DNA of 64,000 bases from positions 2,752,001 to 2,816,000 of the forward strand of contig OZ220733.1 of assembly GCA_965116875.1 (NCBI GenBank), written 5' to 3'. Numbering within the stretch: the stretch's first letter is position 1; every line of letters starts with the position of its first letter. Position numbers and translations under genes: made by a program. Positions 1 to 64,000 of the stretch are shown piece by piece. Under the pieces are notes generated by a model that worked only from the letters and a program-made list of their open reading frames with translations, made no database searches and was not told the origin of the DNA. This stretch comes from Candidatus Latescibacterota bacterium. Its GTDB lineage: Bacteria > Latescibacterota > UBA2968 > GCA-2709665.

Positions 1-400
1 ACATCCACAGATCGTTCAGCAGGGTAAACTTCCAGCCTTCGCTCAGGATCGACAACCCGCCGAACAGATAGAACCGGTCGTTGATTTCAACCCAGGCGGG
101 CAGCATGCGGGCGCACGGCCTGTCTGCCGAGACGTCGAATCCGGCGGCGCCGTCGTTCGCTTCCAGCAGGTCCCATCCCTCAGCCGACGGATCGTACACC
201 CACAGGTCGTTCAATGCGCCCAACGTGGACTTGTTTCCCTGCCCGGAGGAAGCGCCGTATCTGAGAGTACCGCCTCCGAACATATAAATTCGTCCCCTGT
301 ACGGCAGCAGTGCGCCCGGCGCCTCTCTGGCGCAGGGCACGTCGCCGCGGGCCGGCTCGAAGTCGGGGTGGCAGAGACGCCAGTTGAATTCCGAAGTCAT
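1..400 (-). CDS. Kelch-repeat beta-propeller protein, partial (runs off left edge; absent from ORF track)
   Basis: Manual translation from ATG at 400: MTSEFNWRLCHPDFEPARGDVPCAREAPGALLPYRGRIYMFGGG...LNDLWVYDPSAEGW...RPCARMLPAWVEINDRFYLFGGLS...LLNDLWM. Two kelch units with P-x-A-R, (I/F)Y(M/L)FGG and NDLW. Confidence 0.85.
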   Translation of the reverse strand, partial: MTSEFNWRLCHPDFEPARGDVPCAREAPGALLPYRGRIYMFGGGTLRYGASSGQGNKSTLGALNDLWVYDPSAEGWDLLEANDGAAGFDVSADRPCARMLPAWVEINDRFYLFGGLSILSEGWKFTLLNDLWM

Positions 401-442
401 TTGAATATCACGCAGCCAATCGCAGCGTAACCCATTGCCCGT

Positions 443-2143
443 TCATGGAACAACCGGCAGGTTCAGGTGTGAAGGATAGTTCCGGGAGTGATGAACTTCC
501 TGTATTGCCGCCACGAGTTTCGTCTCCGCGAGGTCGTTCCCGCCCGAGTTGTGATTCCGGTCGTGGTTCGGAAAATCACTGCTGGTGATTTCAAGGCGTA
601 TCCTGTGCCCCGCGAGAAACCTGCAGGCCGTGGGCGTCATGCGGATGCGGTATTCGGTCACCGCGTCCGGCGTGATGAAATCCTCTTCGTCCAGCGAATG
701 GCGATGGCGGGCGCGAACCATTCCGTATGCGACGTCCATCGCCGGACCGCCGGGAACTTCGTCCACGAGCCGTACGAAAAAATCGGTATCCGCCGCCGAA
801 GTCGCCGCGTAGAGAACGACCTCGGGATATCCCACCGTCTCCACGTCTGTTTCCAGGGTCGGCGTGCGGAAGATCAGGATATCCGGGCGATAATCGAGCC
901 TCGTTCTGTCCGACGGTTCCGTAAACAGCGCGGTTGACCAGAGCGTGGGAACCGGGTCGTTCGGATCGTACACATAGGTGTCAGGGCTCTCGCCGGCGGC
1001 CGGGGCGTCCAGCAGACGGCCGGACCCCGCGGGCAGGTGCGCATCGCCGTCGCTGTCCAGAAAGTAGGCCGCCCGCGTCGTCTCCTCCGGCGGCCACGTC
1101 GACGCCGTCTTCCAAACCCCGGACCCCATCACGAAGTACCGCACGGCCGGCTCCCGGTCCACCCCGTTGTCATCCCCCTTCAGCCAGCGGTCGAACCAGC
1201 GGATCATCGCGTCCTGGATGTTCAGCTTGGCCGCCGACCCGAAGTCGAAGGGACCCTGTCTGCGGCTGCCCAGGTTGTTGTGGTTCCACGGTCCGATCAC
1301 GAGCCGGCTCTGCGTTCTTGCGTGATCCGTCCGTCCGTGCTTCTGCATCAGCCCGAGGTGGGCCATCGTGCCTCCGCAATGGTCGTACCAGCCGCTGAAG
1401 TCCAGGTTCGGGACCTCCACTTCGCGGTGCACTTCGTCGAATTTCCAGCACCTGCGGTTCGGATGCCTCAACCAGTCCTCAACGTACCCGGAAAGCCCCT
1501 CGGGCAGGTAGAGCGGCAGGTCCAGCCACGGCATGAAATAGAGCCATCGCATATGCTCAACGTTTTCCCAGATTTCCACCGCCTCGTCCCTGTGATGCGG
1601 ACCCGGAGCGCCCTCCCTCCGCCGGATATCCGGCGCCATGGTTCCCATCCACCACTTGACGCGCCGAGCGGGCCGAAAAGACCCCCACCAGTCCACTTCC
1701 GTATTCTCCAATGGAATCGACCATGCGCACATCGCGACCAGGTGCGGCGGGCGCAACTTCGCCAGCATCCACTGCATCCAGGCGTTGTAGGACCCGCCGA
1801 ACGTGCCGACCTTCCCGTTGCAATATCGCTGCCTTGCCAGCCACTCCACGCTCTCGTACCCGTCCTGCGCATCCGGCGTGCCGCCCTCAACGGTATACGG
1901 GATATACGTCCCGTCCGAAGCATAGCGACCCCGTGAATCCTGGGCAACCACGACGTAACCGGACCGCACAACACGTTGGAATCCGCCGTTCGGCTTTCCA
2001 TAAGGGGTCCTCATCAACAGTCCGGGGTACCGCCTCGATCCAGCCGGCCTGAACACGTTCGTGCGCAGCACCACGCCGTCGGACATCGGTACGGGGACGT
2101 CCTTCTCCTCGATGATTTCGGCCGAGCACTCTTTTTCCGTCAT
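443..2143 (-). CDS. CocE/NonD family hydrolase (peptidase S15 / PepX-like C-terminal domain)
   Basis: Motifs VPMSDGVVLRTNVFRP, LMRTPYGK, QDSRGRYASDG, nucleophile GGSYNA, GWYD, IGPWNH, HRIRLEITSSDFP. Start uncertain (2143 or GTG 2179). Confidence 0.92.
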   Translation of the reverse strand: MTEKECSAEIIEEKDVPVPMSDGVVLRTNVFRPAGSRRYPGLLMRTPYGKPNGGFQRVVRSGYVVVAQDSRGRYASDGTYIPYTVEGGTPDAQDGYESVEWLARQRYCNGKVGTFGGSYNAWMQWMLAKLRPPHLVAMCAWSIPLENTEVDWWGSFRPARRVKWWMGTMAPDIRRREGAPGPHHRDEAVEIWENVEHMRWLYFMPWLDLPLYLPEGLSGYVEDWLRHPNRRCWKFDEVHREVEVPNLDFSGWYDHCGGTMAHLGLMQKHGRTDHARTQSRLVIGPWNHNNLGSRRQGPFDFGSAAKLNIQDAMIRWFDRWLKGDDNGVDREPAVRYFVMGSGVWKTASTWPPEETTRAAYFLDSDGDAHLPAGSGRLLDAPAAGESPDTYVYDPNDPVPTLWSTALFTEPSDRTRLDYRPDILIFRTPTLETDVETVGYPEVVLYAATSAADTDFFVRLVDEVPGGPAMDVAYGMVRARHRHSLDEEDFITPDAVTEYRIRMTPTACRFLAGHRIRLEITSSDFPNHDRNHNSGGNDLAETKLVAAIQEVHHSRNYPSHLNLPVVP

Positions 2144-2291
2144 CCTACCCATTCCGGTTGCAGGAAGTTTACAGTGCACTTATTGCGGATAGTGCATCTG
2201 TCCTTGTTTCGCAGGCAGCCCATCGGACCGCAAGTGTTCTGCCCGGGAATTCGGTTGTCCGCAATCGGCCGTCGAGTCGCCGGGCGTACAT

Positions 2292-2477
2292 CCCTTTGAC
2301 GAGTTCACGGCAACGCTCAAGAACGGTCGCCTGTGCCCTGAGCCGCTCCCTGAGCTTGTGGTCCCTGAGCCTGTCGAAGGGTCGAAGGGTCGGCGAAGGG
2401 CAGTGAACAACTCCGGACGAGTAACCAAACACGGGCATTTCGACATTTCGACAAGCTCAATGCAAGCATGCTCAATG
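2292..2477. repeat. Cluster of REP-like CCCTGAGCYTGTCGAAGGG / TTCGACAAGCTCA palindromic repeats, including nested copies
   Basis: 2334-2402 has three CCCTGAGC left halves followed by three CGAAGGG right halves. 2436-2477 has two TTCGACA followed by two GCTCAATG. Degenerate copy at 2292-2311. Confidence 0.8.
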
Positions 2478-2559
2478 ACCACGTTTTGGCTGACGACGCG
2501 AACGCTGAGATACATGTTGAATCGGCGGATGAATGGTGACGTCTTTCCGGGCCGCGGCA

Positions 2560-4119
2560 CTAAATTCGCATCAATATGTCCCGAAGTCCGTTTACGGCAT
2601 CCCGGAAACCCGAAACGCCGGGCAGCGGCCAGAGGCAGAAGACCCCGTCGAAACTTCGACATCTGAGGTTGGAGAGAATCTCCACGAGTTCCGCGTTGCC
2701 TCCGCCGGGAACCGCCGGGTCCCCGCTCGCCGCGACGACGTCCCTGAAGTCGACGTGCCTGACAGACCGCCGGACCGGCCCCTTGTAGAGTTCCATATAG
2801 AACGGGCTTCCGCCCAACCTCGCGACGGCGGCCGGATCGTATGCCATGTTCAGTCTGGCCGACCCGATCTCTCTGAGCCCTCCGGCGATATCCGACGGAT
2901 TCACACCTGCGGGGTTCCCCACAAGCACGTCCATCCCATTGTCTTCGGCGACCCTGGACAGCCTTTCAAGCGCACGGTTCAGGTTCGCGAGATCGAGGCC
3001 TTCGGGAAGGCGGACGTGCAGGTACTCGGCATCGAGACCCGCTGCAACTGTACAGGCCTCCGCCAGCGTCCCGGCAGATGCGAGCCGCGTGCGCAATACC
3101 ACGACGTTGAGGCCCCGGTCCCCGAGGTGACCGCGAAGGCCGTCGACATTGACCAGATGATTCGTATGCACTTCCACCGATGAAATCCCTGCGGTAGCGA
3201 CCGGATCCAGCGCCATTTCGGGATCGGCATCCACTGCCCACAGCGGCACGCTCAGGGTGAATCCCTCGTCTTTCAGCATGGACGTCAGCGATTCCGCGGG
3301 AGGGGCTGATTCATCGCGCTGGACCGCCCGACGGCCGGCGGTCGATCTCGCGATCTTCTTCCTGTATCCCACGCAGTCGGCGCAATTCGGATTCTCATCC
3401 AGCGCAAAGCCGGGGTCGCGCGACATCTCGCGCCGCATGATGGCCGCGGCCCGGAGAGCGTCGATCAGACGGCACACCGCCGGACCGACCGTACCCACCC
3501 GCATGGCCCCCTCCGTCCTGAACAGCCGATCGAACTTCAACACGCCCCCGCGATGCCCTCCCGGACACCGGCGAATCGTCATCGCGCGGACCTCGCCGTC
3601 TTCGGCCACGTACTTCATTTCCAGTTCGCGGAGATAGGGCAGGTCCAGTTCCGCTTCCACCGTGTGCAGCAGCGTCATCGTATCCAGGTCGCAGCCGACG
3701 TGCAACACCTTTCCGCCGAGTGTGATCAGGCGGCCGTAGGGCGTCTCCGGCCCGTCCGGCGCCGCGCTCTGTTCGTGATCGGACAGGATCTCTTTCGCCC
3801 TTGCGCCGTACCCCGCCACCGGATGATAGGGGTGCCGGCTGCGCATCACGCCCGGCCGCAACCGGAACGTCTCGCTGATCACGCCCATGTCCGATGGGAT
3901 CACGTCCGGATCGAACGTGCGACCGTCCCGGGCGGGATGCGTGGGCATCATCAGGGTTCCGCCGGGCCCCACGACTTCCACAAGCGCGTCGATCACCGCG
4001 TTCGCGCCGCCGTCCACAGGTCCCAGACTGCTCAGGGACGAATGGACCACCACAATCGCGCCTGGCTGCAATCCGAGCGCGGTCAACCCGTCTTCAATGT
4101 CGCGTTGAGTCAACATCAC
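2560..4119 (-). CDS. AAC(3)-family N-acetyltransferase fused to a xylose-isomerase-like (AP_endonuc_2) TIM barrel
   Basis: N-terminal VVVHSSLSSLGPVDGGANAVIDAL..GTLMMPT, MGVISETFR, RSRHP, TLLHTVE. C-terminal AYDPAA..VRHVDFRD..PGGGNAELVEILSNL..FDGVFCLW. Confidence 0.8.
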   Translation of the reverse strand: MMLTQRDIEDGLTALGLQPGAIVVVHSSLSSLGPVDGGANAVIDALVEVVGPGGTLMMPTHPARDGRTFDPDVIPSDMGVISETFRLRPGVMRSRHPYHPVAGYGARAKEILSDHEQSAAPDGPETPYGRLITLGGKVLHVGCDLDTMTLLHTVEAELDLPYLRELEMKYVAEDGEVRAMTIRRCPGGHRGGVLKFDRLFRTEGAMRVGTVGPAVCRLIDALRAAAIMRREMSRDPGFALDENPNCADCVGYRKKIARSTAGRRAVQRDESAPPAESLTSMLKDEGFTLSVPLWAVDADPEMALDPVATAGISSVEVHTNHLVNVDGLRGHLGDRGLNVVVLRTRLASAGTLAEACTVAAGLDAEYLHVRLPEGLDLANLNRALERLSRVAEDNGMDVLVGNPAGVNPSDIAGGLREIGSARLNMAYDPAAVARLGGSPFYMELYKGPVRRSVRHVDFRDVVAASGDPAVPGGGNAELVEILSNLRCRSFDGVFCLWPLPGVSGFRDAVNGLRDILMRI

Positions 4120-4167
4120 GGCTTTCTCAGGATAATCCGGAATCGACGTTTTCGGCCAGGCAGACCC

Positions 4168-4193
4168 TTTTGTGTTTTTGTGCCTTTTGTGGC
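4168..4193. repeat. Short ~9-bp periodic intergenic repeat (TTTTGTG..TTTTGTG..TTTTGTGGC)
   Basis: Sequence ttttgtgtttttgtgccttttgtggc; three units in the gap between two co-directional genes. Confidence 0.55.
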
Positions 4194-4216
4194 AAATGCC
4201 TTTTGGCGCCCTGTAC

Positions 4217-4912
4217 CTACCGCCATTCGATCAGCGCCTTCGCGTACGCGCGACCCACCAGCCTGGACCCTTCTCGAAGATACGGAATATGATGTCCTGA
4301 CAGGATACAGTCCACGTGCAGCGTGGAAAGCCGTTTCAGGGTCCTTATATACGTGGGTTTGTCGAATTCTTCGCCTCCCTGCCAGCCCAGTTCCGGCTGG
4401 TAGTAGGTATTTCCGCAGAACAACACGTCGCCGGCAAGCCAGATGGTCTTGCCGGTGTGTTCGAATCTGTAGATGACGCATCCGTTGGTGTGGCCCGGCG
4501 CGTGGATGACCTCGAACCGGAATCCGCAAGCCTCTATGGTATCGCCGTCCTCGACCACTCTGTCCACCTTGCAGGCCGGCAGACGGAACCCTGCGGCGTA
4601 CGGAATCGTGCGCGCGTCCGATTGCTCGATCCCATCCGCGTCGCCGGGCCCGGCAATGACGAAGGCACCGCGTTTCCGGATCGCCGCCGCGTTGCCGATA
4701 TGGTCGTAGTGGCTGTGGGTCAGAAACAGATAGTCCACTTTCTCCAGTGAGATCCCCCACAAGGCCATCTGTGCTTCGGCTCGGTCGAGGTCGCCGGGCA
4801 CCGACCCCGAGTCGACCATGATCGTGCCGGCATCGTTATGCAGCACGTAGAAATTCGGATGTTGGGCGTAAGCAAACCCGTCCGCCAGATAGATATTCGG
4901 CAGAATCTGCAT
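4217..4912 (-). CDS. MBL-fold metallo-hydrolase
   Basis: THSHYDH (HxHxDH), APGHT, AGDVLF, SGHH. GGAGG Shine-Dalgarno just upstream of ATG 4912. Confidence 0.92.
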   Translation of the reverse strand: MQILPNIYLADGFAYAQHPNFYVLHNDAGTIMVDSGSVPGDLDRAEAQMALWGISLEKVDYLFLTHSHYDHIGNAAAIRKRGAFVIAGPGDADGIEQSDARTIPYAAGFRLPACKVDRVVEDGDTIEACGFRFEVIHAPGHTNGCVIYRFEHTGKTIWLAGDVLFCGNTYYQPELGWQGGEEFDKPTYIRTLKRLSTLHVDCILSGHHIPYLREGSRLVGRAYAKALIEWR

Positions 4913-5020
4913 ACCGGCCTCCATGGGCGCTGTGACCAACCTCAATTCGAAAAAAGACAACAATCAAATCGGCCACAAAGAGCCCGAATGCGGGTAGACG
5001 GTAGAGGTGAAAAAATCGGG

Positions 5021-5194
5021 TAGACGCAAGACGGGAGACGGGAGAAGAAACCCTTGCCCGTCTATTCTTCCGACTCGCCTGCGGCATAAGGAAAATCCCG
5101 TTACGGCATCCGATCTCTCCCGTCTAACGTCTTCCTTCTCACCAGGTAGTAGGGTGGGGTGTGGTCCTCTACCCTCTTCCGTCTCACGTCTCCC
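5021..5194. repeat. Inverted heptameric AGACG(GG/TG) tandem repeats in an intergenic gap
   Basis: tagacgcaagacgggagacgggaga (5021-5045) versus opposite-orientation tctcccgtctaacgtct (~5116-5132) and ccgtctcacgtctccc (~5179-5194). Confidence 0.55.
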
Positions 5195-5322
5195 TGCTTC
5201 TGTGGGGCCGGGGGGAGAGGTCCCGTTCACGTCCCGTGGGTATCCTGGAAATCCGCAGTGGAATCGCCTTTATCAACTTGCACATGTACGAATTAACGTT
5301 CCCGAAAAACGACGAATCCTGA

Positions 5323-6198
5323 TTAGACGTCCGATATGCCCTTGTATCCGGGAGGAATGAGCCCCCGTTGATGGTCCCTGCAATGCTCCAGGAAGCTGCG
5401 GTCCCTCAACAGGAATCCGGGATCTTCCACGATACACCGGGTGCCGGCATCTATCAGTTCCCTGGCGTTCATATTCGTGACTTTCGCGTCGCCGATCCTT
5501 CCGTACCTCACGAGATCCAGCCTCTGCATCTCGGGCTCCATCAGAAAGTAGTCCCTGGGCACGTTCGGCGTATGCACCTTCTGAACGTGGACGTGAATCC
5601 GGCCACGTTCGTCCGCCACTTCCAGCCGGGAGGGATCGTCCATCAGCGCGTAGGGCGCGTGCCCGTATTCCTCGCAGGCGTGCATCATGGTGCAGCTGGT
5701 CCATCCCGTTCCCAGGAACATGTAATGCGCGTCTATTTCGCCCAGCTTTCCCCAGGCCGTATCCCGTCCGCACGGGGTGAAGCAGCGAACCGCGCCTTCC
5801 GCGAGGTACTCCGCCTGGCGTCCGATCGCACACATCGGATTGCTGGAATCCAGGCATCTCACGGCATCCGGATGATGCCGTAGGACTTCCGTGATCCGAC
5901 CCATCCTCGAGGGTGAGCGTCGAACGTCGAATGCGGGACTTCCGCTGTTGAGCACGTACTCGCAGTGCCACCCGTTGAAATGACACGTGTGCACCGCGAT
6001 CGTGCCCCGGGGCCCTACCGCCTCCAGAAACGCGCCGATCACGGTTTCCGCCCCGCCCTCCACGTACCCCATACTGCTCAGGGAATTGTGAAAAAATACC
6101 GCGTCGCCGGGATTCACCCCCAGGTTCCGCAGGCCTTCGATGATGTCGTTTTTCCTGACGACCGTCTTTCCTTCCGGTGACCAGGGTTTCTTTGCCAT
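5323..6198 (-). CDS. AAC(3)-family N-acetyltransferase (YokD/FrbF-like), second copy
   Basis: VFFHNSLSSMGYVEGGAETVIGAF, FDVRRSPSRMGRITE, TMMHACEE. GGGAGA SD before ATG 6198. Confidence 0.88.
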   Translation of the reverse strand: MAKKPWSPEGKTVVRKNDIIEGLRNLGVNPGDAVFFHNSLSSMGYVEGGAETVIGAFLEAVGPRGTIAVHTCHFNGWHCEYVLNSGSPAFDVRRSPSRMGRITEVLRHHPDAVRCLDSSNPMCAIGRQAEYLAEGAVRCFTPCGRDTAWGKLGEIDAHYMFLGTGWTSCTMMHACEEYGHAPYALMDDPSRLEVADERGRIHVHVQKVHTPNVPRDYFLMEPEMQRLDLVRYGRIGDAKVTNMNARELIDAGTRCIVEDPGFLLRDRSFLEHCRDHQRGLIPPGYKGISDV

Positions 6199-6272
6199 CC
6201 GTGCAGTCTCCCTGCAAATAAGCAGTCCGTGTACCAATATCAGATTCGTCCACCGCCGCGTCACCCAACCGT

Positions 6273-6863
6273 TCAGTCGCGGTACGCGGCAAGTGACGGA
6301 TGGTCCAGGACGGAAGCAAGCCATGCCCATCCATCTTTACATCGACTGTAGGTCTCAAACGGGATGAAGTCGAAATCCAGGTATAGGTTGATCGCTCGCG
6401 CGCTGGTGGTCTGGGTGGTCAGATAGGCGCGATCGTGGAAGTCGGCGATGCGTTGAAGCGAGGCCGCCAGAAGCGGTTTGGCGAGTCCACGGCCCTGATA
6501 CTCAGGTCGGATGGCGATCCAGTGGATGCGGCCGTAGTCCTTTCCGTTGAACGCAGGGTTGTACCAGGCCGTGCTTGTGCCGATCACCCGGCCGACCGGG
6601 TCTTCCAGATACAGACACCGCTCCTCCATCCGTTTCCGGCCCGGTCCGAACTCGCGTTCGAAGGCGGCAAGCGCCCCGTCCATCGTATCGAACGACGCAA
6701 CGGAGACTTCGATTTCGGCCCAGTGGTGGTCTTCTCCGGTCCGGTAGTAGCGGAGGCTGTACCCCTCGGGAAGCGGAAATGCCGGGAGGTCCGTGAGGTC
6801 TTCCCTGACCATCACCACCGGAATGAATTCCTGCTTCCTTTCCCAGACTGCTTCGATTTTCAC
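6273..6863 (-). CDS. GNAT family N-acetyltransferase
   Basis: IAIRPEYQGRGLAKPLL (acetyl-CoA loop Q/RxxGxG/A), RAINLYLDFDF. AAGGAGG SD before GTG 6863. Confidence 0.9.
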   Translation of the reverse strand: MKIEAVWERKQEFIPVVMVREDLTDLPAFPLPEGYSLRYYRTGEDHHWAEIEVSVASFDTMDGALAAFEREFGPGRKRMEERCLYLEDPVGRVIGTSTAWYNPAFNGKDYGRIHWIAIRPEYQGRGLAKPLLAASLQRIADFHDRAYLTTQTTSARAINLYLDFDFIPFETYSRCKDGWAWLASVLDHPSLAAYRD

Positions 6864-6914
6864 GATGCCTGCCTCCTTCTCGCTTCCGCCGGGGATCCAC
6901 ACCGGGCCGCTAGG

Positions 6915-8779
6915 CCTTAAATAAGCGAGTATTGTTGTTTGTTGAGCCGAAGGGCGCATTTTGGTGCGTTTGGGTTGATGAGAGCAATGGTGCCTGGCAA
7001 ATGGTGATGGCGTGAGGTCGTACAGAGGTCTGTCGAGGTGAGTTTGCTGTGTAAAGCGACCGGTTGTGTGTGATTTGGGCGTAAGGGTCCGTTGCGTGAT
7101 GATGGACGCGAACGCTGTGGTGATCTGCGGTCATCCTTCGAGTTGGTGTCAGGTGAAGCCGGTGCGTTCGATGGTGGCCCAGGCGCTTAGGAGTCTGCTC
7201 AGGGACGGCTGATAGCCGATGATGCGCACGGTGGTGCTTCGCGCGTTTCTCACCACACGACAGGGAAACAGGATGATGTGGTTGAGGAAGGTGCGAAAGT
7301 CCATCCGGATATAGTGCCGGCGGTGTTTGATGCGATGCATCATCATGGCAAACCACGACTTGATGTTCCAGGCCAGTGCGGCGATGACCATGTAAGCCCA
7401 GTTACTGATCAGGTCATACATGGGCACGCGCAGGGCGTTGACACCGTTTTTGAGTTGTTCGATGACGTTTTCCTGGTCGCAACGTTTGTTGGCCGCAAAG
7501 ACGACTTCGGCAGGTGTGAGGTCGTGGCGCGTGGTGATGTAGAAGAAATACCGGATATTGTCGAAGAGGGTCTGCTCGCCTTTCGTCTTGGAGATGTTTT
7601 TTCTCACGGCCACGACGCGGTAGGTCCGTTCGCACTTGCCGGGCTGATAGTCAAACTGTGCCACGTCTTCGAACTTGAGCGCCAGGGTGAGGTAGCCCCG
7701 CGCCTTGACGATGCGCTGCTTCTCATTGTCCCGTCGGTGCCTTTTCTGTGGCGCGACAGGCCGGTGCAGGCGATGCCAGGCCGCTTCGTCAAGCGCCTCG
7801 GCCCGTGTTCGCAAGGCCTCGTTGGCGTCCATGCCGAAGATGAAATCGACGTTTTTGGCCCAGCGATCGAAGTGACCGGTGAGCGAAAAATCCGTGTCGC
7901 CGCGCAGGCATACGCGCCCTGCGTGGGGCTTCACCAAGGAGATGGCCGCATCGATCCAGGATGCGGCGCCCTGGTGAGAAGACGCGTTGCCCGGACGGTT
8001 GACCACATACAGCACCTCTTTGGTATTGGCCAACGACACGATCAAAGGCGCATATCCCCACACGCCCTTGTAGGAAATGTCCATACCGGCTTTCTTCTGC
8101 CCATACGTTGGCGCACTGGTGCCATCCACGTCGATGTATGCCACCCCTGCCAGGTCTCGGGTAGCGCGTGTGCGCCACAACTTGGCGCGTACCGCGTTAA
8201 TGCAATCCATCAGCTCGATCACGTCGGCCTCGGTGAAGCGACGTGTGAAGTCACCCGTGGTCGTCGGATCCGGGATCAGATCCGCGTTCAAGGCATTCAT
8301 GTAGGCCACGTCATGTCGCAAACGCTCGATATCTTCCAGACGCGTGCCGCCGCACATGATGTTGTAGGAAAGGTTCAACACATGATCCGACTCGTGATAC
8401 GGCAGATGCACCTTCAACAACTGCAACCTCGCGTCGATTTCCTTGACCAAGCCCAACTTCGTCACCAGGCGATGCACCGCCGTGATGCCACCGTAGCTCA
8501 TCGCGTGCCCATCTGCGCTGACCTCGTAATGTACACGCGTGCTGCCAAACATCGGCTTGCCTTGCGCACAAAAGCGACTCGCGCGCTTCTGCCGTACATG
8601 TACCTTGCGCCCACATTTTGTACTGTTCCTGCGGCTTTCTCTTACCGATATTCTTTTCACCGGAAAGGCCCCCTTCGTTGGAGTAGCAATTTCCCGTCCG
8701 AGACTGCTAACTTCAACAAAGATAAGTCTTTCCGGTACTTTTATACATTTAAATCTGAAATAACTCGCTTAATTAGAGG
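6915..8779 (-). mobile_element. IS1380-family insertion sequence, 1865 bp, with 5-bp CTAGG target-site duplication
   Basis: Imperfect terminal inverted repeats CCTTAAATAAGCGAGTATT (from 6915) and CCTCTAATTAAGCGAGTTATT (reverse complement ending 8779). CTAGG at 6910-6914 and 8780-8784. Confidence 0.9.
7149..8660 (-). CDS. IS1380-family DDE transposase
   Basis: IDVDGT, SYKGVWGYAPL, NRPGNASS, LRGDTDF, KRCDQENVIEQLK, NWAYMVIAALAWN. Lies inside the terminal IRs. Confidence 0.92.
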   Translation of the reverse strand: MKRISVRESRRNSTKCGRKVHVRQKRASRFCAQGKPMFGSTRVHYEVSADGHAMSYGGITAVHRLVTKLGLVKEIDARLQLLKVHLPYHESDHVLNLSYNIMCGGTRLEDIERLRHDVAYMNALNADLIPDPTTTGDFTRRFTEADVIELMDCINAVRAKLWRTRATRDLAGVAYIDVDGTSAPTYGQKKAGMDISYKGVWGYAPLIVSLANTKEVLYVVNRPGNASSHQGAASWIDAAISLVKPHAGRVCLRGDTDFSLTGHFDRWAKNVDFIFGMDANEALRTRAEALDEAAWHRLHRPVAPQKRHRRDNEKQRIVKARGYLTLALKFEDVAQFDYQPGKCERTYRVVAVRKNISKTKGEQTLFDNIRYFFYITTRHDLTPAEVVFAANKRCDQENVIEQLKNGVNALRVPMYDLISNWAYMVIAALAWNIKSWFAMMMHRIKHRRHYIRMDFRTFLNHIILFPCRVVRNARSTTVRIIGYQPSLSRLLSAWATIERTGFT

Positions 8780-10879
8780 CTAGGCAAGGGCCGTTCCGGC
8801 GTCGGTAAGCGTATAGGCCGGGCCCTCCCCGAACACCGTCCCCCATCGTTCGCGATCCTGGTGCTCGAGTACCAGCCTGATCGTGCCTCCGGGCGGACCA
8901 CCCAGCATGAAAATCCGCTCCGGGCGTTGCGGAAGCACCGGTCCGCGGACCGGACTGGCGACCTGCTCCGCGGGAGGCACGAGAACCAGTTGAGGCGCGG
9001 CGCCCGGAGCGGTATACCAGAATGAGATCATCGATCCATCGGCCTGTTGTCCGGCAACGCATTCCCCTCCGCAAGGCAGAATCGCCCACAGGACGTCGAG
9101 CGACGTCTCGCCGGCCATCGCAAACCGGAAGCGGAGGTCCGCATGGTCCATCGCCTCCAGGTCTTCGGGCGGGATGTCGTAGCCGGACAGGTACTCCCTC
9201 CAAAACGGGTCGACCGGTTGCGGAACTCGTTCGAACGCCGCCGCATGCGAAGCAGCGTGATAGAGGCCGCATGCCTGTCCGGATGGCGTCTCCAGCCGGA
9301 GCGATCTGTCCGCGCCGATCCGGGTATCGACCTCATGTCCGACGTGAAAGTGGGCCTCCACGGGGCGCGTCTCATGACCGGAGAACCGGACCCGATCCAG
9401 CACGAATACGGCGTGCCGGTCCCTTGCGTGCAATACGGTCCGCTCGAAACCGGACAGGTCCGGGACTTCGGGGTACGCGCACGCCGCTTCGCACCTTGCG
9501 GCTGAGTACACGTCGTTCTCGCCCCGGTAGACACCCGTCATCTCGCCCCCGGCGCCGGGTTCGACCGACTGTCCCCGGCCGTCGAAGGTGAGCGTATTCT
9601 TGAACGAGGTATCGAACCGGAAATATCCGGACGGCCGGAAAAAATAGTGACCGTTTACAAAGTACGTAAAGGACGCCCGGTCTTCATAGTGGGCGTGCTT
9701 GTTCTGCGTTATGGTCTGTATCGGAAGCCCTTCGTCCAGCAGGGACTGCGCCAGCGGGGCGCCGGGAACGGTACACTCGAAGCTGAGTACGGATGCGCCT
9801 TCGTCAAATCCCGTACGGGAGAAAAACTGACCCATCGACGGAAAAGCGGCGGCGGCCGGCAATCCGTCCGGAGGCTCCGCCGCAACGCCGGGATCGTACC
9901 ACAGGAAGCTCCAGCCGTAGTCGTGATAGTCCTTCAGGAACGATCGGGCGGATTCCCGTTCCGCCTGCCACTGCGCCAGACCGTCATTGAACTCGGACGC
10001 GAGTTTGTACAGTTGAAAAGCCACGACCCCGCCGGTCTCCCCGTGATACCGGCCGCTGGGCGTCGAGTCGTCCAGAAATACGTAGTTTCCATCCGGAAGA
10101 AGGTGGTAGGTCCGCCAGCGGGGCAATGCCTTCAGCCAGGGCACATCAAACGCGTTTTCGCCGAATACCCGCTTCCTGCCCTCCAGGTAGAACAGCATCG
10201 GTCCCAACGCGTAATTCAGCGGGGCCACGCCCTCGTTCCAGGCCCCGTCCTCACCTTGAATGGAAACGATCCATTCGACCTCTCTCTCAACATCGGTCAA
10301 CCACGACCCGGCTTCGGGCGCGTAGGGCAACAGGGCCAGACAGCCGACGCCGGCGCCGAAGACCGGCACCCAGCAGTCGTGGTAATGGTATCGCCGGCTC
10401 CAGCCTGCCTCCCCGGTATTCATGTACCGGACCATCCGTCCGGTCTCGACCCGCAATACCTCGATCGCGCGACGAATCAGCGGTTCAGGAAGAACCCGGC
10501 CGAACAGGTCCACGCCGTAGGCCAGCGCCATCACGTGAAAGGCTACGAGATATGAGGATTTGACCTGCTCGTTTCCCGCGCTGTCCGCATCGACCCATCG
10601 CGCCATCCAGCGTTCGGCAAGTCCGCGCCACCGCCCGTCGCCGGTGACCTGCCATGCAATGCCGCAGTTCACCACCAGAGTAAAACAGATCTCGAGCAGA
10701 TCGCTGTACGCGGGCTCCTCCAGGTCCCAGAGCGTGCCGGGCGGATCGACATGCAAACGGGCGTGCAGGTCTGCCACCATCGGCCGGAAGAACCGCGCGT
10801 GTGACGAAGCGCTGCGATCGCGCAATTCATCCAGTTCGTTCTCGGACAGAATCAACCGCGGCGCCGCGGGGTCGACCAT
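8780..10879 (-). CDS. Heparinase II/III-like (DUF4962-type toroid + beta-sandwich) lyase-fold protein, no signal peptide
   Basis: N-terminal PRLIL, DGAWNEGVAPLNY, FPSMGQFFSRTG, HAHYEDRASF, KNTLTFDGRGQ, FERTV..FVLDRV. Confidence 0.75.
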   Translation of the reverse strand: MVDPAAPRLILSENELDELRDRSASSHARFFRPMVADLHARLHVDPPGTLWDLEEPAYSDLLEICFTLVVNCGIAWQVTGDGRWRGLAERWMARWVDADSAGNEQVKSSYLVAFHVMALAYGVDLFGRVLPEPLIRRAIEVLRVETGRMVRYMNTGEAGWSRRYHYHDCWVPVFGAGVGCLALLPYAPEAGSWLTDVEREVEWIVSIQGEDGAWNEGVAPLNYALGPMLFYLEGRKRVFGENAFDVPWLKALPRWRTYHLLPDGNYVFLDDSTPSGRYHGETGGVVAFQLYKLASEFNDGLAQWQAERESARSFLKDYHDYGWSFLWYDPGVAAEPPDGLPAAAAFPSMGQFFSRTGFDEGASVLSFECTVPGAPLAQSLLDEGLPIQTITQNKHAHYEDRASFTYFVNGHYFFRPSGYFRFDTSFKNTLTFDGRGQSVEPGAGGEMTGVYRGENDVYSAARCEAACAYPEVPDLSGFERTVLHARDRHAVFVLDRVRFSGHETRPVEAHFHVGHEVDTRIGADRSLRLETPSGQACGLYHAASHAAAFERVPQPVDPFWREYLSGYDIPPEDLEAMDHADLRFRFAMAGETSLDVLWAILPCGGECVAGQQADGSMISFWYTAPGAAPQLVLVPPAEQVASPVRGPVLPQRPERIFMLGGPPGGTIRLVLEHQDRERWGTVFGEGPAYTLTDAGTALA

Positions 10880-10947
10880 CGGGGACGTCCATTTCCGAAT
10901 CAGGGTTGAAATCGAAATGGCCCGGCTTCACAGAACCCCTCATCCCA

Positions 10948-10976
10948 AGTCTAAACCATACCGGGAGGGATTGCAA
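10948..10976 (-). promoter_or_regulatory. Putative sigma70 promoter for the minus-strand cluster
   Basis: Minus strand reads TTGCAA-17 nt-TAGACT. Confidence 0.55.
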
Positions 10977-11070
10977 GTCCCTTTGACCGTGGATTGGATG
11001 GCTGCACGACCCCGCCGCGCCGGTCAGTGCGCCCGGCATGGCGAAATAAAAAAATCACTCTTTTTTTCTC

Positions 11071-11100
11071 TTGACAAAATCCGCCGGGTGGTGTTATCAT
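11071..11100 (+). promoter_or_regulatory. Putative sigma70 promoter for the outer-membrane cassette
   Basis: TTGACA-18 nt-TATCAT with extended -10 TG and an upstream A/T tract (11044-11070); divergent from the 10976 promoter. Confidence 0.65.
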
Positions 11101-11382
11101 TACTTATAGTATGTTTTAGTAGTGTGTTTGCTTCAAGCGAGTGTGGTTCGAAACGGCATCGCGAGGGCTTTCTCTGTGGGAGGGGCACCGTCTTGCCGTA
11201 ACTGTAATTATCGGCCCTCCCCCGGAATTTGCGGACGCCCGTTCCGGATGCCGCCGAACGGGCAATCAAAATCACGCCGGGGAGTCGGTGACAGGTTGAG
11301 CCAAAGTACTGCAAACGGACCGGATTTAGCGAGAATGTCGGCGGCGATCGCGCGGCCCGGTCCATCACAAGGAGGGCAGTCT

Positions 11383-12129
11383 ATGGGCACATGGAGGGTT
11401 GCGGCTGTTGCCGGGCTTCTGGTGGCTCTTCTGGCACCGGATATCGGCGCGCGGGAGTTCGACCGGATCGGAGGGCGGATGCTGTTGGGCTACAACCTGC
11501 CCGTAATGGGGCTTCGGACGAACTGGTACACACAGGCGGTACGTTGGGGCGGCAGCGTTGTTTACAACCGGAATATCAACAACGCGCTTGAGTTCGAGTA
11601 TCACCGGCTCGAATACAACGACGGCAAGATCGAGAGTCAGACGTTTACCTGGAACGAAGACTCGAAGGATTATGCAAGCCCCGAGTCCGACGCCAGTATG
11701 CGGATCAACAGCGTGCTGTGCAACGTGGTTTTCCGGCTCGGCGACAAGTCTCGGCTGTTCTATAACCAGGGCACATCCCCTTACGTGGTCGCCGGCGGCG
11801 GGTTTCACAGCTACAGCAATCGCGTGACCGGCCTTATTTATCCCGGGCAGAAGGGCATCCCGGTCGAGGGTTCGGAAGAGAATATGCTGGATCCGAGCGT
11901 GGTTCTCGAACCGGTGGTGGAGAGCCGGTGGGCGCTCGGGGCCCATTTCGGGTTTGGCGTCGAACGGTTCATGTCGAACAACTTTTCACTGGATTTCCGG
12001 GTTCAGCACAATTTCCTGGTGGGGACGCTCGGGCCGCGGGAGGCCTGGGGCATCAAGGGCGTGATGCCGCTGCTGCAGATGCTGGATCTGGAGGTGGCCG
12101 TCAAATTCTACGAATCGGGGAAAGATTAA
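11383..12129 (+). CDS. Small outer-membrane beta-barrel protein (OmpA/OmpW-like)
   Basis: AAGGAGG SD, signal peptide, alternating beta-strands SPYVVAGGG, GAHFGFGVERF, FSLDFRVQHNF, LEVAVKFY. Confidence 0.75.
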   Translation: MGTWRVAAVAGLLVALLAPDIGAREFDRIGGRMLLGYNLPVMGLRTNWYTQAVRWGGSVVYNRNINNALEFEYHRLEYNDGKIESQTFTWNEDSKDYASPESDASMRINSVLCNVVFRLGDKSRLFYNQGTSPYVVAGGGFHSYSNRVTGLIYPGQKGIPVEGSEENMLDPSVVLEPVVESRWALGAHFGFGVERFMSNNFSLDFRVQHNFLVGTLGPREAWGIKGVMPLLQMLDLEVAVKFYESGKD

Positions 12130-12229
12130 TTCGTCTCGCGTGCCCGGCGATCAGGGAGGAGGCACGATCCAAATCGGGCATAAGTGGCTGAAGATAACCA
12201 GCTCAGACAATACAAATGGAGGTTCGGCA

Positions 12230-15200
12230 ATGAAGAAGTGCGTTTTGTTTATCGGAGTTCTTTCCCTCTGTACGGCGCTGGCGTTGAGTGGTAACGCCTG
12301 GGCCGGCACGACTGGAAAGATTGTTGGAAAGGTCCTGGACAATCAGGGCGAACCGCTTCCCGGCGCCAACGTGGTCGTCGAGGGCCTCAACCTCGGGTCC
12401 ACAGCCGATGCGGAGGGGTTCTACGTGATTCTCCGCGCCGATCCGGGGCTGTATACGCTAAAGGCGTCCCTGATCGGTTATCAGGCCGAGTCACAGACGG
12501 ACGTGCGTGTGCAGGCCGACGTGACGACGGAGGTCGATTTTACGTTGCAGGAGGCGACGCTTGAGCTCGGGGATATGGTTGTCAAGGCGGAACGTCCTCC
12601 GGTTGAGGTTGACAAGACCTTCAGCAAGTACATCGTAGGCGCCGATGAGATCGAGCAGCTTCCCATCGTGCGCACGACCAGCGAGTTGATCACGCTGCAG
12701 CCGGGCGTGCACCTCGACGGGTCCGACCGCATGCGGGGAAGCAACCGGCCCGGTGAATGGCGGAGCCGCACGGGCGGAGACGTGGCCTATTACGTGGACG
12801 GCGTGAAAATCGTGAACAGCGACGGCGCCGGCTCCCACAACTGGAAGGCTATCAACCGGTCGACCGTCCAGGAGATTTCCGTGGTCACGGGCGGGATGAA
12901 CGCCGAGTACGGCAATGCCCAGGCCGGCGTCATCAGCATTATTACAAAAGACGGAAGCCAGAACTTCCACGGGTGGGGCGAGTACCGGCGGACCCCCCCG
13001 GGGCAGAAGCACTGGGGCGCAAACGCCTACGAAAGCCCGTCGCATCTCGACAAGATGAAATGGGGCGAGGGCGAGTGGCAGAACGAGCGGGACCCGGATA
13101 CGGGTCGACTCGTCCACCAGCGCTCGGACTACGATGAAATCACCGGCCACGAGGTGGAGGGGAATGTCTCGGGTCCGCTTTCCAGGAGCGCTTCGTTCAT
13201 CGTTTCGGGCAAGACGGCACGGAAGGCGCCCATCTATCCCTCGGGGACGGAGAGGGGCTACTATGACGACATAGGGCGGTTTGTTCCTTCTTTGAACAAC
13301 TACCAGGGATCATACAGCGTCACCGTCCGCGCGTCCGAAAATGTAAAGATGAAGATCGGCGGTTTGTTCGAATACAACAAGAAGTTTATCGGTACCGACC
13401 GGGATTCCTACCGGAACGAACGGTCCGCGGGCACCTCCAGCGGCGTCATTCGCGGTTTAGGCAAGAACATCTTCCTGCCGGCGGACTGGAGCGCGGCGGG
13501 CAAAATGAGTACGAACCACAATATGCAATACCTGGCCATCACCCATTCTCTCTCGCCCAGGACGTTCTACGACCTCCGGATATCGCGCTATTCAACGGTC
13601 GACGACACCAGCGATATCGCGGCGAGAACGTCGGACGTGCGTACGGATGCGGACGGATGGTTTGCCGTGGACCGGGAGGTCCGCCATTACCAGGTTGCGG
13701 ACCGGAAGCGGTACCAGGTCAAGCTGGATCTGGCCAGCCAGATCACGAAGGGGCATTTCGTGAAGGCCGGGTTCGAATTCATCAAGTACAGCATGTTCCT
13801 CACCCGTTACACGGGAGAGAGCGCACAGGCCAGGCGGCTGGAGTTCGCGGGCGCGCAGGGCGTGGTCGGAGATCCTGTCAAGCCCCAGCACCTCGCCATC
13901 TACGCGCAGGACAAGATGGAGTTCGAAGGCATGGTCATCAATGCCGGCCTGCGTCTGGACCTGTTCGATCCGGTATCCAAGTTCCCGGCTTCCGGCGCCT
14001 ATGCGTTCTCGCCCATGTACAACTCGCCACTTAGATTCCAGAATGCGCCCCACCGCGAACCGGTCGTGTTTAAAAACCTGAGCCCGCGGGTGGGGGTGTC
14101 GCATCCGATCACGGCGCGTTCGTCCATGCATTATTTCGCGGGTCTGTTCCTGGCCTATCCCGACATCTATTATCTGTTCAACGGGGACTGGCGGACATCG
14201 GGTCCCGATCAGGACTGGAACGGGAACGGCGGGATCGATCCGGGTGAGCGGTACAACGCCATGCGGCCGTCGTACCCGATTCGCAGCGGGCAGGGCACCA
14301 CTGAAATCCGACCCGAAAAGACCGTGTCGATGGAGGTGGGGGCGGACTGGAACTTCGTGCAGGACTACACCGGCGCGATCGCATTGTACTACAAGAGCGC
14401 AAAGGACCAGTACCATTATCATTCCGACGTGCGCTTTTACGCGCCGCACAGGCCCGGTTGGGTGCATCCCTACGCCCGGATCCTGCACAACAACGGGTTC
14501 GAAGAGCAGCGGGGTCTGGAATTTTCCCTGCGGAAGCCCCTCAGCCACAACTTCGCCATCAATCTTGCGTACAACATGACATGGGCGCAGGCCGGTTGGG
14601 GCAATTTCGACGCCTGGTTCAACTTCCTGTATCCGGACTCCATGTACATCGCCAGCGGGCGATACTGGTACGAGTACAGGGTGGAGAACGGCGTTGAAGT
14701 GCCGGTGCCCCTCACGGTCGAGCAGATCCGGGAGATCGGCGCCACCGCCAACCGAGTCATCCGGAATAACGCGAAACGAGACGGCAGGCCGGGAGGCAGA
14801 GGATACGAGCAGACCCGGATGACGGCCCGGGAATACGGGCTCATCGGCCTGGACGACTTCGAACTGGACCACATCCACGTGTGGGCGAGGGGTTATCAAA
14901 CCGGCCTGAACGCCGACGGCGGCAACATCCGGAACCAGGGCAGTGTACAGTTCCTCTACCTCACGCCAGGGGACTACGGGCCCGATTTCAAGGTGTTCGG
15001 TAGCAAGTTCCTCGCCAACTGGCGGGTCAACCTGCTCTGGCGCATGCAGAATACGGGTTCGTTCTGGTACACGCCGGCGAATTCCGGCCGCGAACGCCGG
15101 CTGCGTCCTATCCGCACCTGGACCGACTTCGCCATTGAGAAGCGTTTTCCGTTCGGTCTGGGACGCGGCGACGTCAGCCTCTTCCTGGAGGTGCGAAACC

Positions 15201-15370
15201 TGTTCAACCAGAAGGACGACAGTTCATACAATACCACCGACTGGACCAACTGGGGATTGCTTACGGCCCGCCCGGACAACTCCGAATTCCTCCTGTACGG
15301 GGATACGCGCGACCGGAACTTCTACAACCATCCCCGGCGCACGGAGATGGGTTTGAGAATCCAGTTCTGA
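12230..15370 (+). CDS. TonB-dependent transporter with N-terminal carboxypeptidase-regulatory-like domain
   Basis: GGAGG SD, signal peptide (AWA-G), GKIVGKVLD..PLPGANVVV, plug LQPGV..YYVDG..GGMNAEYGNAQAGVISIITK, YAQDKMEF..NAGLRLD, SPRVGVSHPI, C-terminal RRTEMGLRIQF. Confidence 0.93.
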   Translation: MKKCVLFIGVLSLCTALALSGNAWAGTTGKIVGKVLDNQGEPLPGANVVVEGLNLGSTADAEGFYVILRADPGLYTLKASLIGYQAESQTDVRVQADVTTEVDFTLQEATLELGDMVVKAERPPVEVDKTFSKYIVGADEIEQLPIVRTTSELITLQPGVHLDGSDRMRGSNRPGEWRSRTGGDVAYYVDGVKIVNSDGAGSHNWKAINRSTVQEISVVTGGMNAEYGNAQAGVISIITKDGSQNFHGWGEYRRTPPGQKHWGANAYESPSHLDKMKWGEGEWQNERDPDTGRLVHQRSDYDEITGHEVEGNVSGPLSRSASFIVSGKTARKAPIYPSGTERGYYDDIGRFVPSLNNYQGSYSVTVRASENVKMKIGGLFEYNKKFIGTDRDSYRNERSAGTSSGVIRGLGKNIFLPADWSAAGKMSTNHNMQYLAITHSLSPRTFYDLRISRYSTVDDTSDIAARTSDVRTDADGWFAVDREVRHYQVADRKRYQVKLDLASQITKGHFVKAGFEFIKYSMFLTRYTGESAQARRLEFAGAQGVVGDPVKPQHLAIYAQDKMEFEGMVINAGLRLDLFDPVSKFPASGAYAFSPMYNSPLRFQNAPHREPVVFKNLSPRVGVSHPITARSSMHYFAGLFLAYPDIYYLFNGDWRTSGPDQDWNGNGGIDPGERYNAMRPSYPIRSGQGTTEIRPEKTVSMEVGADWNFVQDYTGAIALYYKSAKDQYHYHSDVRFYAPHRPGWVHPYARILHNNGFEEQRGLEFSLRKPLSHNFAINLAYNMTWAQAGWGNFDAWFNFLYPDSMYIASGRYWYEYRVENGVEVPVPLTVEQIREIGATANRVIRNNAKRDGRPGGRGYEQTRMTAREYGLIGLDDFELDHIHVWARGYQTGLNADGGNIRNQGSVQFLYLTPGDYGPDFKVFGSKFLANWRVNLLWRMQNTGSFWYTPANSGRERRLRPIRTWTDFAIEKRFPFGLGRGDVSLFLEVRNLFNQKDDSSYNTTDWTNWGLLTARPDNSEFLLYGDTRDRNFYNHPRRTEMGLRIQF

Positions 15371-15400
15371 TCCATTCCGTCGTCAACACGCCATGAATGA

Positions 15401-15431
15401 GCGGGGGCCCCGGGGTTGCCCGGGCTCCCGC
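15401..15431 (+). other. GC-rich intergenic hairpin (no U tract) after the TBDT gene
   Basis: GCGGGGGCCC pairs with GGGCTCCCGC (10 bp, one G-U). Confidence 0.45.
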
Positions 15432-15479
15432 CGGTATGCGATTCTTAATTGAGGACCTATCAACGCTGAGGAGGATACG

Positions 15480-17912
15480 ATGCGTTCGAACCGTATGAAC
15501 ACCGTCCTGAAAGGGTGCGGTGGATGGGCGTTCGCAGCAGTCCTGGCGATATGCTGGTCCGGACAGGTCTGGGGCCAGGCGAACCACCCCGGGTCCGCCG
15601 GCAGGGCGCCCCTGGAACGCGGGATGCTGTATACGTCCGTGACCAATCTGGGCACTCAGGGAGGCTCCATCGGCGCGGCGCTCTCGCGGTCATCCAGCAT
15701 GGTCTACCCGGCCACGGTGGGCGGCGACATCATTACAGGTGACGGTTGGGCGAGCCAGTTGCCGTTCTTCCGCGTCGACTGCAACAGCGAAGGGCGAATC
15801 GAAGCCACGTCGCACGGGGAGGGCATTGGCCTGGCGCTGCGGCTTCCATCCAGTTTCCAGGGCTCAAGAGCCTACGACAATTTCTCCAAGAACGGGTACT
15901 ACGTGGTGCTGACCGGCCCCCGTTCGGACATGCTCGACGAGATTGTGCCCATGGTGGCGGATCCTTCCATGGATGAGGAACTGCAGTACCTGGGCGGGGA
16001 GATCAGGGTGCAGCCCTCCTCCGCCGAGAATCCGGGCTTCGAATGGCGCAAGGGCGCCCCGTGGTACTACGCGCCCACCTGGAGCGAGAACCTGGCGCAG
16101 ATTCTTGAGAATGCGCCGCTGAACAGGGCCCCCGTGAGAATCAGCAACTGGTCGTGGGGGGAGTACGCGACTCCCGGACCTCCGGGCGCGCCGTCATCCC
16201 GTTCCGACGAGTGGCCCGAAGAGATAATCGTGACCAAGTGGACCACGCTTGCCGGCGTTACCTTTACGCGGCGCACGATGGCATGGAGCTACCCCGCGTG
16301 GGACGACTTCATCATTACGGAGATCGAAATCGAGAACACGGGCGACAGCGATGGCGACGGAGAGAGGGACCTGCCCGCGGAATGGCTGGATAATGTATAC
16401 GTTCCTATCATCGGCTCGTGGATGCTCACGGACGCGGGGCTGTCCCACTACAATCGCTCGGACCGCTGGCACTGGTACAACGTGGGCGGTCTGGACGACT
16501 GGATCGTCTATACCGAAAATGCCGGTTATTCCGGTCCTGCCAGGGGGCTGAAAATGATCGTGGACTGGGACGGCGACAGTCCGGAGTTTCCCTGGGACGA
16601 TACGGGCGATCCCGTAAACCGGCTGATTATTTCGCCCTCTTGCGATACGGGCCGCAAGGACGGTGAATTCACCTCGTACCAGTATATGGGCTTCGGACCG
16701 CTGGCGTATGAGGACGGCGGGGACTGGGGATTCAATACCAGGGACGCGGGCAAGTATGCCCAGCCCCAGGGCGACCAGCCTCACGCAGTACGCTTCTGGC
16801 GGATCGAAAGCACCACCGTGTCCGCGGACCCCCGGCCGGGGGCTCACGACCGTGAGACCATGTTCAATATGATCGCGGAAGCGGGCTTTCAGGCCAATCC
16901 CAGCGAAATCGGCGTGTTCTACAGCGCCCAGACCTTCGGGCCGTATTCACTTGGACCCGGCGACAAGGCCAAGCTGGTGGTGGCATGGGTGGGCGGCTCG
17001 GGCGCCGGAGAGAGCGACCTCTACACATGGACGCGGTCGCACCTGTATGACTTCGACGGTCTGAAGAAGGGCGAAGAATGGATGGTCGAGTTTTTCAAGC
17101 GCGCGAAGTGGGCTTATGACAATGAATACGACGTGCCGGATTCGCCGCCGGACGTGTACGTGGACGTCACAAACAGCCCGGACGCGCAGAACCTGCTCAC
17201 GTGGAACTCGGCGGACGGCGCGATGAACCCGGACTATATAGGAGCGGAGGCGCAGGACGTGGCGGGTTACCGCATCTACCGCTCCGAGTGGAACCCGGAC
17301 GGGCCCTGGACGAGAGTCGGCGAGGTCCCGGCCGGGACGCATACGTTTACGGACGTTGAGTCGGTAGCCGGGTTTAATTACTGGTACTCGGTAAGGCCGT
17401 TTGCAAACGGCCACGAGGACTGGGTGGGACGCGTGGGCACGATGGCCACGCTCCCCGCCATGGTGCAGGCGCAGGTAATGGCCGGCCTCGAAGGCGGCCA
17501 GTGGGCACGGTCCCAGCGCAAGCCGCCGTTCTTCAGTCCGAAGCAGCCCGCGGTTGGCGAGACCGAGGCGTTGGGCCGGGAAGTCTTCGTGGTACCCAAT
17601 CCCTTCCGCGTTGGCGACGCCAATCTGCAGTACCCGGGCAAACCGCAGATCCGGTTCGTGAACGTGCCGAGCAAGGCCTGGATCTACGTGTTCAACAGCG
17701 CCGGCGACATGGTCGGAAAGATCCTCCACGACGACCGCACGGATGCGCCCGACGATCCGAACGTCTGGCTGGGCGAAGCGCAGTGGGACCAGCTGGCGAT
17801 GTCGCTCGGCACGGGGTCGATTTCCGCGGGCGTCTACTTCTTCGTGGTGGAATCTCTCGTTTCCGAAAGTATGGGGAAGAAACGGATTGGAAAATTCATG
17901 GTCATCCGATAG
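15480..17912 (+). CDS. Large secreted protein with Fn3-like domain and T9SS type A / FlgD-Ig-like C-terminal domain
   Basis: Signal peptide (VWG-Q). PDSPP..LTWN..AGYRIYRS..FTD..YWYSVRPF (Fn3-like). C-terminal VFVVPNPF..IRFVNVP..IYVFNSAGDMV..QWD..SAGVYFFVVES..GKFMVIR. Confidence 0.75.
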   Translation: MRSNRMNTVLKGCGGWAFAAVLAICWSGQVWGQANHPGSAGRAPLERGMLYTSVTNLGTQGGSIGAALSRSSSMVYPATVGGDIITGDGWASQLPFFRVDCNSEGRIEATSHGEGIGLALRLPSSFQGSRAYDNFSKNGYYVVLTGPRSDMLDEIVPMVADPSMDEELQYLGGEIRVQPSSAENPGFEWRKGAPWYYAPTWSENLAQILENAPLNRAPVRISNWSWGEYATPGPPGAPSSRSDEWPEEIIVTKWTTLAGVTFTRRTMAWSYPAWDDFIITEIEIENTGDSDGDGERDLPAEWLDNVYVPIIGSWMLTDAGLSHYNRSDRWHWYNVGGLDDWIVYTENAGYSGPARGLKMIVDWDGDSPEFPWDDTGDPVNRLIISPSCDTGRKDGEFTSYQYMGFGPLAYEDGGDWGFNTRDAGKYAQPQGDQPHAVRFWRIESTTVSADPRPGAHDRETMFNMIAEAGFQANPSEIGVFYSAQTFGPYSLGPGDKAKLVVAWVGGSGAGESDLYTWTRSHLYDFDGLKKGEEWMVEFFKRAKWAYDNEYDVPDSPPDVYVDVTNSPDAQNLLTWNSADGAMNPDYIGAEAQDVAGYRIYRSEWNPDGPWTRVGEVPAGTHTFTDVESVAGFNYWYSVRPFANGHEDWVGRVGTMATLPAMVQAQVMAGLEGGQWARSQRKPPFFSPKQPAVGETEALGREVFVVPNPFRVGDANLQYPGKPQIRFVNVPSKAWIYVFNSAGDMVGKILHDDRTDAPDDPNVWLGEAQWDQLAMSLGTGSISAGVYFFVVESLVSESMGKKRIGKFMVIR

Positions 17913-17949
17913 CCGGCGTGAGGCAATCCCGGGAAGGAGCGATTAGCTT

Positions 17950-18930
17950 ATGAAGCGGATACTTTGCATGACACTGATGACCGTTCTCGTGGCCGGCGCA
18001 ATCGGGAACTCGCCCGCGGAAGCGCGGGACGTACCCGAAATCCTCAAGTCCGAGGATTTCCGGAAACTGGGACTGGCGTCGTTTCCGTGGATGAAAGTAA
18101 CCCAGTCCTCGCGAGCGGCGGCTATGGGAGACGCGTTTACGGCCATATCGAACGACATCAACGCGATCTTTTTCAACCCGGCCGGCCTGGTTCACCTGAA
18201 GCGTTTCGGGTACCAGCTTTCCCACACCCGGTGGCTGGTCGACACGGGGTTCTACAGCGGCGCGTTTGCATACCGGACGGGCTGGGGCGTTCTGGGCGCC
18301 AGCGTGTTGAACTACGACGTGGGCGATATGCCGGTACGGACCATATTCAACCCCGAGGGCACGGGAGAGATGATCAAGGGCGGCGGGACCTCCGTGGGCC
18401 TGGCCTATGCGTTTCAGGCAACCGACAAGCTGGGCTTGGGAATCCGGGTGGTATATATCTCGGAGACCCTGCACGTCGACAACATGACCTCCCTCGTTCT
18501 GGACGCCGGCACCCACTTTTACACGGGCTTCAGGAGTTCGCGAATTGCCCTGGCCATGCGGAATTTCGGGCCGGATACCAAGGTGCTGGCGGAAGACCAG
18601 AAATTCCTGATGCCGATGAATTTCGATATCGGCGTGGCCATGGAGCTCTTTGGCGAGATGGACGAGCCGAATTACCTGACGGTTTCTTTCGAGAGTTCCT
18701 ACCAGGTGGACTACGAACAGCGGTGGCAGATCGGCAGTGAGCTCTGGCTATCCAACGCGGTAGCCCTGCGCGCCGGCTACAAGTTCAATCACGACCTGGA
18801 AACGTACAGCTTCGGCGCGGGATTCAAGGGCGATTTTGGCGGCCGGACGGTGCTGGTTGACGTCGCCTATACAGACGTCGGCGAGTTGCTGGATGCACCC
18901 ATTCGGTTCAGCATTGGCGGCGCGTTTTAA
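17950..18930 (+). CDS. PorV/PorQ-family (FadL-like) outer-membrane beta-barrel
   Basis: AAGGAG SD, signal peptide, SRAAAMGDAFTAISNDINAIFFNPAGL, ALRAGYKF, FGAGF, C-terminal RFSIGGAF. Confidence 0.87.
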   Translation: MKRILCMTLMTVLVAGAIGNSPAEARDVPEILKSEDFRKLGLASFPWMKVTQSSRAAAMGDAFTAISNDINAIFFNPAGLVHLKRFGYQLSHTRWLVDTGFYSGAFAYRTGWGVLGASVLNYDVGDMPVRTIFNPEGTGEMIKGGGTSVGLAYAFQATDKLGLGIRVVYISETLHVDNMTSLVLDAGTHFYTGFRSSRIALAMRNFGPDTKVLAEDQKFLMPMNFDIGVAMELFGEMDEPNYLTVSFESSYQVDYEQRWQIGSELWLSNAVALRAGYKFNHDLETYSFGAGFKGDFGGRTVLVDVAYTDVGELLDAPIRFSIGGAF

Positions 18931-19131
18931 TCTCGGATACCTGGGCGGTCCCAACCCGGGCCGCTCATTGTAAACAGCGCTAACGGCGGCGCAATGTGTC
19001 TCCGGCCGGGTCGGCGGGAAGGGGCATTGGCCGCCGTTTTGTTATCGGTGCCCGGATCGGCAGCGAGAGAAGCAGGGCGGGCACAAAGGGACAAACCGGA
19101 CATTTGCCTTCGACCCGGCGTAAGGCGGCCC

Positions 19132-20019
19132 ATGCGTGCCATCGGCTTTTTCTGCTTTTGTCTGATTTGGTGGGGCGTTCTGGCCTGTGGTGGCGCGGAT
19201 GAGCCGCCCACGGGCGCCGTGGAGGAATTCGACCCAGGTAAGGATCGGCCCCTTCCGGTGGGTCTGGTGCGGCTTTTCCGCGGCGTTGAGATGGTTCGGG
19301 TGCCCTCGGGTCACTTCACGATGGGCATGGAGCGCGGCCCGGGGGACCAGCAGCCGGCGCGGGAGGTGTACCTGAGCGCATTCTACATAGACCGGTATGA
19401 AGTGACCAATGCCCTGTATTTCCAGTTCTGGGCCGCTCCGGACGGCGGCAACCGCGAACGGCATACACCGGCCAGCCATGGGTCCACGAACGGTATTGGC
19501 GACTGGCCGGACCGGGCGGAAACCAGGCCGGATTTTCCGGTCGTGGGGATCGACTGGTTCGACGCGGCCGCCTACTGCGCCTGGCGTGGAGCCAGGTTGC
19601 CGACCGAAGCGGAGTGGGAGAAGACCGCGCGCGGAGACGAGGCGAGGGAGCCCTATCCGTGGAACAAGGGGTTGAACGGTTCCCGGGCGAATTACCGGGA
19701 CGGCGACGACGGGTACGACAATACCCTGGCGCCGGTGGGAAATTACCCGGAGGGGGTCAGTTTTTACGGTGCAATGGACCTGGTGGGAAACGTGTGGGAG
19801 TGGTGTGCGGACTACTACGATGCCGAATATTACAAAGTGAGTGCAACCATCGGACCAACGGGACCGGATCAGGGCAAATTCCGGGTACTTCGGGGCGGGT
19901 CCTGGCGGACCGCCGCGGGGCAGGATCCGAACAAGCTCAGCATCACTTTTCGCAGCTGGTCCGATCCTTCGGGAGCCACGGACGGATGGGGCGTCCGTTG
20001 CGCAAGGGACGTAAACTGA
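19132..20019 (+). CDS. FGE/SUMF1-like (EgtB/PvdO family) lipoprotein
   Basis: Lipobox VLAC. FTMG, IDRYEVTN, PVVGIDWFDAAAYCAW, RLPTEAEWEK, DLVGNVWEWCAD, RGGSW, GVRCA. Lacks the FGE catalytic CxxxxC after RGGS. Confidence 0.88.
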   Translation: MRAIGFFCFCLIWWGVLACGGADEPPTGAVEEFDPGKDRPLPVGLVRLFRGVEMVRVPSGHFTMGMERGPGDQQPAREVYLSAFYIDRYEVTNALYFQFWAAPDGGNRERHTPASHGSTNGIGDWPDRAETRPDFPVVGIDWFDAAAYCAWRGARLPTEAEWEKTARGDEAREPYPWNKGLNGSRANYRDGDDGYDNTLAPVGNYPEGVSFYGAMDLVGNVWEWCADYYDAEYYKVSATIGPTGPDQGKFRVLRGGSWRTAAGQDPNKLSITFRSWSDPSGATDGWGVRCARDVN

Positions 20020-20021
20020 GC

Positions 20022-20882
20022 ATGCGCCGGTGCAAGCGGTGGCACGGCGCCTGGTATGTTCTCCTCCTGTGCGCAGGGTGCAGCGGAGGAGAGTCCCTCC
20101 TGGACGAACTGCCCGAGGGGGTCTTCCTGGACCGCACGCCGGCGGGTACCGTGGACACGATGCTGGTCGTAAACGCAGGCGATTTCCTGATGGGCACGAA
20201 TCAGGGTTTCGACCCCGAGGGCCCGGCGCATGTTGTTTATCTCTATTCCTATTATATAGACAAATACGAGGTGACCAACGCACAGTTTCGGGCGTATGTG
20301 CGCGTGACGGGAGCATCGTTGCCGTCTGAATCCGGAAACCCGTTATTTTCCGGAGACCGCCAGCCGGTCGTGGGGGTGACGTGGACGGAAGCGGATGCCT
20401 ATTGCAGGTGGCGGGGTGGACGCCTGCCCACGGAGGCGGAGTGGGAAAAGGCGGCTCGTGGAGCGGACGGACGCACCTACCCCTGGGGTGAGGCAGCGCC
20501 CGGCGCCGACTACGCAATCATGGATCTGGGCGGCAGGTGCGGCCGCACCAACTGGGCGAATCCTTCCGCCGGTCCGGTGCCGGGCGAGTTTTGCAAAACA
20601 CGGCCGGTGGGTTCCAGACCCAGAGGCGCGAGCCCTTACGGGTTGCTGGACATGGCGGGCAACGCCTGGGAGTGGTGCAACGACTGGTACGACGACACGT
20701 ACTACGGTCGCAGTCCCCGGGAAGATCCATCCGGCCCTGCGACTGGGACGTTTCGCGTTGTCAGAGGCAGTTCGTGGCACCACCTGCCCCATTACCTGAA
20801 GACATCCGCCCGGTTCAGATTCTATCCGGACCAGAAGGGCAATTTCATTGGTTTTCGCTGTGCTCGGGACGTACGTCCATAG
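20022..20882 (+). CDS. Second FGE/SUMF1-like lipoprotein
   Basis: Lipobox-like CAGC. IDKYEVTNAQF, RLPTEAEWEKAARG, DMAGNAWEWCND, RGSSW, GFRCA. The upstream part of the track ORF (from 19614) overlaps the previous gene and is not used. Confidence 0.87.
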   Translation: MRRCKRWHGAWYVLLLCAGCSGGESLLDELPEGVFLDRTPAGTVDTMLVVNAGDFLMGTNQGFDPEGPAHVVYLYSYYIDKYEVTNAQFRAYVRVTGASLPSESGNPLFSGDRQPVVGVTWTEADAYCRWRGGRLPTEAEWEKAARGADGRTYPWGEAAPGADYAIMDLGGRCGRTNWANPSAGPVPGEFCKTRPVGSRPRGASPYGLLDMAGNAWEWCNDWYDDTYYGRSPREDPSGPATGTFRVVRGSSWHHLPHYLKTSARFRFYPDQKGNFIGFRCARDVRP

Positions 20883-22029
20883 CCTCTGCGACGGCTCGGT
20901 GGGCCGCACGCTGTGGCAGGGAATGCTGGTGGTCTGCGTTTCGTCCGCCCAACCTCTGGTGGCGAGCGACGTGGGGTTCGCCCTGGAGGACAGCGTTACT
21001 GCCAGGTTGAACGACGCGATCGGACTGACCTCAGGGACGACGGCGGGATTCGGGATGGGGGCGACTCAACGCGCATATCCGCCATTTGCCGAAGCCGCCA
21101 GGCGTGTGGCTGACAGCAGAGGTCAGAGCGGGGCGAAATGGAACCTGACCCGTCCTGCGATCGCTTTCGCGGTCGCGCGGCTCCGGGATGCGCTGGCGAC
21201 CGCCCCTGAATTCGCAGCGGCTCACTACCTGCTGGGCCTGATGGAAGCACGGCAGAGAAAGTACGGCGACGCGCTGGCGGCATACCGGCGGGCGGCCGGG
21301 GCGGGGCCACCCTTTTCCAAAGATCCCATGAAGGCGCTGTTCCTGGGGGCCGTCGCCCGCTGCCAGGCCGCGGCGCAGCAGGTTGCGAAGGGCACCCAGT
21401 TTCTGGACAGGGGAAAGGTCGAGGAGGCGGGAACGGCCTATGCAGAGGCCGTTGCGCTGATGCCGGACTACGCCGAGGCGCAGGCGAACCTGGGTCTCGT
21501 CCGCATGCTCAGCGGAAATCTGGACGGGGCCGTTTCGCGGCAACTGGAGGCCATCCGTCTGGATCCTGACCTCGCCGAGGCGCATTACAATCTGGCCAAT
21601 GCATATTCCCGTCAGGGAAGGCACGAGGAGGCGGTGACCTCGTACGAGGAGGCCATCCGGCTGAAACCGGAAAGCGCGCCGTCCGACTCGGTCGTGTCGG
21701 TTGTCGACGCGAATCAGGGGGCATATACCCGATCGGTCGCCGGGTTTCAGCATGCCATGCGTTACGCGGGCCTTGCCAACGCGTATTTCAATCTCGGCGA
21801 CACCGCGGCAGCGATTGAGGCCTACCGGCACGCGGTCCGCCTTGCCCCGGACTTTGCAGACGGACACTACAATCTGGGCGTCATTCACGAACGGGAGAGG
21901 AACGCGGAGAGCGCCATCGTCCACTGGCGGGCGTATCTGAAACTTGCCCGCAACGATCCGGCACAGAAGGCATGGGTTGAAGACGCCATGGCAAGGCTGA
22001 GTCGGCTGGAAAATTCGCGAAAAGAATAA
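20848..22029 (+). CDS. Tetratricopeptide repeat protein (start uncertain)
   Basis: Repeated PDYAEAQANLG, PDLAEAHYNLA, PDFADGHYNLG TPR units. Stop overlaps next start (TAATG). Confidence 0.82.
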   Translation: MVFAVLGTYVHSLCDGSVGRTLWQGMLVVCVSSAQPLVASDVGFALEDSVTARLNDAIGLTSGTTAGFGMGATQRAYPPFAEAARRVADSRGQSGAKWNLTRPAIAFAVARLRDALATAPEFAAAHYLLGLMEARQRKYGDALAAYRRAAGAGPPFSKDPMKALFLGAVARCQAAAQQVAKGTQFLDRGKVEEAGTAYAEAVALMPDYAEAQANLGLVRMLSGNLDGAVSRQLEAIRLDPDLAEAHYNLANAYSRQGRHEEAVTSYEEAIRLKPESAPSDSVVSVVDANQGAYTRSVAGFQHAMRYAGLANAYFNLGDTAAAIEAYRHAVRLAPDFADGHYNLGVIHERERNAESAIVHWRAYLKLARNDPAQKAWVEDAMARLSRLENSRKE

Positions 22030-23759
22030 TGCGCTTCGGTATGATATGGACAGGTCTCGTGTTTCTCACGAGCCTGGTGGGGAAATGCCCCGCGCAGGGC
22101 GTGACGTTCAGGGACGTGACCGTGGCGGCCGGGATCGGATTCATCCACGACAACGGCGGGTCCGGCAGGGAATATATGCCGGAAACGATGGGGTCCGGGT
22201 GCGCGTTCCGGGACTTTGACGACGATGGGGATGCGGATATTCTATTGATCAACGCCTCCCCGCTCCACGAAGACGCATCAGAACGGCAATCCACGATGGC
22301 GCTCTATCGCAACGATGGAAGCGGGCGCTTTTCGGACGTGACGGCCCTGGCCGGTCTCAAGCAGCCGCTCTACGGGATGGGAAGCGCGGCAGCCGATTAT
22401 GACAATGACGGGGACATCGACCTGTACGTGGCATGTCTGGGCGCCAACCGGCTTTACCGGAATCAGGGAAACGGACGGTTCGAGGACGTCACGGCAGAGA
22501 TGGGGGTGGGTGACTCCACGTGGAGCGTCTGCGCGGTATGGCTGGACTACGACCGGGATGGGGACCTTGACCTTTTCGTGGGAAACTACGTACAGTGGAC
22601 CGCGGAACGGGATGACTGGCTGTCTGCGCGTTCCAACGCCCGATCCTACGCGCCGCAGCTGTACGACCCCGAGTACTCGCGGCTCTACCGCAACGACGGC
22701 AGACGGTTTGTGGACGTCACAGCCGAATCCGGAATCGGCCGAAAACCCGGGAAAGGCATGTCGGCGGTCGCGCTGGATTACAACGGGGACGGATGGCCGG
22801 ATATTCTGATGTCGAACGACACCATGCCCGACTATCTCTACCGCAACAACGGGGACGGCACGTTTACAGAGGATGGCCTGCTGGCGGGCATTGCGTACAG
22901 CGCCGCCGGAGAGGCGAAGTCGGGCATGGGAGTCGACGCGGGAGACGTCCGCAACGCCGGCAGGGAGGACGTGGCCATCGGGAACTTCTCCTACGAAATG
23001 ATTTCCCTGTTTCAGAACCAGGACGGGGCATACTTTACGGACCGGACCCTGCCTTCCGGCGTGGGCCACCCGAGTGCGCCGTTCGTCACGTTCGGGATCT
23101 TCTTCTTCGACTACGATCTGGACGGCCGCCAGGATCTCTTTGCGGCAAACGGACACGTGGACAGCCGGATCCGCCAGACCAGACCCCATCTCAGCTACGC
23201 CCAGCGACCGTTACTCTACCGGAACGAGGGCGACGGCAGCTTCAGGGAAGTTGGCGCCCGATGCGGCGATCTGGCCGATCCCCTGGTTGGGCGCGGCGCC
23301 GCGTATGCGGACTATGACGGCGACGGCGACCTGGATGTCCTGGTAGCCACAAACAACGGTCGCCCCGCGCTCTATCGCAATGAAGGAGGGAACCGGAACC
23401 GTTCCCTGAGGGTAAAACTGATCGGAGGCGGTGCTCCACCGGACGACAGGTACCGCAAGCCGGATGGAGGGGCGACCTGGTCCAACCGGGACGGGATTGG
23501 CGCGAAGGTTCGGCTGCGTTCCGGGGAGTTGACGCAGACGCGTTCCGTCAGGGCGGGATCGAGCTATTGTTCGCAGAGTGAGCTGATATTAACATTCGGC
23601 CTGTCGGGCGCGAGGGCCGCCGACGAGGTTGAGGTGGTCTGGCCTTCCGGTCGGATAGAACGAATCAACAACATTACAGCCGGGCAGACGGTAACCGTTC
23701 GGGAGGGACGGGGAATTGTTGCCGGAACGCCGCTGACAGACGTACCGTCGGCGGACTGA
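22029..23759 (+). CDS. CRTAC1-family protein (FG-GAP/VCBS propeller + ASPIC/UnbV domain)
   Basis: ETMGSG, repeated DYDNDGDIDL / LYRNxG motifs, NRDGIGAKV, GSSYCSQSE..FGL, VVWPSG. Confidence 0.92.
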   Translation: MRFGMIWTGLVFLTSLVGKCPAQGVTFRDVTVAAGIGFIHDNGGSGREYMPETMGSGCAFRDFDDDGDADILLINASPLHEDASERQSTMALYRNDGSGRFSDVTALAGLKQPLYGMGSAAADYDNDGDIDLYVACLGANRLYRNQGNGRFEDVTAEMGVGDSTWSVCAVWLDYDRDGDLDLFVGNYVQWTAERDDWLSARSNARSYAPQLYDPEYSRLYRNDGRRFVDVTAESGIGRKPGKGMSAVALDYNGDGWPDILMSNDTMPDYLYRNNGDGTFTEDGLLAGIAYSAAGEAKSGMGVDAGDVRNAGREDVAIGNFSYEMISLFQNQDGAYFTDRTLPSGVGHPSAPFVTFGIFFFDYDLDGRQDLFAANGHVDSRIRQTRPHLSYAQRPLLYRNEGDGSFREVGARCGDLADPLVGRGAAYADYDGDGDLDVLVATNNGRPALYRNEGGNRNRSLRVKLIGGGAPPDDRYRKPDGGATWSNRDGIGAKVRLRSGELTQTRSVRAGSSYCSQSELILTFGLSGARAADEVEVVWPSGRIERINNITAGQTVTVREGRGIVAGTPLTDVPSAD

Positions 23760-23775
23760 GACAAGGGGGCACATC

Positions 23776-26247
23776 ATGGATACCGGACGTCGATTTCAGC
23801 CTGTCCTTCTTCAGCAATTCTGCGTAGTTGTTCTCCTGTTGGGATTCAACGTACCGGCGCGAGCGGATGCGCTCTCGGTGACGGATTCAATCCTCGCCGT
23901 TGGCGAACGGCAGATGGAGAGCCGCCGGTTCGGCGAGGCGCTGGATACCTTCCTGCGTCTTGCCGAGACCATTCCCGGAGACGCGCAAATACTGACCCGC
24001 CTGGGGCAGGCGCGTCTCAAGGTTGGGGACTTCAAGGGGGCCCAGGAGACATTTGAGGCGGCGCTCGACCTGGATAAGAAGAATGCCGCAGCACACGCCG
24101 GCCTTGCACTCGCGTACGCCGAAATGCCCGCCAAGGGCATAAGCGCCCTCCACAACTTCAGGAGGTCCATCGGGGCGGCCAAAAAGGCCATCGAACTCGA
24201 TCCCGAACAGGCCGACGCGTACCGTGCGCTTGGGGAGGCGCACGAACGATTCAAGGAGGACCACGAAAAGGCGCTCGGACATTTCGACACGTACCTGTCG
24301 ATGGAACCTGACGACCCCGACGGCCTCTACTTCTTCGGCCTGGCTTGTATACAGGCGGAATCCTACGACAGGATCGCCCGTCATATCGTTCCATACGTGG
24401 AAGCCTCTGACGAGGAGACCCGCTTGCTGCCCATCGCCGCCCAGGGCTTCGTCCACGGGGAAAAATACAATGAGGCGCTGGACTATTTTCAACGTTTCCT
24501 GGGAACTGTCGAGCCGCGGGAGCGGGAGTTGTACGAAGACGTCACGAACGTGGCTTCCAGGGAAGAACTCCGGGAGATTCAGGCGCTGACGGACTCGACG
24601 GCGCGTCAGGCCTACCTGGAGCGGTTCTGGCTGCGGCGAGACCCCGACATGATGACCCGAGTCAACGAGCGCATCATCGAGCATTACCGGCGCGTCTGGT
24701 ATGCCCGCACCTTCTTTGCCGATAAGGTCTCGCCCTGGGACAAGCGGGGTGAAGTCTATATCCGATACGGGAAGCCGGACTACCGGTCCCGGTCCTACCA
24801 ACGCGATCTGTCCGTTACCCCCGACGTGGAAGCGGTCCGCATGCGCATGGCGGCCAGTCTCTACGGGGCCGAAGCTTCCTTTATGACGTTTACCGGGCCG
24901 GTGTTTCCGATAAGGGCGTTTCGCCATCCCATTACGCAGCGAACCCAGGACAATCTCCACGGTTTCGGTTCCGCCGATCAGCGTGATGCCAGTTTTCTCG
25001 AAGATGGCTTTACGTCAAACACGGATGCCGCGGATGAAGAGGAGTTCCAGGAGCGCGATCTGGAAGGAACCCCGCTGACCGCGCCGCTCACACGGAGCGA
25101 TTTTGACGACCAGGACGGCGCCCGGTTCGAAGAACTCGGAAATCAGATCGCAAGGATGAAGTTCGGCGACTACATTCCTGTAACCATCCACACCGACATG
25201 GCCACGGTTCCCTGGGAAACCTGGATCTACACGCAGATCCAGGGGGGTATCGAAATCGTGTTTACCGATGAAAACAAGAGCGGTCAGTTCAATTTCGCCC
25301 CGATTCCCCCCGTGACCGGTCTCAATAACCAGCTCGTCAACATCACCCGCCTGGTCAGATACGCTCCCGAGATCATCTACCAGAACGCCGCCCACGAGAC
25401 CCCCGACTATTACCGGCCGGGCATCCAGGGACCCGCCCTGAATTTCTATTACGACCTGGCCAACTTCCAGGGTACCGACGGTCAGACCAACGTCGAGGTC
25501 TACTACGGCATTCCGCCCGAACAGGTCGAAATTGCCGAGCAGGCCGACTCGGCGCAGGTCCTCGTACAGTGCGCGATGGCTCTGGCGGATGCGGCCCATA
25601 CAACAATCTACCGCGATACCCGCGAGTTCTACTACGAAGGACGGGCGGACTTCCATCGGGTCAGGGGCGCATTCTTGCCGGAAATGCTCAAGACCGGGGT
25701 GCCGCCGGGCAAATATGAGCTCCAGGTGCAGATCAAGGACCTGGCTTCCGGGCATACGGGACTCTACAAGCAGGCAGTCGAAGTTCCCGACTACAATGTC
25801 GAAGAGCTCAGGATCAGCGATATCCTGCTGGCTTCTGAAATCGGCGACGCGGATTCGGCCGGCAAATTCAGGAAGGGCGATATCCGGGTCGTGCCGATGC
25901 CCACGAGGAATTACAGAAAAGCGCAGAAGGTGTATGCCTATTACGAGATTTATAACCTGAAAAAGAACCGTTTCGGACAGACCGACTACGAGGTGAAATA
26001 CGTGGTCCGGACGGTTGTGGGGCGATCGGAGGGGGTTGTTGGCGCCGTTGCTTCGCTATTCAAGCGCAGAAAGACGCAGATATCGGTCTCTTACGAACAC
26101 GCGGGAACGGAAACCACCGAACAACAGTACTTTGAAATCGACCTGGACAGGGCCAGGCCGGGCGTACAGGTCCTGGAGGTGAAGATCAAGGACAGGGTCA
26201 GCGGAAAAAGCGACACACGCGAAATTCAGTTTCGTTACGGAATCTGA
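23776..26247 (+). CDS. TPR + GWxTD-domain protein
   Basis: Signal peptide, N-terminal TPRs, ERFWLRRDPD..NER..EHYRRVWYARTFF..WDKRGEVYIRYGKPD, ETWIY, C-terminal Ig-like PGKYELQVQIKD. Confidence 0.82.
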   Translation: MDTGRRFQPVLLQQFCVVVLLLGFNVPARADALSVTDSILAVGERQMESRRFGEALDTFLRLAETIPGDAQILTRLGQARLKVGDFKGAQETFEAALDLDKKNAAAHAGLALAYAEMPAKGISALHNFRRSIGAAKKAIELDPEQADAYRALGEAHERFKEDHEKALGHFDTYLSMEPDDPDGLYFFGLACIQAESYDRIARHIVPYVEASDEETRLLPIAAQGFVHGEKYNEALDYFQRFLGTVEPRERELYEDVTNVASREELREIQALTDSTARQAYLERFWLRRDPDMMTRVNERIIEHYRRVWYARTFFADKVSPWDKRGEVYIRYGKPDYRSRSYQRDLSVTPDVEAVRMRMAASLYGAEASFMTFTGPVFPIRAFRHPITQRTQDNLHGFGSADQRDASFLEDGFTSNTDAADEEEFQERDLEGTPLTAPLTRSDFDDQDGARFEELGNQIARMKFGDYIPVTIHTDMATVPWETWIYTQIQGGIEIVFTDENKSGQFNFAPIPPVTGLNNQLVNITRLVRYAPEIIYQNAAHETPDYYRPGIQGPALNFYYDLANFQGTDGQTNVEVYYGIPPEQVEIAEQADSAQVLVQCAMALADAAHTTIYRDTREFYYEGRADFHRVRGAFLPEMLKTGVPPGKYELQVQIKDLASGHTGLYKQAVEVPDYNVEELRISDILLASEIGDADSAGKFRKGDIRVVPMPTRNYRKAQKVYAYYEIYNLKKNRFGQTDYEVKYVVRTVVGRSEGVVGAVASLFKRRKTQISVSYEHAGTETTEQQYFEIDLDRARPGVQVLEVKIKDRVSGKSDTREIQFRYGI

Positions 26248-26300
26248 TTCCGGGGCAGGCGCGGCAAATCTAGCGCCACCCTCGAAATGAGAGTTGCAAC

Positions 26301-26324
26301 CAGGGCGCAGTACGCTGCGCCCTG
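26301..26324. repeat. Perfect 10-bp REP-like hairpin
   Basis: CAGGGCGCAG-TACG-CTGCGCCCTG, intergenic after the GWxTD gene. Confidence 0.55.
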
Positions 26325-26440
26325 CGTGTATCTGCGAACCCGTCCATCTCTGAAGGCTCTCCGTTGCGGGAGGAAAACGGATATTCTAATGTAGTATGTG
26401 ATAACCCAGGGATCATTGTACAACAGGGAGGAAACTGAGA

Positions 26441-27421
26441 ATGTCTGAAATTCGCGCGGGGCTGATCGGATGCGGAGCGATCGGCGGCGTGCATAGCGAA
26501 GCGGTTTCCGGGCTGCACGGCATACGCATGGCGGCGTTTTGCGACGTGGTTGAAGAGAAGGCGCGCGCCCTTTGTACTCGCTACGGAGGCGACTATGCCA
26601 CCTCCGATGCCGGGCGGATCCTTGCGGATGAGTCGCTGGACACGGTATATATCTGTACACACCACGACACCCACGCGGATTACTGTATCCGGGCGGCCGA
26701 AGCGGGGAAGCATGTTCTCGTGGAAAAGCCCCTCGCGCTGACCGTTGAAGACTGCAGGAGGATCGGCGACGCGGTAGAGCGTGAGGGGATTCAGCTGTTT
26801 ACGGCCTTCAAGATGCGGTATTATCCGATGGTACAGAAAGCCCGGGAACTGATCCCCGAGCCGTTGATGGTGGTGATGCAGATGATGGACAACCGATGGG
26901 GGAATACCTGGGCCAACGATCCCGTCCTGGGAGGAGGCAACGTGTACAGCCAGGGATGTCACTCTTGCGATCTCCTGAGATATGTGGCCGGTTCGGATCC
27001 GAAGGAAGTCTACGCGGCGGGCGGGAACTACTATCAGCCGAACGGCAGGCTGGACAATCTGACCGCCACGTTCAGGTTTGAAAACGGCGCGGCAGGCTGC
27101 TGGATCCAGGGGGATGCCAATCAGCCGGCGATGACGAGCAAGCTGTTCATGGAGATTTTCTCCGAAAACCGGTCCGTGCTGCTTACCGACCGGTTCTGCA
27201 CGCTGACGTATACGGAGACCGGGAGGGAGCCTGTGGTCTACCGCGGCGAAGAGGGTGGATTCGTCGAGGAGAACCGGCTGTTTGTCGAGGCGCTGAGGAC
27301 AGGCGCGCCCATGGCCGCGGACCACGTGGACGGGCTGATGGCCACGCTGATGATGATCCAGGCGGGTCGGAGTATTGATCGCGGACGGCCGGAGCCGGTG
27401 GCGTCGCTTGCAAGGGCCTGA
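26441..27421 (+). CDS. Gfo/Idh/MocA family NAD(P)-dependent oxidoreductase
   Basis: GLIGCGAIG, AGKHVLVEKP, GGGNVYSQGCHSCDLL. GGAGGA SD. Confidence 0.92.
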   Translation: MSEIRAGLIGCGAIGGVHSEAVSGLHGIRMAAFCDVVEEKARALCTRYGGDYATSDAGRILADESLDTVYICTHHDTHADYCIRAAEAGKHVLVEKPLALTVEDCRRIGDAVEREGIQLFTAFKMRYYPMVQKARELIPEPLMVVMQMMDNRWGNTWANDPVLGGGNVYSQGCHSCDLLRYVAGSDPKEVYAAGGNYYQPNGRLDNLTATFRFENGAAGCWIQGDANQPAMTSKLFMEIFSENRSVLLTDRFCTLTYTETGREPVVYRGEEGGFVEENRLFVEALRTGAPMAADHVDGLMATLMMIQAGRSIDRGRPEPVASLARA

Positions 27422-27484
27422 AGCCGCTACAGTGCACATCGTCTGATATCGTTCACATCACAAGTAGAATTGCGAGGTAACGGC

Positions 27485-29827
27485 ATGAAGGAACACAGAC
27501 ATCCGCATCCGCACAAGGATCCGAGACAGCCCGGTGACGGGACCGGTCCGCAAACCAATCCCCCTGTCTTCGCCTGGCTTCCGTTGGATTCCGCCTCGGG
27601 CTATCGCCTGCAGGTGGCGCGTGACCCGGCTTTTAAGAACATCTGCCTGGACAAGGGCGGCCTGCAAGAACCGGTATACCTGCCGGAACGGGCGTTTGAG
27701 CCCGGAGAGTATTTCTGGCGGTGGTCCGCGGGTTGCGGCGCGACGTCAGAGGATTTTTCGTTTGAGATCCGGCCGGAGGCCACAGTTGTGGAGGTGCCCC
27801 CGGCAAGCGAGTGGCTGAAGCGATTCCCGTCTGAACACCCGCGGGTCTACGTGCGGCCGGAGGAGGTGCCGGCGCTCCGGGCCGCCTCCGCCGGCGATGC
27901 TTCACAGGCGTGGGAGGGCCTGCGAGACAGCGCCGACGCCGTGTTGGCCGAACCGCACGAGATCGAAGAGCCCCCGTTTCTGCCCGACCGTAGCGAGAAC
28001 TATCAGAAGTATCACGAGACGTGGGCGCCGATCATGTGGGAGTCCCGGCGCTTCGTCAAGGGCGCGGAGACCCTGGCGCTGGCGTTTCTGGTGAGCGGGG
28101 AGGACCGGTTCGCCCGCGCCGCCTGCCAACGGATGGCGTCCATATCACGCTGGGACCCGGAGGGATCGAGTCACCTTGCCCACAACGACGAGGCCCACAT
28201 GTCCGTCATCTGGAACGGTTCCAACGCGTGCGACTGGGTGTGGGACCGTTTTACGGACGAGGAACGCGATGCCGTTGTGGCGCAGTTCCGGCAGCGGGGA
28301 CGGATTACGTTCGACTATATGCACAACAGGGGGTCGTACGGGGTGACGCGGTTCGACTCGCATGCCGGCCGCGAGATCGTGTTCCTGGCCCACATCGCGC
28401 TGGTGTTTCACGAAACCATTCCCGAAGCGCAGTCGTGGCTGGAGTGGCTCAGGCCCGTGCTGTGCGGCATCTGGCCGATCTGGGCGGGCGACGACGGGGC
28501 ATGGGCGGAAGGACCCTCCTATGGACTGGCCTATGTCACGATTATGTCCATGTTCGCCTCGGTGCTGAAGCGGGGTATCGGCGTGGATCTGTACCGGAGA
28601 CCCTTCTGGAAGAACCACGCCCGCTGGCGCCAGTACTGTTTGCCGCCATACGCGGAGTGGATGGGATTCGGCGACCATACGGAGCGGTGGGCAGGCTCCT
28701 GGAGGTCCAATGCGGACCTGGTGGACCTGATCGGGCGCGAGACGGATACCGGCGAGTTCGCGGGATACGTGGAAGCCTTCCGCGCCGAGGCAGAGCAGAT
28801 GCAGACACCGGAGGAGCGGCGAAGCTCGGGCGTGATGTCGCAGCTCTTCCTGGCGCAACCTGAAAAGGTGTGTCCGGAGAACGGCGGAAAAGAACCGATA
28901 TTTCGCGTGTTCCCGGCCGCCGGATGGGCCGCGGTCCGGACGGACCTGAACGATGCCGCGCGGGACGTTGCGCTGATCTTTCGCTCTTCTCCGCTCGGCG
29001 CCATCAGCCATTCCCACGCGAACAACAACGATTTCATTCTGCACGCCGGCGGCAAGGTGATGGCGATGCCCAGCGGCTATTACATCGGTTACGGTTCGGA
29101 TCATCACACGCACTGGGTCTGGCACACCAAGTCCCACAACTGCGTCACACTTTCGGATGCCTCCCAGATCATGCGTTCGCACGACTCGCTCGGTAAGATC
29201 GAAAATGCGTTCGAGGACGAGGGAATCGTCTACTTTGCAGGCAACGCGGACGCCAGCTACAGCGACCGCGCGGAACGGTGCCGGCGGCACGTTTTCTTCC
29301 TGAAAGCGCAAAGCTGTTTCGTGATGATCGACGAGTTCGTCGCGGCTCCGGGCATCGATTCGGCGCTGCAGTGGAACATCCACTCCTGGAACCGTTTTTC
29401 GGTAGACGAGGAGAGACGGACCTTCCTGCTGGAGCGTGAAGGGAGTACCCTCGAAGGGCATTTCATGTACCACAACAACGCGTTCTTCTCCCTGAGCGAG
29501 GGGTGGGACCCCCCACCGATGCGGACCGGCAGGGACGAATCGCAGTGGGGCCAGCAGTACCATCTTCGGTTTACCACATCCGGCCTGGTGAGCCGGCGCA
29601 ACCTGGGCGTCGTGCTGTGTCCGGGACACGCGTCGCTGGATCGGCCCGGAGTACAGACCGAGCGGTCGGGCGAAACGGAAGTGGCGCGGATCGGGGACGA
29701 CCTCGTGCTTGTTGGCGGTCGGGACGGCGTGGCATTCGGCAGCCGTCGCTCCGGCGGGCTTGCGTTGCTGGTCGTTCAAGGCCGGGAGTATGAACTTGGG
29801 GATGCGGGCGTCGCAACGAGGAGATGA
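27485..29827 (+). CDS. DUF4962 / heparinase II/III family oligosaccharide-lyase-like protein, cytoplasmic
   Basis: TNPPVFAW, EHPRVY, HNDEAHM, FDSHAG, DGAWAEGPSY, GFGD, SSPLGAISHSHANNNDF, SGYY, TKSHNCVT. No signal peptide. Confidence 0.88.
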   Translation: MKEHRHPHPHKDPRQPGDGTGPQTNPPVFAWLPLDSASGYRLQVARDPAFKNICLDKGGLQEPVYLPERAFEPGEYFWRWSAGCGATSEDFSFEIRPEATVVEVPPASEWLKRFPSEHPRVYVRPEEVPALRAASAGDASQAWEGLRDSADAVLAEPHEIEEPPFLPDRSENYQKYHETWAPIMWESRRFVKGAETLALAFLVSGEDRFARAACQRMASISRWDPEGSSHLAHNDEAHMSVIWNGSNACDWVWDRFTDEERDAVVAQFRQRGRITFDYMHNRGSYGVTRFDSHAGREIVFLAHIALVFHETIPEAQSWLEWLRPVLCGIWPIWAGDDGAWAEGPSYGLAYVTIMSMFASVLKRGIGVDLYRRPFWKNHARWRQYCLPPYAEWMGFGDHTERWAGSWRSNADLVDLIGRETDTGEFAGYVEAFRAEAEQMQTPEERRSSGVMSQLFLAQPEKVCPENGGKEPIFRVFPAAGWAAVRTDLNDAARDVALIFRSSPLGAISHSHANNNDFILHAGGKVMAMPSGYYIGYGSDHHTHWVWHTKSHNCVTLSDASQIMRSHDSLGKIENAFEDEGIVYFAGNADASYSDRAERCRRHVFFLKAQSCFVMIDEFVAAPGIDSALQWNIHSWNRFSVDEERRTFLLEREGSTLEGHFMYHNNAFFSLSEGWDPPPMRTGRDESQWGQQYHLRFTTSGLVSRRNLGVVLCPGHASLDRPGVQTERSGETEVARIGDDLVLVGGRDGVAFGSRRSGGLALLVVQGREYELGDAGVATRR

Positions 29828-32800
29828 GCATGAATAACGGACCGACGGGCCTGAAGGTGGATGTGTTGAAGGACATGTGCCCGGAGACGGCGCTGGTTGT
29901 CAACTGCGAGCCGGAGGCGAAGATCGTCGTCGGCGGGGATGCAACCCACGCAAGGCAGGCGGCCAGGATCGTCGAGCGGGTCGAGGCGGCAACGGGGGCG
30001 CGGTTGGAGGTGGTCCGGGCAGCGGACGCGGCTGCCGGGGTTCTGCTGGAGGGGAACGTGGTGGCGCTGGGGAATATGGCCGACAACGCCTTTATCCGGT
30101 GGCTTTATTACCAGTGGTGGGCGGTGGAAGACCGCTGTTATCCCGGCAGGGGCGGGTACGCGCTGCGCACGCTGCACAACCCCCTGGGGAACGGGCACAA
30201 CGTGGTGCTTCTGGGCGCCAGCGACGAGGCGGGGCTGGAGCGGGTGGTGTCGCGTTTTGTGGACCTTGTACGAGATGAGACGACGTTCAGCGTGGGATGG
30301 ACGATGGAAATCCGGCTGGGTCCCGGGTTCGACGCATTTTCCCGTCCGCCGGAGGGATGGCTGCAGGAGCGGCGGGAGGACTGCATCGCGCGGGCGACGG
30401 CGGCTCACGCGTCCGAGTCGGGCGCCGGTTTCCAGCTGATTTCGGAGGCAGGCGCGTATGGACTGATGTATCACCGGACCGGACACGAGGCGTACGCGTC
30501 CGCCGTTCTGGAAATTGCGAAAGCCCACCTGAGGATGGGCGAGTACGGGGTGATGGCGCACTTCCACGTCTGGTGGCTGGCAGCGGTTTGGGACCTGATC
30601 GAGGAGAGCCCGGTGTATACCGAAGAGGACCGGCTGAAGATCACGCAATACCTGCTGTGGATCATGGATTCCACGGAGGGGGCGTATACGCGGTTCTTCA
30701 GGGAGGGTGTGGGGCACCGGATGGTCCGGCAGAACCACCAGACGCTGGTGGCGCTGGCGGCGTGGTTCGGAGGAAGGTATTTTTCGACCCACTACGGTTT
30801 CGAAGAGGCGAAGGAGTGGATGGCCGCGTCGGCGGAGGTATTCAGGGGGCAGGCGGGGTCGTTCAAGCCCATCGAGGATGCCAATGCCTATCAGTGGATG
30901 ACGCTGGACCATATATTGACCTATACACTTGCCAGCGGAGATACCACCTATATCGACAATGGAAACTGCAAGCGCTCCCTGGACCAGGCGGTGTTGTATT
31001 GCAACAACCGTGGCGCACTGCCCGCGTTTGGAGATACGGGTGCGCCGATGGACGGATACCCTACGAATTTCCTGGCCAAGGCGGGTCATGTACTTCAGGA
31101 CGGGCGCGCGGTGTTTCTGCTGGGCAAACGGTTCGACAGGCCCTCGGACTATTTCCGGCCCCAGAGGGCGGGAGAGCGGTATGAAACCGTGAGCGATCCA
31201 TTGCTGGTGAGGAGTTTCGAGAAATATTTCGACGACGGCCTCGAGCCACGTGTCCCGGACGAGATGGCCGGCGTACAGGTACTCGAGGTCGCAGGGGGAT
31301 TCTACGATCTCGCCGAAGATCCGAAGGCGAGACCGCGCGAAGTGAAACCGTTGAACCTGCCGAGAGAAGAGGCGTTCGACACGGTCTGTTTCCGTGAAGG
31401 CTTCGGCCGGGACGACCAGTACCTGATGTTGCATGGGATCTACTACGGCAACCACAGCCACGAAGACGGGAATACGATCCCGGAGTTTTCGGCCAACGAC
31501 CGGATTTTCCTTGTGGATGCTTCGTATACGGAGGGACCGACGCTCAAGCACCACAACGGCGTGACGGCGGTGCGGGACGGGGAAGCGTGGGACGTTCCGG
31601 CGCTGTGCCGGCTGGAGGGTGTGGCGGACCTGGGTCGTCTGGGCATCAGCCGGACGTCGGTCGATGGTGAATGGGGCGCCCTGTGGGTCCGGAACGTCGT
31701 GTGGCGCAGAGGCCGATCTTTCGTGGTTGTGGACGAGGTCGAAGCGACGAAGCCGGGAGCGTTCGCGCTGCAGTGCCACTGGCGCACGTTGGGGAGGCCG
31801 GCATTGAACGACGGGACGCTGGAGGTGGTTCAGCGGGACCCCGAGACCGGGCGCGAAGACCGGTTTGTTCTGCAAAGCGCGGGAGGAGGCCGGATGTCGC
31901 TGGAGCGGGACTGGGAGAATTTCGGTCACTGGTGGGACGCATATCCCTATGCGGATGACTATGTGAATATTCTGCGCGAGTCGGTTAACCGGGAGATGCA
32001 GGCGGGAGACCGGCACACGTTTATCAACCTGTTCCATGCCTCCAACCGGAAGAAACCCGTGGACGACCGGATTCGCCGCGTGGGGGATTCCGCGGCGGTG
32101 GTCGAGGGGTCGCAAGGACGGTTGCTGGTGGGGACCGGGGGCGGAACGGGTACGTTTGAGGTCGGGCCGTTATCCGGCCGCGCCGGTATCTACGCGGCTG
32201 GCGACGGGTGGTTTGCGCTGTGTAACGGGACATCGCTTTGTTCGGAGCGCGCGGTTTTTGAAAGCGAATACCCCGTTTCAATCGAGTTCGATCTGGATGC
32301 GGGCGAAGGTGTGGTTGTGGCAACGCGGCCCACTGAGATCACGCTGAACGGAGAGCGGTTACACGTTGCGTCCGGGCGGCAGGAAGTGACAGTGCGTACG
32401 CCGGGGGCAGGTGGTTTTTCGATGGGCGGGATTGCGGCCCTCCCGGCGTACGAGGCGGACTCTCAGGCGTCCGCAAAGACAGTGGCCGTGCCCGGGCTGC
32501 GCAGGGTCCGGACGTACGACGCCGGCTCCGGGGTGCGCTGCGCCGCCGCGAGCCGGGACGGGGTGGTCCTTGGCACGGAGGACGGACGGGTCCTGGCGCT
32601 GGACGGAGACGCAAAGCCGGTCTGGTCCTTCCATGCGGAGGGGCGCGTGCTTTCTGTGTGTACTGCGGAACTGGAAGGCCGAAGCTGCGTGATCGCGGGC
32701 GCCGGCGACAGGCGTCTCTATCTGCTCGAGGAAGGCGGACACGTACGGTGGTCCCGCGAATTTGAGATATACAGGGGGACGTGGGACCGGTACGCCCGGA

Positions 32801-33567
32801 ACTCCGCCGTGGAGTTCGTGACGGCGGCGGACCTGCGCGGCGACGGTGGGATGGACGTCCTGGCGGCGGTCTCGGACCGGAAGCTCCACTGTTTCGACGC
32901 GAACGGGGACGAGCGCTGGAGTTTTATGATCTACGGAATATTCGCGCCGCTGCGTGTCGCGGACATCGATGGGGATGGAAGGCAGGAGGTCATCGGCGGT
33001 CCGGGCCGGATTACCTGCGGGGGCACCTGTTACGTGCTGGATGCCCACGGCGCAGAGATTGCAAGCCACGGGCTGGACGGGTGGGCGTCGATGATGCCCG
33101 CGTGCGACGTGTGGACGAAGGACGAGGAGCACCTCATCGTGTGCGGAACGAACCGGTCGCACGTGTTTGGCTTGAAATTGGACGACAATCGACTGGAGAC
33201 GCTCTGGAAGCAGCGGGTGGGGGAGGAAGTGAACGCGGTCTGCGCCGCGGACGTGGACGGGGACAACAGGCCGGAAGTCCTGGTCGGGTCGGACTGTTTC
33301 TATCTGTATCTTTTGGATGAACAGGGTAAGGAACGATGGCGGCGAAACCTGGGGGCGCCCGTTCAACAGGTGTTGGTGGCTGAACTTGAGGGAGACGCAA
33401 AGACCGTCGCGGCGTGTGAGGACGGGTCCGTGTGGGTGCTGGACGGGGATGGCGCGCCCGTTGCGAAACACCGGACGGGCGGGGCGGTTCACGTACTCGC
33501 GGCAGACGGCAGAGGCCATCTGATTCTCGGCGGGTCCGACGGGACGCTCTCGGTCATGGGCCTGTGA
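29824..33567 (+). CDS. 1247-aa multidomain lyase-fold protein (N-terminal alpha/beta domain, toroid, heparinase-like sandwich, C-terminal FG-GAP/PQQ-like propeller), paralog 1
   Basis: YPGRGGYALRTLHNP, WDLIEESPV, RQNHQ, EDANAYQW, PAFGD, NHSHEDGN, HHNGV, C-terminal ADIDGDGRQEV / ADVDGDNRPEV repeats. ATGA overlap with upstream gene. Confidence 0.72.
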   Translation: MSMNNGPTGLKVDVLKDMCPETALVVNCEPEAKIVVGGDATHARQAARIVERVEAATGARLEVVRAADAAAGVLLEGNVVALGNMADNAFIRWLYYQWWAVEDRCYPGRGGYALRTLHNPLGNGHNVVLLGASDEAGLERVVSRFVDLVRDETTFSVGWTMEIRLGPGFDAFSRPPEGWLQERREDCIARATAAHASESGAGFQLISEAGAYGLMYHRTGHEAYASAVLEIAKAHLRMGEYGVMAHFHVWWLAAVWDLIEESPVYTEEDRLKITQYLLWIMDSTEGAYTRFFREGVGHRMVRQNHQTLVALAAWFGGRYFSTHYGFEEAKEWMAASAEVFRGQAGSFKPIEDANAYQWMTLDHILTYTLASGDTTYIDNGNCKRSLDQAVLYCNNRGALPAFGDTGAPMDGYPTNFLAKAGHVLQDGRAVFLLGKRFDRPSDYFRPQRAGERYETVSDPLLVRSFEKYFDDGLEPRVPDEMAGVQVLEVAGGFYDLAEDPKARPREVKPLNLPREEAFDTVCFREGFGRDDQYLMLHGIYYGNHSHEDGNTIPEFSANDRIFLVDASYTEGPTLKHHNGVTAVRDGEAWDVPALCRLEGVADLGRLGISRTSVDGEWGALWVRNVVWRRGRSFVVVDEVEATKPGAFALQCHWRTLGRPALNDGTLEVVQRDPETGREDRFVLQSAGGGRMSLERDWENFGHWWDAYPYADDYVNILRESVNREMQAGDRHTFINLFHASNRKKPVDDRIRRVGDSAAVVEGSQGRLLVGTGGGTGTFEVGPLSGRAGIYAAGDGWFALCNGTSLCSERAVFESEYPVSIEFDLDAGEGVVVATRPTEITLNGERLHVASGRQEVTVRTPGAGGFSMGGIAALPAYEADSQASAKTVAVPGLRRVRTYDAGSGVRCAAASRDGVVLGTEDGRVLALDGDAKPVWSFHAEGRVLSVCTAELEGRSCVIAGAGDRRLYLLEEGGHVRWSREFEIYRGTWDRYARNSAVEFVTAADLRGDGGMDVLAAVSDRKLHCFDANGDERWSFMIYGIFAPLRVADIDGDGRQEVIGGPGRITCGGTCYVLDAHGAEIASHGLDGWASMMPACDVWTKDEEHLIVCGTNRSHVFGLKLDDNRLETLWKQRVGEEVNAVCAADVDGDNRPEVLVGSDCFYLYLLDEQGKERWRRNLGAPVQQVLVAELEGDAKTVAACEDGSVWVLDGDGAPVAKHRTGGAVHVLAADGRGHLILGGSDGTLSVMGL

Positions 33568-33667
33568 GGCGGTCGGGCAGTGGCGTACCAGGCGCCTTGA
33601 TCCTCCGGCACGGCAGGAAACTGGCGGCGGTCGGCTCCGGATTCTCGGGGGCGTCGGGGGAGGTGGA

Positions 33668-36409
33668 ATGATGCGGCGATATTTCTATCCTGTCCTTTTC
33701 TTTGTCTTGTGGATGGAAAACCCCGCCGCTGCAGTGCCTGATGATCCTTCCAGGAGCGATCTGATAAGAGAAGAAGAGCTCTTTTCGGCAACGGGTGAAG
33801 GGCTCAACAAGGTTGCTTCCGGGAGATTCGATCTGGTCCGACGCGAGCCGGGGACTGTGGTTCGCACCCTGGGGACGGATTTCGCGTTGACGCTGGAACG
33901 GGACATGACGCCGGGGATCTACCGGCTGAGCGTGCTCTGTTCGGCTCCGACAACGTCGACCGATTCCTTCTGGCTGGAGGTGAACGGGGAGCGGCAGCCG
34001 CAAGCGATCGTGTTGCCCAAAGACGAGTACAGCGAGGTGCATCGGGGCTTTCGGCTGGACGTGCCGGGAAGGACGTCTATTCGTCTGGTGCTGCGGGAAC
34101 GTCCCGGCGTGAGCGTTGCCCGTCTGAAGCTGACACGTCTGTCGGTACATTTCAATGCCGCGTCGGTTATCCGTCCCTCTCTGGCCGGGCAGCGCCCGCG
34201 ACTGTTCGTGACGCGGTGGGACATCCAACGTCTGCGCGACGCCCAGCGCAGCGAGGACGGACAGCGGCTCTACCGGCTGCAGGGGATGTTGCGGGGGACG
34301 CCGCCTCCCCGTACGGGTCCGCCAAGGCGCGCGGGATGGGCCTGGCGCATGGAAAATCAGGCGATCTCCTGCCTGCTCGCCAATACCCCCGATGCGGCCG
34401 AACGCTTCGAGGCCATCCGGCGCCACGTTCTCACGATATGCACATACGATAAGTGGCTTCCGGACGGCTGGTCCCACGCGACACCCGATCTGGATCTTGA
34501 CGCGGCCTACATGATCCACGGGACCGCCGTCGCGTACGACTGGCTCTACAACTGGTTCACGGAGGATGAACGACGGATCATCCGGGAGAAGCTGGCGTAT
34601 CAGGCCAGGCTCATGTTCGAGGCGTCCTTTCTGGAGCGGATGTACTGGGCGCGCACGGTGCAGCAGAACCACTACTGGTTCGACAATTACGCCATCGGCG
34701 CGGCCGGCGCGGCGCTCTACGGTGAGGTGCCGGAGGCCGAGGTATGGATGGCCTGGAGCTGGGACCGCCTCCAGGGGACGCTGAAGACATTCGCCCGGGA
34801 TGGGGGGTTCCACGAAGGACCTGCCTACTGGAACTTCTCCATGGGTTCGCTGTTTCGATGGATCGACCTGTACGAACATACAACGGGACAGACCATCGCG
34901 TATGCGGATACGTGGCTGCGGAAGACAGGTTATTTCCCGATCCACTACGTCTATCCCGATCTGCTTACCGGCGCAGCGTTTGAGGATACGTTTCGACCGG
35001 GGGTTGTTCCCGGGTTGGAAACGCTGCTCTGGCTGGCCGCCCGGAACAGAGACGCACGGCTGTTCAGGGTTGCCGGGTTGATTCACGAGGGGAAGCGGAG
35101 CACGCATTGGTGGACATTGAAAGCGCTGGCCTCGGGAACCGACGACGTGACGGGGACGCTGGACGACCTGTTGCCGAAGCTGGCCTATTACCCGGATGTG
35201 GAGGCGTACTTCGCGCGGACCTCGTGGCGGAGGGATGCCACGATGTTTGCGCTTGGCGCGCGACCCCTCGGCGGTCACACGCTGGCCCGGCTGATCGAGG
35301 CTTATCCGTGGATCGGCGGCGTAGGGCACAACCATCCGGCACAGAACAGCTTTGTGCTATACGGCGGTGGAAAGGAGCTGTTGATTGATCCCGGCTATAC
35401 GCTGAAAAAGGAAACCGCGAACCACAACACGGTCCTGGTGGACGGACAGGGGCAGTACGGCGACGGCGAGCGGTGGCCGCGCTGGTATCCCGGATGGTCG
35501 TACATCGGGTACGCCTCCACGAAGTTCCCGTATGTACGCGGAGAGGCGGCATCGGCGTACCCTCCGGAGCTGGGACTGAAGCGGTTCACGCGCCAGATGT
35601 TGATGCTGGACCACCAGCGCGTCCTGATTGCCGATCACCTGGAGGCGGACCGTCCTCGCCGGTTCACGTGGCTGCTGCAGTTCGATGAGGACGCGGAGGT
35701 GGTGTCAGCGGGCAACGGGCGGTTTTCAGCGACGTACGGAGGCGCATCGCTTCAGATCGATGTTCTGACTCCGGACGACATGGCATCGCAATTCGACCGT
35801 TACGAACCGACGTGGAACAATATCGCCCGGCCCGACTACCACGACAGGGTCGGCCGGCTGCAGTTGACCACCGCGCTGTTGAGGGCAACGCCGATCGTGG
35901 CCGCGCTTGCCCTTGACCCCGCCGCGGCGCGCCCGGTGCTGGAGATCAGGCCCGGCGTCCTGTTGTTGACGTTTCCGGACAGCATTCGAGTGGGGTTCAA
36001 TAGAATGGGCGAGGTGGTCGCGGTGGATGGCCTGGAGACCGACGGGCGCGCCGTGGTGATTACGCCTGACGGGACCGGCGGACGGAGGGCACGGGTTCTG
36101 GACATGCTCCGGTATCGCGACGGGTCCGGCCGGCTGCGTGATTTCCAGGATGGAGAGGGTGAATTCGTCCTGGCGAACGGCGCCTGGCTGCCGGCGTTCG
36201 CGGAGGCGCCGGTTGTGCTGACCGCGGACTTCGACGGGAACGGTACGGTGGGTTTCAGTGACTTTCTGAGGCTTGCGCAGGTGTTTGGTTCGCGCGCCGG
36301 GGCGGCGGACTGGGACGCCAGATTCGACCTGAACGGCGACGGCGAAATCGGGTTCCGGGACTTCGTGATCCTTGCGGCCCAATTCGGCAGGCGCAATATC
36401 GGAAACTGA
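33668..36409 (+). CDS. Secreted DUF4962 / heparinase II/III-like protein with C-terminal paired EF-hand dockerin-like tag
   Basis: Signal peptide, RPRLF, YDWLY, QQNHYW, DGGFHEGPAYW, GHNHPAQNSF, HNTVLVDGQGQ. C-terminal DFDGNGTVGFSDF..DLNGDGEIGFRDF. Confidence 0.85.
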   Translation: MMRRYFYPVLFFVLWMENPAAAVPDDPSRSDLIREEELFSATGEGLNKVASGRFDLVRREPGTVVRTLGTDFALTLERDMTPGIYRLSVLCSAPTTSTDSFWLEVNGERQPQAIVLPKDEYSEVHRGFRLDVPGRTSIRLVLRERPGVSVARLKLTRLSVHFNAASVIRPSLAGQRPRLFVTRWDIQRLRDAQRSEDGQRLYRLQGMLRGTPPPRTGPPRRAGWAWRMENQAISCLLANTPDAAERFEAIRRHVLTICTYDKWLPDGWSHATPDLDLDAAYMIHGTAVAYDWLYNWFTEDERRIIREKLAYQARLMFEASFLERMYWARTVQQNHYWFDNYAIGAAGAALYGEVPEAEVWMAWSWDRLQGTLKTFARDGGFHEGPAYWNFSMGSLFRWIDLYEHTTGQTIAYADTWLRKTGYFPIHYVYPDLLTGAAFEDTFRPGVVPGLETLLWLAARNRDARLFRVAGLIHEGKRSTHWWTLKALASGTDDVTGTLDDLLPKLAYYPDVEAYFARTSWRRDATMFALGARPLGGHTLARLIEAYPWIGGVGHNHPAQNSFVLYGGGKELLIDPGYTLKKETANHNTVLVDGQGQYGDGERWPRWYPGWSYIGYASTKFPYVRGEAASAYPPELGLKRFTRQMLMLDHQRVLIADHLEADRPRRFTWLLQFDEDAEVVSAGNGRFSATYGGASLQIDVLTPDDMASQFDRYEPTWNNIARPDYHDRVGRLQLTTALLRATPIVAALALDPAAARPVLEIRPGVLLLTFPDSIRVGFNRMGEVVAVDGLETDGRAVVITPDGTGGRRARVLDMLRYRDGSGRLRDFQDGEGEFVLANGAWLPAFAEAPVVLTADFDGNGTVGFSDFLRLAQVFGSRAGAADWDARFDLNGDGEIGFRDFVILAAQFGRRNIGN

Positions 36410-36514
36410 CCCGGCATCCCGCGATCCATCGGATCTGGCGCATGAAATGCGGCAATCTGTTTCATTTGGCGACAATCTCACGGCTCGTTTTTTGGGTGCA
36501 GGAGGGAAACAGAC

Positions 36515-37549
36515 TTGATCGAACTCGTTATTGCCGTCTGTACGGTTATTCTCGTCTCCGCAATGTGTTCTCTGTTTGAAGCCGTTCTGTACGCGGTTCC
36601 CGTCAGTTACGTCGAGAGCCTCGCACAGAAGGGAGCGCTCTCCGGCCGGATACTCAAAGACCTGCGTTTGCGCAATGTCGACCGTCCCATCTCGGCCATT
36701 CTCTCCTTGAACACCATCGCAAATACCGGTGGCGCGTTTGTGGCCGGCGCGGCGTTCATCAAGGTCTTCGGAGGACAGTGGGAACACTACTTTACCATCT
36801 TCATTACGCTGTCCGTGCTGCTTCTTTCCGAGGTCATTCCCAAGACCGTCGGGGTGGTCTACAGCCGGTCCCTGGCCAGTCTGATCGCCATTCCGCTACA
36901 GTGCCTGGTCTGGCTCCTTTATCCCCTGGTGGACATGTGCCGGCTCGTAACCCGGGCGTTTGCAAAGGGCCGTTCCAGCCAGGATGTGTCTGAAGACGAA
37001 ATCGCCGCAATGGCGCGCATGGGCCGGCAGACCGGGGCGATACAACCCGATGAAGCCCGCGTGATGCAGAATATCCTCTCGCTAAAACGCAAGACGGCCA
37101 GAAACGTGATGACGCCGCGAACGGTCGTGTTCGCGTTGAGCGCCGATCTGACCGTTGAGCAGGCGCAGAAGGAGGCCGGGACCTGGCAGCACAGCCGGGT
37201 TCCCGTTTACGAGAATGAATTCGAAGACGTGATCGGCGTCGTGATGCGCCGGGACGCGCTGAATGCGATGGCAGAGGGTCAGGGGCAGCAACCGATTTCG
37301 AAGCTGATGCGCCCGGTTCACTTCGTCGCCGAGACGGTGTCTCTGGACCGCGTCCTGGAGATGTTCCTGGAACGGCGGCAGCATCTCTTCGTGGTCATCG
37401 ACGAATATGGCGGGTTGGCCGGAATCCTGACGCTGGAAGACGTGCTGGAAGAGATCCTGGGCAGGGAGATCGTGGATGAGTCCGATACGGTGACGGACAT
37501 GCGTGAACTGGCGCGCCGCCGCCGCCGGCAGGTATCGGAAGGGGAGTAG
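36515..37549 (+). CDS. CNNM/CorB (DUF21 + CBS pair) membrane protein
   Basis: SAMCSLFEA, AILSLNTIANT, SEVIPKTVG, VMTPRTVV, HSRVPVY, VIDEYGGLAGILTLEDVLEEILGREIVDE. Confidence 0.92.
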   Translation: MIELVIAVCTVILVSAMCSLFEAVLYAVPVSYVESLAQKGALSGRILKDLRLRNVDRPISAILSLNTIANTGGAFVAGAAFIKVFGGQWEHYFTIFITLSVLLLSEVIPKTVGVVYSRSLASLIAIPLQCLVWLLYPLVDMCRLVTRAFAKGRSSQDVSEDEIAAMARMGRQTGAIQPDEARVMQNILSLKRKTARNVMTPRTVVFALSADLTVEQAQKEAGTWQHSRVPVYENEFEDVIGVVMRRDALNAMAEGQGQQPISKLMRPVHFVAETVSLDRVLEMFLERRQHLFVVIDEYGGLAGILTLEDVLEEILGREIVDESDTVTDMRELARRRRRQVSEGE

Positions 37550-37630
37550 CATGTGCTTAGACCGTGCCGCGAATTGCCAATTCGCGATACCGGATCATGC
37601 GCCCTCAGGGCTGAGTGGCTCCTCGTCGCC

Positions 37631-37656
37631 GTATAGGGGCGTCCCTTTGGGCGCCC
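37631..37656. repeat. Degenerate GTAG-type REP-like hairpin
   Basis: GTATAGGGGCGTCCCTTTGGGCGCCC; GGGCGTCC/GGGCGCCC stem in an intergenic gap. Confidence 0.4.
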
Positions 37657-37745
37657 GGGCCGGCGTAAGAGATGATGCTCAGTAGCCAATCGCGGACCAT
37701 GGCGATCTGAATTCTTGAATCCAGGCTATCTCCCGGAGGAGTCGA

Positions 37746-39017
37746 GTGGCCGTTCTGCAGACGGAGTTATTCGACCGCACCGATACGTCAATACGACCCC
37801 TGTCGTATGAAGAGTTTCTTGGCGATATCGTGCGTTTCGACGACTTTCACAAAGAAACGTCGGTCCTGGAATTCCCGGATCCGGAGTTCGACATTCCCGT
37901 CTGCGTCAATGAATTCTGGACGTCGCGACAGAGGGCCGCTCACTCGCTGCACGAGGTCTCGTACCGCGCCTGCTTCAAACCCCAGTTGCCGCGATTTTTC
38001 ATTGAGCGGTTGACCGGTCCGGGTGACGCGGTCTACGATCCCTTCCTGGGTCGCGGGACGACCGCCATTGAGGCGGCATTGCTCGGGCGCGTACCTATTG
38101 GCACGGACGTTAATCCTTTGAGCGAGATACTCGTGGCGCCGCGTCTCGATCCTCCTCCCCTTGCGGCGGTTTCCAAACGCTTGAGCGAACTGCCTCTTGA
38201 AGGCGACTGCGAGACGCGGGACGACCTGCTGGCGTTCTATCATCCGAATACGCTGCGGCAGATAAATAACCTGCGGAATTACCTGATCGCGAAGGAGCAC
38301 GACGGCGGTCTGGATACGGTTGACCGGTGGATCAGGATGGTGGCGACCAACCGGCTGACGGGGCATTCGCCTGGTTTCTTTTCGGTGTATACGTTGCCCC
38401 CAAACCAGGCTGTAACAGTAAGCCGGCAGCAGGACATCAACCAGCGTCGAAATCAAACTCCGCCGGTGCGTGACATAAGGGAACTGATCCTTAAGAAATC
38501 AAGGTCGCTCCTTGGCAAACTGGAGGAACACGAATCCGAAAGGATGAGAAAGGCTTCTGAAACGGCATTGTTCCTCACCGGTTCATCGGACAGTACCCCC
38601 GGGATTGAGAGCGGTTCGGTCAGCCTCGTCGTCACGTCGCCGCCGTTTCTGGACGTGGTGGATTACCAGACGGACAACTGGCTGCGTTGCTGGTTCAATG
38701 GTATCGACCCGATGAACGTGGAGGTATGGCACTTCAATAGGCCGCAGGAATGGCAGGCGGCCATGGCGAGCGTATTCGTCGAACTCAGGCGAGTGCTTGA
38801 ACCGGGGGGATATGTCGCTTTTGAGGTCGGGGAAGTCCGCGGCGGGAGAATCCTTCTGGAATCGCTCGTCGTGCCTGCGGCGGCGCAAGCGGGGCTGGAA
38901 CCACTCATGGTCCTGGTAAACGACCAGATCTTCACCAAGACGTCGAACTGCTGGGGCGTGGATAACATCAAGAAGGGAACCAATACCAACCGTATCGTCT
39001 TGCTGAGAAAGTCATAG
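37746..39017 (+). CDS. Orphan amino-DNA methyltransferase (N4-cytosine/N6-adenine type)
   Basis: VYDPFLGRGTT (motif I) precedes LVVTSPPF (motif IV); ELRRVLEPGG. GGAGGA SD. Confidence 0.85.
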   Translation: MAVLQTELFDRTDTSIRPLSYEEFLGDIVRFDDFHKETSVLEFPDPEFDIPVCVNEFWTSRQRAAHSLHEVSYRACFKPQLPRFFIERLTGPGDAVYDPFLGRGTTAIEAALLGRVPIGTDVNPLSEILVAPRLDPPPLAAVSKRLSELPLEGDCETRDDLLAFYHPNTLRQINNLRNYLIAKEHDGGLDTVDRWIRMVATNRLTGHSPGFFSVYTLPPNQAVTVSRQQDINQRRNQTPPVRDIRELILKKSRSLLGKLEEHESERMRKASETALFLTGSSDSTPGIESGSVSLVVTSPPFLDVVDYQTDNWLRCWFNGIDPMNVEVWHFNRPQEWQAAMASVFVELRRVLEPGGYVAFEVGEVRGGRILLESLVVPAAAQAGLEPLMVLVNDQIFTKTSNCWGVDNIKKGTNTNRIVLLRKS

Positions 39018-39158
39018 GGATTGGCTGTCGAATTCAGCGGTCACCAGGTTTAGACGCGCTGCAATCGGCAGTCTCAGGTGAGAATCGGCGCCAATGTTCG
39101 ATATACGGCCTGAGTTGAACCCATTTACGCCAACCTTCCGTGGAGAGGAATGTGCCGG

Positions 39159-41210
39159 ATGACTGCGAGAGAGCGTATCGTATCAATTGCCACGTTGGCG
39201 TTTCTGTTGTTCATCGTTTCTTTGGCCGCGGATTCGAACGCGTTTGCCGACTCCATGACGTTACAGAGACCCAAGGCCAATTCTCACGGCCACGTCGCCA
39301 CGTCTCTTCCGGATTTCGATGGCGACGGGACGGTTGGCTTCGGTGACTTTTTGCTGTTTGCAGAAAACTTCGGACTGAGTCACGGCGATGATGGATATGA
39401 TGCGCGGTTCGATCTGAATGGGGATTGGGAAGTCGGATTTTCGGATTTTGTGATCTTTTCACGGAACTTCGGACGGGACGGGTCTACCGATAAGCTGCAG
39501 CCCTGGGATCTTTCGAAGATTGTGGTCATCGACTCCGTGCGGTCGGCGCCCGTGGGTACCCCTGTGTTCCTCCGGACCGAATTCGCCAATGGCGAACTCG
39601 TCGACCTGGAGATGAGATTCATCGAGGTGGTGGATGATTTCATGCCTCCGATGCCGGTGTACATGGTCGAGGCATCCGATTCTGTCCTGGTAAGCCTGGG
39701 AGGCATCTCCAGGGGCATGAGCGGCTCCCCCGTATTTACGGAAGAAGGCACCTGGGGTGCGATTGCCTTCGGATTCAACTCACAGGACAGCCCGCCCTAT
39801 TATTTTTTCGCCACGCCCATCGAATGGGTGATCGGGAAAAAGGGGACGGTACCCCTGGCCAAACGCGCAGCGGAATGGAACGACAGCCGCGTCGTACCCC
39901 TGGACATCCCGCTTCTGAGTACCGGTCTCAACCGTGTCGAGCTACGGCCGGAAGGAAGTCCGTCTCTCCTGAGCAACGCCGTTGCCGCGGGTCTGACGCG
40001 TCAGCGCCAGACCAGCTTCGCGCCCGGCAGACCCCTGGCGGTCGCGTTGCTTCTGGGCGAACTGACGTTCGCCGGCCTGGGGACCATCTCCTTCGTGGAC
40101 GGCGACCGGGTCTATGGATTCGGACATTCGATGTCGGACGCCGGACCCGTGGCGCTTCCGATCATTGAGGCGAAGGTGCTCGGGGAAATATCCAGTGTGT
40201 CGGCGCCGTTTAAATTCGCAGCGCTGAACCCCACCGTGCGGGGTACGCTTACGGAAGACCGGCTGCCGGGTGTCCGGGGCGTACTGGACGACGGACCGGA
40301 CCTGGTGCCCATCAGAAGCGTATACGCCTTTCCATCGGGCGGCGAAGTTGAACTCCTGCATACGATGCCCACGATCGGCCTGACCTCTAATACCTCGGTC
40401 GAACTTGTCGCCAACGCGTTCTTCAGGCCGCTATCCAACCGGGTGGAGTTGGATCCCGATCACAGTATCCGCGTTACCGTGGACGTTTCCTTCGACGGTA
40501 CCGATTCCACGCTCTCACGCACGCGACTCTACGCCTCGCCGGAAGGACACCTGGCCTCTCTGATCCATACTGCGTTCGCCGATATGTCCTTTACGCTCGC
40601 CGGTCTGGTGACGAGGGCCGATTATGCATTGCAGGTTTCCGATGCGGGGGTTCGCGTCGAAGTGATTTCAGAGCCCCGATTCGCCCAGATCGTCGGAGTA
40701 ACCGCGGACACGGTTATGAGTGCCGGGGACTCGTTGGCCGTTACCGCATCACTGCGAGTGGGGCGCCGGATTGACCGTGAGATCGACCTGGGGCTCAGCC
40801 TTCCCGATACGTTTCCTGCAGGTATCTACCGTCTTGAAGCGAGTTCGGCTGCCGCGTTGGAAGACGACGCTTCGGGTGGAGACGGACCGCCATTGTTGGG
40901 CTTTTTCGGACCCTCCAATGGATTCGACGGCAATGAGACGCTCGAAGAAGCATTTTCAAGGGCCAATGCCAGGGACGACAATGTCGCAATAAAGGCGCGG
41001 TTGACGTTCGCCATGTCTCTCGAAGCAGTCGCCGACTCGACTGTTGCGCCCGGTGCGGGGTTCATCGGCGCATTGACCGGTGGGCTGGTGGGAGAGGGAA
41101 TTCCGCCCCCGGGTCCGACGCCGACTGTTTCCGCACAGAAGGACGTCGATCTCTTTCTGGATGGCTCAGCCAGCCTGAGCGTAAGGGTCCACGCACCGCC
41201 GGATCCGTGA
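39159..41210 (+). CDS. Secreted SpoIVB/S55-like serine peptidase with N-terminal dockerin-like paired EF-hand, copy 1
   Basis: Signal peptide, DFDGDGTVGFGDF..DLNGDWEVGFSDF, GGISRGMSGSPV, ATPIE, GTISF..VYGFGHS. Confidence 0.8.
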   Translation: MTARERIVSIATLAFLLFIVSLAADSNAFADSMTLQRPKANSHGHVATSLPDFDGDGTVGFGDFLLFAENFGLSHGDDGYDARFDLNGDWEVGFSDFVIFSRNFGRDGSTDKLQPWDLSKIVVIDSVRSAPVGTPVFLRTEFANGELVDLEMRFIEVVDDFMPPMPVYMVEASDSVLVSLGGISRGMSGSPVFTEEGTWGAIAFGFNSQDSPPYYFFATPIEWVIGKKGTVPLAKRAAEWNDSRVVPLDIPLLSTGLNRVELRPEGSPSLLSNAVAAGLTRQRQTSFAPGRPLAVALLLGELTFAGLGTISFVDGDRVYGFGHSMSDAGPVALPIIEAKVLGEISSVSAPFKFAALNPTVRGTLTEDRLPGVRGVLDDGPDLVPIRSVYAFPSGGEVELLHTMPTIGLTSNTSVELVANAFFRPLSNRVELDPDHSIRVTVDVSFDGTDSTLSRTRLYASPEGHLASLIHTAFADMSFTLAGLVTRADYALQVSDAGVRVEVISEPRFAQIVGVTADTVMSAGDSLAVTASLRVGRRIDREIDLGLSLPDTFPAGIYRLEASSAAALEDDASGGDGPPLLGFFGPSNGFDGNETLEEAFSRANARDDNVAIKARLTFAMSLEAVADSTVAPGAGFIGALTGGLVGEGIPPPGPTPTVSAQKDVDLFLDGSASLSVRVHAPPDP

Positions 41211-41476
41211 TTTGCAGGACGTTGAACTGGCGGGGCGTGGAATACCTCAAGACCGGATTCAATACCAACAGGATCGTACTATTGAGAAAACTCTGAGGAT
41301 TGCCATCTGTCACGAAAAAGAATAAGGGAGATCATATGACCCACTGACACCATTCTTGACAGCGAATCAAGACAAGCCCTTTGGACTCTCGAATGGGCTG
41401 AAATACCGACAGCAAGTCTACTACGCAACTCGATTTATCCGCGTTAACGCTAACCAGCCGGGGTAAGGACCGCTTT

Positions 41477-43444
41477 ATGACATCAAGGGAGAAATTTGCT
41501 TTTGCTTGCATTGTAGCGTCGCTGGCATTCGTTTCATTCATCGCCGCGGGCCTGGACGCGCATGCCGATCCTACGACATTGCAAGAGGGGACCGTCAATT
41601 CCGACGACGAAGACACGACATTCCTGCCGGATTTTGACGGCGACGGGACGGTCGATTTCAACGATTTTTCGCAGTTCGCGTCAAAATTCGGACGAAGGCA
41701 AGGCGATGACGACTTTGAGGCCCGGTTCGACCTGGATGGAGACGGGGAGATTGGGTTTTCTGACTTTGTGTCGTTTTCGCAAAATTTCGGGAAGGACTTT
41801 TCTTACGGGATGCTCCTGCCCTGGGATCTTTCCAGAATCGTGCCGATCGACTCAGTCAGGTCCACGCCGGTCGGTACGCGTGTCTTCATGCGGACCGAAT
41901 TCGACAAAGGCCGACTCGTCGACCTGGAGATGACGTTCATCCAGGTGGTGGACGATTTCCTGCCGCCCATGCCGGTCTATATGGTGGAAGCTTCCGATTC
42001 CGTGCTGGTGGCTCTGGGAGGCATCGCCAAGGGGATGAGCGGTTCCCCGATTTTTTCGCCGCAGGGCGTCTGGGGGGCGATCGCCTACGGTTTTAACGCA
42101 CAGGACAGCCCGCCCTACTACTTTTTCGCCACGCCCATCGAATGGGTCATCGGAGACAGGGGCACGGTTCCACTGGCCAAACGCGCGGCCGCGTGGGGCG
42201 AAAACAGTATCGTGCCCCTGGACGTGCCGCTGTTGAGCACCGGCCTTAACGGTCATCAGATTCTTCCCGAAGAGAGCCCGTCGCCCCTGAGCCACGCGGT
42301 CGCCGCCGGTCTGACAACACTGCGCCAGACGAGTTTTGCGCCCGGCAGACCGCTTGCGGTGGGTTTGCTGCTGGGCGAACTGACGCTCGGCGCCTTCGGG
42401 ACCATCTCCTTCCTGGACGGCGACAGGGTCTACGGATTCGGACATTCCATGGATGACGCCGGCCCGATCTCGCTGCCAATCATCGAGGCAGTGGTTCTGG
42501 GAGAAATCTCGAGTTTGTCGGCGCCGTACAAATTCGTGACGCTGAACCCGACGGTACGGGGAACGCTCACCGAAGACCGCATTCCCGCGGTGCGGGGAAT
42601 ACTCGGCGAAGAGCCGGAGCTTGCACCGATCCGAAGCGTGTATTCGTTTCCTTCCGGCGGAAAAGTTGAGCTACTTCATACGATGCCCACCGTTGGAGTC
42701 AGCCCGGATATGTCTGTCGATCTGGTCGTGCGTGGGTTTTTCAGACCGCTCCTGGGCAGGGTTGAGAACGATCCGGACCACAGCATCCGCGTAACGTCGA
42801 ATGTCTCATTCGACGTTACCGATTCCACGCTGACGCGAACCCGTCTCTTCGCCTCCCCGGAAGGACGGTTGTTTTCCCTGATCAGAAATGCGACCTCGGA
42901 CCTGTCCGTCTCGCTCGGCCGGTTGATGGGGAGGGACGACTACGCTTTGCAGGTGACGGAAGCCGGGGTCGACGTAGAGCTGATCGCAGAGCCCCGATAC
43001 GCCAGGATCCTCGAAGTGAACGCGGACACGGTCGCCAGCCCCGGGGACACGCTGGACGTTACCGCGTCGTTGCGGGTTGGGCGGCGGATCGATCGGGAGA
43101 TCGATCTGAGACTCGGCGTTCCCGAACAATTCCCCCCCGGTGTCTACAGTCTGGTCCTGGGTTCGGCCGCGGAGCTGGCGGCGGGCGGCGGACCGGGTTT
43201 CGGCCGATTCCCAATCCGGCAGACGCTGGAAGAAGCGATCGACGAGGTCAACAGCGCGGATCACAACGTCGTGCTGGAAGCCATGCTGACGTTCGATATG
43301 CCCTTCGGATCGCCCGGAGGTCAGGGACGTCCACCCGGTCAGGGGGGTGGCCCGCGGCCGTCCACCTCGGTACAGAAGGACGTCGATCTGGTCCTGCGTG
43401 GGCTGGAGAGCGTGTCCGTAAAGATCGTTGTACCGGCGGAGTAG
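41477..43444 (+). CDS. Secreted SpoIVB/S55-like serine peptidase with dockerin-like paired EF-hand, copy 2 (tandem paralog)
   Basis: DFDGDGTVDFNDF..DLDGDGEIGFSDF, GGIAKGMSGSPI, VYGFGHS. Long identical peptide blocks shared with copy 1. Confidence 0.8.
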   Translation: MTSREKFAFACIVASLAFVSFIAAGLDAHADPTTLQEGTVNSDDEDTTFLPDFDGDGTVDFNDFSQFASKFGRRQGDDDFEARFDLDGDGEIGFSDFVSFSQNFGKDFSYGMLLPWDLSRIVPIDSVRSTPVGTRVFMRTEFDKGRLVDLEMTFIQVVDDFLPPMPVYMVEASDSVLVALGGIAKGMSGSPIFSPQGVWGAIAYGFNAQDSPPYYFFATPIEWVIGDRGTVPLAKRAAAWGENSIVPLDVPLLSTGLNGHQILPEESPSPLSHAVAAGLTTLRQTSFAPGRPLAVGLLLGELTLGAFGTISFLDGDRVYGFGHSMDDAGPISLPIIEAVVLGEISSLSAPYKFVTLNPTVRGTLTEDRIPAVRGILGEEPELAPIRSVYSFPSGGKVELLHTMPTVGVSPDMSVDLVVRGFFRPLLGRVENDPDHSIRVTSNVSFDVTDSTLTRTRLFASPEGRLFSLIRNATSDLSVSLGRLMGRDDYALQVTEAGVDVELIAEPRYARILEVNADTVASPGDTLDVTASLRVGRRIDREIDLRLGVPEQFPPGVYSLVLGSAAELAAGGGPGFGRFPIRQTLEEAIDEVNSADHNVVLEAMLTFDMPFGSPGGQGRPPGQGGGPRPSTSVQKDVDLVLRGLESVSVKIVVPAE

Positions 43445-43448
43445 TGAT

Positions 43449-44495
43449 ATGGAGGACGTTGATATCCTGAATAACGACATAGGGATTGGAATTATCGGCG
43501 GCGGGAAAGCGGGGCGGAATTTTGCCCTGGCCATCCGGTCGTGCGCGGGCGCCGAGGTGCGAATGTTCTGCACGCGGAACGAGGACTCGGCACGGGCGGC
43601 GGCGGAATCATGTGGTGTTCCAGGATGGACCGCCAGCTATCCCGAGATGTTGCGGGATCCGGATATCCACGCGGTCATTGTCGCCACGCCCGATGAGTTT
43701 CACTGCGAGCACACGGTCCTGGCCGCCGGGGCGAAAAAACACGTGCTGTGCGAGAAGCCGATGTGCCGCTCTCCCGAAGAGGCCGATCAGATGATCCGGA
43801 AGACGCGGGAGAACGGCGTAATCCTGATGGTGGGGTTCACCGAACGGTACAGCCACCCGTGTATGGAAGCCAGGAGGCGGATCGATGCAGGCGAGATCGG
43901 CACGCCCCGGATGATGCTCGCCAGGAGGTGCCATCCGCATTCCGTGCTGAGAGGCCGGGCGTGGGTGAACGACGAGGAGACCGGCGGGGTCCTGAACTAT
44001 GCCGGACCGCACAATATCGACCTGATCTGCTGGCTGATGGGCGGGCCTCCCGAGCGCGTGTACGCGGAGATGGGACAGCTCATCCTGAAAGACCAGGACT
44101 TCACGGATTGCGCGGTGATGACGTTCAGGTTCCCCAACGGGTCCATCGCGACGCTCTACGAGACCTTTGCATACCCGGGGACCTATCCCCATGGCGTGGA
44201 CCGGAACATCGAGATTCTGGGAGACCGGGGCGTCCTGCACGTGGATTTCATGTCCCAGCCCCTGAAGGCGTTTACGGATTCCGGCTACCAGGTGGCCGAT
44301 TCGGTGACGTGGCCGATGGGGGAACGGGGCATCCAGGGAACGCTGCAGGCCGAAGTCGAGCATTTCATCGGATGCGTACGAGAGGGAAAAACGCCGCTGA
44401 CAACGGGCGAAGACGGCAAACTGGCCATGAGAATCGCACTTGCGGCAAGAGAGGCGGCCAGTTCCGGCAAGGCAATACCAATCCAGGACGCGTAA
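43449..44495 (+). CDS. Gfo/Idh/MocA family oxidoreductase
   Basis: GIIGGGKAG, VATPDEFH, KHVLCEKP, GGVLNYAGPHNIDL. Confidence 0.92.
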   Translation: MEDVDILNNDIGIGIIGGGKAGRNFALAIRSCAGAEVRMFCTRNEDSARAAAESCGVPGWTASYPEMLRDPDIHAVIVATPDEFHCEHTVLAAGAKKHVLCEKPMCRSPEEADQMIRKTRENGVILMVGFTERYSHPCMEARRRIDAGEIGTPRMMLARRCHPHSVLRGRAWVNDEETGGVLNYAGPHNIDLICWLMGGPPERVYAEMGQLILKDQDFTDCAVMTFRFPNGSIATLYETFAYPGTYPHGVDRNIEILGDRGVLHVDFMSQPLKAFTDSGYQVADSVTWPMGERGIQGTLQAEVEHFIGCVREGKTPLTTGEDGKLAMRIALAAREAASSGKAIPIQDA

Positions 44496-44526
44496 GTGAA
44501 TCGCTGGAATGCGCTCGGAGGTGAAG

Positions 44527-47500
44527 ATGATGTTGCCTGTCGTGCAGGATGCGCCGGTCCCGCGGCCGGGACGGTCCATCTGGTACACGGTGGATGCGAT
44601 TCGGAGGGCGCGGGAGAATATCCGTACCCATGCGTGGGCAGAAAGAGAGTGGGCGCGTATCAGCGCGGTTGCGGAGAAGTGGGTTCGGATGACTGACGAC
44701 CAGATACACGCACTGGTACCGGCCCGGGGGTCGATTTTCTGCAGCGGGCGGAACGGGAGCCCCTGCTGCAAGGCGGCCTGGCGGTGCGACGTGTCGCAGC
44801 CCGAAAAGGCGTACTGCGAGGCGTGTGGAAGGGAGTATCCCGAGACTCGCAAGGGGTCTCCGTTTCGGGACGAAGGACACGGTTTCTATTACGAGGGGAA
44901 ATGGTTTGCGCCGGTGCCCGTGTGGAACAGCTTTATTGTCAGTATGCTGAGTACCTATTCGTACGGGTCGGGCGGCCCCACGGATAACGCACTGTTGAAT
45001 CTGGCACTGGCCTACGCGATTACGGGCGAGACCCGATTCGGTGAAAAGGCGCTGTTCATTTACGATGCGCTGGCCACACTGGCGCCCACAACGATCGGTC
45101 CGCTGGATATTCCCGAGGGTCAGGAGCGGGAGATGGGTCGCATGCACGCGGAAACCTGCCACGTCAACCGGCAGCGCTTCGTGGACATGCAGGCGTACGA
45201 CCTGATCTCCGGTCTTCCGGCAATGGACGAGGTTTCGCCCTCGCGGGAGAACGGGCGCACAAGCATCCGGGAGAATATCGCCGGGGGGATGCTGGAAGAC
45301 TACGTGATGACGGAGGGCGGCGGGTACAATCTGCGCGAAGGAAATCTCACGCACTTCCAGAATCACGAACTGGACGGATTCCGGGCGCTGCTGTCCATCG
45401 GACTGGCGACGGACAGGCCCGATTTCATCACGTGGGCGGGCAGCGCGTTCCGGTCCTTTCTGGACAACGTGATCGGCCGGGACGGGGGGTACTACGAGAA
45501 CTCCGAGATGTACGCGTACTTCTCCGGTACGCTGATGCAGGACGTGGCGGAGTTGATGTACCACTACGATCCCGCCAGGTACGCGTCGTCCGAAGAATAC
45601 CCGAGGGCGGAAACGCTGATGGGGATCAGAAACGCATTCGATCACCCCCGCCTCGTCCGGCTGTGCCTGGAATACCCGGAGCTGACGCGGGCGTGCGGGC
45701 GCATCCCGTCTTATGGAAACACGAACGCGCTCCCGGGTTACCGGCCGCCTTCGGAACGGCAGGTGATGCCCTCGCAATGGTCTCTGCTGGAGCGGCTCTA
45801 CACTCGGAGTGACGACGCCGGAACGAGGCTCCGGGCGAAGGAACTGATGCTGGACCTGTCGGACGGCGCGGCGGAAAACGTCCGCAACGGCGCCTGGGCG
45901 CTGTTCAATTCGGAACCCGGGCCTGCCGGGGAAGGGCGGGCCGGTCCGCAATCCGCCTCTTCGTTCGCCGGTCACAAGGGCGTGGTGGTACTCCGCAGCG
46001 GCGCCGGCGACCGGTCGCGGGCGCTGGTTGTGCGGGGGGGCGCGAATCTGCTCTCACAGGACGACCAGTTGGCGGTTTTCCTGTACGACAGGGGCAGGAC
46101 GGTCATCGAAGACGTGGGGTACGCACTGGCCGGTTCGCAGGTGCACAAAGGATGGGGCATGCGGGCGATCTCCCACGCGATGGTGACGGTGGACGAGGAC
46201 ATTCCCACGTCCCAGGGCTACGAATTCGTACCGAGTGCGGACCTGGTCGCCTTCGAGGACCTGGGCGACGTGAAGGTGGCGGAATATTCGGCGCCGCTTT
46301 CACGCGTTCACCAGGGCGCAACCGGGTACCGCCGGGCGCTGGTCTTCTGCGACGTGGATGAGGCAACGTCCTATACGCTGGACCTGTTCCTGGTGGCCGG
46401 GGGGCGCATCCACGACTACGCGATGAACGGGCCCAGGTTCTTCGAAGAGGACTCCGGGTCGTATTCGCTGGAAGGCGTCTCGCCCCGGGCCGTCCCGGGG
46501 GTCTGGACACTTGCGGCGCTGGGGACGATGGACGGCTCCGAGGAGGCGAACGCGCCAGGCAGGAGTTGGGGGGAGCGGATCGGCCCGAACGACCGCATTC
46601 AGGGCGTGGCCGCCCCGGATGGAAGCCCGTTGCCCTACGGGTGGCTGCCGCCCCCCGGGAACGGGTACGCGTTCATCCACGACGTCAGGACCGCCCCGCT
46701 GGATCGCGACGCGTACGCTCGCTGGCGGTTCGGAGATGCGCGGGATACCCGGTTCGGCGTCTGGTTTCCCGCCGATCCTTCAGCGACGCTGGTGGCAGCG
46801 AAGGGTCCCGATCTGCGAGGCGCGCAGCAGATCCACCGTCTGATCGTTCGGAGGGAAGGCGAGAACCTGAAGAGCCTCTTCGTCAGTGTATTCGAGGCTC
46901 ATTCCGGGTCGCGCAGCGTGACGGGCGTAAAGGTGCTTGCGCGAGAGGAGGAAGCAGGGAGCGCGGCCGTGCGGGTCGAACTGGCGGACGGCCGGCGGGA
47001 CACGCATCTGTTTTCAAGGTCCGGCCGGATGGAACTGCGTGACGGCGACGGGGTACCGATCGCGCTTGAGGGACGGTTCGGCGTTGTTCGCGAACGGAAC
47101 GGCGAGGCGGCGCTTCACCTCGTGGAAGGGACGAGACTGCGGTATGGGAGCACCGAAACGCGGCTCTCCCGGGCGGTCTTCGACGCACGAATCATGGAGC
47201 TGGACGCCGATGGGGAATCCGTCACGATCGACCGGAGTCTCCCGGACGGTTTGCCGCTGGACGGGCGCCTGTGCCGGGTGGAATCGGGCGAGGCGGAAAC
47301 GCCCTATTCTCACGGCTCCGCATATCGGATTGCCGCCGCGGAGGACGGGAGGAACGCCCGTCTCCTCCTGCAGCACGGCGATCCCCGGCTGGTGAGAGGC
47401 AAGATTGTCTCGGTCGAGCCCCCGGACGTTCTGGTCTGCGACGTGCCGCTCGCGTTTGCATGGGGGTTCAACAACAGTGGGGACAAGGGTGAATACAGGG

Positions 47501-47691
47501 GAAAGCAGTTGCGTACGGAGGACGGCGCCTTCGCGTCGCGAATCGTCGAACTGCTTGCATTCAAGAAGATCCGGCTGGAAACTGTGGCAGGACTGCGGGC
47601 GGGGAGCCGGTTCGAAATCCTGGACTTCAAGCCCGGCGATCGGATTTCGATTCCGAATTCCGGCAGCGAATGCCTGGATCGGCGGGGCTGA
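44527..47691 (+). CDS. Large heparinase II/III-like lyase-fold protein with N-terminal Cys-rich (putative Zn-ribbon) insert
   Basis: SPCCKAAWRCD..YCEACGREYP, LALAYAITGE, FQNHEL, DGGYYENSEMY, EDVGY, SHAMVTVDE, YRRALV..DLFLVAGG..HDY. GGAGG SD. Confidence 0.72.
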   Translation: MMLPVVQDAPVPRPGRSIWYTVDAIRRARENIRTHAWAEREWARISAVAEKWVRMTDDQIHALVPARGSIFCSGRNGSPCCKAAWRCDVSQPEKAYCEACGREYPETRKGSPFRDEGHGFYYEGKWFAPVPVWNSFIVSMLSTYSYGSGGPTDNALLNLALAYAITGETRFGEKALFIYDALATLAPTTIGPLDIPEGQEREMGRMHAETCHVNRQRFVDMQAYDLISGLPAMDEVSPSRENGRTSIRENIAGGMLEDYVMTEGGGYNLREGNLTHFQNHELDGFRALLSIGLATDRPDFITWAGSAFRSFLDNVIGRDGGYYENSEMYAYFSGTLMQDVAELMYHYDPARYASSEEYPRAETLMGIRNAFDHPRLVRLCLEYPELTRACGRIPSYGNTNALPGYRPPSERQVMPSQWSLLERLYTRSDDAGTRLRAKELMLDLSDGAAENVRNGAWALFNSEPGPAGEGRAGPQSASSFAGHKGVVVLRSGAGDRSRALVVRGGANLLSQDDQLAVFLYDRGRTVIEDVGYALAGSQVHKGWGMRAISHAMVTVDEDIPTSQGYEFVPSADLVAFEDLGDVKVAEYSAPLSRVHQGATGYRRALVFCDVDEATSYTLDLFLVAGGRIHDYAMNGPRFFEEDSGSYSLEGVSPRAVPGVWTLAALGTMDGSEEANAPGRSWGERIGPNDRIQGVAAPDGSPLPYGWLPPPGNGYAFIHDVRTAPLDRDAYARWRFGDARDTRFGVWFPADPSATLVAAKGPDLRGAQQIHRLIVRREGENLKSLFVSVFEAHSGSRSVTGVKVLAREEEAGSAAVRVELADGRRDTHLFSRSGRMELRDGDGVPIALEGRFGVVRERNGEAALHLVEGTRLRYGSTETRLSRAVFDARIMELDADGESVTIDRSLPDGLPLDGRLCRVESGEAETPYSHGSAYRIAAAEDGRNARLLLQHGDPRLVRGKIVSVEPPDVLVCDVPLAFAWGFNNSGDKGEYRGKQLRTEDGAFASRIVELLAFKKIRLETVAGLRAGSRFEILDFKPGDRISIPNSGSECLDRRG

Positions 47692-47774
47692 AGAACGGTC
47701 AAAAACGGATGGGGGAATGCCGCCGCGAGGCTTGATCACACGGTTCGGAGTTCGGATGTGGAGGCCCTTTCCCC

Positions 47775-47802
47775 TTGAAAATTCGAGATATTTCCATATT
47801 AT
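47775..47802 (+). promoter_or_regulatory. Putative sigma70 promoter upstream of the membrane triad
   Basis: TTGAAA-16 nt-TATTAT, about 110 nt before ATG 47913. Confidence 0.45.
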
Positions 47803-47912
47803 GCGCGGTGTCGTTTCCCCTTTTCCGTTGCAGTCGGGACGGCAGGCCGTCCGGGTGTTGGTACACGTGAGAGTTCAACCCGGTTTCGGCGCCTGAAAAC
47901 CTGGAGAGGGAT

Positions 47913-49877
47913 ATGCAACAGACGCAACCGGATTCGATTCCTGAAACGGCGTCAGGCCTGGAACGACGCGGCGTAACCATGCGGGCGGTGGCGATCGGGC
48001 TCGGCGTCGCTCTGTTCATACAGGGCTGGGGCATCTTTTCCAGCCGGGTGATCCGGTCGTCCGGCGTGACGTCCGGATTTCTTTCGCCCGCACTGTTTAT
48101 CGCGATCCTACTCGTCCTGTTCGTCCTGAATCCCTTCCTGAGGCGGGTCGTTCGGTCCGCGGGGCTCAGCCTCGCGGAGATCCTGACGATATTCGCGATG
48201 GGACTGATGGGCGGCGCGCCCATCGCGGCATTGTATGCCTTCATCACCATACCGTACTACCTGGCCACTCCGGAAAACCAGTGGGGCGCGCTTCTTCACC
48301 CGCACCTGCCTTCGTGGGTCGCGCCCCTCGACGTGGACGGCGCCGTTACGCTCCTGTTCAACGGCCTGCCGGGCGGTCAGGGCGCGATTCCATGGGGGGC
48401 GTGGGTCGTGCCCATGTTCTGGTGGGTGCTGCTGTTCTGCGTGCTGGCGTTCGCCGCGGCTTCGCTTTCGGTGATCCTCCGGAAACAATGGGTGGAACAC
48501 GAGCGGTTGAGATACCCGGTGCTGGAGCCGATCGTGGAGATGGCCTCCGGCTCCGATACGGGCGGTCTGTGGCCGAAATTCGCCCGGGGCAAGCTGTTCT
48601 GGTTCGGGGCGGGGTTCGCGTTCGTCTTTATCTTCTGGAATGCGCTGCCCTGGATCTCCCCCGCCTTTCCCGAGATGCCGGTTCGGGGGCGGGTGTACGC
48701 CTTCTTCGGGCGGGATATGCCGCCGATGTTCAGCTATATCGATCCGTTCACGTTCGCGTTTTCCTATTTCGCGAATCTGGACGTTCTGTTCAGCGTGTGG
48801 TTCTTCTTCGCCGTGTTCGTGCTGGAATTCGGGATTTTCAACCGGCTGGGCTACAGTATCGGAGGGCGCGGCGACCGGTACGGTTCCTATGACGCGGCAT
48901 CAAGCTGGCAGGGCCTGGGCGCGTTCTGCGTCTTCGTGCTGTTCGGTCTGTGGATGGCCAGGCGCCACCTGAAAGACGTTGTGATGAAGGCCTGGCGGTC
49001 CGACCACTCCGTGGACGATTCCGGTGAGATGCTGTCGTACCGCACCGCGGTTGTCGGCATTCTGTTGGGCTTCGTGTTCACGGTCGTGTGGCTGAACCGG
49101 GCGGGCATGGACCTGCAGATGGCCATCCCGCTGGTGGCGATGCTGTTTGTTCTCTACATCGGCGTGGCGCGGATTATCGCCGAATCGGGCCTCCTGTACG
49201 TGCAGGGCCCAATGACCGCCCAGAGTTTTTCGGTCTATCTGCTGGGGGCCAAAGCCGTGTCGCCGTCCAGCCTGACCACGCTCCTGTTTTCCTACCCGAT
49301 CCACGCGAATTCGACCTCGCAGATGTCTCACGTGGCCAAGGTGGGCGAACAGGTCCGGGATCGCGGAAGGCGCCTGTTCTGGGCAGTGGGCCTGTCCTTT
49401 CTGGCGACGACAATGGTCGTGATCATCGGGACGCTTTTTCTGGGCTATACCCGCGGCGCCGAGAATTTCGGACACGGCTTCATCTGCGGGGGCGTCCATA
49501 ATTTTCCGGATACCGTGAGCAAGATCAAGGAGCCGTTCGACGTCGACTGGAACCGGATCATGTTCTTTGGTATCGGCGCCGCGGTGATGGTGGTCCTTAC
49601 GTTCCTCCGCTACCGGTTCCCGTGGTGGCCGATCCACCCGGTGGGGTTCGCCATTATGGGTACGGATCTGGTACGGAATTTTGCGCTGACCCTGTTTCTG
49701 GCGTGGTCGTGCAAGACGGTTATCCTGCGGGTTGGCGGGAACTCACTGTTTCGGCAGGCGCAGCCGTTTTTCCTCGGCCTGCTTGTGGGGCACGTCCTTG
49801 GGATAACCGGGGCATTTCTCGTGGACATGTTCATGTTCCCCGGAGCCGGGCACAGCATCCATCCGTGGATCGAATAG
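47913..49877 (+). CDS. DUF6785-like polytopic membrane protein (distantly OPT-like), copy 1
   Basis: Many hydrophobic segments. GVTMRAVAIG, YYLATPENQW, IPWGAWVVP, LRKQWVEHERLRYP, ARIIAESG, RFPWWPIHPVGF, PFFLGLLVG. Confidence 0.75.
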   Translation: MQQTQPDSIPETASGLERRGVTMRAVAIGLGVALFIQGWGIFSSRVIRSSGVTSGFLSPALFIAILLVLFVLNPFLRRVVRSAGLSLAEILTIFAMGLMGGAPIAALYAFITIPYYLATPENQWGALLHPHLPSWVAPLDVDGAVTLLFNGLPGGQGAIPWGAWVVPMFWWVLLFCVLAFAAASLSVILRKQWVEHERLRYPVLEPIVEMASGSDTGGLWPKFARGKLFWFGAGFAFVFIFWNALPWISPAFPEMPVRGRVYAFFGRDMPPMFSYIDPFTFAFSYFANLDVLFSVWFFFAVFVLEFGIFNRLGYSIGGRGDRYGSYDAASSWQGLGAFCVFVLFGLWMARRHLKDVVMKAWRSDHSVDDSGEMLSYRTAVVGILLGFVFTVVWLNRAGMDLQMAIPLVAMLFVLYIGVARIIAESGLLYVQGPMTAQSFSVYLLGAKAVSPSSLTTLLFSYPIHANSTSQMSHVAKVGEQVRDRGRRLFWAVGLSFLATTMVVIIGTLFLGYTRGAENFGHGFICGGVHNFPDTVSKIKEPFDVDWNRIMFFGIGAAVMVVLTFLRYRFPWWPIHPVGFAIMGTDLVRNFALTLFLAWSCKTVILRVGGNSLFRQAQPFFLGLLVGHVLGITGAFLVDMFMFPGAGHSIHPWIE

Positions 49878-50061
49878 ACTGACGTAAGAAGCTGTCTTAA
49901 AATTACCGGTGCGTTCCCGAGCGCGAGCGAAAAAGCGGCGGTCAAGGCGGGAAAAGCCGCCCATATTTGTCTATACGGGTGGATTTGACCAACGCCGACC
50001 GGCGCTTTTGCAGCCGCGCAAAGACCGCTGGGAATTTTAACACAGCTTCTAAGGGTGAACG

Positions 50062-53000
50062 ATGATCAGCGGAATCAAAAGGGTACTGCTTTCTCTGTTG
50101 ACGCTCGGCGTCCTCGCACTCGTGGTGGTGTTCGACCCCGAGGATGTGTCCGACGTGATCAGGGATACGCTCGATATCCGGCAGTCACCGCCGCCCGCAG
50201 AGGTCCGGGGGGACCTGTCGGCCGCGGACCGGGCGGTACGGCGGGTTGTGGATGGAATCTCTGAAGACGACGTCCGCGCCCACGTGGCGGCCCTGACCCG
50301 GATGCCGTCGCGCGTGGTGGGATACGGCGGCGAACGGCAGGCGCGGGCCTACATCAGATCGCAGTTCGAGGCGCTGGGTCTCGAGCCGGTGAGCACGGAG
50401 ACGTTCGATGTGACCGTGCCGGTGGACCGGGGCGGCGTACTGAAGGTGACCGCCACCGGGGAGGAGATTTCCATTTACGGCCTCTGGCCGAACGACGTCC
50501 GGACGCCGACGCTCCCGGCCGGAGGCGTCGAGGGGCACCTGATCTACGGACGGCGCGGGGAGTTTTCGGACTTCAACGGGTCGGTCGTGGACGGAAGCGT
50601 CGTGTTGATGGACTTCGGCTGCGGACAGAACTACCTGAACGCGATGACCCTCGGCGCGAAGGCCATTCTCTTTTTCGACGACGGGAACGTGACCCGAGGT
50701 GAGGCGGAGGACAAGTTTCTGGAGGTGCCCGTGAACGTGCCCCGGTTCTGGGTGAACCGGGAGGATGCGCAACGCCTTCTGAATAAGGTTGAGCGCGGAG
50801 ACGTCAGGGTGCGTCTCACGGCCCGGATGGACTGGCAGACGGTGAAGGCGGCCAATGTCCTCGGATATCTGCCCGGATCGGACGCGCGCATTCCGGGAGG
50901 AACGGGCGCCAGGTGGAAGGACAGGCTGATTGTGGTAAGCGCCTATTACGACGCCATGTCCGTGGTGCCCGCGCTCGCCCCCGGCGCCGAAAGCGCATCG
51001 GGAGCCGCCGCCCTGCTCGAGGTGATCCGTTCGCTGAAGCGACACGGTTCCAGGTACTCCTTCCTCTTTCTGGCGACGTCGGCGCACTTCGAGGGGCTGA
51101 CGGGAATCAACGATTTTCTCTTCAGACATTCCCGCCGAAGCGATTATTTCCGGGACCGGATCCCCGAGGGCGAACGGATCGATTTCAGCCTGTTCATCGG
51201 GCTGGACCTGTCCAGCCGCAGCAGACAGGTGGGCGGATTCGCGATGGGGACCTTCTACAACGCCCGCAAGGGGACGGACGAATACCTGAAAAACCTGCTG
51301 ACGCCCTATTCGCACCGGTTCCGCGAGTACACCGGAGCACTCTTTCCGGATGAAGAGCGCTACGTGGACGTGGTCGCCCCTGCCAAGCGGCCCTGGACGT
51401 CGTATATGCCGGTCCCGCTGGCGCTGGAAAGCGAGGCCGCCGTTTTTGTCGGTCAGGAGGCGATGACGCTCGTGACCCTGTATGACGGTCGCGTCCGCAC
51501 CGACACGCCGCTCGATGTTCCGGAGGCGATGGCCTTTCCCCGGTTGACGGACCAGGTGCGGTCGGTTGCCGCAATGATGATCAGGGCGGGTAACGACCCG
51601 GGCTTCTTCCGCGAGACCCAGCTCCGGCTGATGGACCGCGGGCACCGCCTGTCCGGGCGGATTCTCTGGTTCGACCGGGACGTTGACTTCGCGATTCCCA
51701 GGGTGCCGGTTCCGGGAGCGCTGGTGACGTACAAGCAGCCGGGCCCCGGCAGTCTGGCCGGCGTGCGGACGCTCATGGTCACGCAGACCACCAGAGGCCC
51801 GATTTACGAGGGGCCGGCCTCCGGAGGGGGGTTGTACGGTTCCGGGAAAGCGGTCGCGCAGACCGGCCGGTTTGAATTCGATATCGTGAGAAACCGCTTT
51901 TCAAATCAGATTCTGGCATATGAACTCGACGCTGAGGGACGGATTGTCTCGGCGCCGGATATGGGAATAGACGGCGCCGGGTCGGATGGAAGAAACGGGA
52001 AGTATCCCCTGGTCCAGGGATACGGATGGTGGGACAACGAGATGATGGGCGTGCTGTTCAGGTGCCGGTCGCTGAGCCTGTTCGAGATTGTGGATTCCAG
52101 CTATCTGTCCGTGCTGGACCATATGAAGGTGCTGGGAAGGGACAACAGCGAACCGATAGAATACGGATTCCGGTACGTGGCCAACCAGGGCCGGAAGGAA
52201 GGAAAGGTCACCCAGGCGTCCGTGGCATTCGCTCCACCCGGCGAGCGGATCAAGATCCTGATGAGCAGCGGGCTCTTCGGAATCAAGTACCTGCTCATCA
52301 ACGCGCCGGAAGACCTGTTGAACGATCCCGTGGCTGCGCGACAGGTGAACGCGGAGACGGTGAAACGATCCATGGGAGCCGGGTACGTCCCGGACGGAAA
52401 TGCAATTACCCTGCCTTCATACCGCGCGGCGCGGGATATGTGGATCGTGGATGACGTCCGGATGAAGCAGCTGGCCCGGTACGGCGTCGAGAACCAGAGG
52501 CTTTCAAGGCTTCACGACCGTGCGCGCGCGTCTCTGCTCGAGGCGAACAGTCACCTGGAAAACCGCCGGTACGACCGTTTCATTGCATCGGCCAGGGAGG
52601 GCTGGGGGCTCGAGGCGCGCGGCTACCCCGAGGTGAAAGAGACAGCCAACGACACGGTCCGCGGCGTCATCTTCTATTTCGTCCTGCTGCTGCCGTTCTC
52701 GTTCTTCTGCGAGCGGCTGTTTTTCGGGTTTTCCGACGTCCACCGGCGGATTATCGGATTCGCCGCGATTCTCATTGCCATGTTCCTGGCCTTGCGGTGG
52801 GTACATCCCGCGTTTCAACTGTCCGGTTCTCCGTACATCATCTTTCTCGCCTTTGTCATCCTGTGTCTGGGCGGGGTGGCGATGGTGATCGTCGTGTCCC
52901 GGTTCGCCGATCAGGTCAGGCGCCTGAAGCAGTCCGCAACCGGTGTGTACGAAGAGGACGTGGGACGGATCTCGGCGACCATTGTGGCGTTTACGCTGGG

Positions 53001-54774
53001 GGTTTCGAATCTGCGAAAGCGACCGCTGCGCAGCGGGCTCACGGCGGTGACGCTGACCCTGCTGACCTTCACGGTGCTATCGTTTACGTCGGTTCAGACG
53101 TACTTGCGTTTCTACAAATTGCCGAGAGACAACCGGCCGCCCTACGAGGGAGCGCTGGTGAGAGACCGGAACTGGAGGGGCATGCAGCCCTCCGCGCTGA
53201 CCTATATCCAGAGTCACTTCGGCGGCTTCGCCCGGGTAGCGCCCCGGGCGTTTTACATTTCCGAAAAAAGAGGCGAGCGGGCGTATATCGACTTTGAGGA
53301 ACCCGAAAGCGGCCGGCGGAGTTTCGCGAACGGGCTGCTGGGCGTGACGCCGGTGGAGCCCCACGTGCTGGGGATGGACAGGCTGCTGACGGCCGGCCGC
53401 TGGTTCCGGGAGGGCGAACGGCACGCTGTCATATTACCGGGCGAACTTGCGGAACTCGTGGGGATCACCGGTGCGGACGTCGACGCCGGCCGGGCGAGGG
53501 TGCGAATGTTGGGGGTGGAGTTGGCCGTCGTCGGGATTCTGGACTCCGGGGCCGTGGACAGGCTTGCGGATATGGATGACGAACGCCTGACGCCCATCGA
53601 CACAACGATGGAGACCGCGGGAACGAGCGACTGGCGCAACCTGAGCCAGGACCCGAGGCTGATGGGAGCGGAGCCGATCGAGGCGTTCATTCACCTGGAC
53701 ACGAGCAATACCGCGCTGCTCCCGTACGAATTCGTCATTGAAATCGGGGGCACCCTCAGGTCGATTGCAATCACCGATTTCAAGGACGCCCAGGGCAACC
53801 CCAGCCCCGACGTCCGCGGGCAGATCGAAGACTTCATGTCGCGGGTTGCGCTGACGATGTTCGTTGGGATCGACGACGAGGTGACGGTTTACAGTTCCAT
53901 CGGCACCACCTCGCTTTCCGGCATCGCGAATCTCTTCATCCCTCTGGTGATCGCCTCGCTCATCGTCTTGAATACGATGATGGGCGCCGTGTACGAAAGA
54001 TTCCGTGAAATCGGTGTCTATTCGGCGGTGGGGCTGGCGCCCAGCCACATTTCCGCGCTCTTCCTGGCCGAAGCGGCCGTGTTCGCCACACTCGGAGCGG
54101 CGTTCGGCTACCTGATCGGCCAGGCGGTGGCGATGGTCCTGTACGAGCGGGGGGCGCTGGGCGGGCTTTCGTTGAACTACTCTTCCCTGTCGGCGGTTTC
54201 TTCCACGCTTATGGTCATGCTGGCGGTATTCCTGTCCACCCTCTATCCGGCCAGGAAGGCCGAGCAGATGTCCGTACCGGACGTGACGCGGCGGTGGCAG
54301 TTTCCGGATCCGGAAGGGGACGCCTGGACGTTCGACTTTCCGTTCACCCTGGCGGGATCGGAAGCCCTCGGGATGTACACCTATCTCTTTCGGTGTTTCG
54401 AGTCGTTTGGCGAGGGTTCCCTGGGCCGCTTCGTTTCGCAGGACGTGCGTTTCGGGTCCGATCCGCTTCCGGCCGGAACGGGATACCATATCGCGCTGCG
54501 GATGTGGCTGGCGCCATACGATCTGGGCATCAGCCAGGACGTTCAGATGGTTGCCATTCCCACGGGAGAACACGAAATTTACCGGATAGAGGTCCGTATC
54601 CATCGCCTGAGCGGAGACGTGAACTCGTGGCAGCGCGTGAACAGGGGCTTTCTGAACGACCTCCGCAAGCTCTTCCTGGTATGGAAGACGATGCCTCCGG
54701 AAACGAAGACGGACTATGCGCGGCAGGGCGAGGCGGAACTGGAATCGTCGCCGGTCCGGGAGGTCGCGTCCTGA
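50062..54774 (+). CDS. 1570-aa fusion: PA + degenerate M28 peptidase ectodomain, extra TM bundle, MacB-like periplasmic domain and FtsX-like permease
   Basis: SRVVGYGG, LIYGRRGE, ANVLGYLPG, IVVSAYYDA..PGAESASG. Also SNLRKRPLRSGLTAVTL and LNTMMGAVYERFREIGVYSAVGLAPSHISALFLAEA, LYPARKA. Confidence 0.82.
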   Translation: MISGIKRVLLSLLTLGVLALVVVFDPEDVSDVIRDTLDIRQSPPPAEVRGDLSAADRAVRRVVDGISEDDVRAHVAALTRMPSRVVGYGGERQARAYIRSQFEALGLEPVSTETFDVTVPVDRGGVLKVTATGEEISIYGLWPNDVRTPTLPAGGVEGHLIYGRRGEFSDFNGSVVDGSVVLMDFGCGQNYLNAMTLGAKAILFFDDGNVTRGEAEDKFLEVPVNVPRFWVNREDAQRLLNKVERGDVRVRLTARMDWQTVKAANVLGYLPGSDARIPGGTGARWKDRLIVVSAYYDAMSVVPALAPGAESASGAAALLEVIRSLKRHGSRYSFLFLATSAHFEGLTGINDFLFRHSRRSDYFRDRIPEGERIDFSLFIGLDLSSRSRQVGGFAMGTFYNARKGTDEYLKNLLTPYSHRFREYTGALFPDEERYVDVVAPAKRPWTSYMPVPLALESEAAVFVGQEAMTLVTLYDGRVRTDTPLDVPEAMAFPRLTDQVRSVAAMMIRAGNDPGFFRETQLRLMDRGHRLSGRILWFDRDVDFAIPRVPVPGALVTYKQPGPGSLAGVRTLMVTQTTRGPIYEGPASGGGLYGSGKAVAQTGRFEFDIVRNRFSNQILAYELDAEGRIVSAPDMGIDGAGSDGRNGKYPLVQGYGWWDNEMMGVLFRCRSLSLFEIVDSSYLSVLDHMKVLGRDNSEPIEYGFRYVANQGRKEGKVTQASVAFAPPGERIKILMSSGLFGIKYLLINAPEDLLNDPVAARQVNAETVKRSMGAGYVPDGNAITLPSYRAARDMWIVDDVRMKQLARYGVENQRLSRLHDRARASLLEANSHLENRRYDRFIASAREGWGLEARGYPEVKETANDTVRGVIFYFVLLLPFSFFCERLFFGFSDVHRRIIGFAAILIAMFLALRWVHPAFQLSGSPYIIFLAFVILCLGGVAMVIVVSRFADQVRRLKQSATGVYEEDVGRISATIVAFTLGVSNLRKRPLRSGLTAVTLTLLTFTVLSFTSVQTYLRFYKLPRDNRPPYEGALVRDRNWRGMQPSALTYIQSHFGGFARVAPRAFYISEKRGERAYIDFEEPESGRRSFANGLLGVTPVEPHVLGMDRLLTAGRWFREGERHAVILPGELAELVGITGADVDAGRARVRMLGVELAVVGILDSGAVDRLADMDDERLTPIDTTMETAGTSDWRNLSQDPRLMGAEPIEAFIHLDTSNTALLPYEFVIEIGGTLRSIAITDFKDAQGNPSPDVRGQIEDFMSRVALTMFVGIDDEVTVYSSIGTTSLSGIANLFIPLVIASLIVLNTMMGAVYERFREIGVYSAVGLAPSHISALFLAEAAVFATLGAAFGYLIGQAVAMVLYERGALGGLSLNYSSLSAVSSTLMVMLAVFLSTLYPARKAEQMSVPDVTRRWQFPDPEGDAWTFDFPFTLAGSEALGMYTYLFRCFESFGEGSLGRFVSQDVRFGSDPLPAGTGYHIALRMWLAPYDLGISQDVQMVAIPTGEHEIYRIEVRIHRLSGDVNSWQRVNRGFLNDLRKLFLVWKTMPPETKTDYARQGEAELESSPVREVAS

Positions 54775-54799
54775 ACGGGCAAACTGAGGAATATGCGGT

Positions 54800-56767
54800 A
54801 TGGCGAGTCCCGCCGGGCAACGCGAAGTCGATGCAGCCGGACCGAAGTTGGCGATCACCGGGGTTTCGGCGCGCGCCCTGAGCGTAGGCCTGGGCATTGC
54901 CGCCCTGCACAATTTCTGGAGCCTGCACTCGCTCTATATCATCCGGGGATCATGGCTGAACCGGACTCACTTCCCCATGGGCGTGTTCGTGCCGTTCCTG
55001 ATCCTCGTCCTGGCGACTCCGGTCCTCCGGCGGTTCGTACCCAGATGGGCGATGTCCGGCCCTGAACTCCTGGTGGCGCTGTGTGCGGGCCTGGCGGGGG
55101 GTATGGTGCCAACGTTCGGGCTGTCCACGACCTGGATCGGCATGCTGGCCATCCCGCATTATCTCGCCACGCCGGAGAATCAGTGGGGAGAGTACCTCCT
55201 GCCCCACGTGCCGGGATGGATGGTGCCGTCCAACGCGCAGGGAGCCATGAGATGGCTCTTCGAGGGTCTTCCCCCCGGTGAAGGGATTCCCTGGGGTGAA
55301 TGGGCAGTTCCCCTCTTCTGGTGGACGGCGCTGCTGGGCGGCATGGCGCTGGTTTCGTTCTGTACGGTTGCAGTGCTGCACCGGCAGTGGTCGGGGCACG
55401 AACGGCTGGCCTATCCCATCCCCTCGGTGGCCTCGGACATGGCGGAGGGAGCCGTAGGCAGAGGTGAATGGGCGGGGCTTTTGCGGAACCGGCTGTTCAT
55501 TGCAGGATTGTCGGCCGCGCTGGCGATCAAGGTCTGGAACATGGTGCCGGCCTTCGTGCACGGATTCCCGATGATCCGTCTGTTTCACCAGCAGTTGTGG
55601 GTGTATTTTACGCAGTACTCCATGGTCCACGTGAGCCTGAACTTCTACACGATCGGGTTCGCGTACATGACGGGCCTGGACCTGCTGCTGAGTATCTGGC
55701 TGTTTCATCTATTCTACATTCTGGAGATCGCGGCGTTCGCCAGGGTTGGGCTGGGCGTCGCGGGATTTTCCGGCGGAGACGTGTCATGGCAGGGCGGCGG
55801 AGCGATGATGTGTTACGTGGGGCTGGCGCTCTGGACGGCCCGGGGGCACCTCCGGCGCGTGGTTCGCCGGGCGCTGGGACGAACGGACGGCGCAGAGGAC
55901 GCCGGGGAGATCATGCGGTACCGATGGGCGGTGTGGGGCCTGGTTCTGGGGTTGGCTTTTGTCATCTGCTGGTTGCGGATGGCCGGTATGGGACTGCTTC
56001 TGGCCACGGCGCTGACCCTGCTGTTGTTCATCAGTTACCTGGGTCTCGCGCGGATCGTGGCGCAGACCGGCCTGCTCTACGTCAACCTGCCGCAGAGCGC
56101 CCAGGGGTTCGTTCTGGGCACCGCGGGCGCGGCGTCCATTCCGGGATCGGGACTCACGGCCATGGCGTTTACCAATGTCTTCGCCAACGACCACATGGGC
56201 CTGTTCATGCCGGCCTTCGTGCAGATTGCAAAGCTGGCGGAACGGGTGGAGCGTCACCGCAAGCGGCTGGGTTGGGTTGTGGGGCTGGGCCTGTTGACGA
56301 GCATCGCGACGTCCGTGGCCCTCACCCTTTACTGGGGGTATTCCGGCGGGGCGTACAATTTCGGCAGTATCGCGCTGTTCCGGAGAACGGTGCCGAGCGT
56401 GAACGGATACGTGAGCCACATGCGCAGCCCGGACCCCGTTCAGGCGGCGCCGTTCATTCTCTTTGCGGCCGGCGCCGCGGGGATGGCCCTGCTGGCGTTC
56501 CTGCGATACCGGTTCAACTGGTGGCCGGTGCACCCGGCCGGGCTGGCGGTGGGCTACACCGGCATGACGAGGCACGCGGCCTTCAGCATCTTTGCCGCAT
56601 GGGTCTGCAAGTTTATCGTGATTAAAACAGGCGGCATGCTGCTCTACCGGCGGACCGTGCCGTTCTTTATCGGGACCATTGTCGGATACGCTTTGGCCGT
56701 TCCCCTGGGTTACGTGCTGGACGTAATCTTTTTCGAGGGTCAGGGGCATGCCGTACACGCATACTGA
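54800..56767 (+). CDS. DUF6785-like polytopic membrane protein, copy 2
   Basis: GVSARALSVG, HYLATPENQW, IPWGEWAVP, LHRQWSGHERLAYP, ARIVAQTG, RFNWWPVHPAG, PFFIGTIVG. Collinear with copy 1 (655 vs 654 aa). Confidence 0.75.
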   Translation: MASPAGQREVDAAGPKLAITGVSARALSVGLGIAALHNFWSLHSLYIIRGSWLNRTHFPMGVFVPFLILVLATPVLRRFVPRWAMSGPELLVALCAGLAGGMVPTFGLSTTWIGMLAIPHYLATPENQWGEYLLPHVPGWMVPSNAQGAMRWLFEGLPPGEGIPWGEWAVPLFWWTALLGGMALVSFCTVAVLHRQWSGHERLAYPIPSVASDMAEGAVGRGEWAGLLRNRLFIAGLSAALAIKVWNMVPAFVHGFPMIRLFHQQLWVYFTQYSMVHVSLNFYTIGFAYMTGLDLLLSIWLFHLFYILEIAAFARVGLGVAGFSGGDVSWQGGGAMMCYVGLALWTARGHLRRVVRRALGRTDGAEDAGEIMRYRWAVWGLVLGLAFVICWLRMAGMGLLLATALTLLLFISYLGLARIVAQTGLLYVNLPQSAQGFVLGTAGAASIPGSGLTAMAFTNVFANDHMGLFMPAFVQIAKLAERVERHRKRLGWVVGLGLLTSIATSVALTLYWGYSGGAYNFGSIALFRRTVPSVNGYVSHMRSPDPVQAAPFILFAAGAAGMALLAFLRYRFNWWPVHPAGLAVGYTGMTRHAAFSIFAAWVCKFIVIKTGGMLLYRRTVPFFIGTIVGYALAVPLGYVLDVIFFEGQGHAVHAY

Positions 56768-56803
56768 TTCAGAAGCCCCGTATGTCACGGAGGGAATGAT
56801 GCG

Positions 56804-59800
56804 ATGCGAATACCACCGGTGTACACGAAACTGAAGGACCTGAATCTCGATACGCAACTGGTCCTGAGCGGTAAGGCAAATGCGACGATCGTTGTCCCGG
56901 AGAGTGGACTTTACGCCGGGGCCGCGAGTCGCGTTCAGGCGGCGATTCAGGCACAGACCGGGGTACTCTTACCCGTTGTCAATGACACATCCGCAGCCGG
57001 AGGCGTGCCCATCTCCGGGCATCTCATCGTCCTTGGCAACCGGTCCGGCAACCGGACCATAGAATCGCTCTACAACCTGTACTACACGCTGCTCGACCTG
57101 CGCTATCCCGGACCGGGCGGGCACGAGGTCCGGTCGCTTCACAATCCGTTCGGCAACGGTTGCAACGTGATCTTTGTGGGCGGCAGCGATGCGGAGGGCG
57201 TGGAAGCGGCGGCCGACGTACTGGCGGGGAAGGTGTTGGACGCGGAGGCCGGGGAGGGCGGGCTTACCCTGGGCTGGCTGATGGAGATCGAACTGGGTCG
57301 GGGGGTCCGGGTTCCCGAGGACATCCGGGAATTCGAGACCTGGGAGGCGTCCGCCGGGTACGGTTCGGTGGGGTATTTCGGGTGGAACAGCATCAGCAAG
57401 CGAATGGCGATGTACTACATGACCGGAGACGCCTTTCACGCGCGCGAAGCCATCCGGCTGGCCTTCCCGGACGACCGGGCGATGGCGGAAATTACGGAAA
57501 TCGACGGAGAGCGGATCGAGAACAAGGACGAGCCGCTGAGCGGACCCTACCATTACAACGCGCATATGATGATCCTGTACTGGGATCTGATAGAAGAAAG
57601 TCCCGTATTTACGGACGATGAACGCCTGCGTGTGACCAACGCGTTCGCCGCACAATTCGGCCACGCGCAGGACCAGGGCGCCAGGCGGCGGGTCGTTGAA
57701 AACGTGCGTCGCGGCGCGAGTGGATTCGGAGAACCGCCGCACAGCGTGGGGTCGCGGCACGGGCAGTGGTCCGCGATTTCACTGTACTGCCTGGGCCGTT
57801 ACTTCCAGGCCTGTTACCCGAGCCCCCTCTGGGAGCAATCCATGGATGCCGCCAGGTGGCATTTCGCATCGCTGCATCACCACGCCCTGGTGGACGGGGA
57901 ACACGACAATCTATTCTGGTACAATACGGGAATGGCTCCTGTTCTGAGCTATATGCTGCTTACGGGCGACCGGAAGCCCATTGAAAACGGCGTGATGGCC
58001 AATCTGCTTCGCGGGCAGGAGATCCTCGCCTCGGGGCGCGAACCCGACTGGGCCCTGAGTTCCGCGTCCATCGGATTTCTCAACAAGGCCGCCTATCTGA
58101 CCGGTGACGGCCGTTACCGCGAGTACCTGCGCCGGACCGGGATGGACCTGAACATCTTCCGGCTGGGGCAGTCCTTCTGGCCGGAAGACGATATCGAGCC
58201 CGGCCTGCCCACGGATCTTGTGAACCAGTGGTCCATCCATCCCATCCCCGAGCCGCTGTGGCAGGAGCGTCACAGCGGATTGCCGCTTGAAGACTCCTTT
58301 CTATTCGGCAGTTTTCGGAGCGCGGCGGATTCGACCGGCGATTTCATCCTGGCGAAGGGGATGAACGGCGCGTCCCGAAACGCGTATCACACCTTTGTCG
58401 TCCTGGAGTTGCGGCTGGATGGAGAAACGTTGCTGGAAGGCTATCTGAACCAGGTGTTGACGCGTTCCGAAGGGATGGTGGAGCCGGTGGTGGCGATGGA
58501 TTCCGCGCTGAAGTATCGGGACGTGGTCGGTGGGACGGCCGTGGTCGCGGCAGAGGTACCGAGGGCGGCGTTCTGCGCCTGGCGCAGGACGCTGGCGCAG
58601 CGCGTCGGCCGGTATACCCTGTTTGTCGACAGGCTGACATTCCGTGCGGACAGCGAGGAGCTGGAGGTGGAGTTCCTCTGGCAGGGGAAAGGCGCGTGGG
58701 CGGCATTGCCGGATGGCGGCGCCACGCGTATCCGGGAAATCGCCCGGATCTGTATGTCGGATCCGGTAGAGACGAACGTTGAGGACAGCCAGGCCCGCAT
58801 GCTGTGGCGGGGTGCCGTGAAGAAGGGAAGCGGGAAATGCTGGTTTTCGTTACTGGCAGGGGACGGGACGGCGTGCGCGCGGCTGGACGAAAACGCCGCG
58901 GCACTGGCGCTTCCGGAGCCGGCCGTGGCCGTCTCTGGGGAATACGAGGGACTGAACGGCGAGCTTGTGGTGCTGGCCGGTACCCATCTGCACGGCGTCA
59001 ACCTGACCGCGGCGGCGCTGGGCGCGTTGCTGTTCCGCGCCAGCGCGCCGGTTCAGGTCGACTGGGACTTTTGCAGTGGCGCCATGGAGGTGGTCGCGGA
59101 TGAAGAGACCGAGGTCCGGCTCACCGTTTCCGATCCGGACGGCGTGCGCGTTGGCGGAAACGTCGCGGAGTACGGGACGGATGGACCGGGTGCGGCGACC
59201 CTCCGAATCCCCGCGGGGAGACATTCAGTTTCCGGCGCGGCGCCTGACGCGGCCGCGCTTGAAAGGGTGACGGCGCGGCTTGCGGGCCTTCTGGAGCAGG
59301 GCCGGGATGCCAGACGGCAATCCGCGGCCGCGCCATCGCCCGTTTTGCCGGATGTGCCGTCCCTGTCGCCGGTTTTCGCGTCCCGGGCGGGTGGCGGCGT
59401 GGTGGACCTGGTCGCGGTGGATTCCGGCGGGAGAACGCTGATCTGCGCTGCCGAAAACCGGAATGTCCACGTGATTTCGCAGGACGGTGAAAAACTCCGA
59501 TCCATGCCGACGGACGGTCCCATCCGTCTCCTCCACTGGTGGGGGGAACACGGCCTGCTTCTGGCCGGATGTGAGGACGAAAAGGTCGTCGCGTTCGATC
59601 CGCAATCCGGCGTCCGGAAGTGGGTCTTCGTTTCCGAGGAAGACCCCGCCGTGTTCAGGGCCGCGAAACCCTACTGGTTCAAGACGGCGCCGGGACACGC
59701 GGGCGTTCACGGACTCCATTCAGGCGTTTTTCTGGATGGCAGAAGCCAGGCATTCGTGGGCAGCGCCTGTACGCTCGAGATTCTGGATGAGGACGGGAAC

Positions 59801-60520
59801 CTGGTGAAACGGCTCCCGGTATTCTGGGGCCCGGGTTCCCGGTTCGCCCTGATCGACGGGCCCGAAGGCGGCATCGATCTGCTGATCGCAAGGCAGCCCA
59901 CGGATTCCCACGCGATGGCCGTGGTGAATAACCGGGAACTGGATCCGAAGCAGCGCGCTTTCCGCGACGTGCCGGACGGGCATACGGATATCGGCGGGTG
60001 GGCTTGCATGAGCCGGAAGCACATTTTTCACGAGGACCTTGACGGGGACGGCAGGAGGGAAGTGGTCAGCGAGATCAACGGGACCTGGAACCGGGTGACG
60101 GTCTGGACGGAGGACGGGCGCGCCCTGCACAACGTACATCTGGGCCCGGGGCAGCGTATTCCCGCGGACAACGTGCGGGACTTCGACGTTATCGACCTGG
60201 ATGGCGACGGAAGGAAGGCGCTCCTCGCTGCGCTGTCGGGCGGGCTGATTCTCGCCCTCGATCACCGGTGTGAGAAGGTCTGGTCGAGGCGGCTGCCGTC
60301 ACCACCGGCAGTGATGGCGGCATCGAGAACCGGGAGCGGCGTGAGTGTGGTGGCGGGATGCGAAGACGGGACCCTGGTCGTCCTGGACGGCGAGGGAGAG
60401 GTCGTCCGATCGGGCAGGTTGGACGGGAGGCCGACCTGCATAGAGGCGATAAACGGAGCGGTTGTCGTGGCCACGGATGAGGGGCAGGTCAGCGGGTGGC
60501 GCGCGGACGACGGGCGGTAA
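56804..60520 (+). CDS. 1238-aa multidomain lyase-fold/propeller protein, paralog 2
   Basis: KLKDLNLDT, YPGPGGHEVRSLHNPFGNG, WDLIEESPVF shared with the 29824 gene. C-terminal DLDGDG repeats and AGCEDG. Confidence 0.72.
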   Translation: MRIPPVYTKLKDLNLDTQLVLSGKANATIVVPESGLYAGAASRVQAAIQAQTGVLLPVVNDTSAAGGVPISGHLIVLGNRSGNRTIESLYNLYYTLLDLRYPGPGGHEVRSLHNPFGNGCNVIFVGGSDAEGVEAAADVLAGKVLDAEAGEGGLTLGWLMEIELGRGVRVPEDIREFETWEASAGYGSVGYFGWNSISKRMAMYYMTGDAFHAREAIRLAFPDDRAMAEITEIDGERIENKDEPLSGPYHYNAHMMILYWDLIEESPVFTDDERLRVTNAFAAQFGHAQDQGARRRVVENVRRGASGFGEPPHSVGSRHGQWSAISLYCLGRYFQACYPSPLWEQSMDAARWHFASLHHHALVDGEHDNLFWYNTGMAPVLSYMLLTGDRKPIENGVMANLLRGQEILASGREPDWALSSASIGFLNKAAYLTGDGRYREYLRRTGMDLNIFRLGQSFWPEDDIEPGLPTDLVNQWSIHPIPEPLWQERHSGLPLEDSFLFGSFRSAADSTGDFILAKGMNGASRNAYHTFVVLELRLDGETLLEGYLNQVLTRSEGMVEPVVAMDSALKYRDVVGGTAVVAAEVPRAAFCAWRRTLAQRVGRYTLFVDRLTFRADSEELEVEFLWQGKGAWAALPDGGATRIREIARICMSDPVETNVEDSQARMLWRGAVKKGSGKCWFSLLAGDGTACARLDENAAALALPEPAVAVSGEYEGLNGELVVLAGTHLHGVNLTAAALGALLFRASAPVQVDWDFCSGAMEVVADEETEVRLTVSDPDGVRVGGNVAEYGTDGPGAATLRIPAGRHSVSGAAPDAAALERVTARLAGLLEQGRDARRQSAAAPSPVLPDVPSLSPVFASRAGGGVVDLVAVDSGGRTLICAAENRNVHVISQDGEKLRSMPTDGPIRLLHWWGEHGLLLAGCEDEKVVAFDPQSGVRKWVFVSEEDPAVFRAAKPYWFKTAPGHAGVHGLHSGVFLDGRSQAFVGSACTLEILDEDGNLVKRLPVFWGPGSRFALIDGPEGGIDLLIARQPTDSHAMAVVNNRELDPKQRAFRDVPDGHTDIGGWACMSRKHIFHEDLDGDGRREVVSEINGTWNRVTVWTEDGRALHNVHLGPGQRIPADNVRDFDVIDLDGDGRKALLAALSGGLILALDHRCEKVWSRRLPSPPAVMAASRTGSGVSVVAGCEDGTLVVLDGEGEVVRSGRLDGRPTCIEAINGAVVVATDEGQVSGWRADDGR

Positions 60521-60542
60521 GCCGGAAGCACCGGGAGGAAAA

Positions 60543-63500
60543 ATGAGATCGGATCAGGGGTCGGTCGGACTGAAAGTCGACAAATTGAAGGACATGCACC
60601 TGGAGACGGTACTCGCGGCCGGCGGCCAACCCGGCGGGAAGATTGTCATCGGGGACAGCCCGGCGCAACGGCGTCCGGCAGACCGGATCGTCGAACGGAT
60701 CGAAGAAACCACGGGCGCCCGTCTGCCGGTCGTCCGTGCCGGCGGGGTGTCGGCTGCAAGGGGGCTGCTCGATTCGCACGTTGTTGCCCTGGGGAATATG
60801 GCCGACAATCCCTTTATCCGCTGGCTGTATTACCAGTGGTGGGCCATTGAGGACCTTTGCTATCCCGGTGCGGGAGGGTACGCGCTGCGGACGCTTCACA
60901 ACCTGCTGGGAAACGGTAAGAACGTCGTCCTGCTTGGCGCCGGCGACGAAGCCGGACTGGATCGCGCCGCGTCGGGGTTTCTTGCAAGAGTCGGAACGGG
61001 TACGAGTGTGCGCTTTGGATGGCTGATGGACGTTGAGTTGGGCCCTGCCTTCGATTCACTCGAACATCCGAAGGACGGCTGGCTGGACGAGCGGCGCGAG
61101 GACTACCTCCGGCAGGTCAGCCAGCCGCACGCCTCGAAGGCCGGTGCGGGGCACGGGATGGTCACCGAGGCGGGAAGGCAGGGGTTTGCGTATCACCGGA
61201 CGGGATACGAGGTCCATGCGAAGGCGTTGCGCGAAGCGGTGGATGCGCACCTGAAGATGGGTGAGCACGGCGTGATGGCGCATTTTAACGTCTGGTGGCT
61301 GGCGGTGATCTGGGAGTTGATCGAGGAAAGTCCGGTTTTTTCGGATGAGGACCGCCTGCGGATCACGCGCTATCTGCTGTGGCTGATGGATTCGCACGAA
61401 GGCGCGTATAACAGATTTTTTCGTGAGGGCGTGGGCCACCGGATGTTGCGGCAGAACCACCAGACGCTGGTGGGCCTGTCGTCATGGTTCGCGGGCCGGT
61501 ACTTCGCCACGCATTACGGGATGCCGGAGGCAAGGGAGTGGCAGGAGGCATCCGCGGACCTGTTCAAGGGGCAGGCGGCATCGTTCAAGCCCACCGAGGA
61601 CGCGAATGCCTACCAGTGGACGACGCTGGACCATCTCCTGACCTATACGATGGCCAGCGGGGACGAGACGTACATTGAAAACGGCAACTGCCGGCGGTCG
61701 CTGGACCAGGCGGTGATGTACTGCAACAACCGGGGAGCCATGCCGCCCTTCGGCGATTCCGGGGGATGCCAGGTGCCGCCGCCTGCGAGTTTCCTGGCGA
61801 AGGCGGGACACGTGCTGCGGGACGGACGCGCTGAATTTCTCATTCGCTCACATTCGGACCGGGTGTCGCTCATCCATGGATTCGAGAAATATTTCGGCGA
61901 CGGCCTGGCGCCCGAAACCCCATCGGAAATGGCGGGCGTGCGGGTGCTGGAGGTTGCGAACGGCTTCTACGACTTCGCCACGGACCCGAAGGCGCGGCCG
62001 TCGGAGGTGAAGCCCCTGAACCTGCCTCGTGACGAGGCCTTCGACACGGTGTGTTTTCGCGAGGGGTTCAACCGGGACGACCAGTACCTGATGATCCACG
62101 GGATCTCGTACGGCAACCACGGGCACGACGACGGAAACACGATCGTGGAATTTTCGGCGAATGACCGGGTGTTTCTGGTGGATGCCTCCTACACGGAGGG
62201 CCCTACCCTGAAACATCACAACGGGGTGACGGCGGTACGGAACGGGGAGCCGTGGGAGGTGCCCGCCCTGTGCAGTCTGGATCGCGTGGCGGACCTGGAC
62301 CGGACGGGCATGAGCCGGACCTCGATGGATGGGAAATGGGGAGCGCGATGGACAAGAAACGTGGTCTGGCTCAAGGGGCGTTTCTTCGTGGTCATCGATG
62401 AGGTTGAGGCCACGGAGGCCGGGACGTTCGCGCTGGAATGCAACTGGCGGTCGCTGGGGACGCCGACGCTGCATGGGGATCGGCTGGAGACCGTGCAGAG
62501 GGACCCGGACAGCGGGCGGGAGGACCGGTTTGTCCTGGAAGGCGCCGGAGGAGACCGGGTGACGATGGAGCGGGACTGGGAGGCCTTCGGGCACTGGTGG
62601 AAGGACTATCCGTATTCGGATGATTTCGTCAATATCCTGCGCCAAACCGTCAGCCGGGGGATGTCCGCGGGCGACCGGCACACGTTCATCAATCTGTTCT
62701 ACGCGTCAAACGATGCGAAACCGCTGGACGTACGGATGCGGCGCGTCGGAGAGACCGCGGTCCTGATCGAAGGATCGGAGGGGCGAATGCTCATCGGGAC
62801 CGGCGGCGCGGATGGTTCGTTTGCGGTTGGCCCGATTTCGGGAAGTGCAGACGTGTACGCGATCGGAGAGGGGTGGTTCGCCCTGCTCGGAGGCACGTTG
62901 TTGCGCGGAGACGCAACGCTTTTCGAGAGCGACGCGGCGGTGTCCGTCGAGTTGGACATGGAATCCGGCGAAGGTGTGCCGACTGCGCTGTGGAGACTTC
63001 CCGAATGGCGTCCCGATGGCGGATCGGCCATCCGCAAGGGTTCGGCGCCGTCCCTTCGTCCCGTATGGTCACATGACTTCGGGTCCGCGGTTCGATGCGC
63101 GGCGGGCAGGGGAGAGGGCGTGGTTGCGGGGACGCAGGACGGGCGCGTGGTTGCGCTGTCACGGGAAGGAGAAACCGATTGGACGTTCCGGGCCGGGGAC
63201 GCGGTGTTGTCGGTGTGCGCGGCGGGGCGGGACGGGGACGCGGGCACTCCGGTGGCGGCCGGCGCCAATGACCGGTGTCTCTACTACCTGGATGGCGAAG
63301 GCGCCGTGCAATGGTCCCACGAGTTCGAAATCTTCCGGGGCGGATGGGCGTGGTATACCCGGAATTCCTCCGTCGAGCTTGTCAAGGCGGCTGACCTTCG
63401 CGGCACCGGGCGGCCGGATATCCTGGCGGCGGTCACCGACCGGCAACTTCACTGTTTCGACGCGGACGGCAACAAGCGCTGGAATTTCTTCATCTACGGG

Positions 63501-64000
63501 ATCTTCGACCCGTTCTGCACGGCGGACGTGGACGGAGACGGACTTCCTGAAGTGATCGGCGGGCCCGGCAGGATTTCATGCGGCGGGACCTGCTACGTGT
63601 TGGATGCGGATGGAAATGCAATCGCGGAAAACGGGCTGGACGGGTGGCCGTCGATGCTGCCCGGGTGCGACGTGTATCTGTACGGGAACGGCGACAATCT
63701 GATCGCGTGCGGAACGACCCGATCGAAGGTGCACGCGCTGAGGCTCGACGGCCAGAAGCTGGCGTCCCTGTGGACGCGGGAGGTGGGCGAAGAGGTGCAT
63801 GCGGTTGCCGCGGTGGACCTGGACGGCAACGGGAAGCCCCAGGTGGCGGCAGGGGCGGACTGTTACTACCTCTACCTGTTCGACGAAAACGGCATCGAGC
63901 GATGGCGGCGCAACCTGGAGGCCCCTGTGCGTCGGCTGTTTGGCATCGACGTGAATCAGGACGGCGCGCCGGAGATCGTCGCCGGGTGTGAAGACGGGAG
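60543..64000 (+). CDS. Multidomain lyase-fold/propeller protein, paralog 3, partial (runs off right edge; absent from ORF track)
   Basis: GGAGGA SD, ATG 60543: MRSDQGSVGLKVDKLKDMHLET...VALGNMADNPFIRWLYYQWW...RQNHQ...NHGHDDGN. The last codons (VAGCEDG) fall in the same frame as the start. Closely collinear with 29824..33567. Confidence 0.85.
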   Translation, partial: MRSDQGSVGLKVDKLKDMHLETVLAAGGQPGGKIVIGDSPAQRRPADRIVERIEETTGARLPVVRAGGVSAARGLLDSHVVALGNMADNPFIRWLYYQWWAIEDLCYPGAGGYALRTLHNLLGNGKNVVLLGAGDEAGLDRAASGFLARVGTGTSVRFGWLMDVELGPAFDSLEHPKDGWLDERREDYLRQVSQPHASKAGAGHGMVTEAGRQGFAYHRTGYEVHAKALREAVDAHLKMGEHGVMAHFNVWWLAVIWELIEESPVFSDEDRLRITRYLLWLMDSHEGAYNRFFREGVGHRMLRQNHQTLVGLSSWFAGRYFATHYGMPEAREWQEASADLFKGQAASFKPTEDANAYQWTTLDHLLTYTMASGDETYIENGNCRRSLDQAVMYCNNRGAMPPFGDSGGCQVPPPASFLAKAGHVLRDGRAEFLIRSHSDRVSLIHGFEKYFGDGLAPETPSEMAGVRVLEVANGFYDFATDPKARPSEVKPLNLPRDEAFDTVCFREGFNRDDQYLMIHGISYGNHGHDDGNTIVEFSANDRVFLVDASYTEGPTLKHHNGVTAVRNGEPWEVPALCSLDRVADLDRTGMSRTSMDGKWGARWTRNVVWLKGRFFVVIDEVEATEAGTFALECNWRSLGTPTLHGDRLETVQRDPDSGREDRFVLEGAGGDRVTMERDWEAFGHWWKDYPYSDDFVNILRQTVSRGMSAGDRHTFINLFYASNDAKPLDVRMRRVGETAVLIEGSEGRMLIGTGGADGSFAVGPISGSADVYAIGEGWFALLGGTLLRGDATLFESDAAVSVELDMESGEGVPTALWRLPEWRPDGGSAIRKGSAPSLRPVWSHDFGSAVRCAAGRGEGVVAGTQDGRVVALSREGETDWTFRAGDAVLSVCAAGRDGDAGTPVAAGANDRCLYYLDGEGAVQWSHEFEIFRGGWAWYTRNSSVELVKAADLRGTGRPDILAAVTDRQLHCFDADGNKRWNFFIYGIFDPFCTADVDGDGLPEVIGGPGRISCGGTCYVLDADGNAIAENGLDGWPSMLPGCDVYLYGNGDNLIACGTTRSKVHALRLDGQKLASLWTREVGEEVHAVAAVDLDGNGKPQVAAGADCYYLYLFDENGIERWRRNLEAPVRRLFGIDVNQDGAPEIVAGCEDG

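What the first reader, a model, noticed from the sequence alone, without database searches (positions are those of the whole stretch)
47913..56767. Candidate undescribed inner-membrane transport complex: DUF6785 - pseudo-M28/MacB-FtsX giant - DUF6785, with no ATPase
Seen: two collinear ~655-aa polytopic paralogs (shared LATPENQW, QWxxHERLxYP, WWPxHP motifs) sandwich a 1570-aa protein joining an M28/PA ectodomain to a MacB/FtsX-type membrane module. The triad follows a possible promoter and is flanked by lyase-fold genes. No Walker A/ABC-signature ATPase was seen anywhere in the window. Known: MacB/LolC/FtsX-type (type VII ABC) permeases normally work with an NBD, while OPT-family proteins are ion-driven importers with a similar ExLxxP segment. 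Inference: a heteromeric importer in which the giant protein acts as periplasmic receptor or scaffold and the two DUF6785 subunits act as translocators for oligosaccharides or glycopeptides feeding cytoplasmic lyases.
Basis: partly seen in the sequence, partly recalled or inferred. Interest (0 to 1): 0.85.

Follow-up and report, generated by a model that had tools for sequence, protein, structure and literature searches.

The report
Giant MacB-like protein with OPT-like partners
Two transporter-like membrane proteins flank a giant membrane protein in a gene trio that is conserved across one bacterial phylum, and the trio appears to belong to a larger, undescribed envelope machine whose ATP motor is encoded elsewhere in the genome.

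Summary
Two DUF6785+DUF6784 proteins (654 and 655 aa, 36% identical) flank a 1570-aa protein with a PA domain, a degenerate M28 domain and a MacB/FtsX-type module. No ABC ATPase lies in the window.

The pairing is conserved. 87 of 102 giant genes from Latescibacterota have a DUF6785 gene, or its remote relative "p693", directly adjacent.

The "no ATPase" inference does not hold for the system as a whole.
- In three distant families the giant and p693 share an operon with a 293-aa unknown protein, a PqqD-like protein, a short FtsX and a LolD/MacB-class ATPase.
- Giant, p693, short FtsX and the 293-aa protein show the same presence/absence pattern over 61 genomes.
- This genome encodes those parts elsewhere.
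- Orphan FtsX permeases are the norm in this genome.

My reading is one cassette of an undescribed type-VII-ABC-related machine. The giant would do periplasmic work and the DUF6785 proteins would give the path through the membrane. Substrate and direction are unknown. Structure and complex predictions could not be run.

The parts
47775..47802 (+). sigma-70-like hexamer pair upstream of gene A (weak, not above chance)
   Evidence: 10 of 12 matches. The scan found 3 sites in 9.5 kb against 2.1 expected.
47913..49877 (+). Gene A: DUF6785+DUF6784 polytopic membrane protein (654 aa), OPT-like fold inferred from a homologue
   Evidence: PF20581 1.6e-99, PF20580 7e-24. (about 12 hydrophobic segments). 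(homologue P0070: TM 0.69/0.75 to an OPT cluster model). (all 120 listed relatives are unnamed or 'DUF6785 family protein').
49884..50056 (.). About 170-bp hairpin repeat (MITE-like) inserted between gene A and the giant gene. It is not part of the system.
   Evidence: 126 BLAST hits in the genome, 64 of them 160 bp or longer; the best listed copies are 93-96% identical; z -6.7; no Rfam match; depth 100-1000x in metagenome contigs; orthologous loci such as L021 have about 20 bp between the two ORFs at this place.
50062..54774 (+). Giant gene (1570 aa). Inferred order: N-in membrane anchor, periplasmic PA and degenerate M28 ectodomain plus about 400 aa of unknown fold, three extra TM helices, MacB/FtsX-type 4-TM module with a periplasmic insert, cytoplasmic C-terminal domain.
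50563..50778 (+). PA domain (residues 168-239)
   Evidence: PF02225, E 1.4e-04, 22.4 bits against a cut-off of 23.9; aligns to the PA insert of aminopeptidase YwaD.
50905..51312 (+). M28-like domain lacking the canonical catalytic site (residues 282-417)
   Evidence: alignment to YwaD and leucyl aminopeptidase. across 82 giants: first His ligand is F33/Y26/H23; bridging Asp is Glu in 82/82; catalytic Glu is G/A/S in 82/82; the next Glu is His in 82/82.
52654..52893 (+). Three extra TM helices (residues 865-944) with invariant polar residues (D864, R867, E884, R885, H915), not found in MacB
   Evidence: hydropathy. (invariant columns among the 4 paralogues)..
53038..54264 (+). MacB/FtsX-type module: TM (993-1011), periplasmic insert of about 270 aa, three TMs (1280-1394), with the conserved coupling-helix motif VYERFREIG
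   Evidence: PF02687 6e-14. (MacB 5lil 2.3e-12; the alignment pairs the giant's YERFREIG with MacB's ERTKEIG). (R invariant; Y, E, E, I at 90% or more in 39 diverse giants).
54253..54756 (+). Family-specific cytoplasmic C-terminal domain (residues 1398-1565), unknown fold
   Evidence: no PDB sequence relative (best E 0.19); no Pfam match; 1590 cluster representatives at E 0.001 or better; nearly always at the extreme C-terminus of proteins of 1450-3050 aa among the best 150.
54800..56767 (+). Gene B: second DUF6785+DUF6784 protein (655 aa). It occupies the downstream position that p693 holds in other giant clades.
   Evidence: PF20581 9.3e-103. (36% identical to A). (nearest own relative is a free copy at 2884633-2886603, 51%)..

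Best explanation
The triad is one of four paralogous 'giant plus OPT-like partner' cassettes in this Latescibacterota genome. These cassettes belong to a phylum-wide, undescribed envelope system related to type VII (MacB/FtsX-type) ABC machines.

Shown:
- The giant has a MacB-type 4-TM module with a conserved coupling-helix motif, a periplasmic PA and catalytically degenerate M28 ectodomain, and a private cytoplasmic C-terminal domain.
- It is almost always encoded next to a DUF6785 protein or its remote homologue p693.
- In distant families the same operon also encodes a 293-aa unknown protein, a PqqD-like protein, a short FtsX and a LolD/MacB-class ATPase. These are single-copy and share the giants' phyletic pattern.

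Inferred:
- By analogy with MacB, the giant does not itself form a channel. It uses ATP-driven conformational change, from an ATPase encoded in trans, to do work in the periplasm such as capturing, holding or handing over a substrate with its ectodomain. Candidate ATPases are 749314-750042 (with the short FtsX at 750095-750799) and the paralogue at 3889933-3890721.
- The DUF6785 proteins A and B provide the path across the inner membrane.
- Several giants with different ectodomains and partners share one ATPase and short-FtsX core.
- For this cassette, which sits in a polysaccharide-utilisation-like cluster, uptake of an oligomeric breakdown product is the most likely direction.
For: Domain calls.

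Topology.

Four giants in the genome: three are flanked by DUF6785 and two by p693.

Adjacency of an OPT-like partner:
- 65 of 79 loci have one within 1 kb on the same strand, and 75 of 79 have one in the locus.
- 18 of 20 phylum-wide loci have one adjacent.
- 87 of 102 giants have one within 2 kb, and the D|G|D arrangement is one clade with support 100.
- p693 is homologous to DUF6785: hhalign probability 96.3%, E 1.5e-9.
- Every p693 match I checked by coordinates (19 of 19, in 10 genomes) lies within about 2.1 kb of a giant.

Extended operon: TPR, giant, p693, u293, PqqD, short FtsX, ABC in L109, L121-L124.

Shared phyletic pattern: giant 48/61, p693 47/61, short FtsX 44/61, u293 43/61, and each 0/13 in family f9.

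ATPase:
- The ATPase beside giant cassette 4 is of the LolD/FtsE/MacB class (TIGR02211 4.8e-69).
- The ABC-DUF6785-giant-p693 order recurs in L101, L102 and L125.
- The short FtsX carries the same ER(F/Y)REIG motif as the giant.

MacB mechanism: four TMHs, coupling helices, no transmembrane substrate path. Taken from passages of PMC5985334.

DUF6785 as importer-type family: 23 copies in the genome, next to oxidoreductases, GHL10, aminotransferase and SBP genes.

Weak hint of expression: contigs of an RNA library match A, the giant and B at about 98% identity.
Against: - No structure or complex prediction could be run, so no physical contact between the giant and A/B, or between the giant and the ATPase, is shown.
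- The ATPase is not adjacent in most loci: 0 of 79 within 5 kb and 3 of 20. Its assignment to the giants rests on operons in three families plus a phyletic pattern that could reflect a single loss in f9, since kin are not independent.
- The short FtsX and ATPase could be a self-contained pair that merely neighbours the giants.
- Giant-linked DUF6785 copies are not one clade. They are interspersed with 'free' copies, which argues against a tightly co-evolved interface.
- DUF6785 shows no significant sequence-profile similarity to true OPT proteins (hhalign probability 0.5%; no PF03169 hit for A or B at E 10 or better). The OPT-like fold rests on one Atlas comparison of a homologue.
- The PqqD-like component points to peptides, and perhaps to export rather than uptake.
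- Neighbouring genes differ between clades, so the polysaccharide context is local.
Confidence: 0.45

Rival explanations
1. First reader's model. The three proteins form an ATPase-independent, ion-driven heteromeric importer. The giant is only a passive periplasmic receptor or scaffold. Its MacB-type module has lost coupling to any NBD, perhaps replaced by the private C-terminal domain. The two DUF6785 subunits translocate oligosaccharides or glycopeptides.
For: - No ABC_tran in the window.
- None within 5 kb of the giant in 79 related loci.
- A conserved, family-specific cytoplasmic domain follows TM8 exactly where MacB's minor coupling helix lies.
- DUF6785 is expanded to 23 copies, mostly without giants or ATPases, as expected of self-sufficient secondary carriers.
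- The cassette sits in a PUL-like setting.
Against: - The canonical coupling-helix motif is among the best-conserved stretches of the giant. It is shared with the short FtsX, which always sits beside an ATPase.
- Operons with the ATPase occur in f6, f8 and f11.
- A LolD-class ATPase lies beside giant cassette 4.
- Orphan FtsX permeases are usual in this genome, so the missing neighbour is uninformative.
Confidence: 0.2
2. Export or envelope-handling system for a peptide. A cytoplasmic PqqD-like peptide-binding protein and u293 prepare a peptide. The OPT-like protein (p693 or DUF6785) moves it to the periplasm. The giant, driven by the ATPase, then releases, processes or expels it, as MacB does with periplasmic substrates.
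For: - A PqqD-like protein (PF05402, 7.5e-12 and 2.2e-11) and the soluble u293 lie in the same operon.
- u293 lies directly downstream of p693 in f3, f6, f8, f11 and f12 by coordinates.
- The ATPase also scores against exporter models (DarD, DevA, bacteriocin exporters).
- MacB-type pumps act on periplasmic substrates (abstract and passages of PMC5985334).
- PA/M28 folds bind peptide termini (recalled).
Against: - No precursor-peptide gene, modifying enzyme, membrane-fusion protein or outer-membrane duct was seen beside the cassettes examined.
- In this genome u293 and PqqD lie far from any giant.
- Three to five giants per genome with varied contexts fit nutrient capture better than one secreted product.
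- OPT-family proteins are known as importers (recalled).
Confidence: 0.15
3. No physical complex. The giant and the DUF6785/p693 proteins are separate machines kept together only by co-regulation. For example, the giant acts on a periplasmic or envelope substrate and an independent carrier takes up the product.
For: - Giant-linked DUF6785 copies are polyphyletic and exchangeable with free copies.
- 19 of 23 DUF6785 genes in this genome have no giant nearby.
- Partner type and side vary: D|G|D, -|G|P, -|G|D, D|G|P.
Against: - p693 was never seen away from a giant in the genomes checked (19 of 19).
- Gaps between the genes are very short or overlapping in many loci.
- The giant has three extra, highly conserved TM helices with invariant charged residues and no obvious role inside a MacB-type bundle.
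Confidence: 0.15

Closest known systems
Type VII ABC transporters (MacB, LolCDE, FtsEX, YbbAP-TesA, YtrF)
   Same: - FtsX-type 4-TM module with an extracytoplasmic insert after its first helix.
- A conserved ERxxEIG coupling-helix motif between TM2 and TM3.
- PDB sequence matches to MacB, YtrF, LolF, LolC and FtsX.
- A LolD/MacB-class ATPase in the wider system.
- Known members do periplasmic work and often partner with periplasmic enzymes (abstracts of PMC5985334 and PMC12646458).
   Different: - No fused or adjacent NBD in this locus.
- Only one FtsX module, in a 1570-aa protein.
- About 830 aa of PA, degenerate M28 and unknown ectodomain in front.
- Three extra TM helices.
- A private 165-aa cytoplasmic C-terminal domain.
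- An obligatory neighbour with an OPT-like fold.
- A separate short FtsX without a periplasmic domain.
- My paper searches found none of these features described.
OPT (oligopeptide transporter) family, Pfam PF03169
   Same: - Similar length and many TM segments.
- The Atlas model of a DUF6785 homologue aligns to an OPT cluster model at TM 0.69/0.75.
- PF03169 weakly hits one own DUF6785 copy (E 0.005, below cut-off).
   Different: - No significant profile similarity to 11 true OPT proteins of the same phylum: DUF6785 probability 0.5%, p693 probability 14%.
- No PF03169 hit for A or B even at E 10 or better.
- No partner protein is known for OPT carriers (recalled).
ADOP-type orphan duplicated FtsX permeases (TIGR03434)
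   Same: FtsX-type permeases that commonly lack a neighbouring ATPase. This genome has many, and 18 of 25 FtsX gene groups have no ABC_tran within 5 kb.
   Different: ADOP proteins are about 800 aa with two FtsX domains and no M28/PA ectodomain. The giant scores 25 bits against a cut-off of 622.
Catalytically inactive M28-fold ectodomains of membrane complexes (nicalin, nicastrin)
   Same: An M28-like domain with lost catalytic residues on the non-cytoplasmic face of a multi-pass membrane assembly. There is a weak sequence match to nicalin around the YDA..V.P.L..GA(E/D)S..SG stretch (E 0.026).
   Different: The match is not significant and is bacterial against eukaryotic. The membrane partners are entirely different. 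No fold comparison could be made.

Membership tests
Pfam DUF6785 / DUF6784 | Match above the gathering score to PF20581 and PF20580 | tested here: met
   A: 334 and 84 bits. B: 345 and 72 bits. Cut-offs are 25 and 26.4.
OPT family (PF03169) | Sequence-profile membership | tested here: not met
   no PF03169 hit for A, B or p693 at E 10 or better; hhalign DUF6785 against 11 OPT proteins, probability 0.5%; p693 against OPT, probability 14%, E 0.002.
OPT family (PF03169) | Shared fold | tested here: inconclusive
   only for homologue P0070 (39% identical to A), Atlas model against an OPT cluster model, TM 0.69/0.75 over 548 residues. My own model could not be made.
OPT family (PF03169) | Ion-coupled uptake of oligopeptides or similar substrates | not testable with these tools
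   Needs transport assays.
Type VII ABC (MacB/FtsX-type) transporter | FtsX-type 4-TM membrane module | tested here: met
   (PF02687 6e-14). (MacB 2.3e-12). (TM at 993-1011 and three TMs at 1280-1394).
Type VII ABC (MacB/FtsX-type) transporter | Large periplasmic domain between TM1 and TM2 (Porter/Sabre in MacB) | tested here: inconclusive
   An insert of about 270 aa is present. It has no Pfam hit of its own. Some family members carry PF12704 MacB_PCD. Only a weak partial alignment to the MacB periplasmic domain was found (domain 1).
Type VII ABC (MacB/FtsX-type) transporter | Major coupling helix between TM2 and TM3 | tested here: met
   the alignment pairs YERFREIG with MacB's ERTKEIG; the motif residues are invariant or 90% or more conserved in 39 diverse giants. 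The definition is from PMC5985334.
Type VII ABC (MacB/FtsX-type) transporter | Cognate nucleotide-binding domain (fused or separately encoded) | tested here: inconclusive
   Not fused. None in the window. Candidates in trans or in an operon in other families. No binding test was possible.
M28 metallopeptidase | Co-catalytic zinc ligands and the catalytic Glu of the EE motif | tested here: not met
   The catalytic Glu is G/A/S in 82/82. The next Glu is His in 82/82. The first His is F/Y/H. The bridging Asp is Glu in 82/82. The last His ligand was not located.
ADOP duplicated orphan permease (TIGR03434) | Two FtsX domains, score above the family cut-off | tested here: not met
   25.1 bits against 622.3; one FtsX domain only.

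The most novel reading that the evidence does not exclude
A hybrid machine in which a type VII ABC mechanotransducer is physically coupled to an OPT-fold secondary carrier. Exchangeable giant 'receptor' subunits, each with its own carrier, would dock on one shared core made of the short FtsX and the ATPase. A PqqD-like peptide-binding protein and u293 would act on the cytoplasmic side. ATP-driven periplasmic work and a carrier-type membrane path would then be combined in one complex. This would be a new way of building a transporter. It would also give a first function to the giant family (1590 clusters at 50% identity matched by its C-terminal domain), to DUF6785/DUF6784 and to p693.
Probability: 0.25. 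Interest if true: 0.85.

Novelty: new variant of a known kind. Interest (0 to 1): 0.62.

Why it matters
- None of the parts has a described function. A search for 'DUF6785' found 0 papers, and searches for the domain combination found none.
- The families are large. At least 2031 giant relatives were found at 90% clustering. The C-terminal domain matches 1590 clusters at 50% identity. Giants occur in 48 of 61 sampled Latescibacterota genomes, with 3-5 copies in many.
- MacB-type modules are thought not to carry substrate across the membrane they sit in. A fixed partnership with a carrier-like protein would be a new solution to that limit.
- It could also explain how these uncultivated, apparently sponge-associated heterotrophs (run labels only) take up or release large substrates.
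- The work shows that 'orphan' FtsX proteins can have their ATPase far away. This matters when annotating such genes.

Tried and rejected
Structure and complex prediction
- The first structure job failed. There is therefore no model of A or of the giant, and no fold search.
- The complex job (giant TM segments plus A) was never accepted because the queue was full. No result exists.

Searches that gave nothing
- ESM Atlas on the window's own protein A: not held.
- Atlas search on the C-terminal domain of a giant homologue: no usable hit and no model.
- Pfam on four sub-regions of the giant at E 10 or better: nothing, apart from a chance-level NMT1_2 hit.
- PDB profile searches with the C-terminal domain and with u293: nothing significant.
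- Internal repeat in DUF6785 (N-half against C-half, hhalign): none detected.
- Rfam on the intergenic repeat: none.

Ideas rejected
- 'DUF6785 is an ABC permease.' Only two of 23 copies have an ATPase beside them, and one of those is a taurine/nitrate-type ATPase.
- 'The giant is an ADOP'.

Limits of what was done
- A strict regex for the coupling motif matched only 48 of 102 giants because two motif positions vary. The conservation claim therefore rests.
- RNA-library contigs cover only parts of the locus. Uncovered parts say nothing.
- Gene calls in scripts are ORF and GC3 heuristics. One early call picked the wrong strand at 3879932-3882454 and was corrected.

Full report
**Observation.**
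- The two outer proteins are full-length DUF6785+DUF6784 proteins. They are 36% identical to each other and have about a dozen hydrophobic segments each. Both carry the quoted motifs.
- The middle protein (1570 aa) matches FtsX at 1292-1401, Peptidase_M28 at 282-417 and PA at 168-239. NCBIfam gives only sub-threshold MacB, ADOP and FtsX matches.
- Hydropathy and the positive-inside N-terminus give this order: N-in anchor (8-26); a periplasmic region of about 830 aa; three TM helices (865-944); a cytoplasmic loop ending in the typical FtsX N-terminal motif; a TM (993-1011); a periplasmic insert of about 270 aa; three TMs (1280-1394); a cytoplasmic tail of 175 aa.
- None of the 72 ABC_tran matches in the 5.45-Mb genome lies in the window.

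**The organism and the setting.** Titles of the closest public loci name Candidatus Latescibacterota; some are filed as Gemmatimonadota. Runs holding the locus are mostly labelled sponge metagenomes.
- The window looks like a polysaccharide-utilisation region. It holds a TonB-dependent receptor, two heparinase II/III-like genes, an FGE-sulfatase-type gene, FG-GAP and carrageenase-like propellers and a GFO/IDH/MocA oxidoreductase.
- The triad's immediate neighbours have no clear family.
- The flanks are syntenic only in close relatives. A 74%-identical triad (L028) has TPR, spermine-synthase-like and esterase-like neighbours instead.

**The giant.**
- *M28 domain.* Alignment to aminopeptidase YwaD and to a leucyl aminopeptidase shows the M28 signature replaced. 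AHYD becomes AYYD, GA(N)DNGSG becomes GAESASG, and the catalytic EE becomes AH.
- Over 82 giants the catalytic Glu position is G/A/S in 82/82 and the following Glu is His in 82/82. The bridging Asp is Glu in 82/82 and the first His is F/Y/H. The canonical M28 mechanism is therefore lost. A different single-metal site cannot be excluded.
- *Membrane module.* A profile of residues 850-1565 matches MacB (2.3e-12), YtrF, LolF, LolC and FtsX chains. The alignment pairs the giant's YERFREIG with MacB's ERTKEIG coupling helix. These motif residues are invariant or nearly so in 39 diverse giants.
- *C-terminal domain.* The 165-aa domain has no Pfam or PDB sequence relative. It defines the family: 1590 representatives at 50% clustering, almost always at the extreme C-terminus of proteins of 1450-3050 aa among the best 150.
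- *Family size.* At least 2031 relatives exist at 90% clustering. They are named only 'FtsX-like permease family protein', 'M28 family peptidase' or hypothetical.

**The partners.**
- All 120 listed relatives of A carry both DUF domains and no functional name. No paper in the library contains 'DUF6785'.
- The Atlas model of a 39%-identical homologue aligns to an 'OPT family oligopeptide transporter' cluster at TM 0.69/0.75 over 548 residues. Feature-based neighbours are 'peptide transporter' clusters at 0.77-0.79, which are leads only.
- By sequence profile, DUF6785 is not an OPT member. There is no PF03169 hit. hhalign against 11 true OPT proteins of the phylum gives probability 0.5%. I therefore write 'OPT-like fold', not 'OPT family'.
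- The genome has 23 DUF6785 genes. They are often in tandem and lie beside oxidoreductases, an aldo-keto reductase, a GHL10-like protein, a DegT aminotransferase, PhyH and an SBP_bac_1 protein. This is what a family of nutrient carriers would look like.

**Is the pairing conserved?** Yes.
- The genome has four giants. Three have a DUF6785 gene alongside.
- Two are followed by a 693- to 806-aa polytopic protein with no Pfam hit, which I call p693. It is a remote homologue of DUF6785 (hhalign probability 96.3%, E 1.5e-9, 201 columns).
- I scored 79 of the 80 closest public loci. 65 have DUF6785 or p693 within 1 kb on the same strand, and 75 have one somewhere in the locus. Of the other four, three have 2.1 kb or less of sequence downstream of the giant (L055, L069, L080), and in L099 the giant match stops 8 bases from the locus end.
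- Of 20 further loci spread over the phylum, 18 have such a neighbour.
- Over all 102 giants the arrangements are -|G|P 41, -|G|D 19, D|G|D 12, D|G|P 8, D|G|- 6, P|G|- 1 and none 15. The D|G|D form of this window is a single clade.
- p693 was found only beside giants: 19 of 19 matches checked by coordinates in ten genomes.
- Against a tightly co-evolved interface, giant-linked DUF6785 copies are scattered among free copies on the family tree. B's nearest relative in this genome is a free copy.

**The ATPase question.**
- Within the 79 loci an ABC ATPase lies within 10 kb in 3 and within 5 kb in none.
- Four facts cut against the inference drawn from it.
- First, 18 of 25 FtsX gene groups in this genome have no ABC_tran within 5 kb. 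A missing neighbour is the rule here.
- Second, the fourth giant cassette of this genome reads ABC, DUF6785, giant, p693. Its ATPase is of the LolD/FtsE/MacB class. That order recurs in the same genus and in one genome of another family (L101, L102, L125). Orthologues at 71% identity or more occur only in giant-bearing families.
- Third, in families f6, f8 and f11 the locus is one tight operon: (DUF6785), TPR protein, giant, p693, a 293-aa unknown (u293), PqqD-like protein, short FtsX (228 aa, no periplasmic domain), ABC ATPase.
- Fourth, the short FtsX and u293 are single-copy and share the giants' distribution over 61 genomes: giant 48, p693 47, short FtsX 44, u293 43, and each 0 of 13 in family f9. 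The short FtsX lies beside an ATPase in every genome I compared by coordinates.
- u293 lies directly after p693 in f3 and f12 as well.
- In this genome the short FtsX and ATPase are at 749314-750799, and u293 and PqqD at 4511254-4512828, among unrelated genes.
- Caveats: related genomes are not independent, and the pattern may reflect one loss. The ATPase with the short FtsX could also be a self-contained pair.

**Mechanism.**
- According to the MacB literature, MacB-type proteins have four TMHs, a periplasmic domain, and major and minor coupling helices that contact the NBD. They have no substrate path through the membrane. ATP hydrolysis does work in the periplasm (passages of PMC5985334; abstracts of PMC12646458 and others).
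- On that basis I read the giant as the working, receptor-like part and the DUF6785/p693 protein as the membrane path. The ATPase is supplied in trans, perhaps through a heterodimer of the giant's FtsX module with the short FtsX, which carries the same ER(F/Y)REIG motif.
- Several giants per genome against one core suggests exchangeable specificity subunits.
- Direction and substrate are not shown. The local context and the expansion of DUF6785 in catabolic clusters favour uptake for this cassette. The PqqD-like component, a fold known for binding peptides (recalled), keeps a peptide-export reading alive.

**Expression.** Short contigs of one metatranscriptomic library match A (48595-49009, 5 differences), the giant (52579-52936, 6) and B (55512-55898, 7). 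DNA carry-over cannot be excluded, and contigs show no transcript structure.

**What could not be done.** Physical contacts therefore remain untested: giant with A/B, giant with the ATPase, and the C-terminal domain with the coupling helix. The fold of A also remains untested. No supplementary files were consulted.

**Verdict.** It is probably wrong on the point it stressed most, because an ATPase belongs to the wider system. This is a new variant of a known kind of system, a type VII ABC-related machine with an unprecedented architecture and partner. It is uncharacterised and common in an uncultivated phylum.

Noticed in passing
window 49884-50056: A hairpin-forming repeat of about 170 bp with inverted ends (GAAGCTGT...ACAGCTTC) sits between gene A and the giant gene. 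BLAST finds 126 hits in the genome, 64 of them 160 bp or longer; the best listed copies are 93-96% identical. Depth in metagenome contigs is 100-1000x, and there is no Rfam match. In orthologous loci about 20 bp separate the two ORFs at this place (L021). It looks like a MITE or REP-type element.
   Followed up: partly
G000:C1, 23 places; e.g. L016:3497-7584, L018:4528-8603, L019:3532-12952, L020:3021-12089: DUF6785 is expanded to 23 copies, often in tandem pairs or triplets, beside catabolic genes. One pair is followed by an SBP_bac_1 gene (L018:8575-9876).
   Followed up: partly
L017:7345-9369 and 9370-10143 (G000:C1:4467345-4470143): One DUF6785 gene abuts a taurine/nitrate-type ABC ATPase gene, whose ORF begins at the base right after the DUF6785 ORF ends. 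No ABC permease was seen beside them. This is an unexplained pairing.
   Followed up: no
L013 (G000:C1:454693-467204) and 25-30 related loci: The second giant clade has its own conserved operon: ConA-like protein (284 aa), giant, p693, a 161-aa protein, a metallophosphoesterase (461 aa) and a 692-aa protein.
   Followed up: partly
G000:C1, e.g. 1755642-1791894, 1353328-1357233, 2411654-2415881, 5296486-5301120: There are arrays of duplicated FtsX permeases of about 800 aa (ADOP-like), mostly without any ATPase gene nearby. 18 of 25 FtsX gene groups have none within 5 kb.
   Followed up: partly
L028:7986-9941 and 14708-16855: In a 74%-identical triad of another species, both flanking DUF6785 genes are A-type (75% and 72% identical to A) rather than A plus B. 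The downstream copy has therefore been replaced or converted.
   Followed up: no
L124:5984-6865, L109:3861-4832, G000:C1:4511719-4512828 (alignment A6): u293 is a soluble family of about 300 aa with invariant Trp, Cys and His positions and no Pfam or PDB sequence relative. It is single-copy and always beside a PqqD-like gene where I checked.
   Followed up: partly
window 39150-41210 and 41477-43444: Two paralogous proteins of about 670 aa have a weak SpoIVB/S55-like stretch. One also has dockerin/EF-hand-like calcium motifs. Their function is unclear.
   Followed up: no
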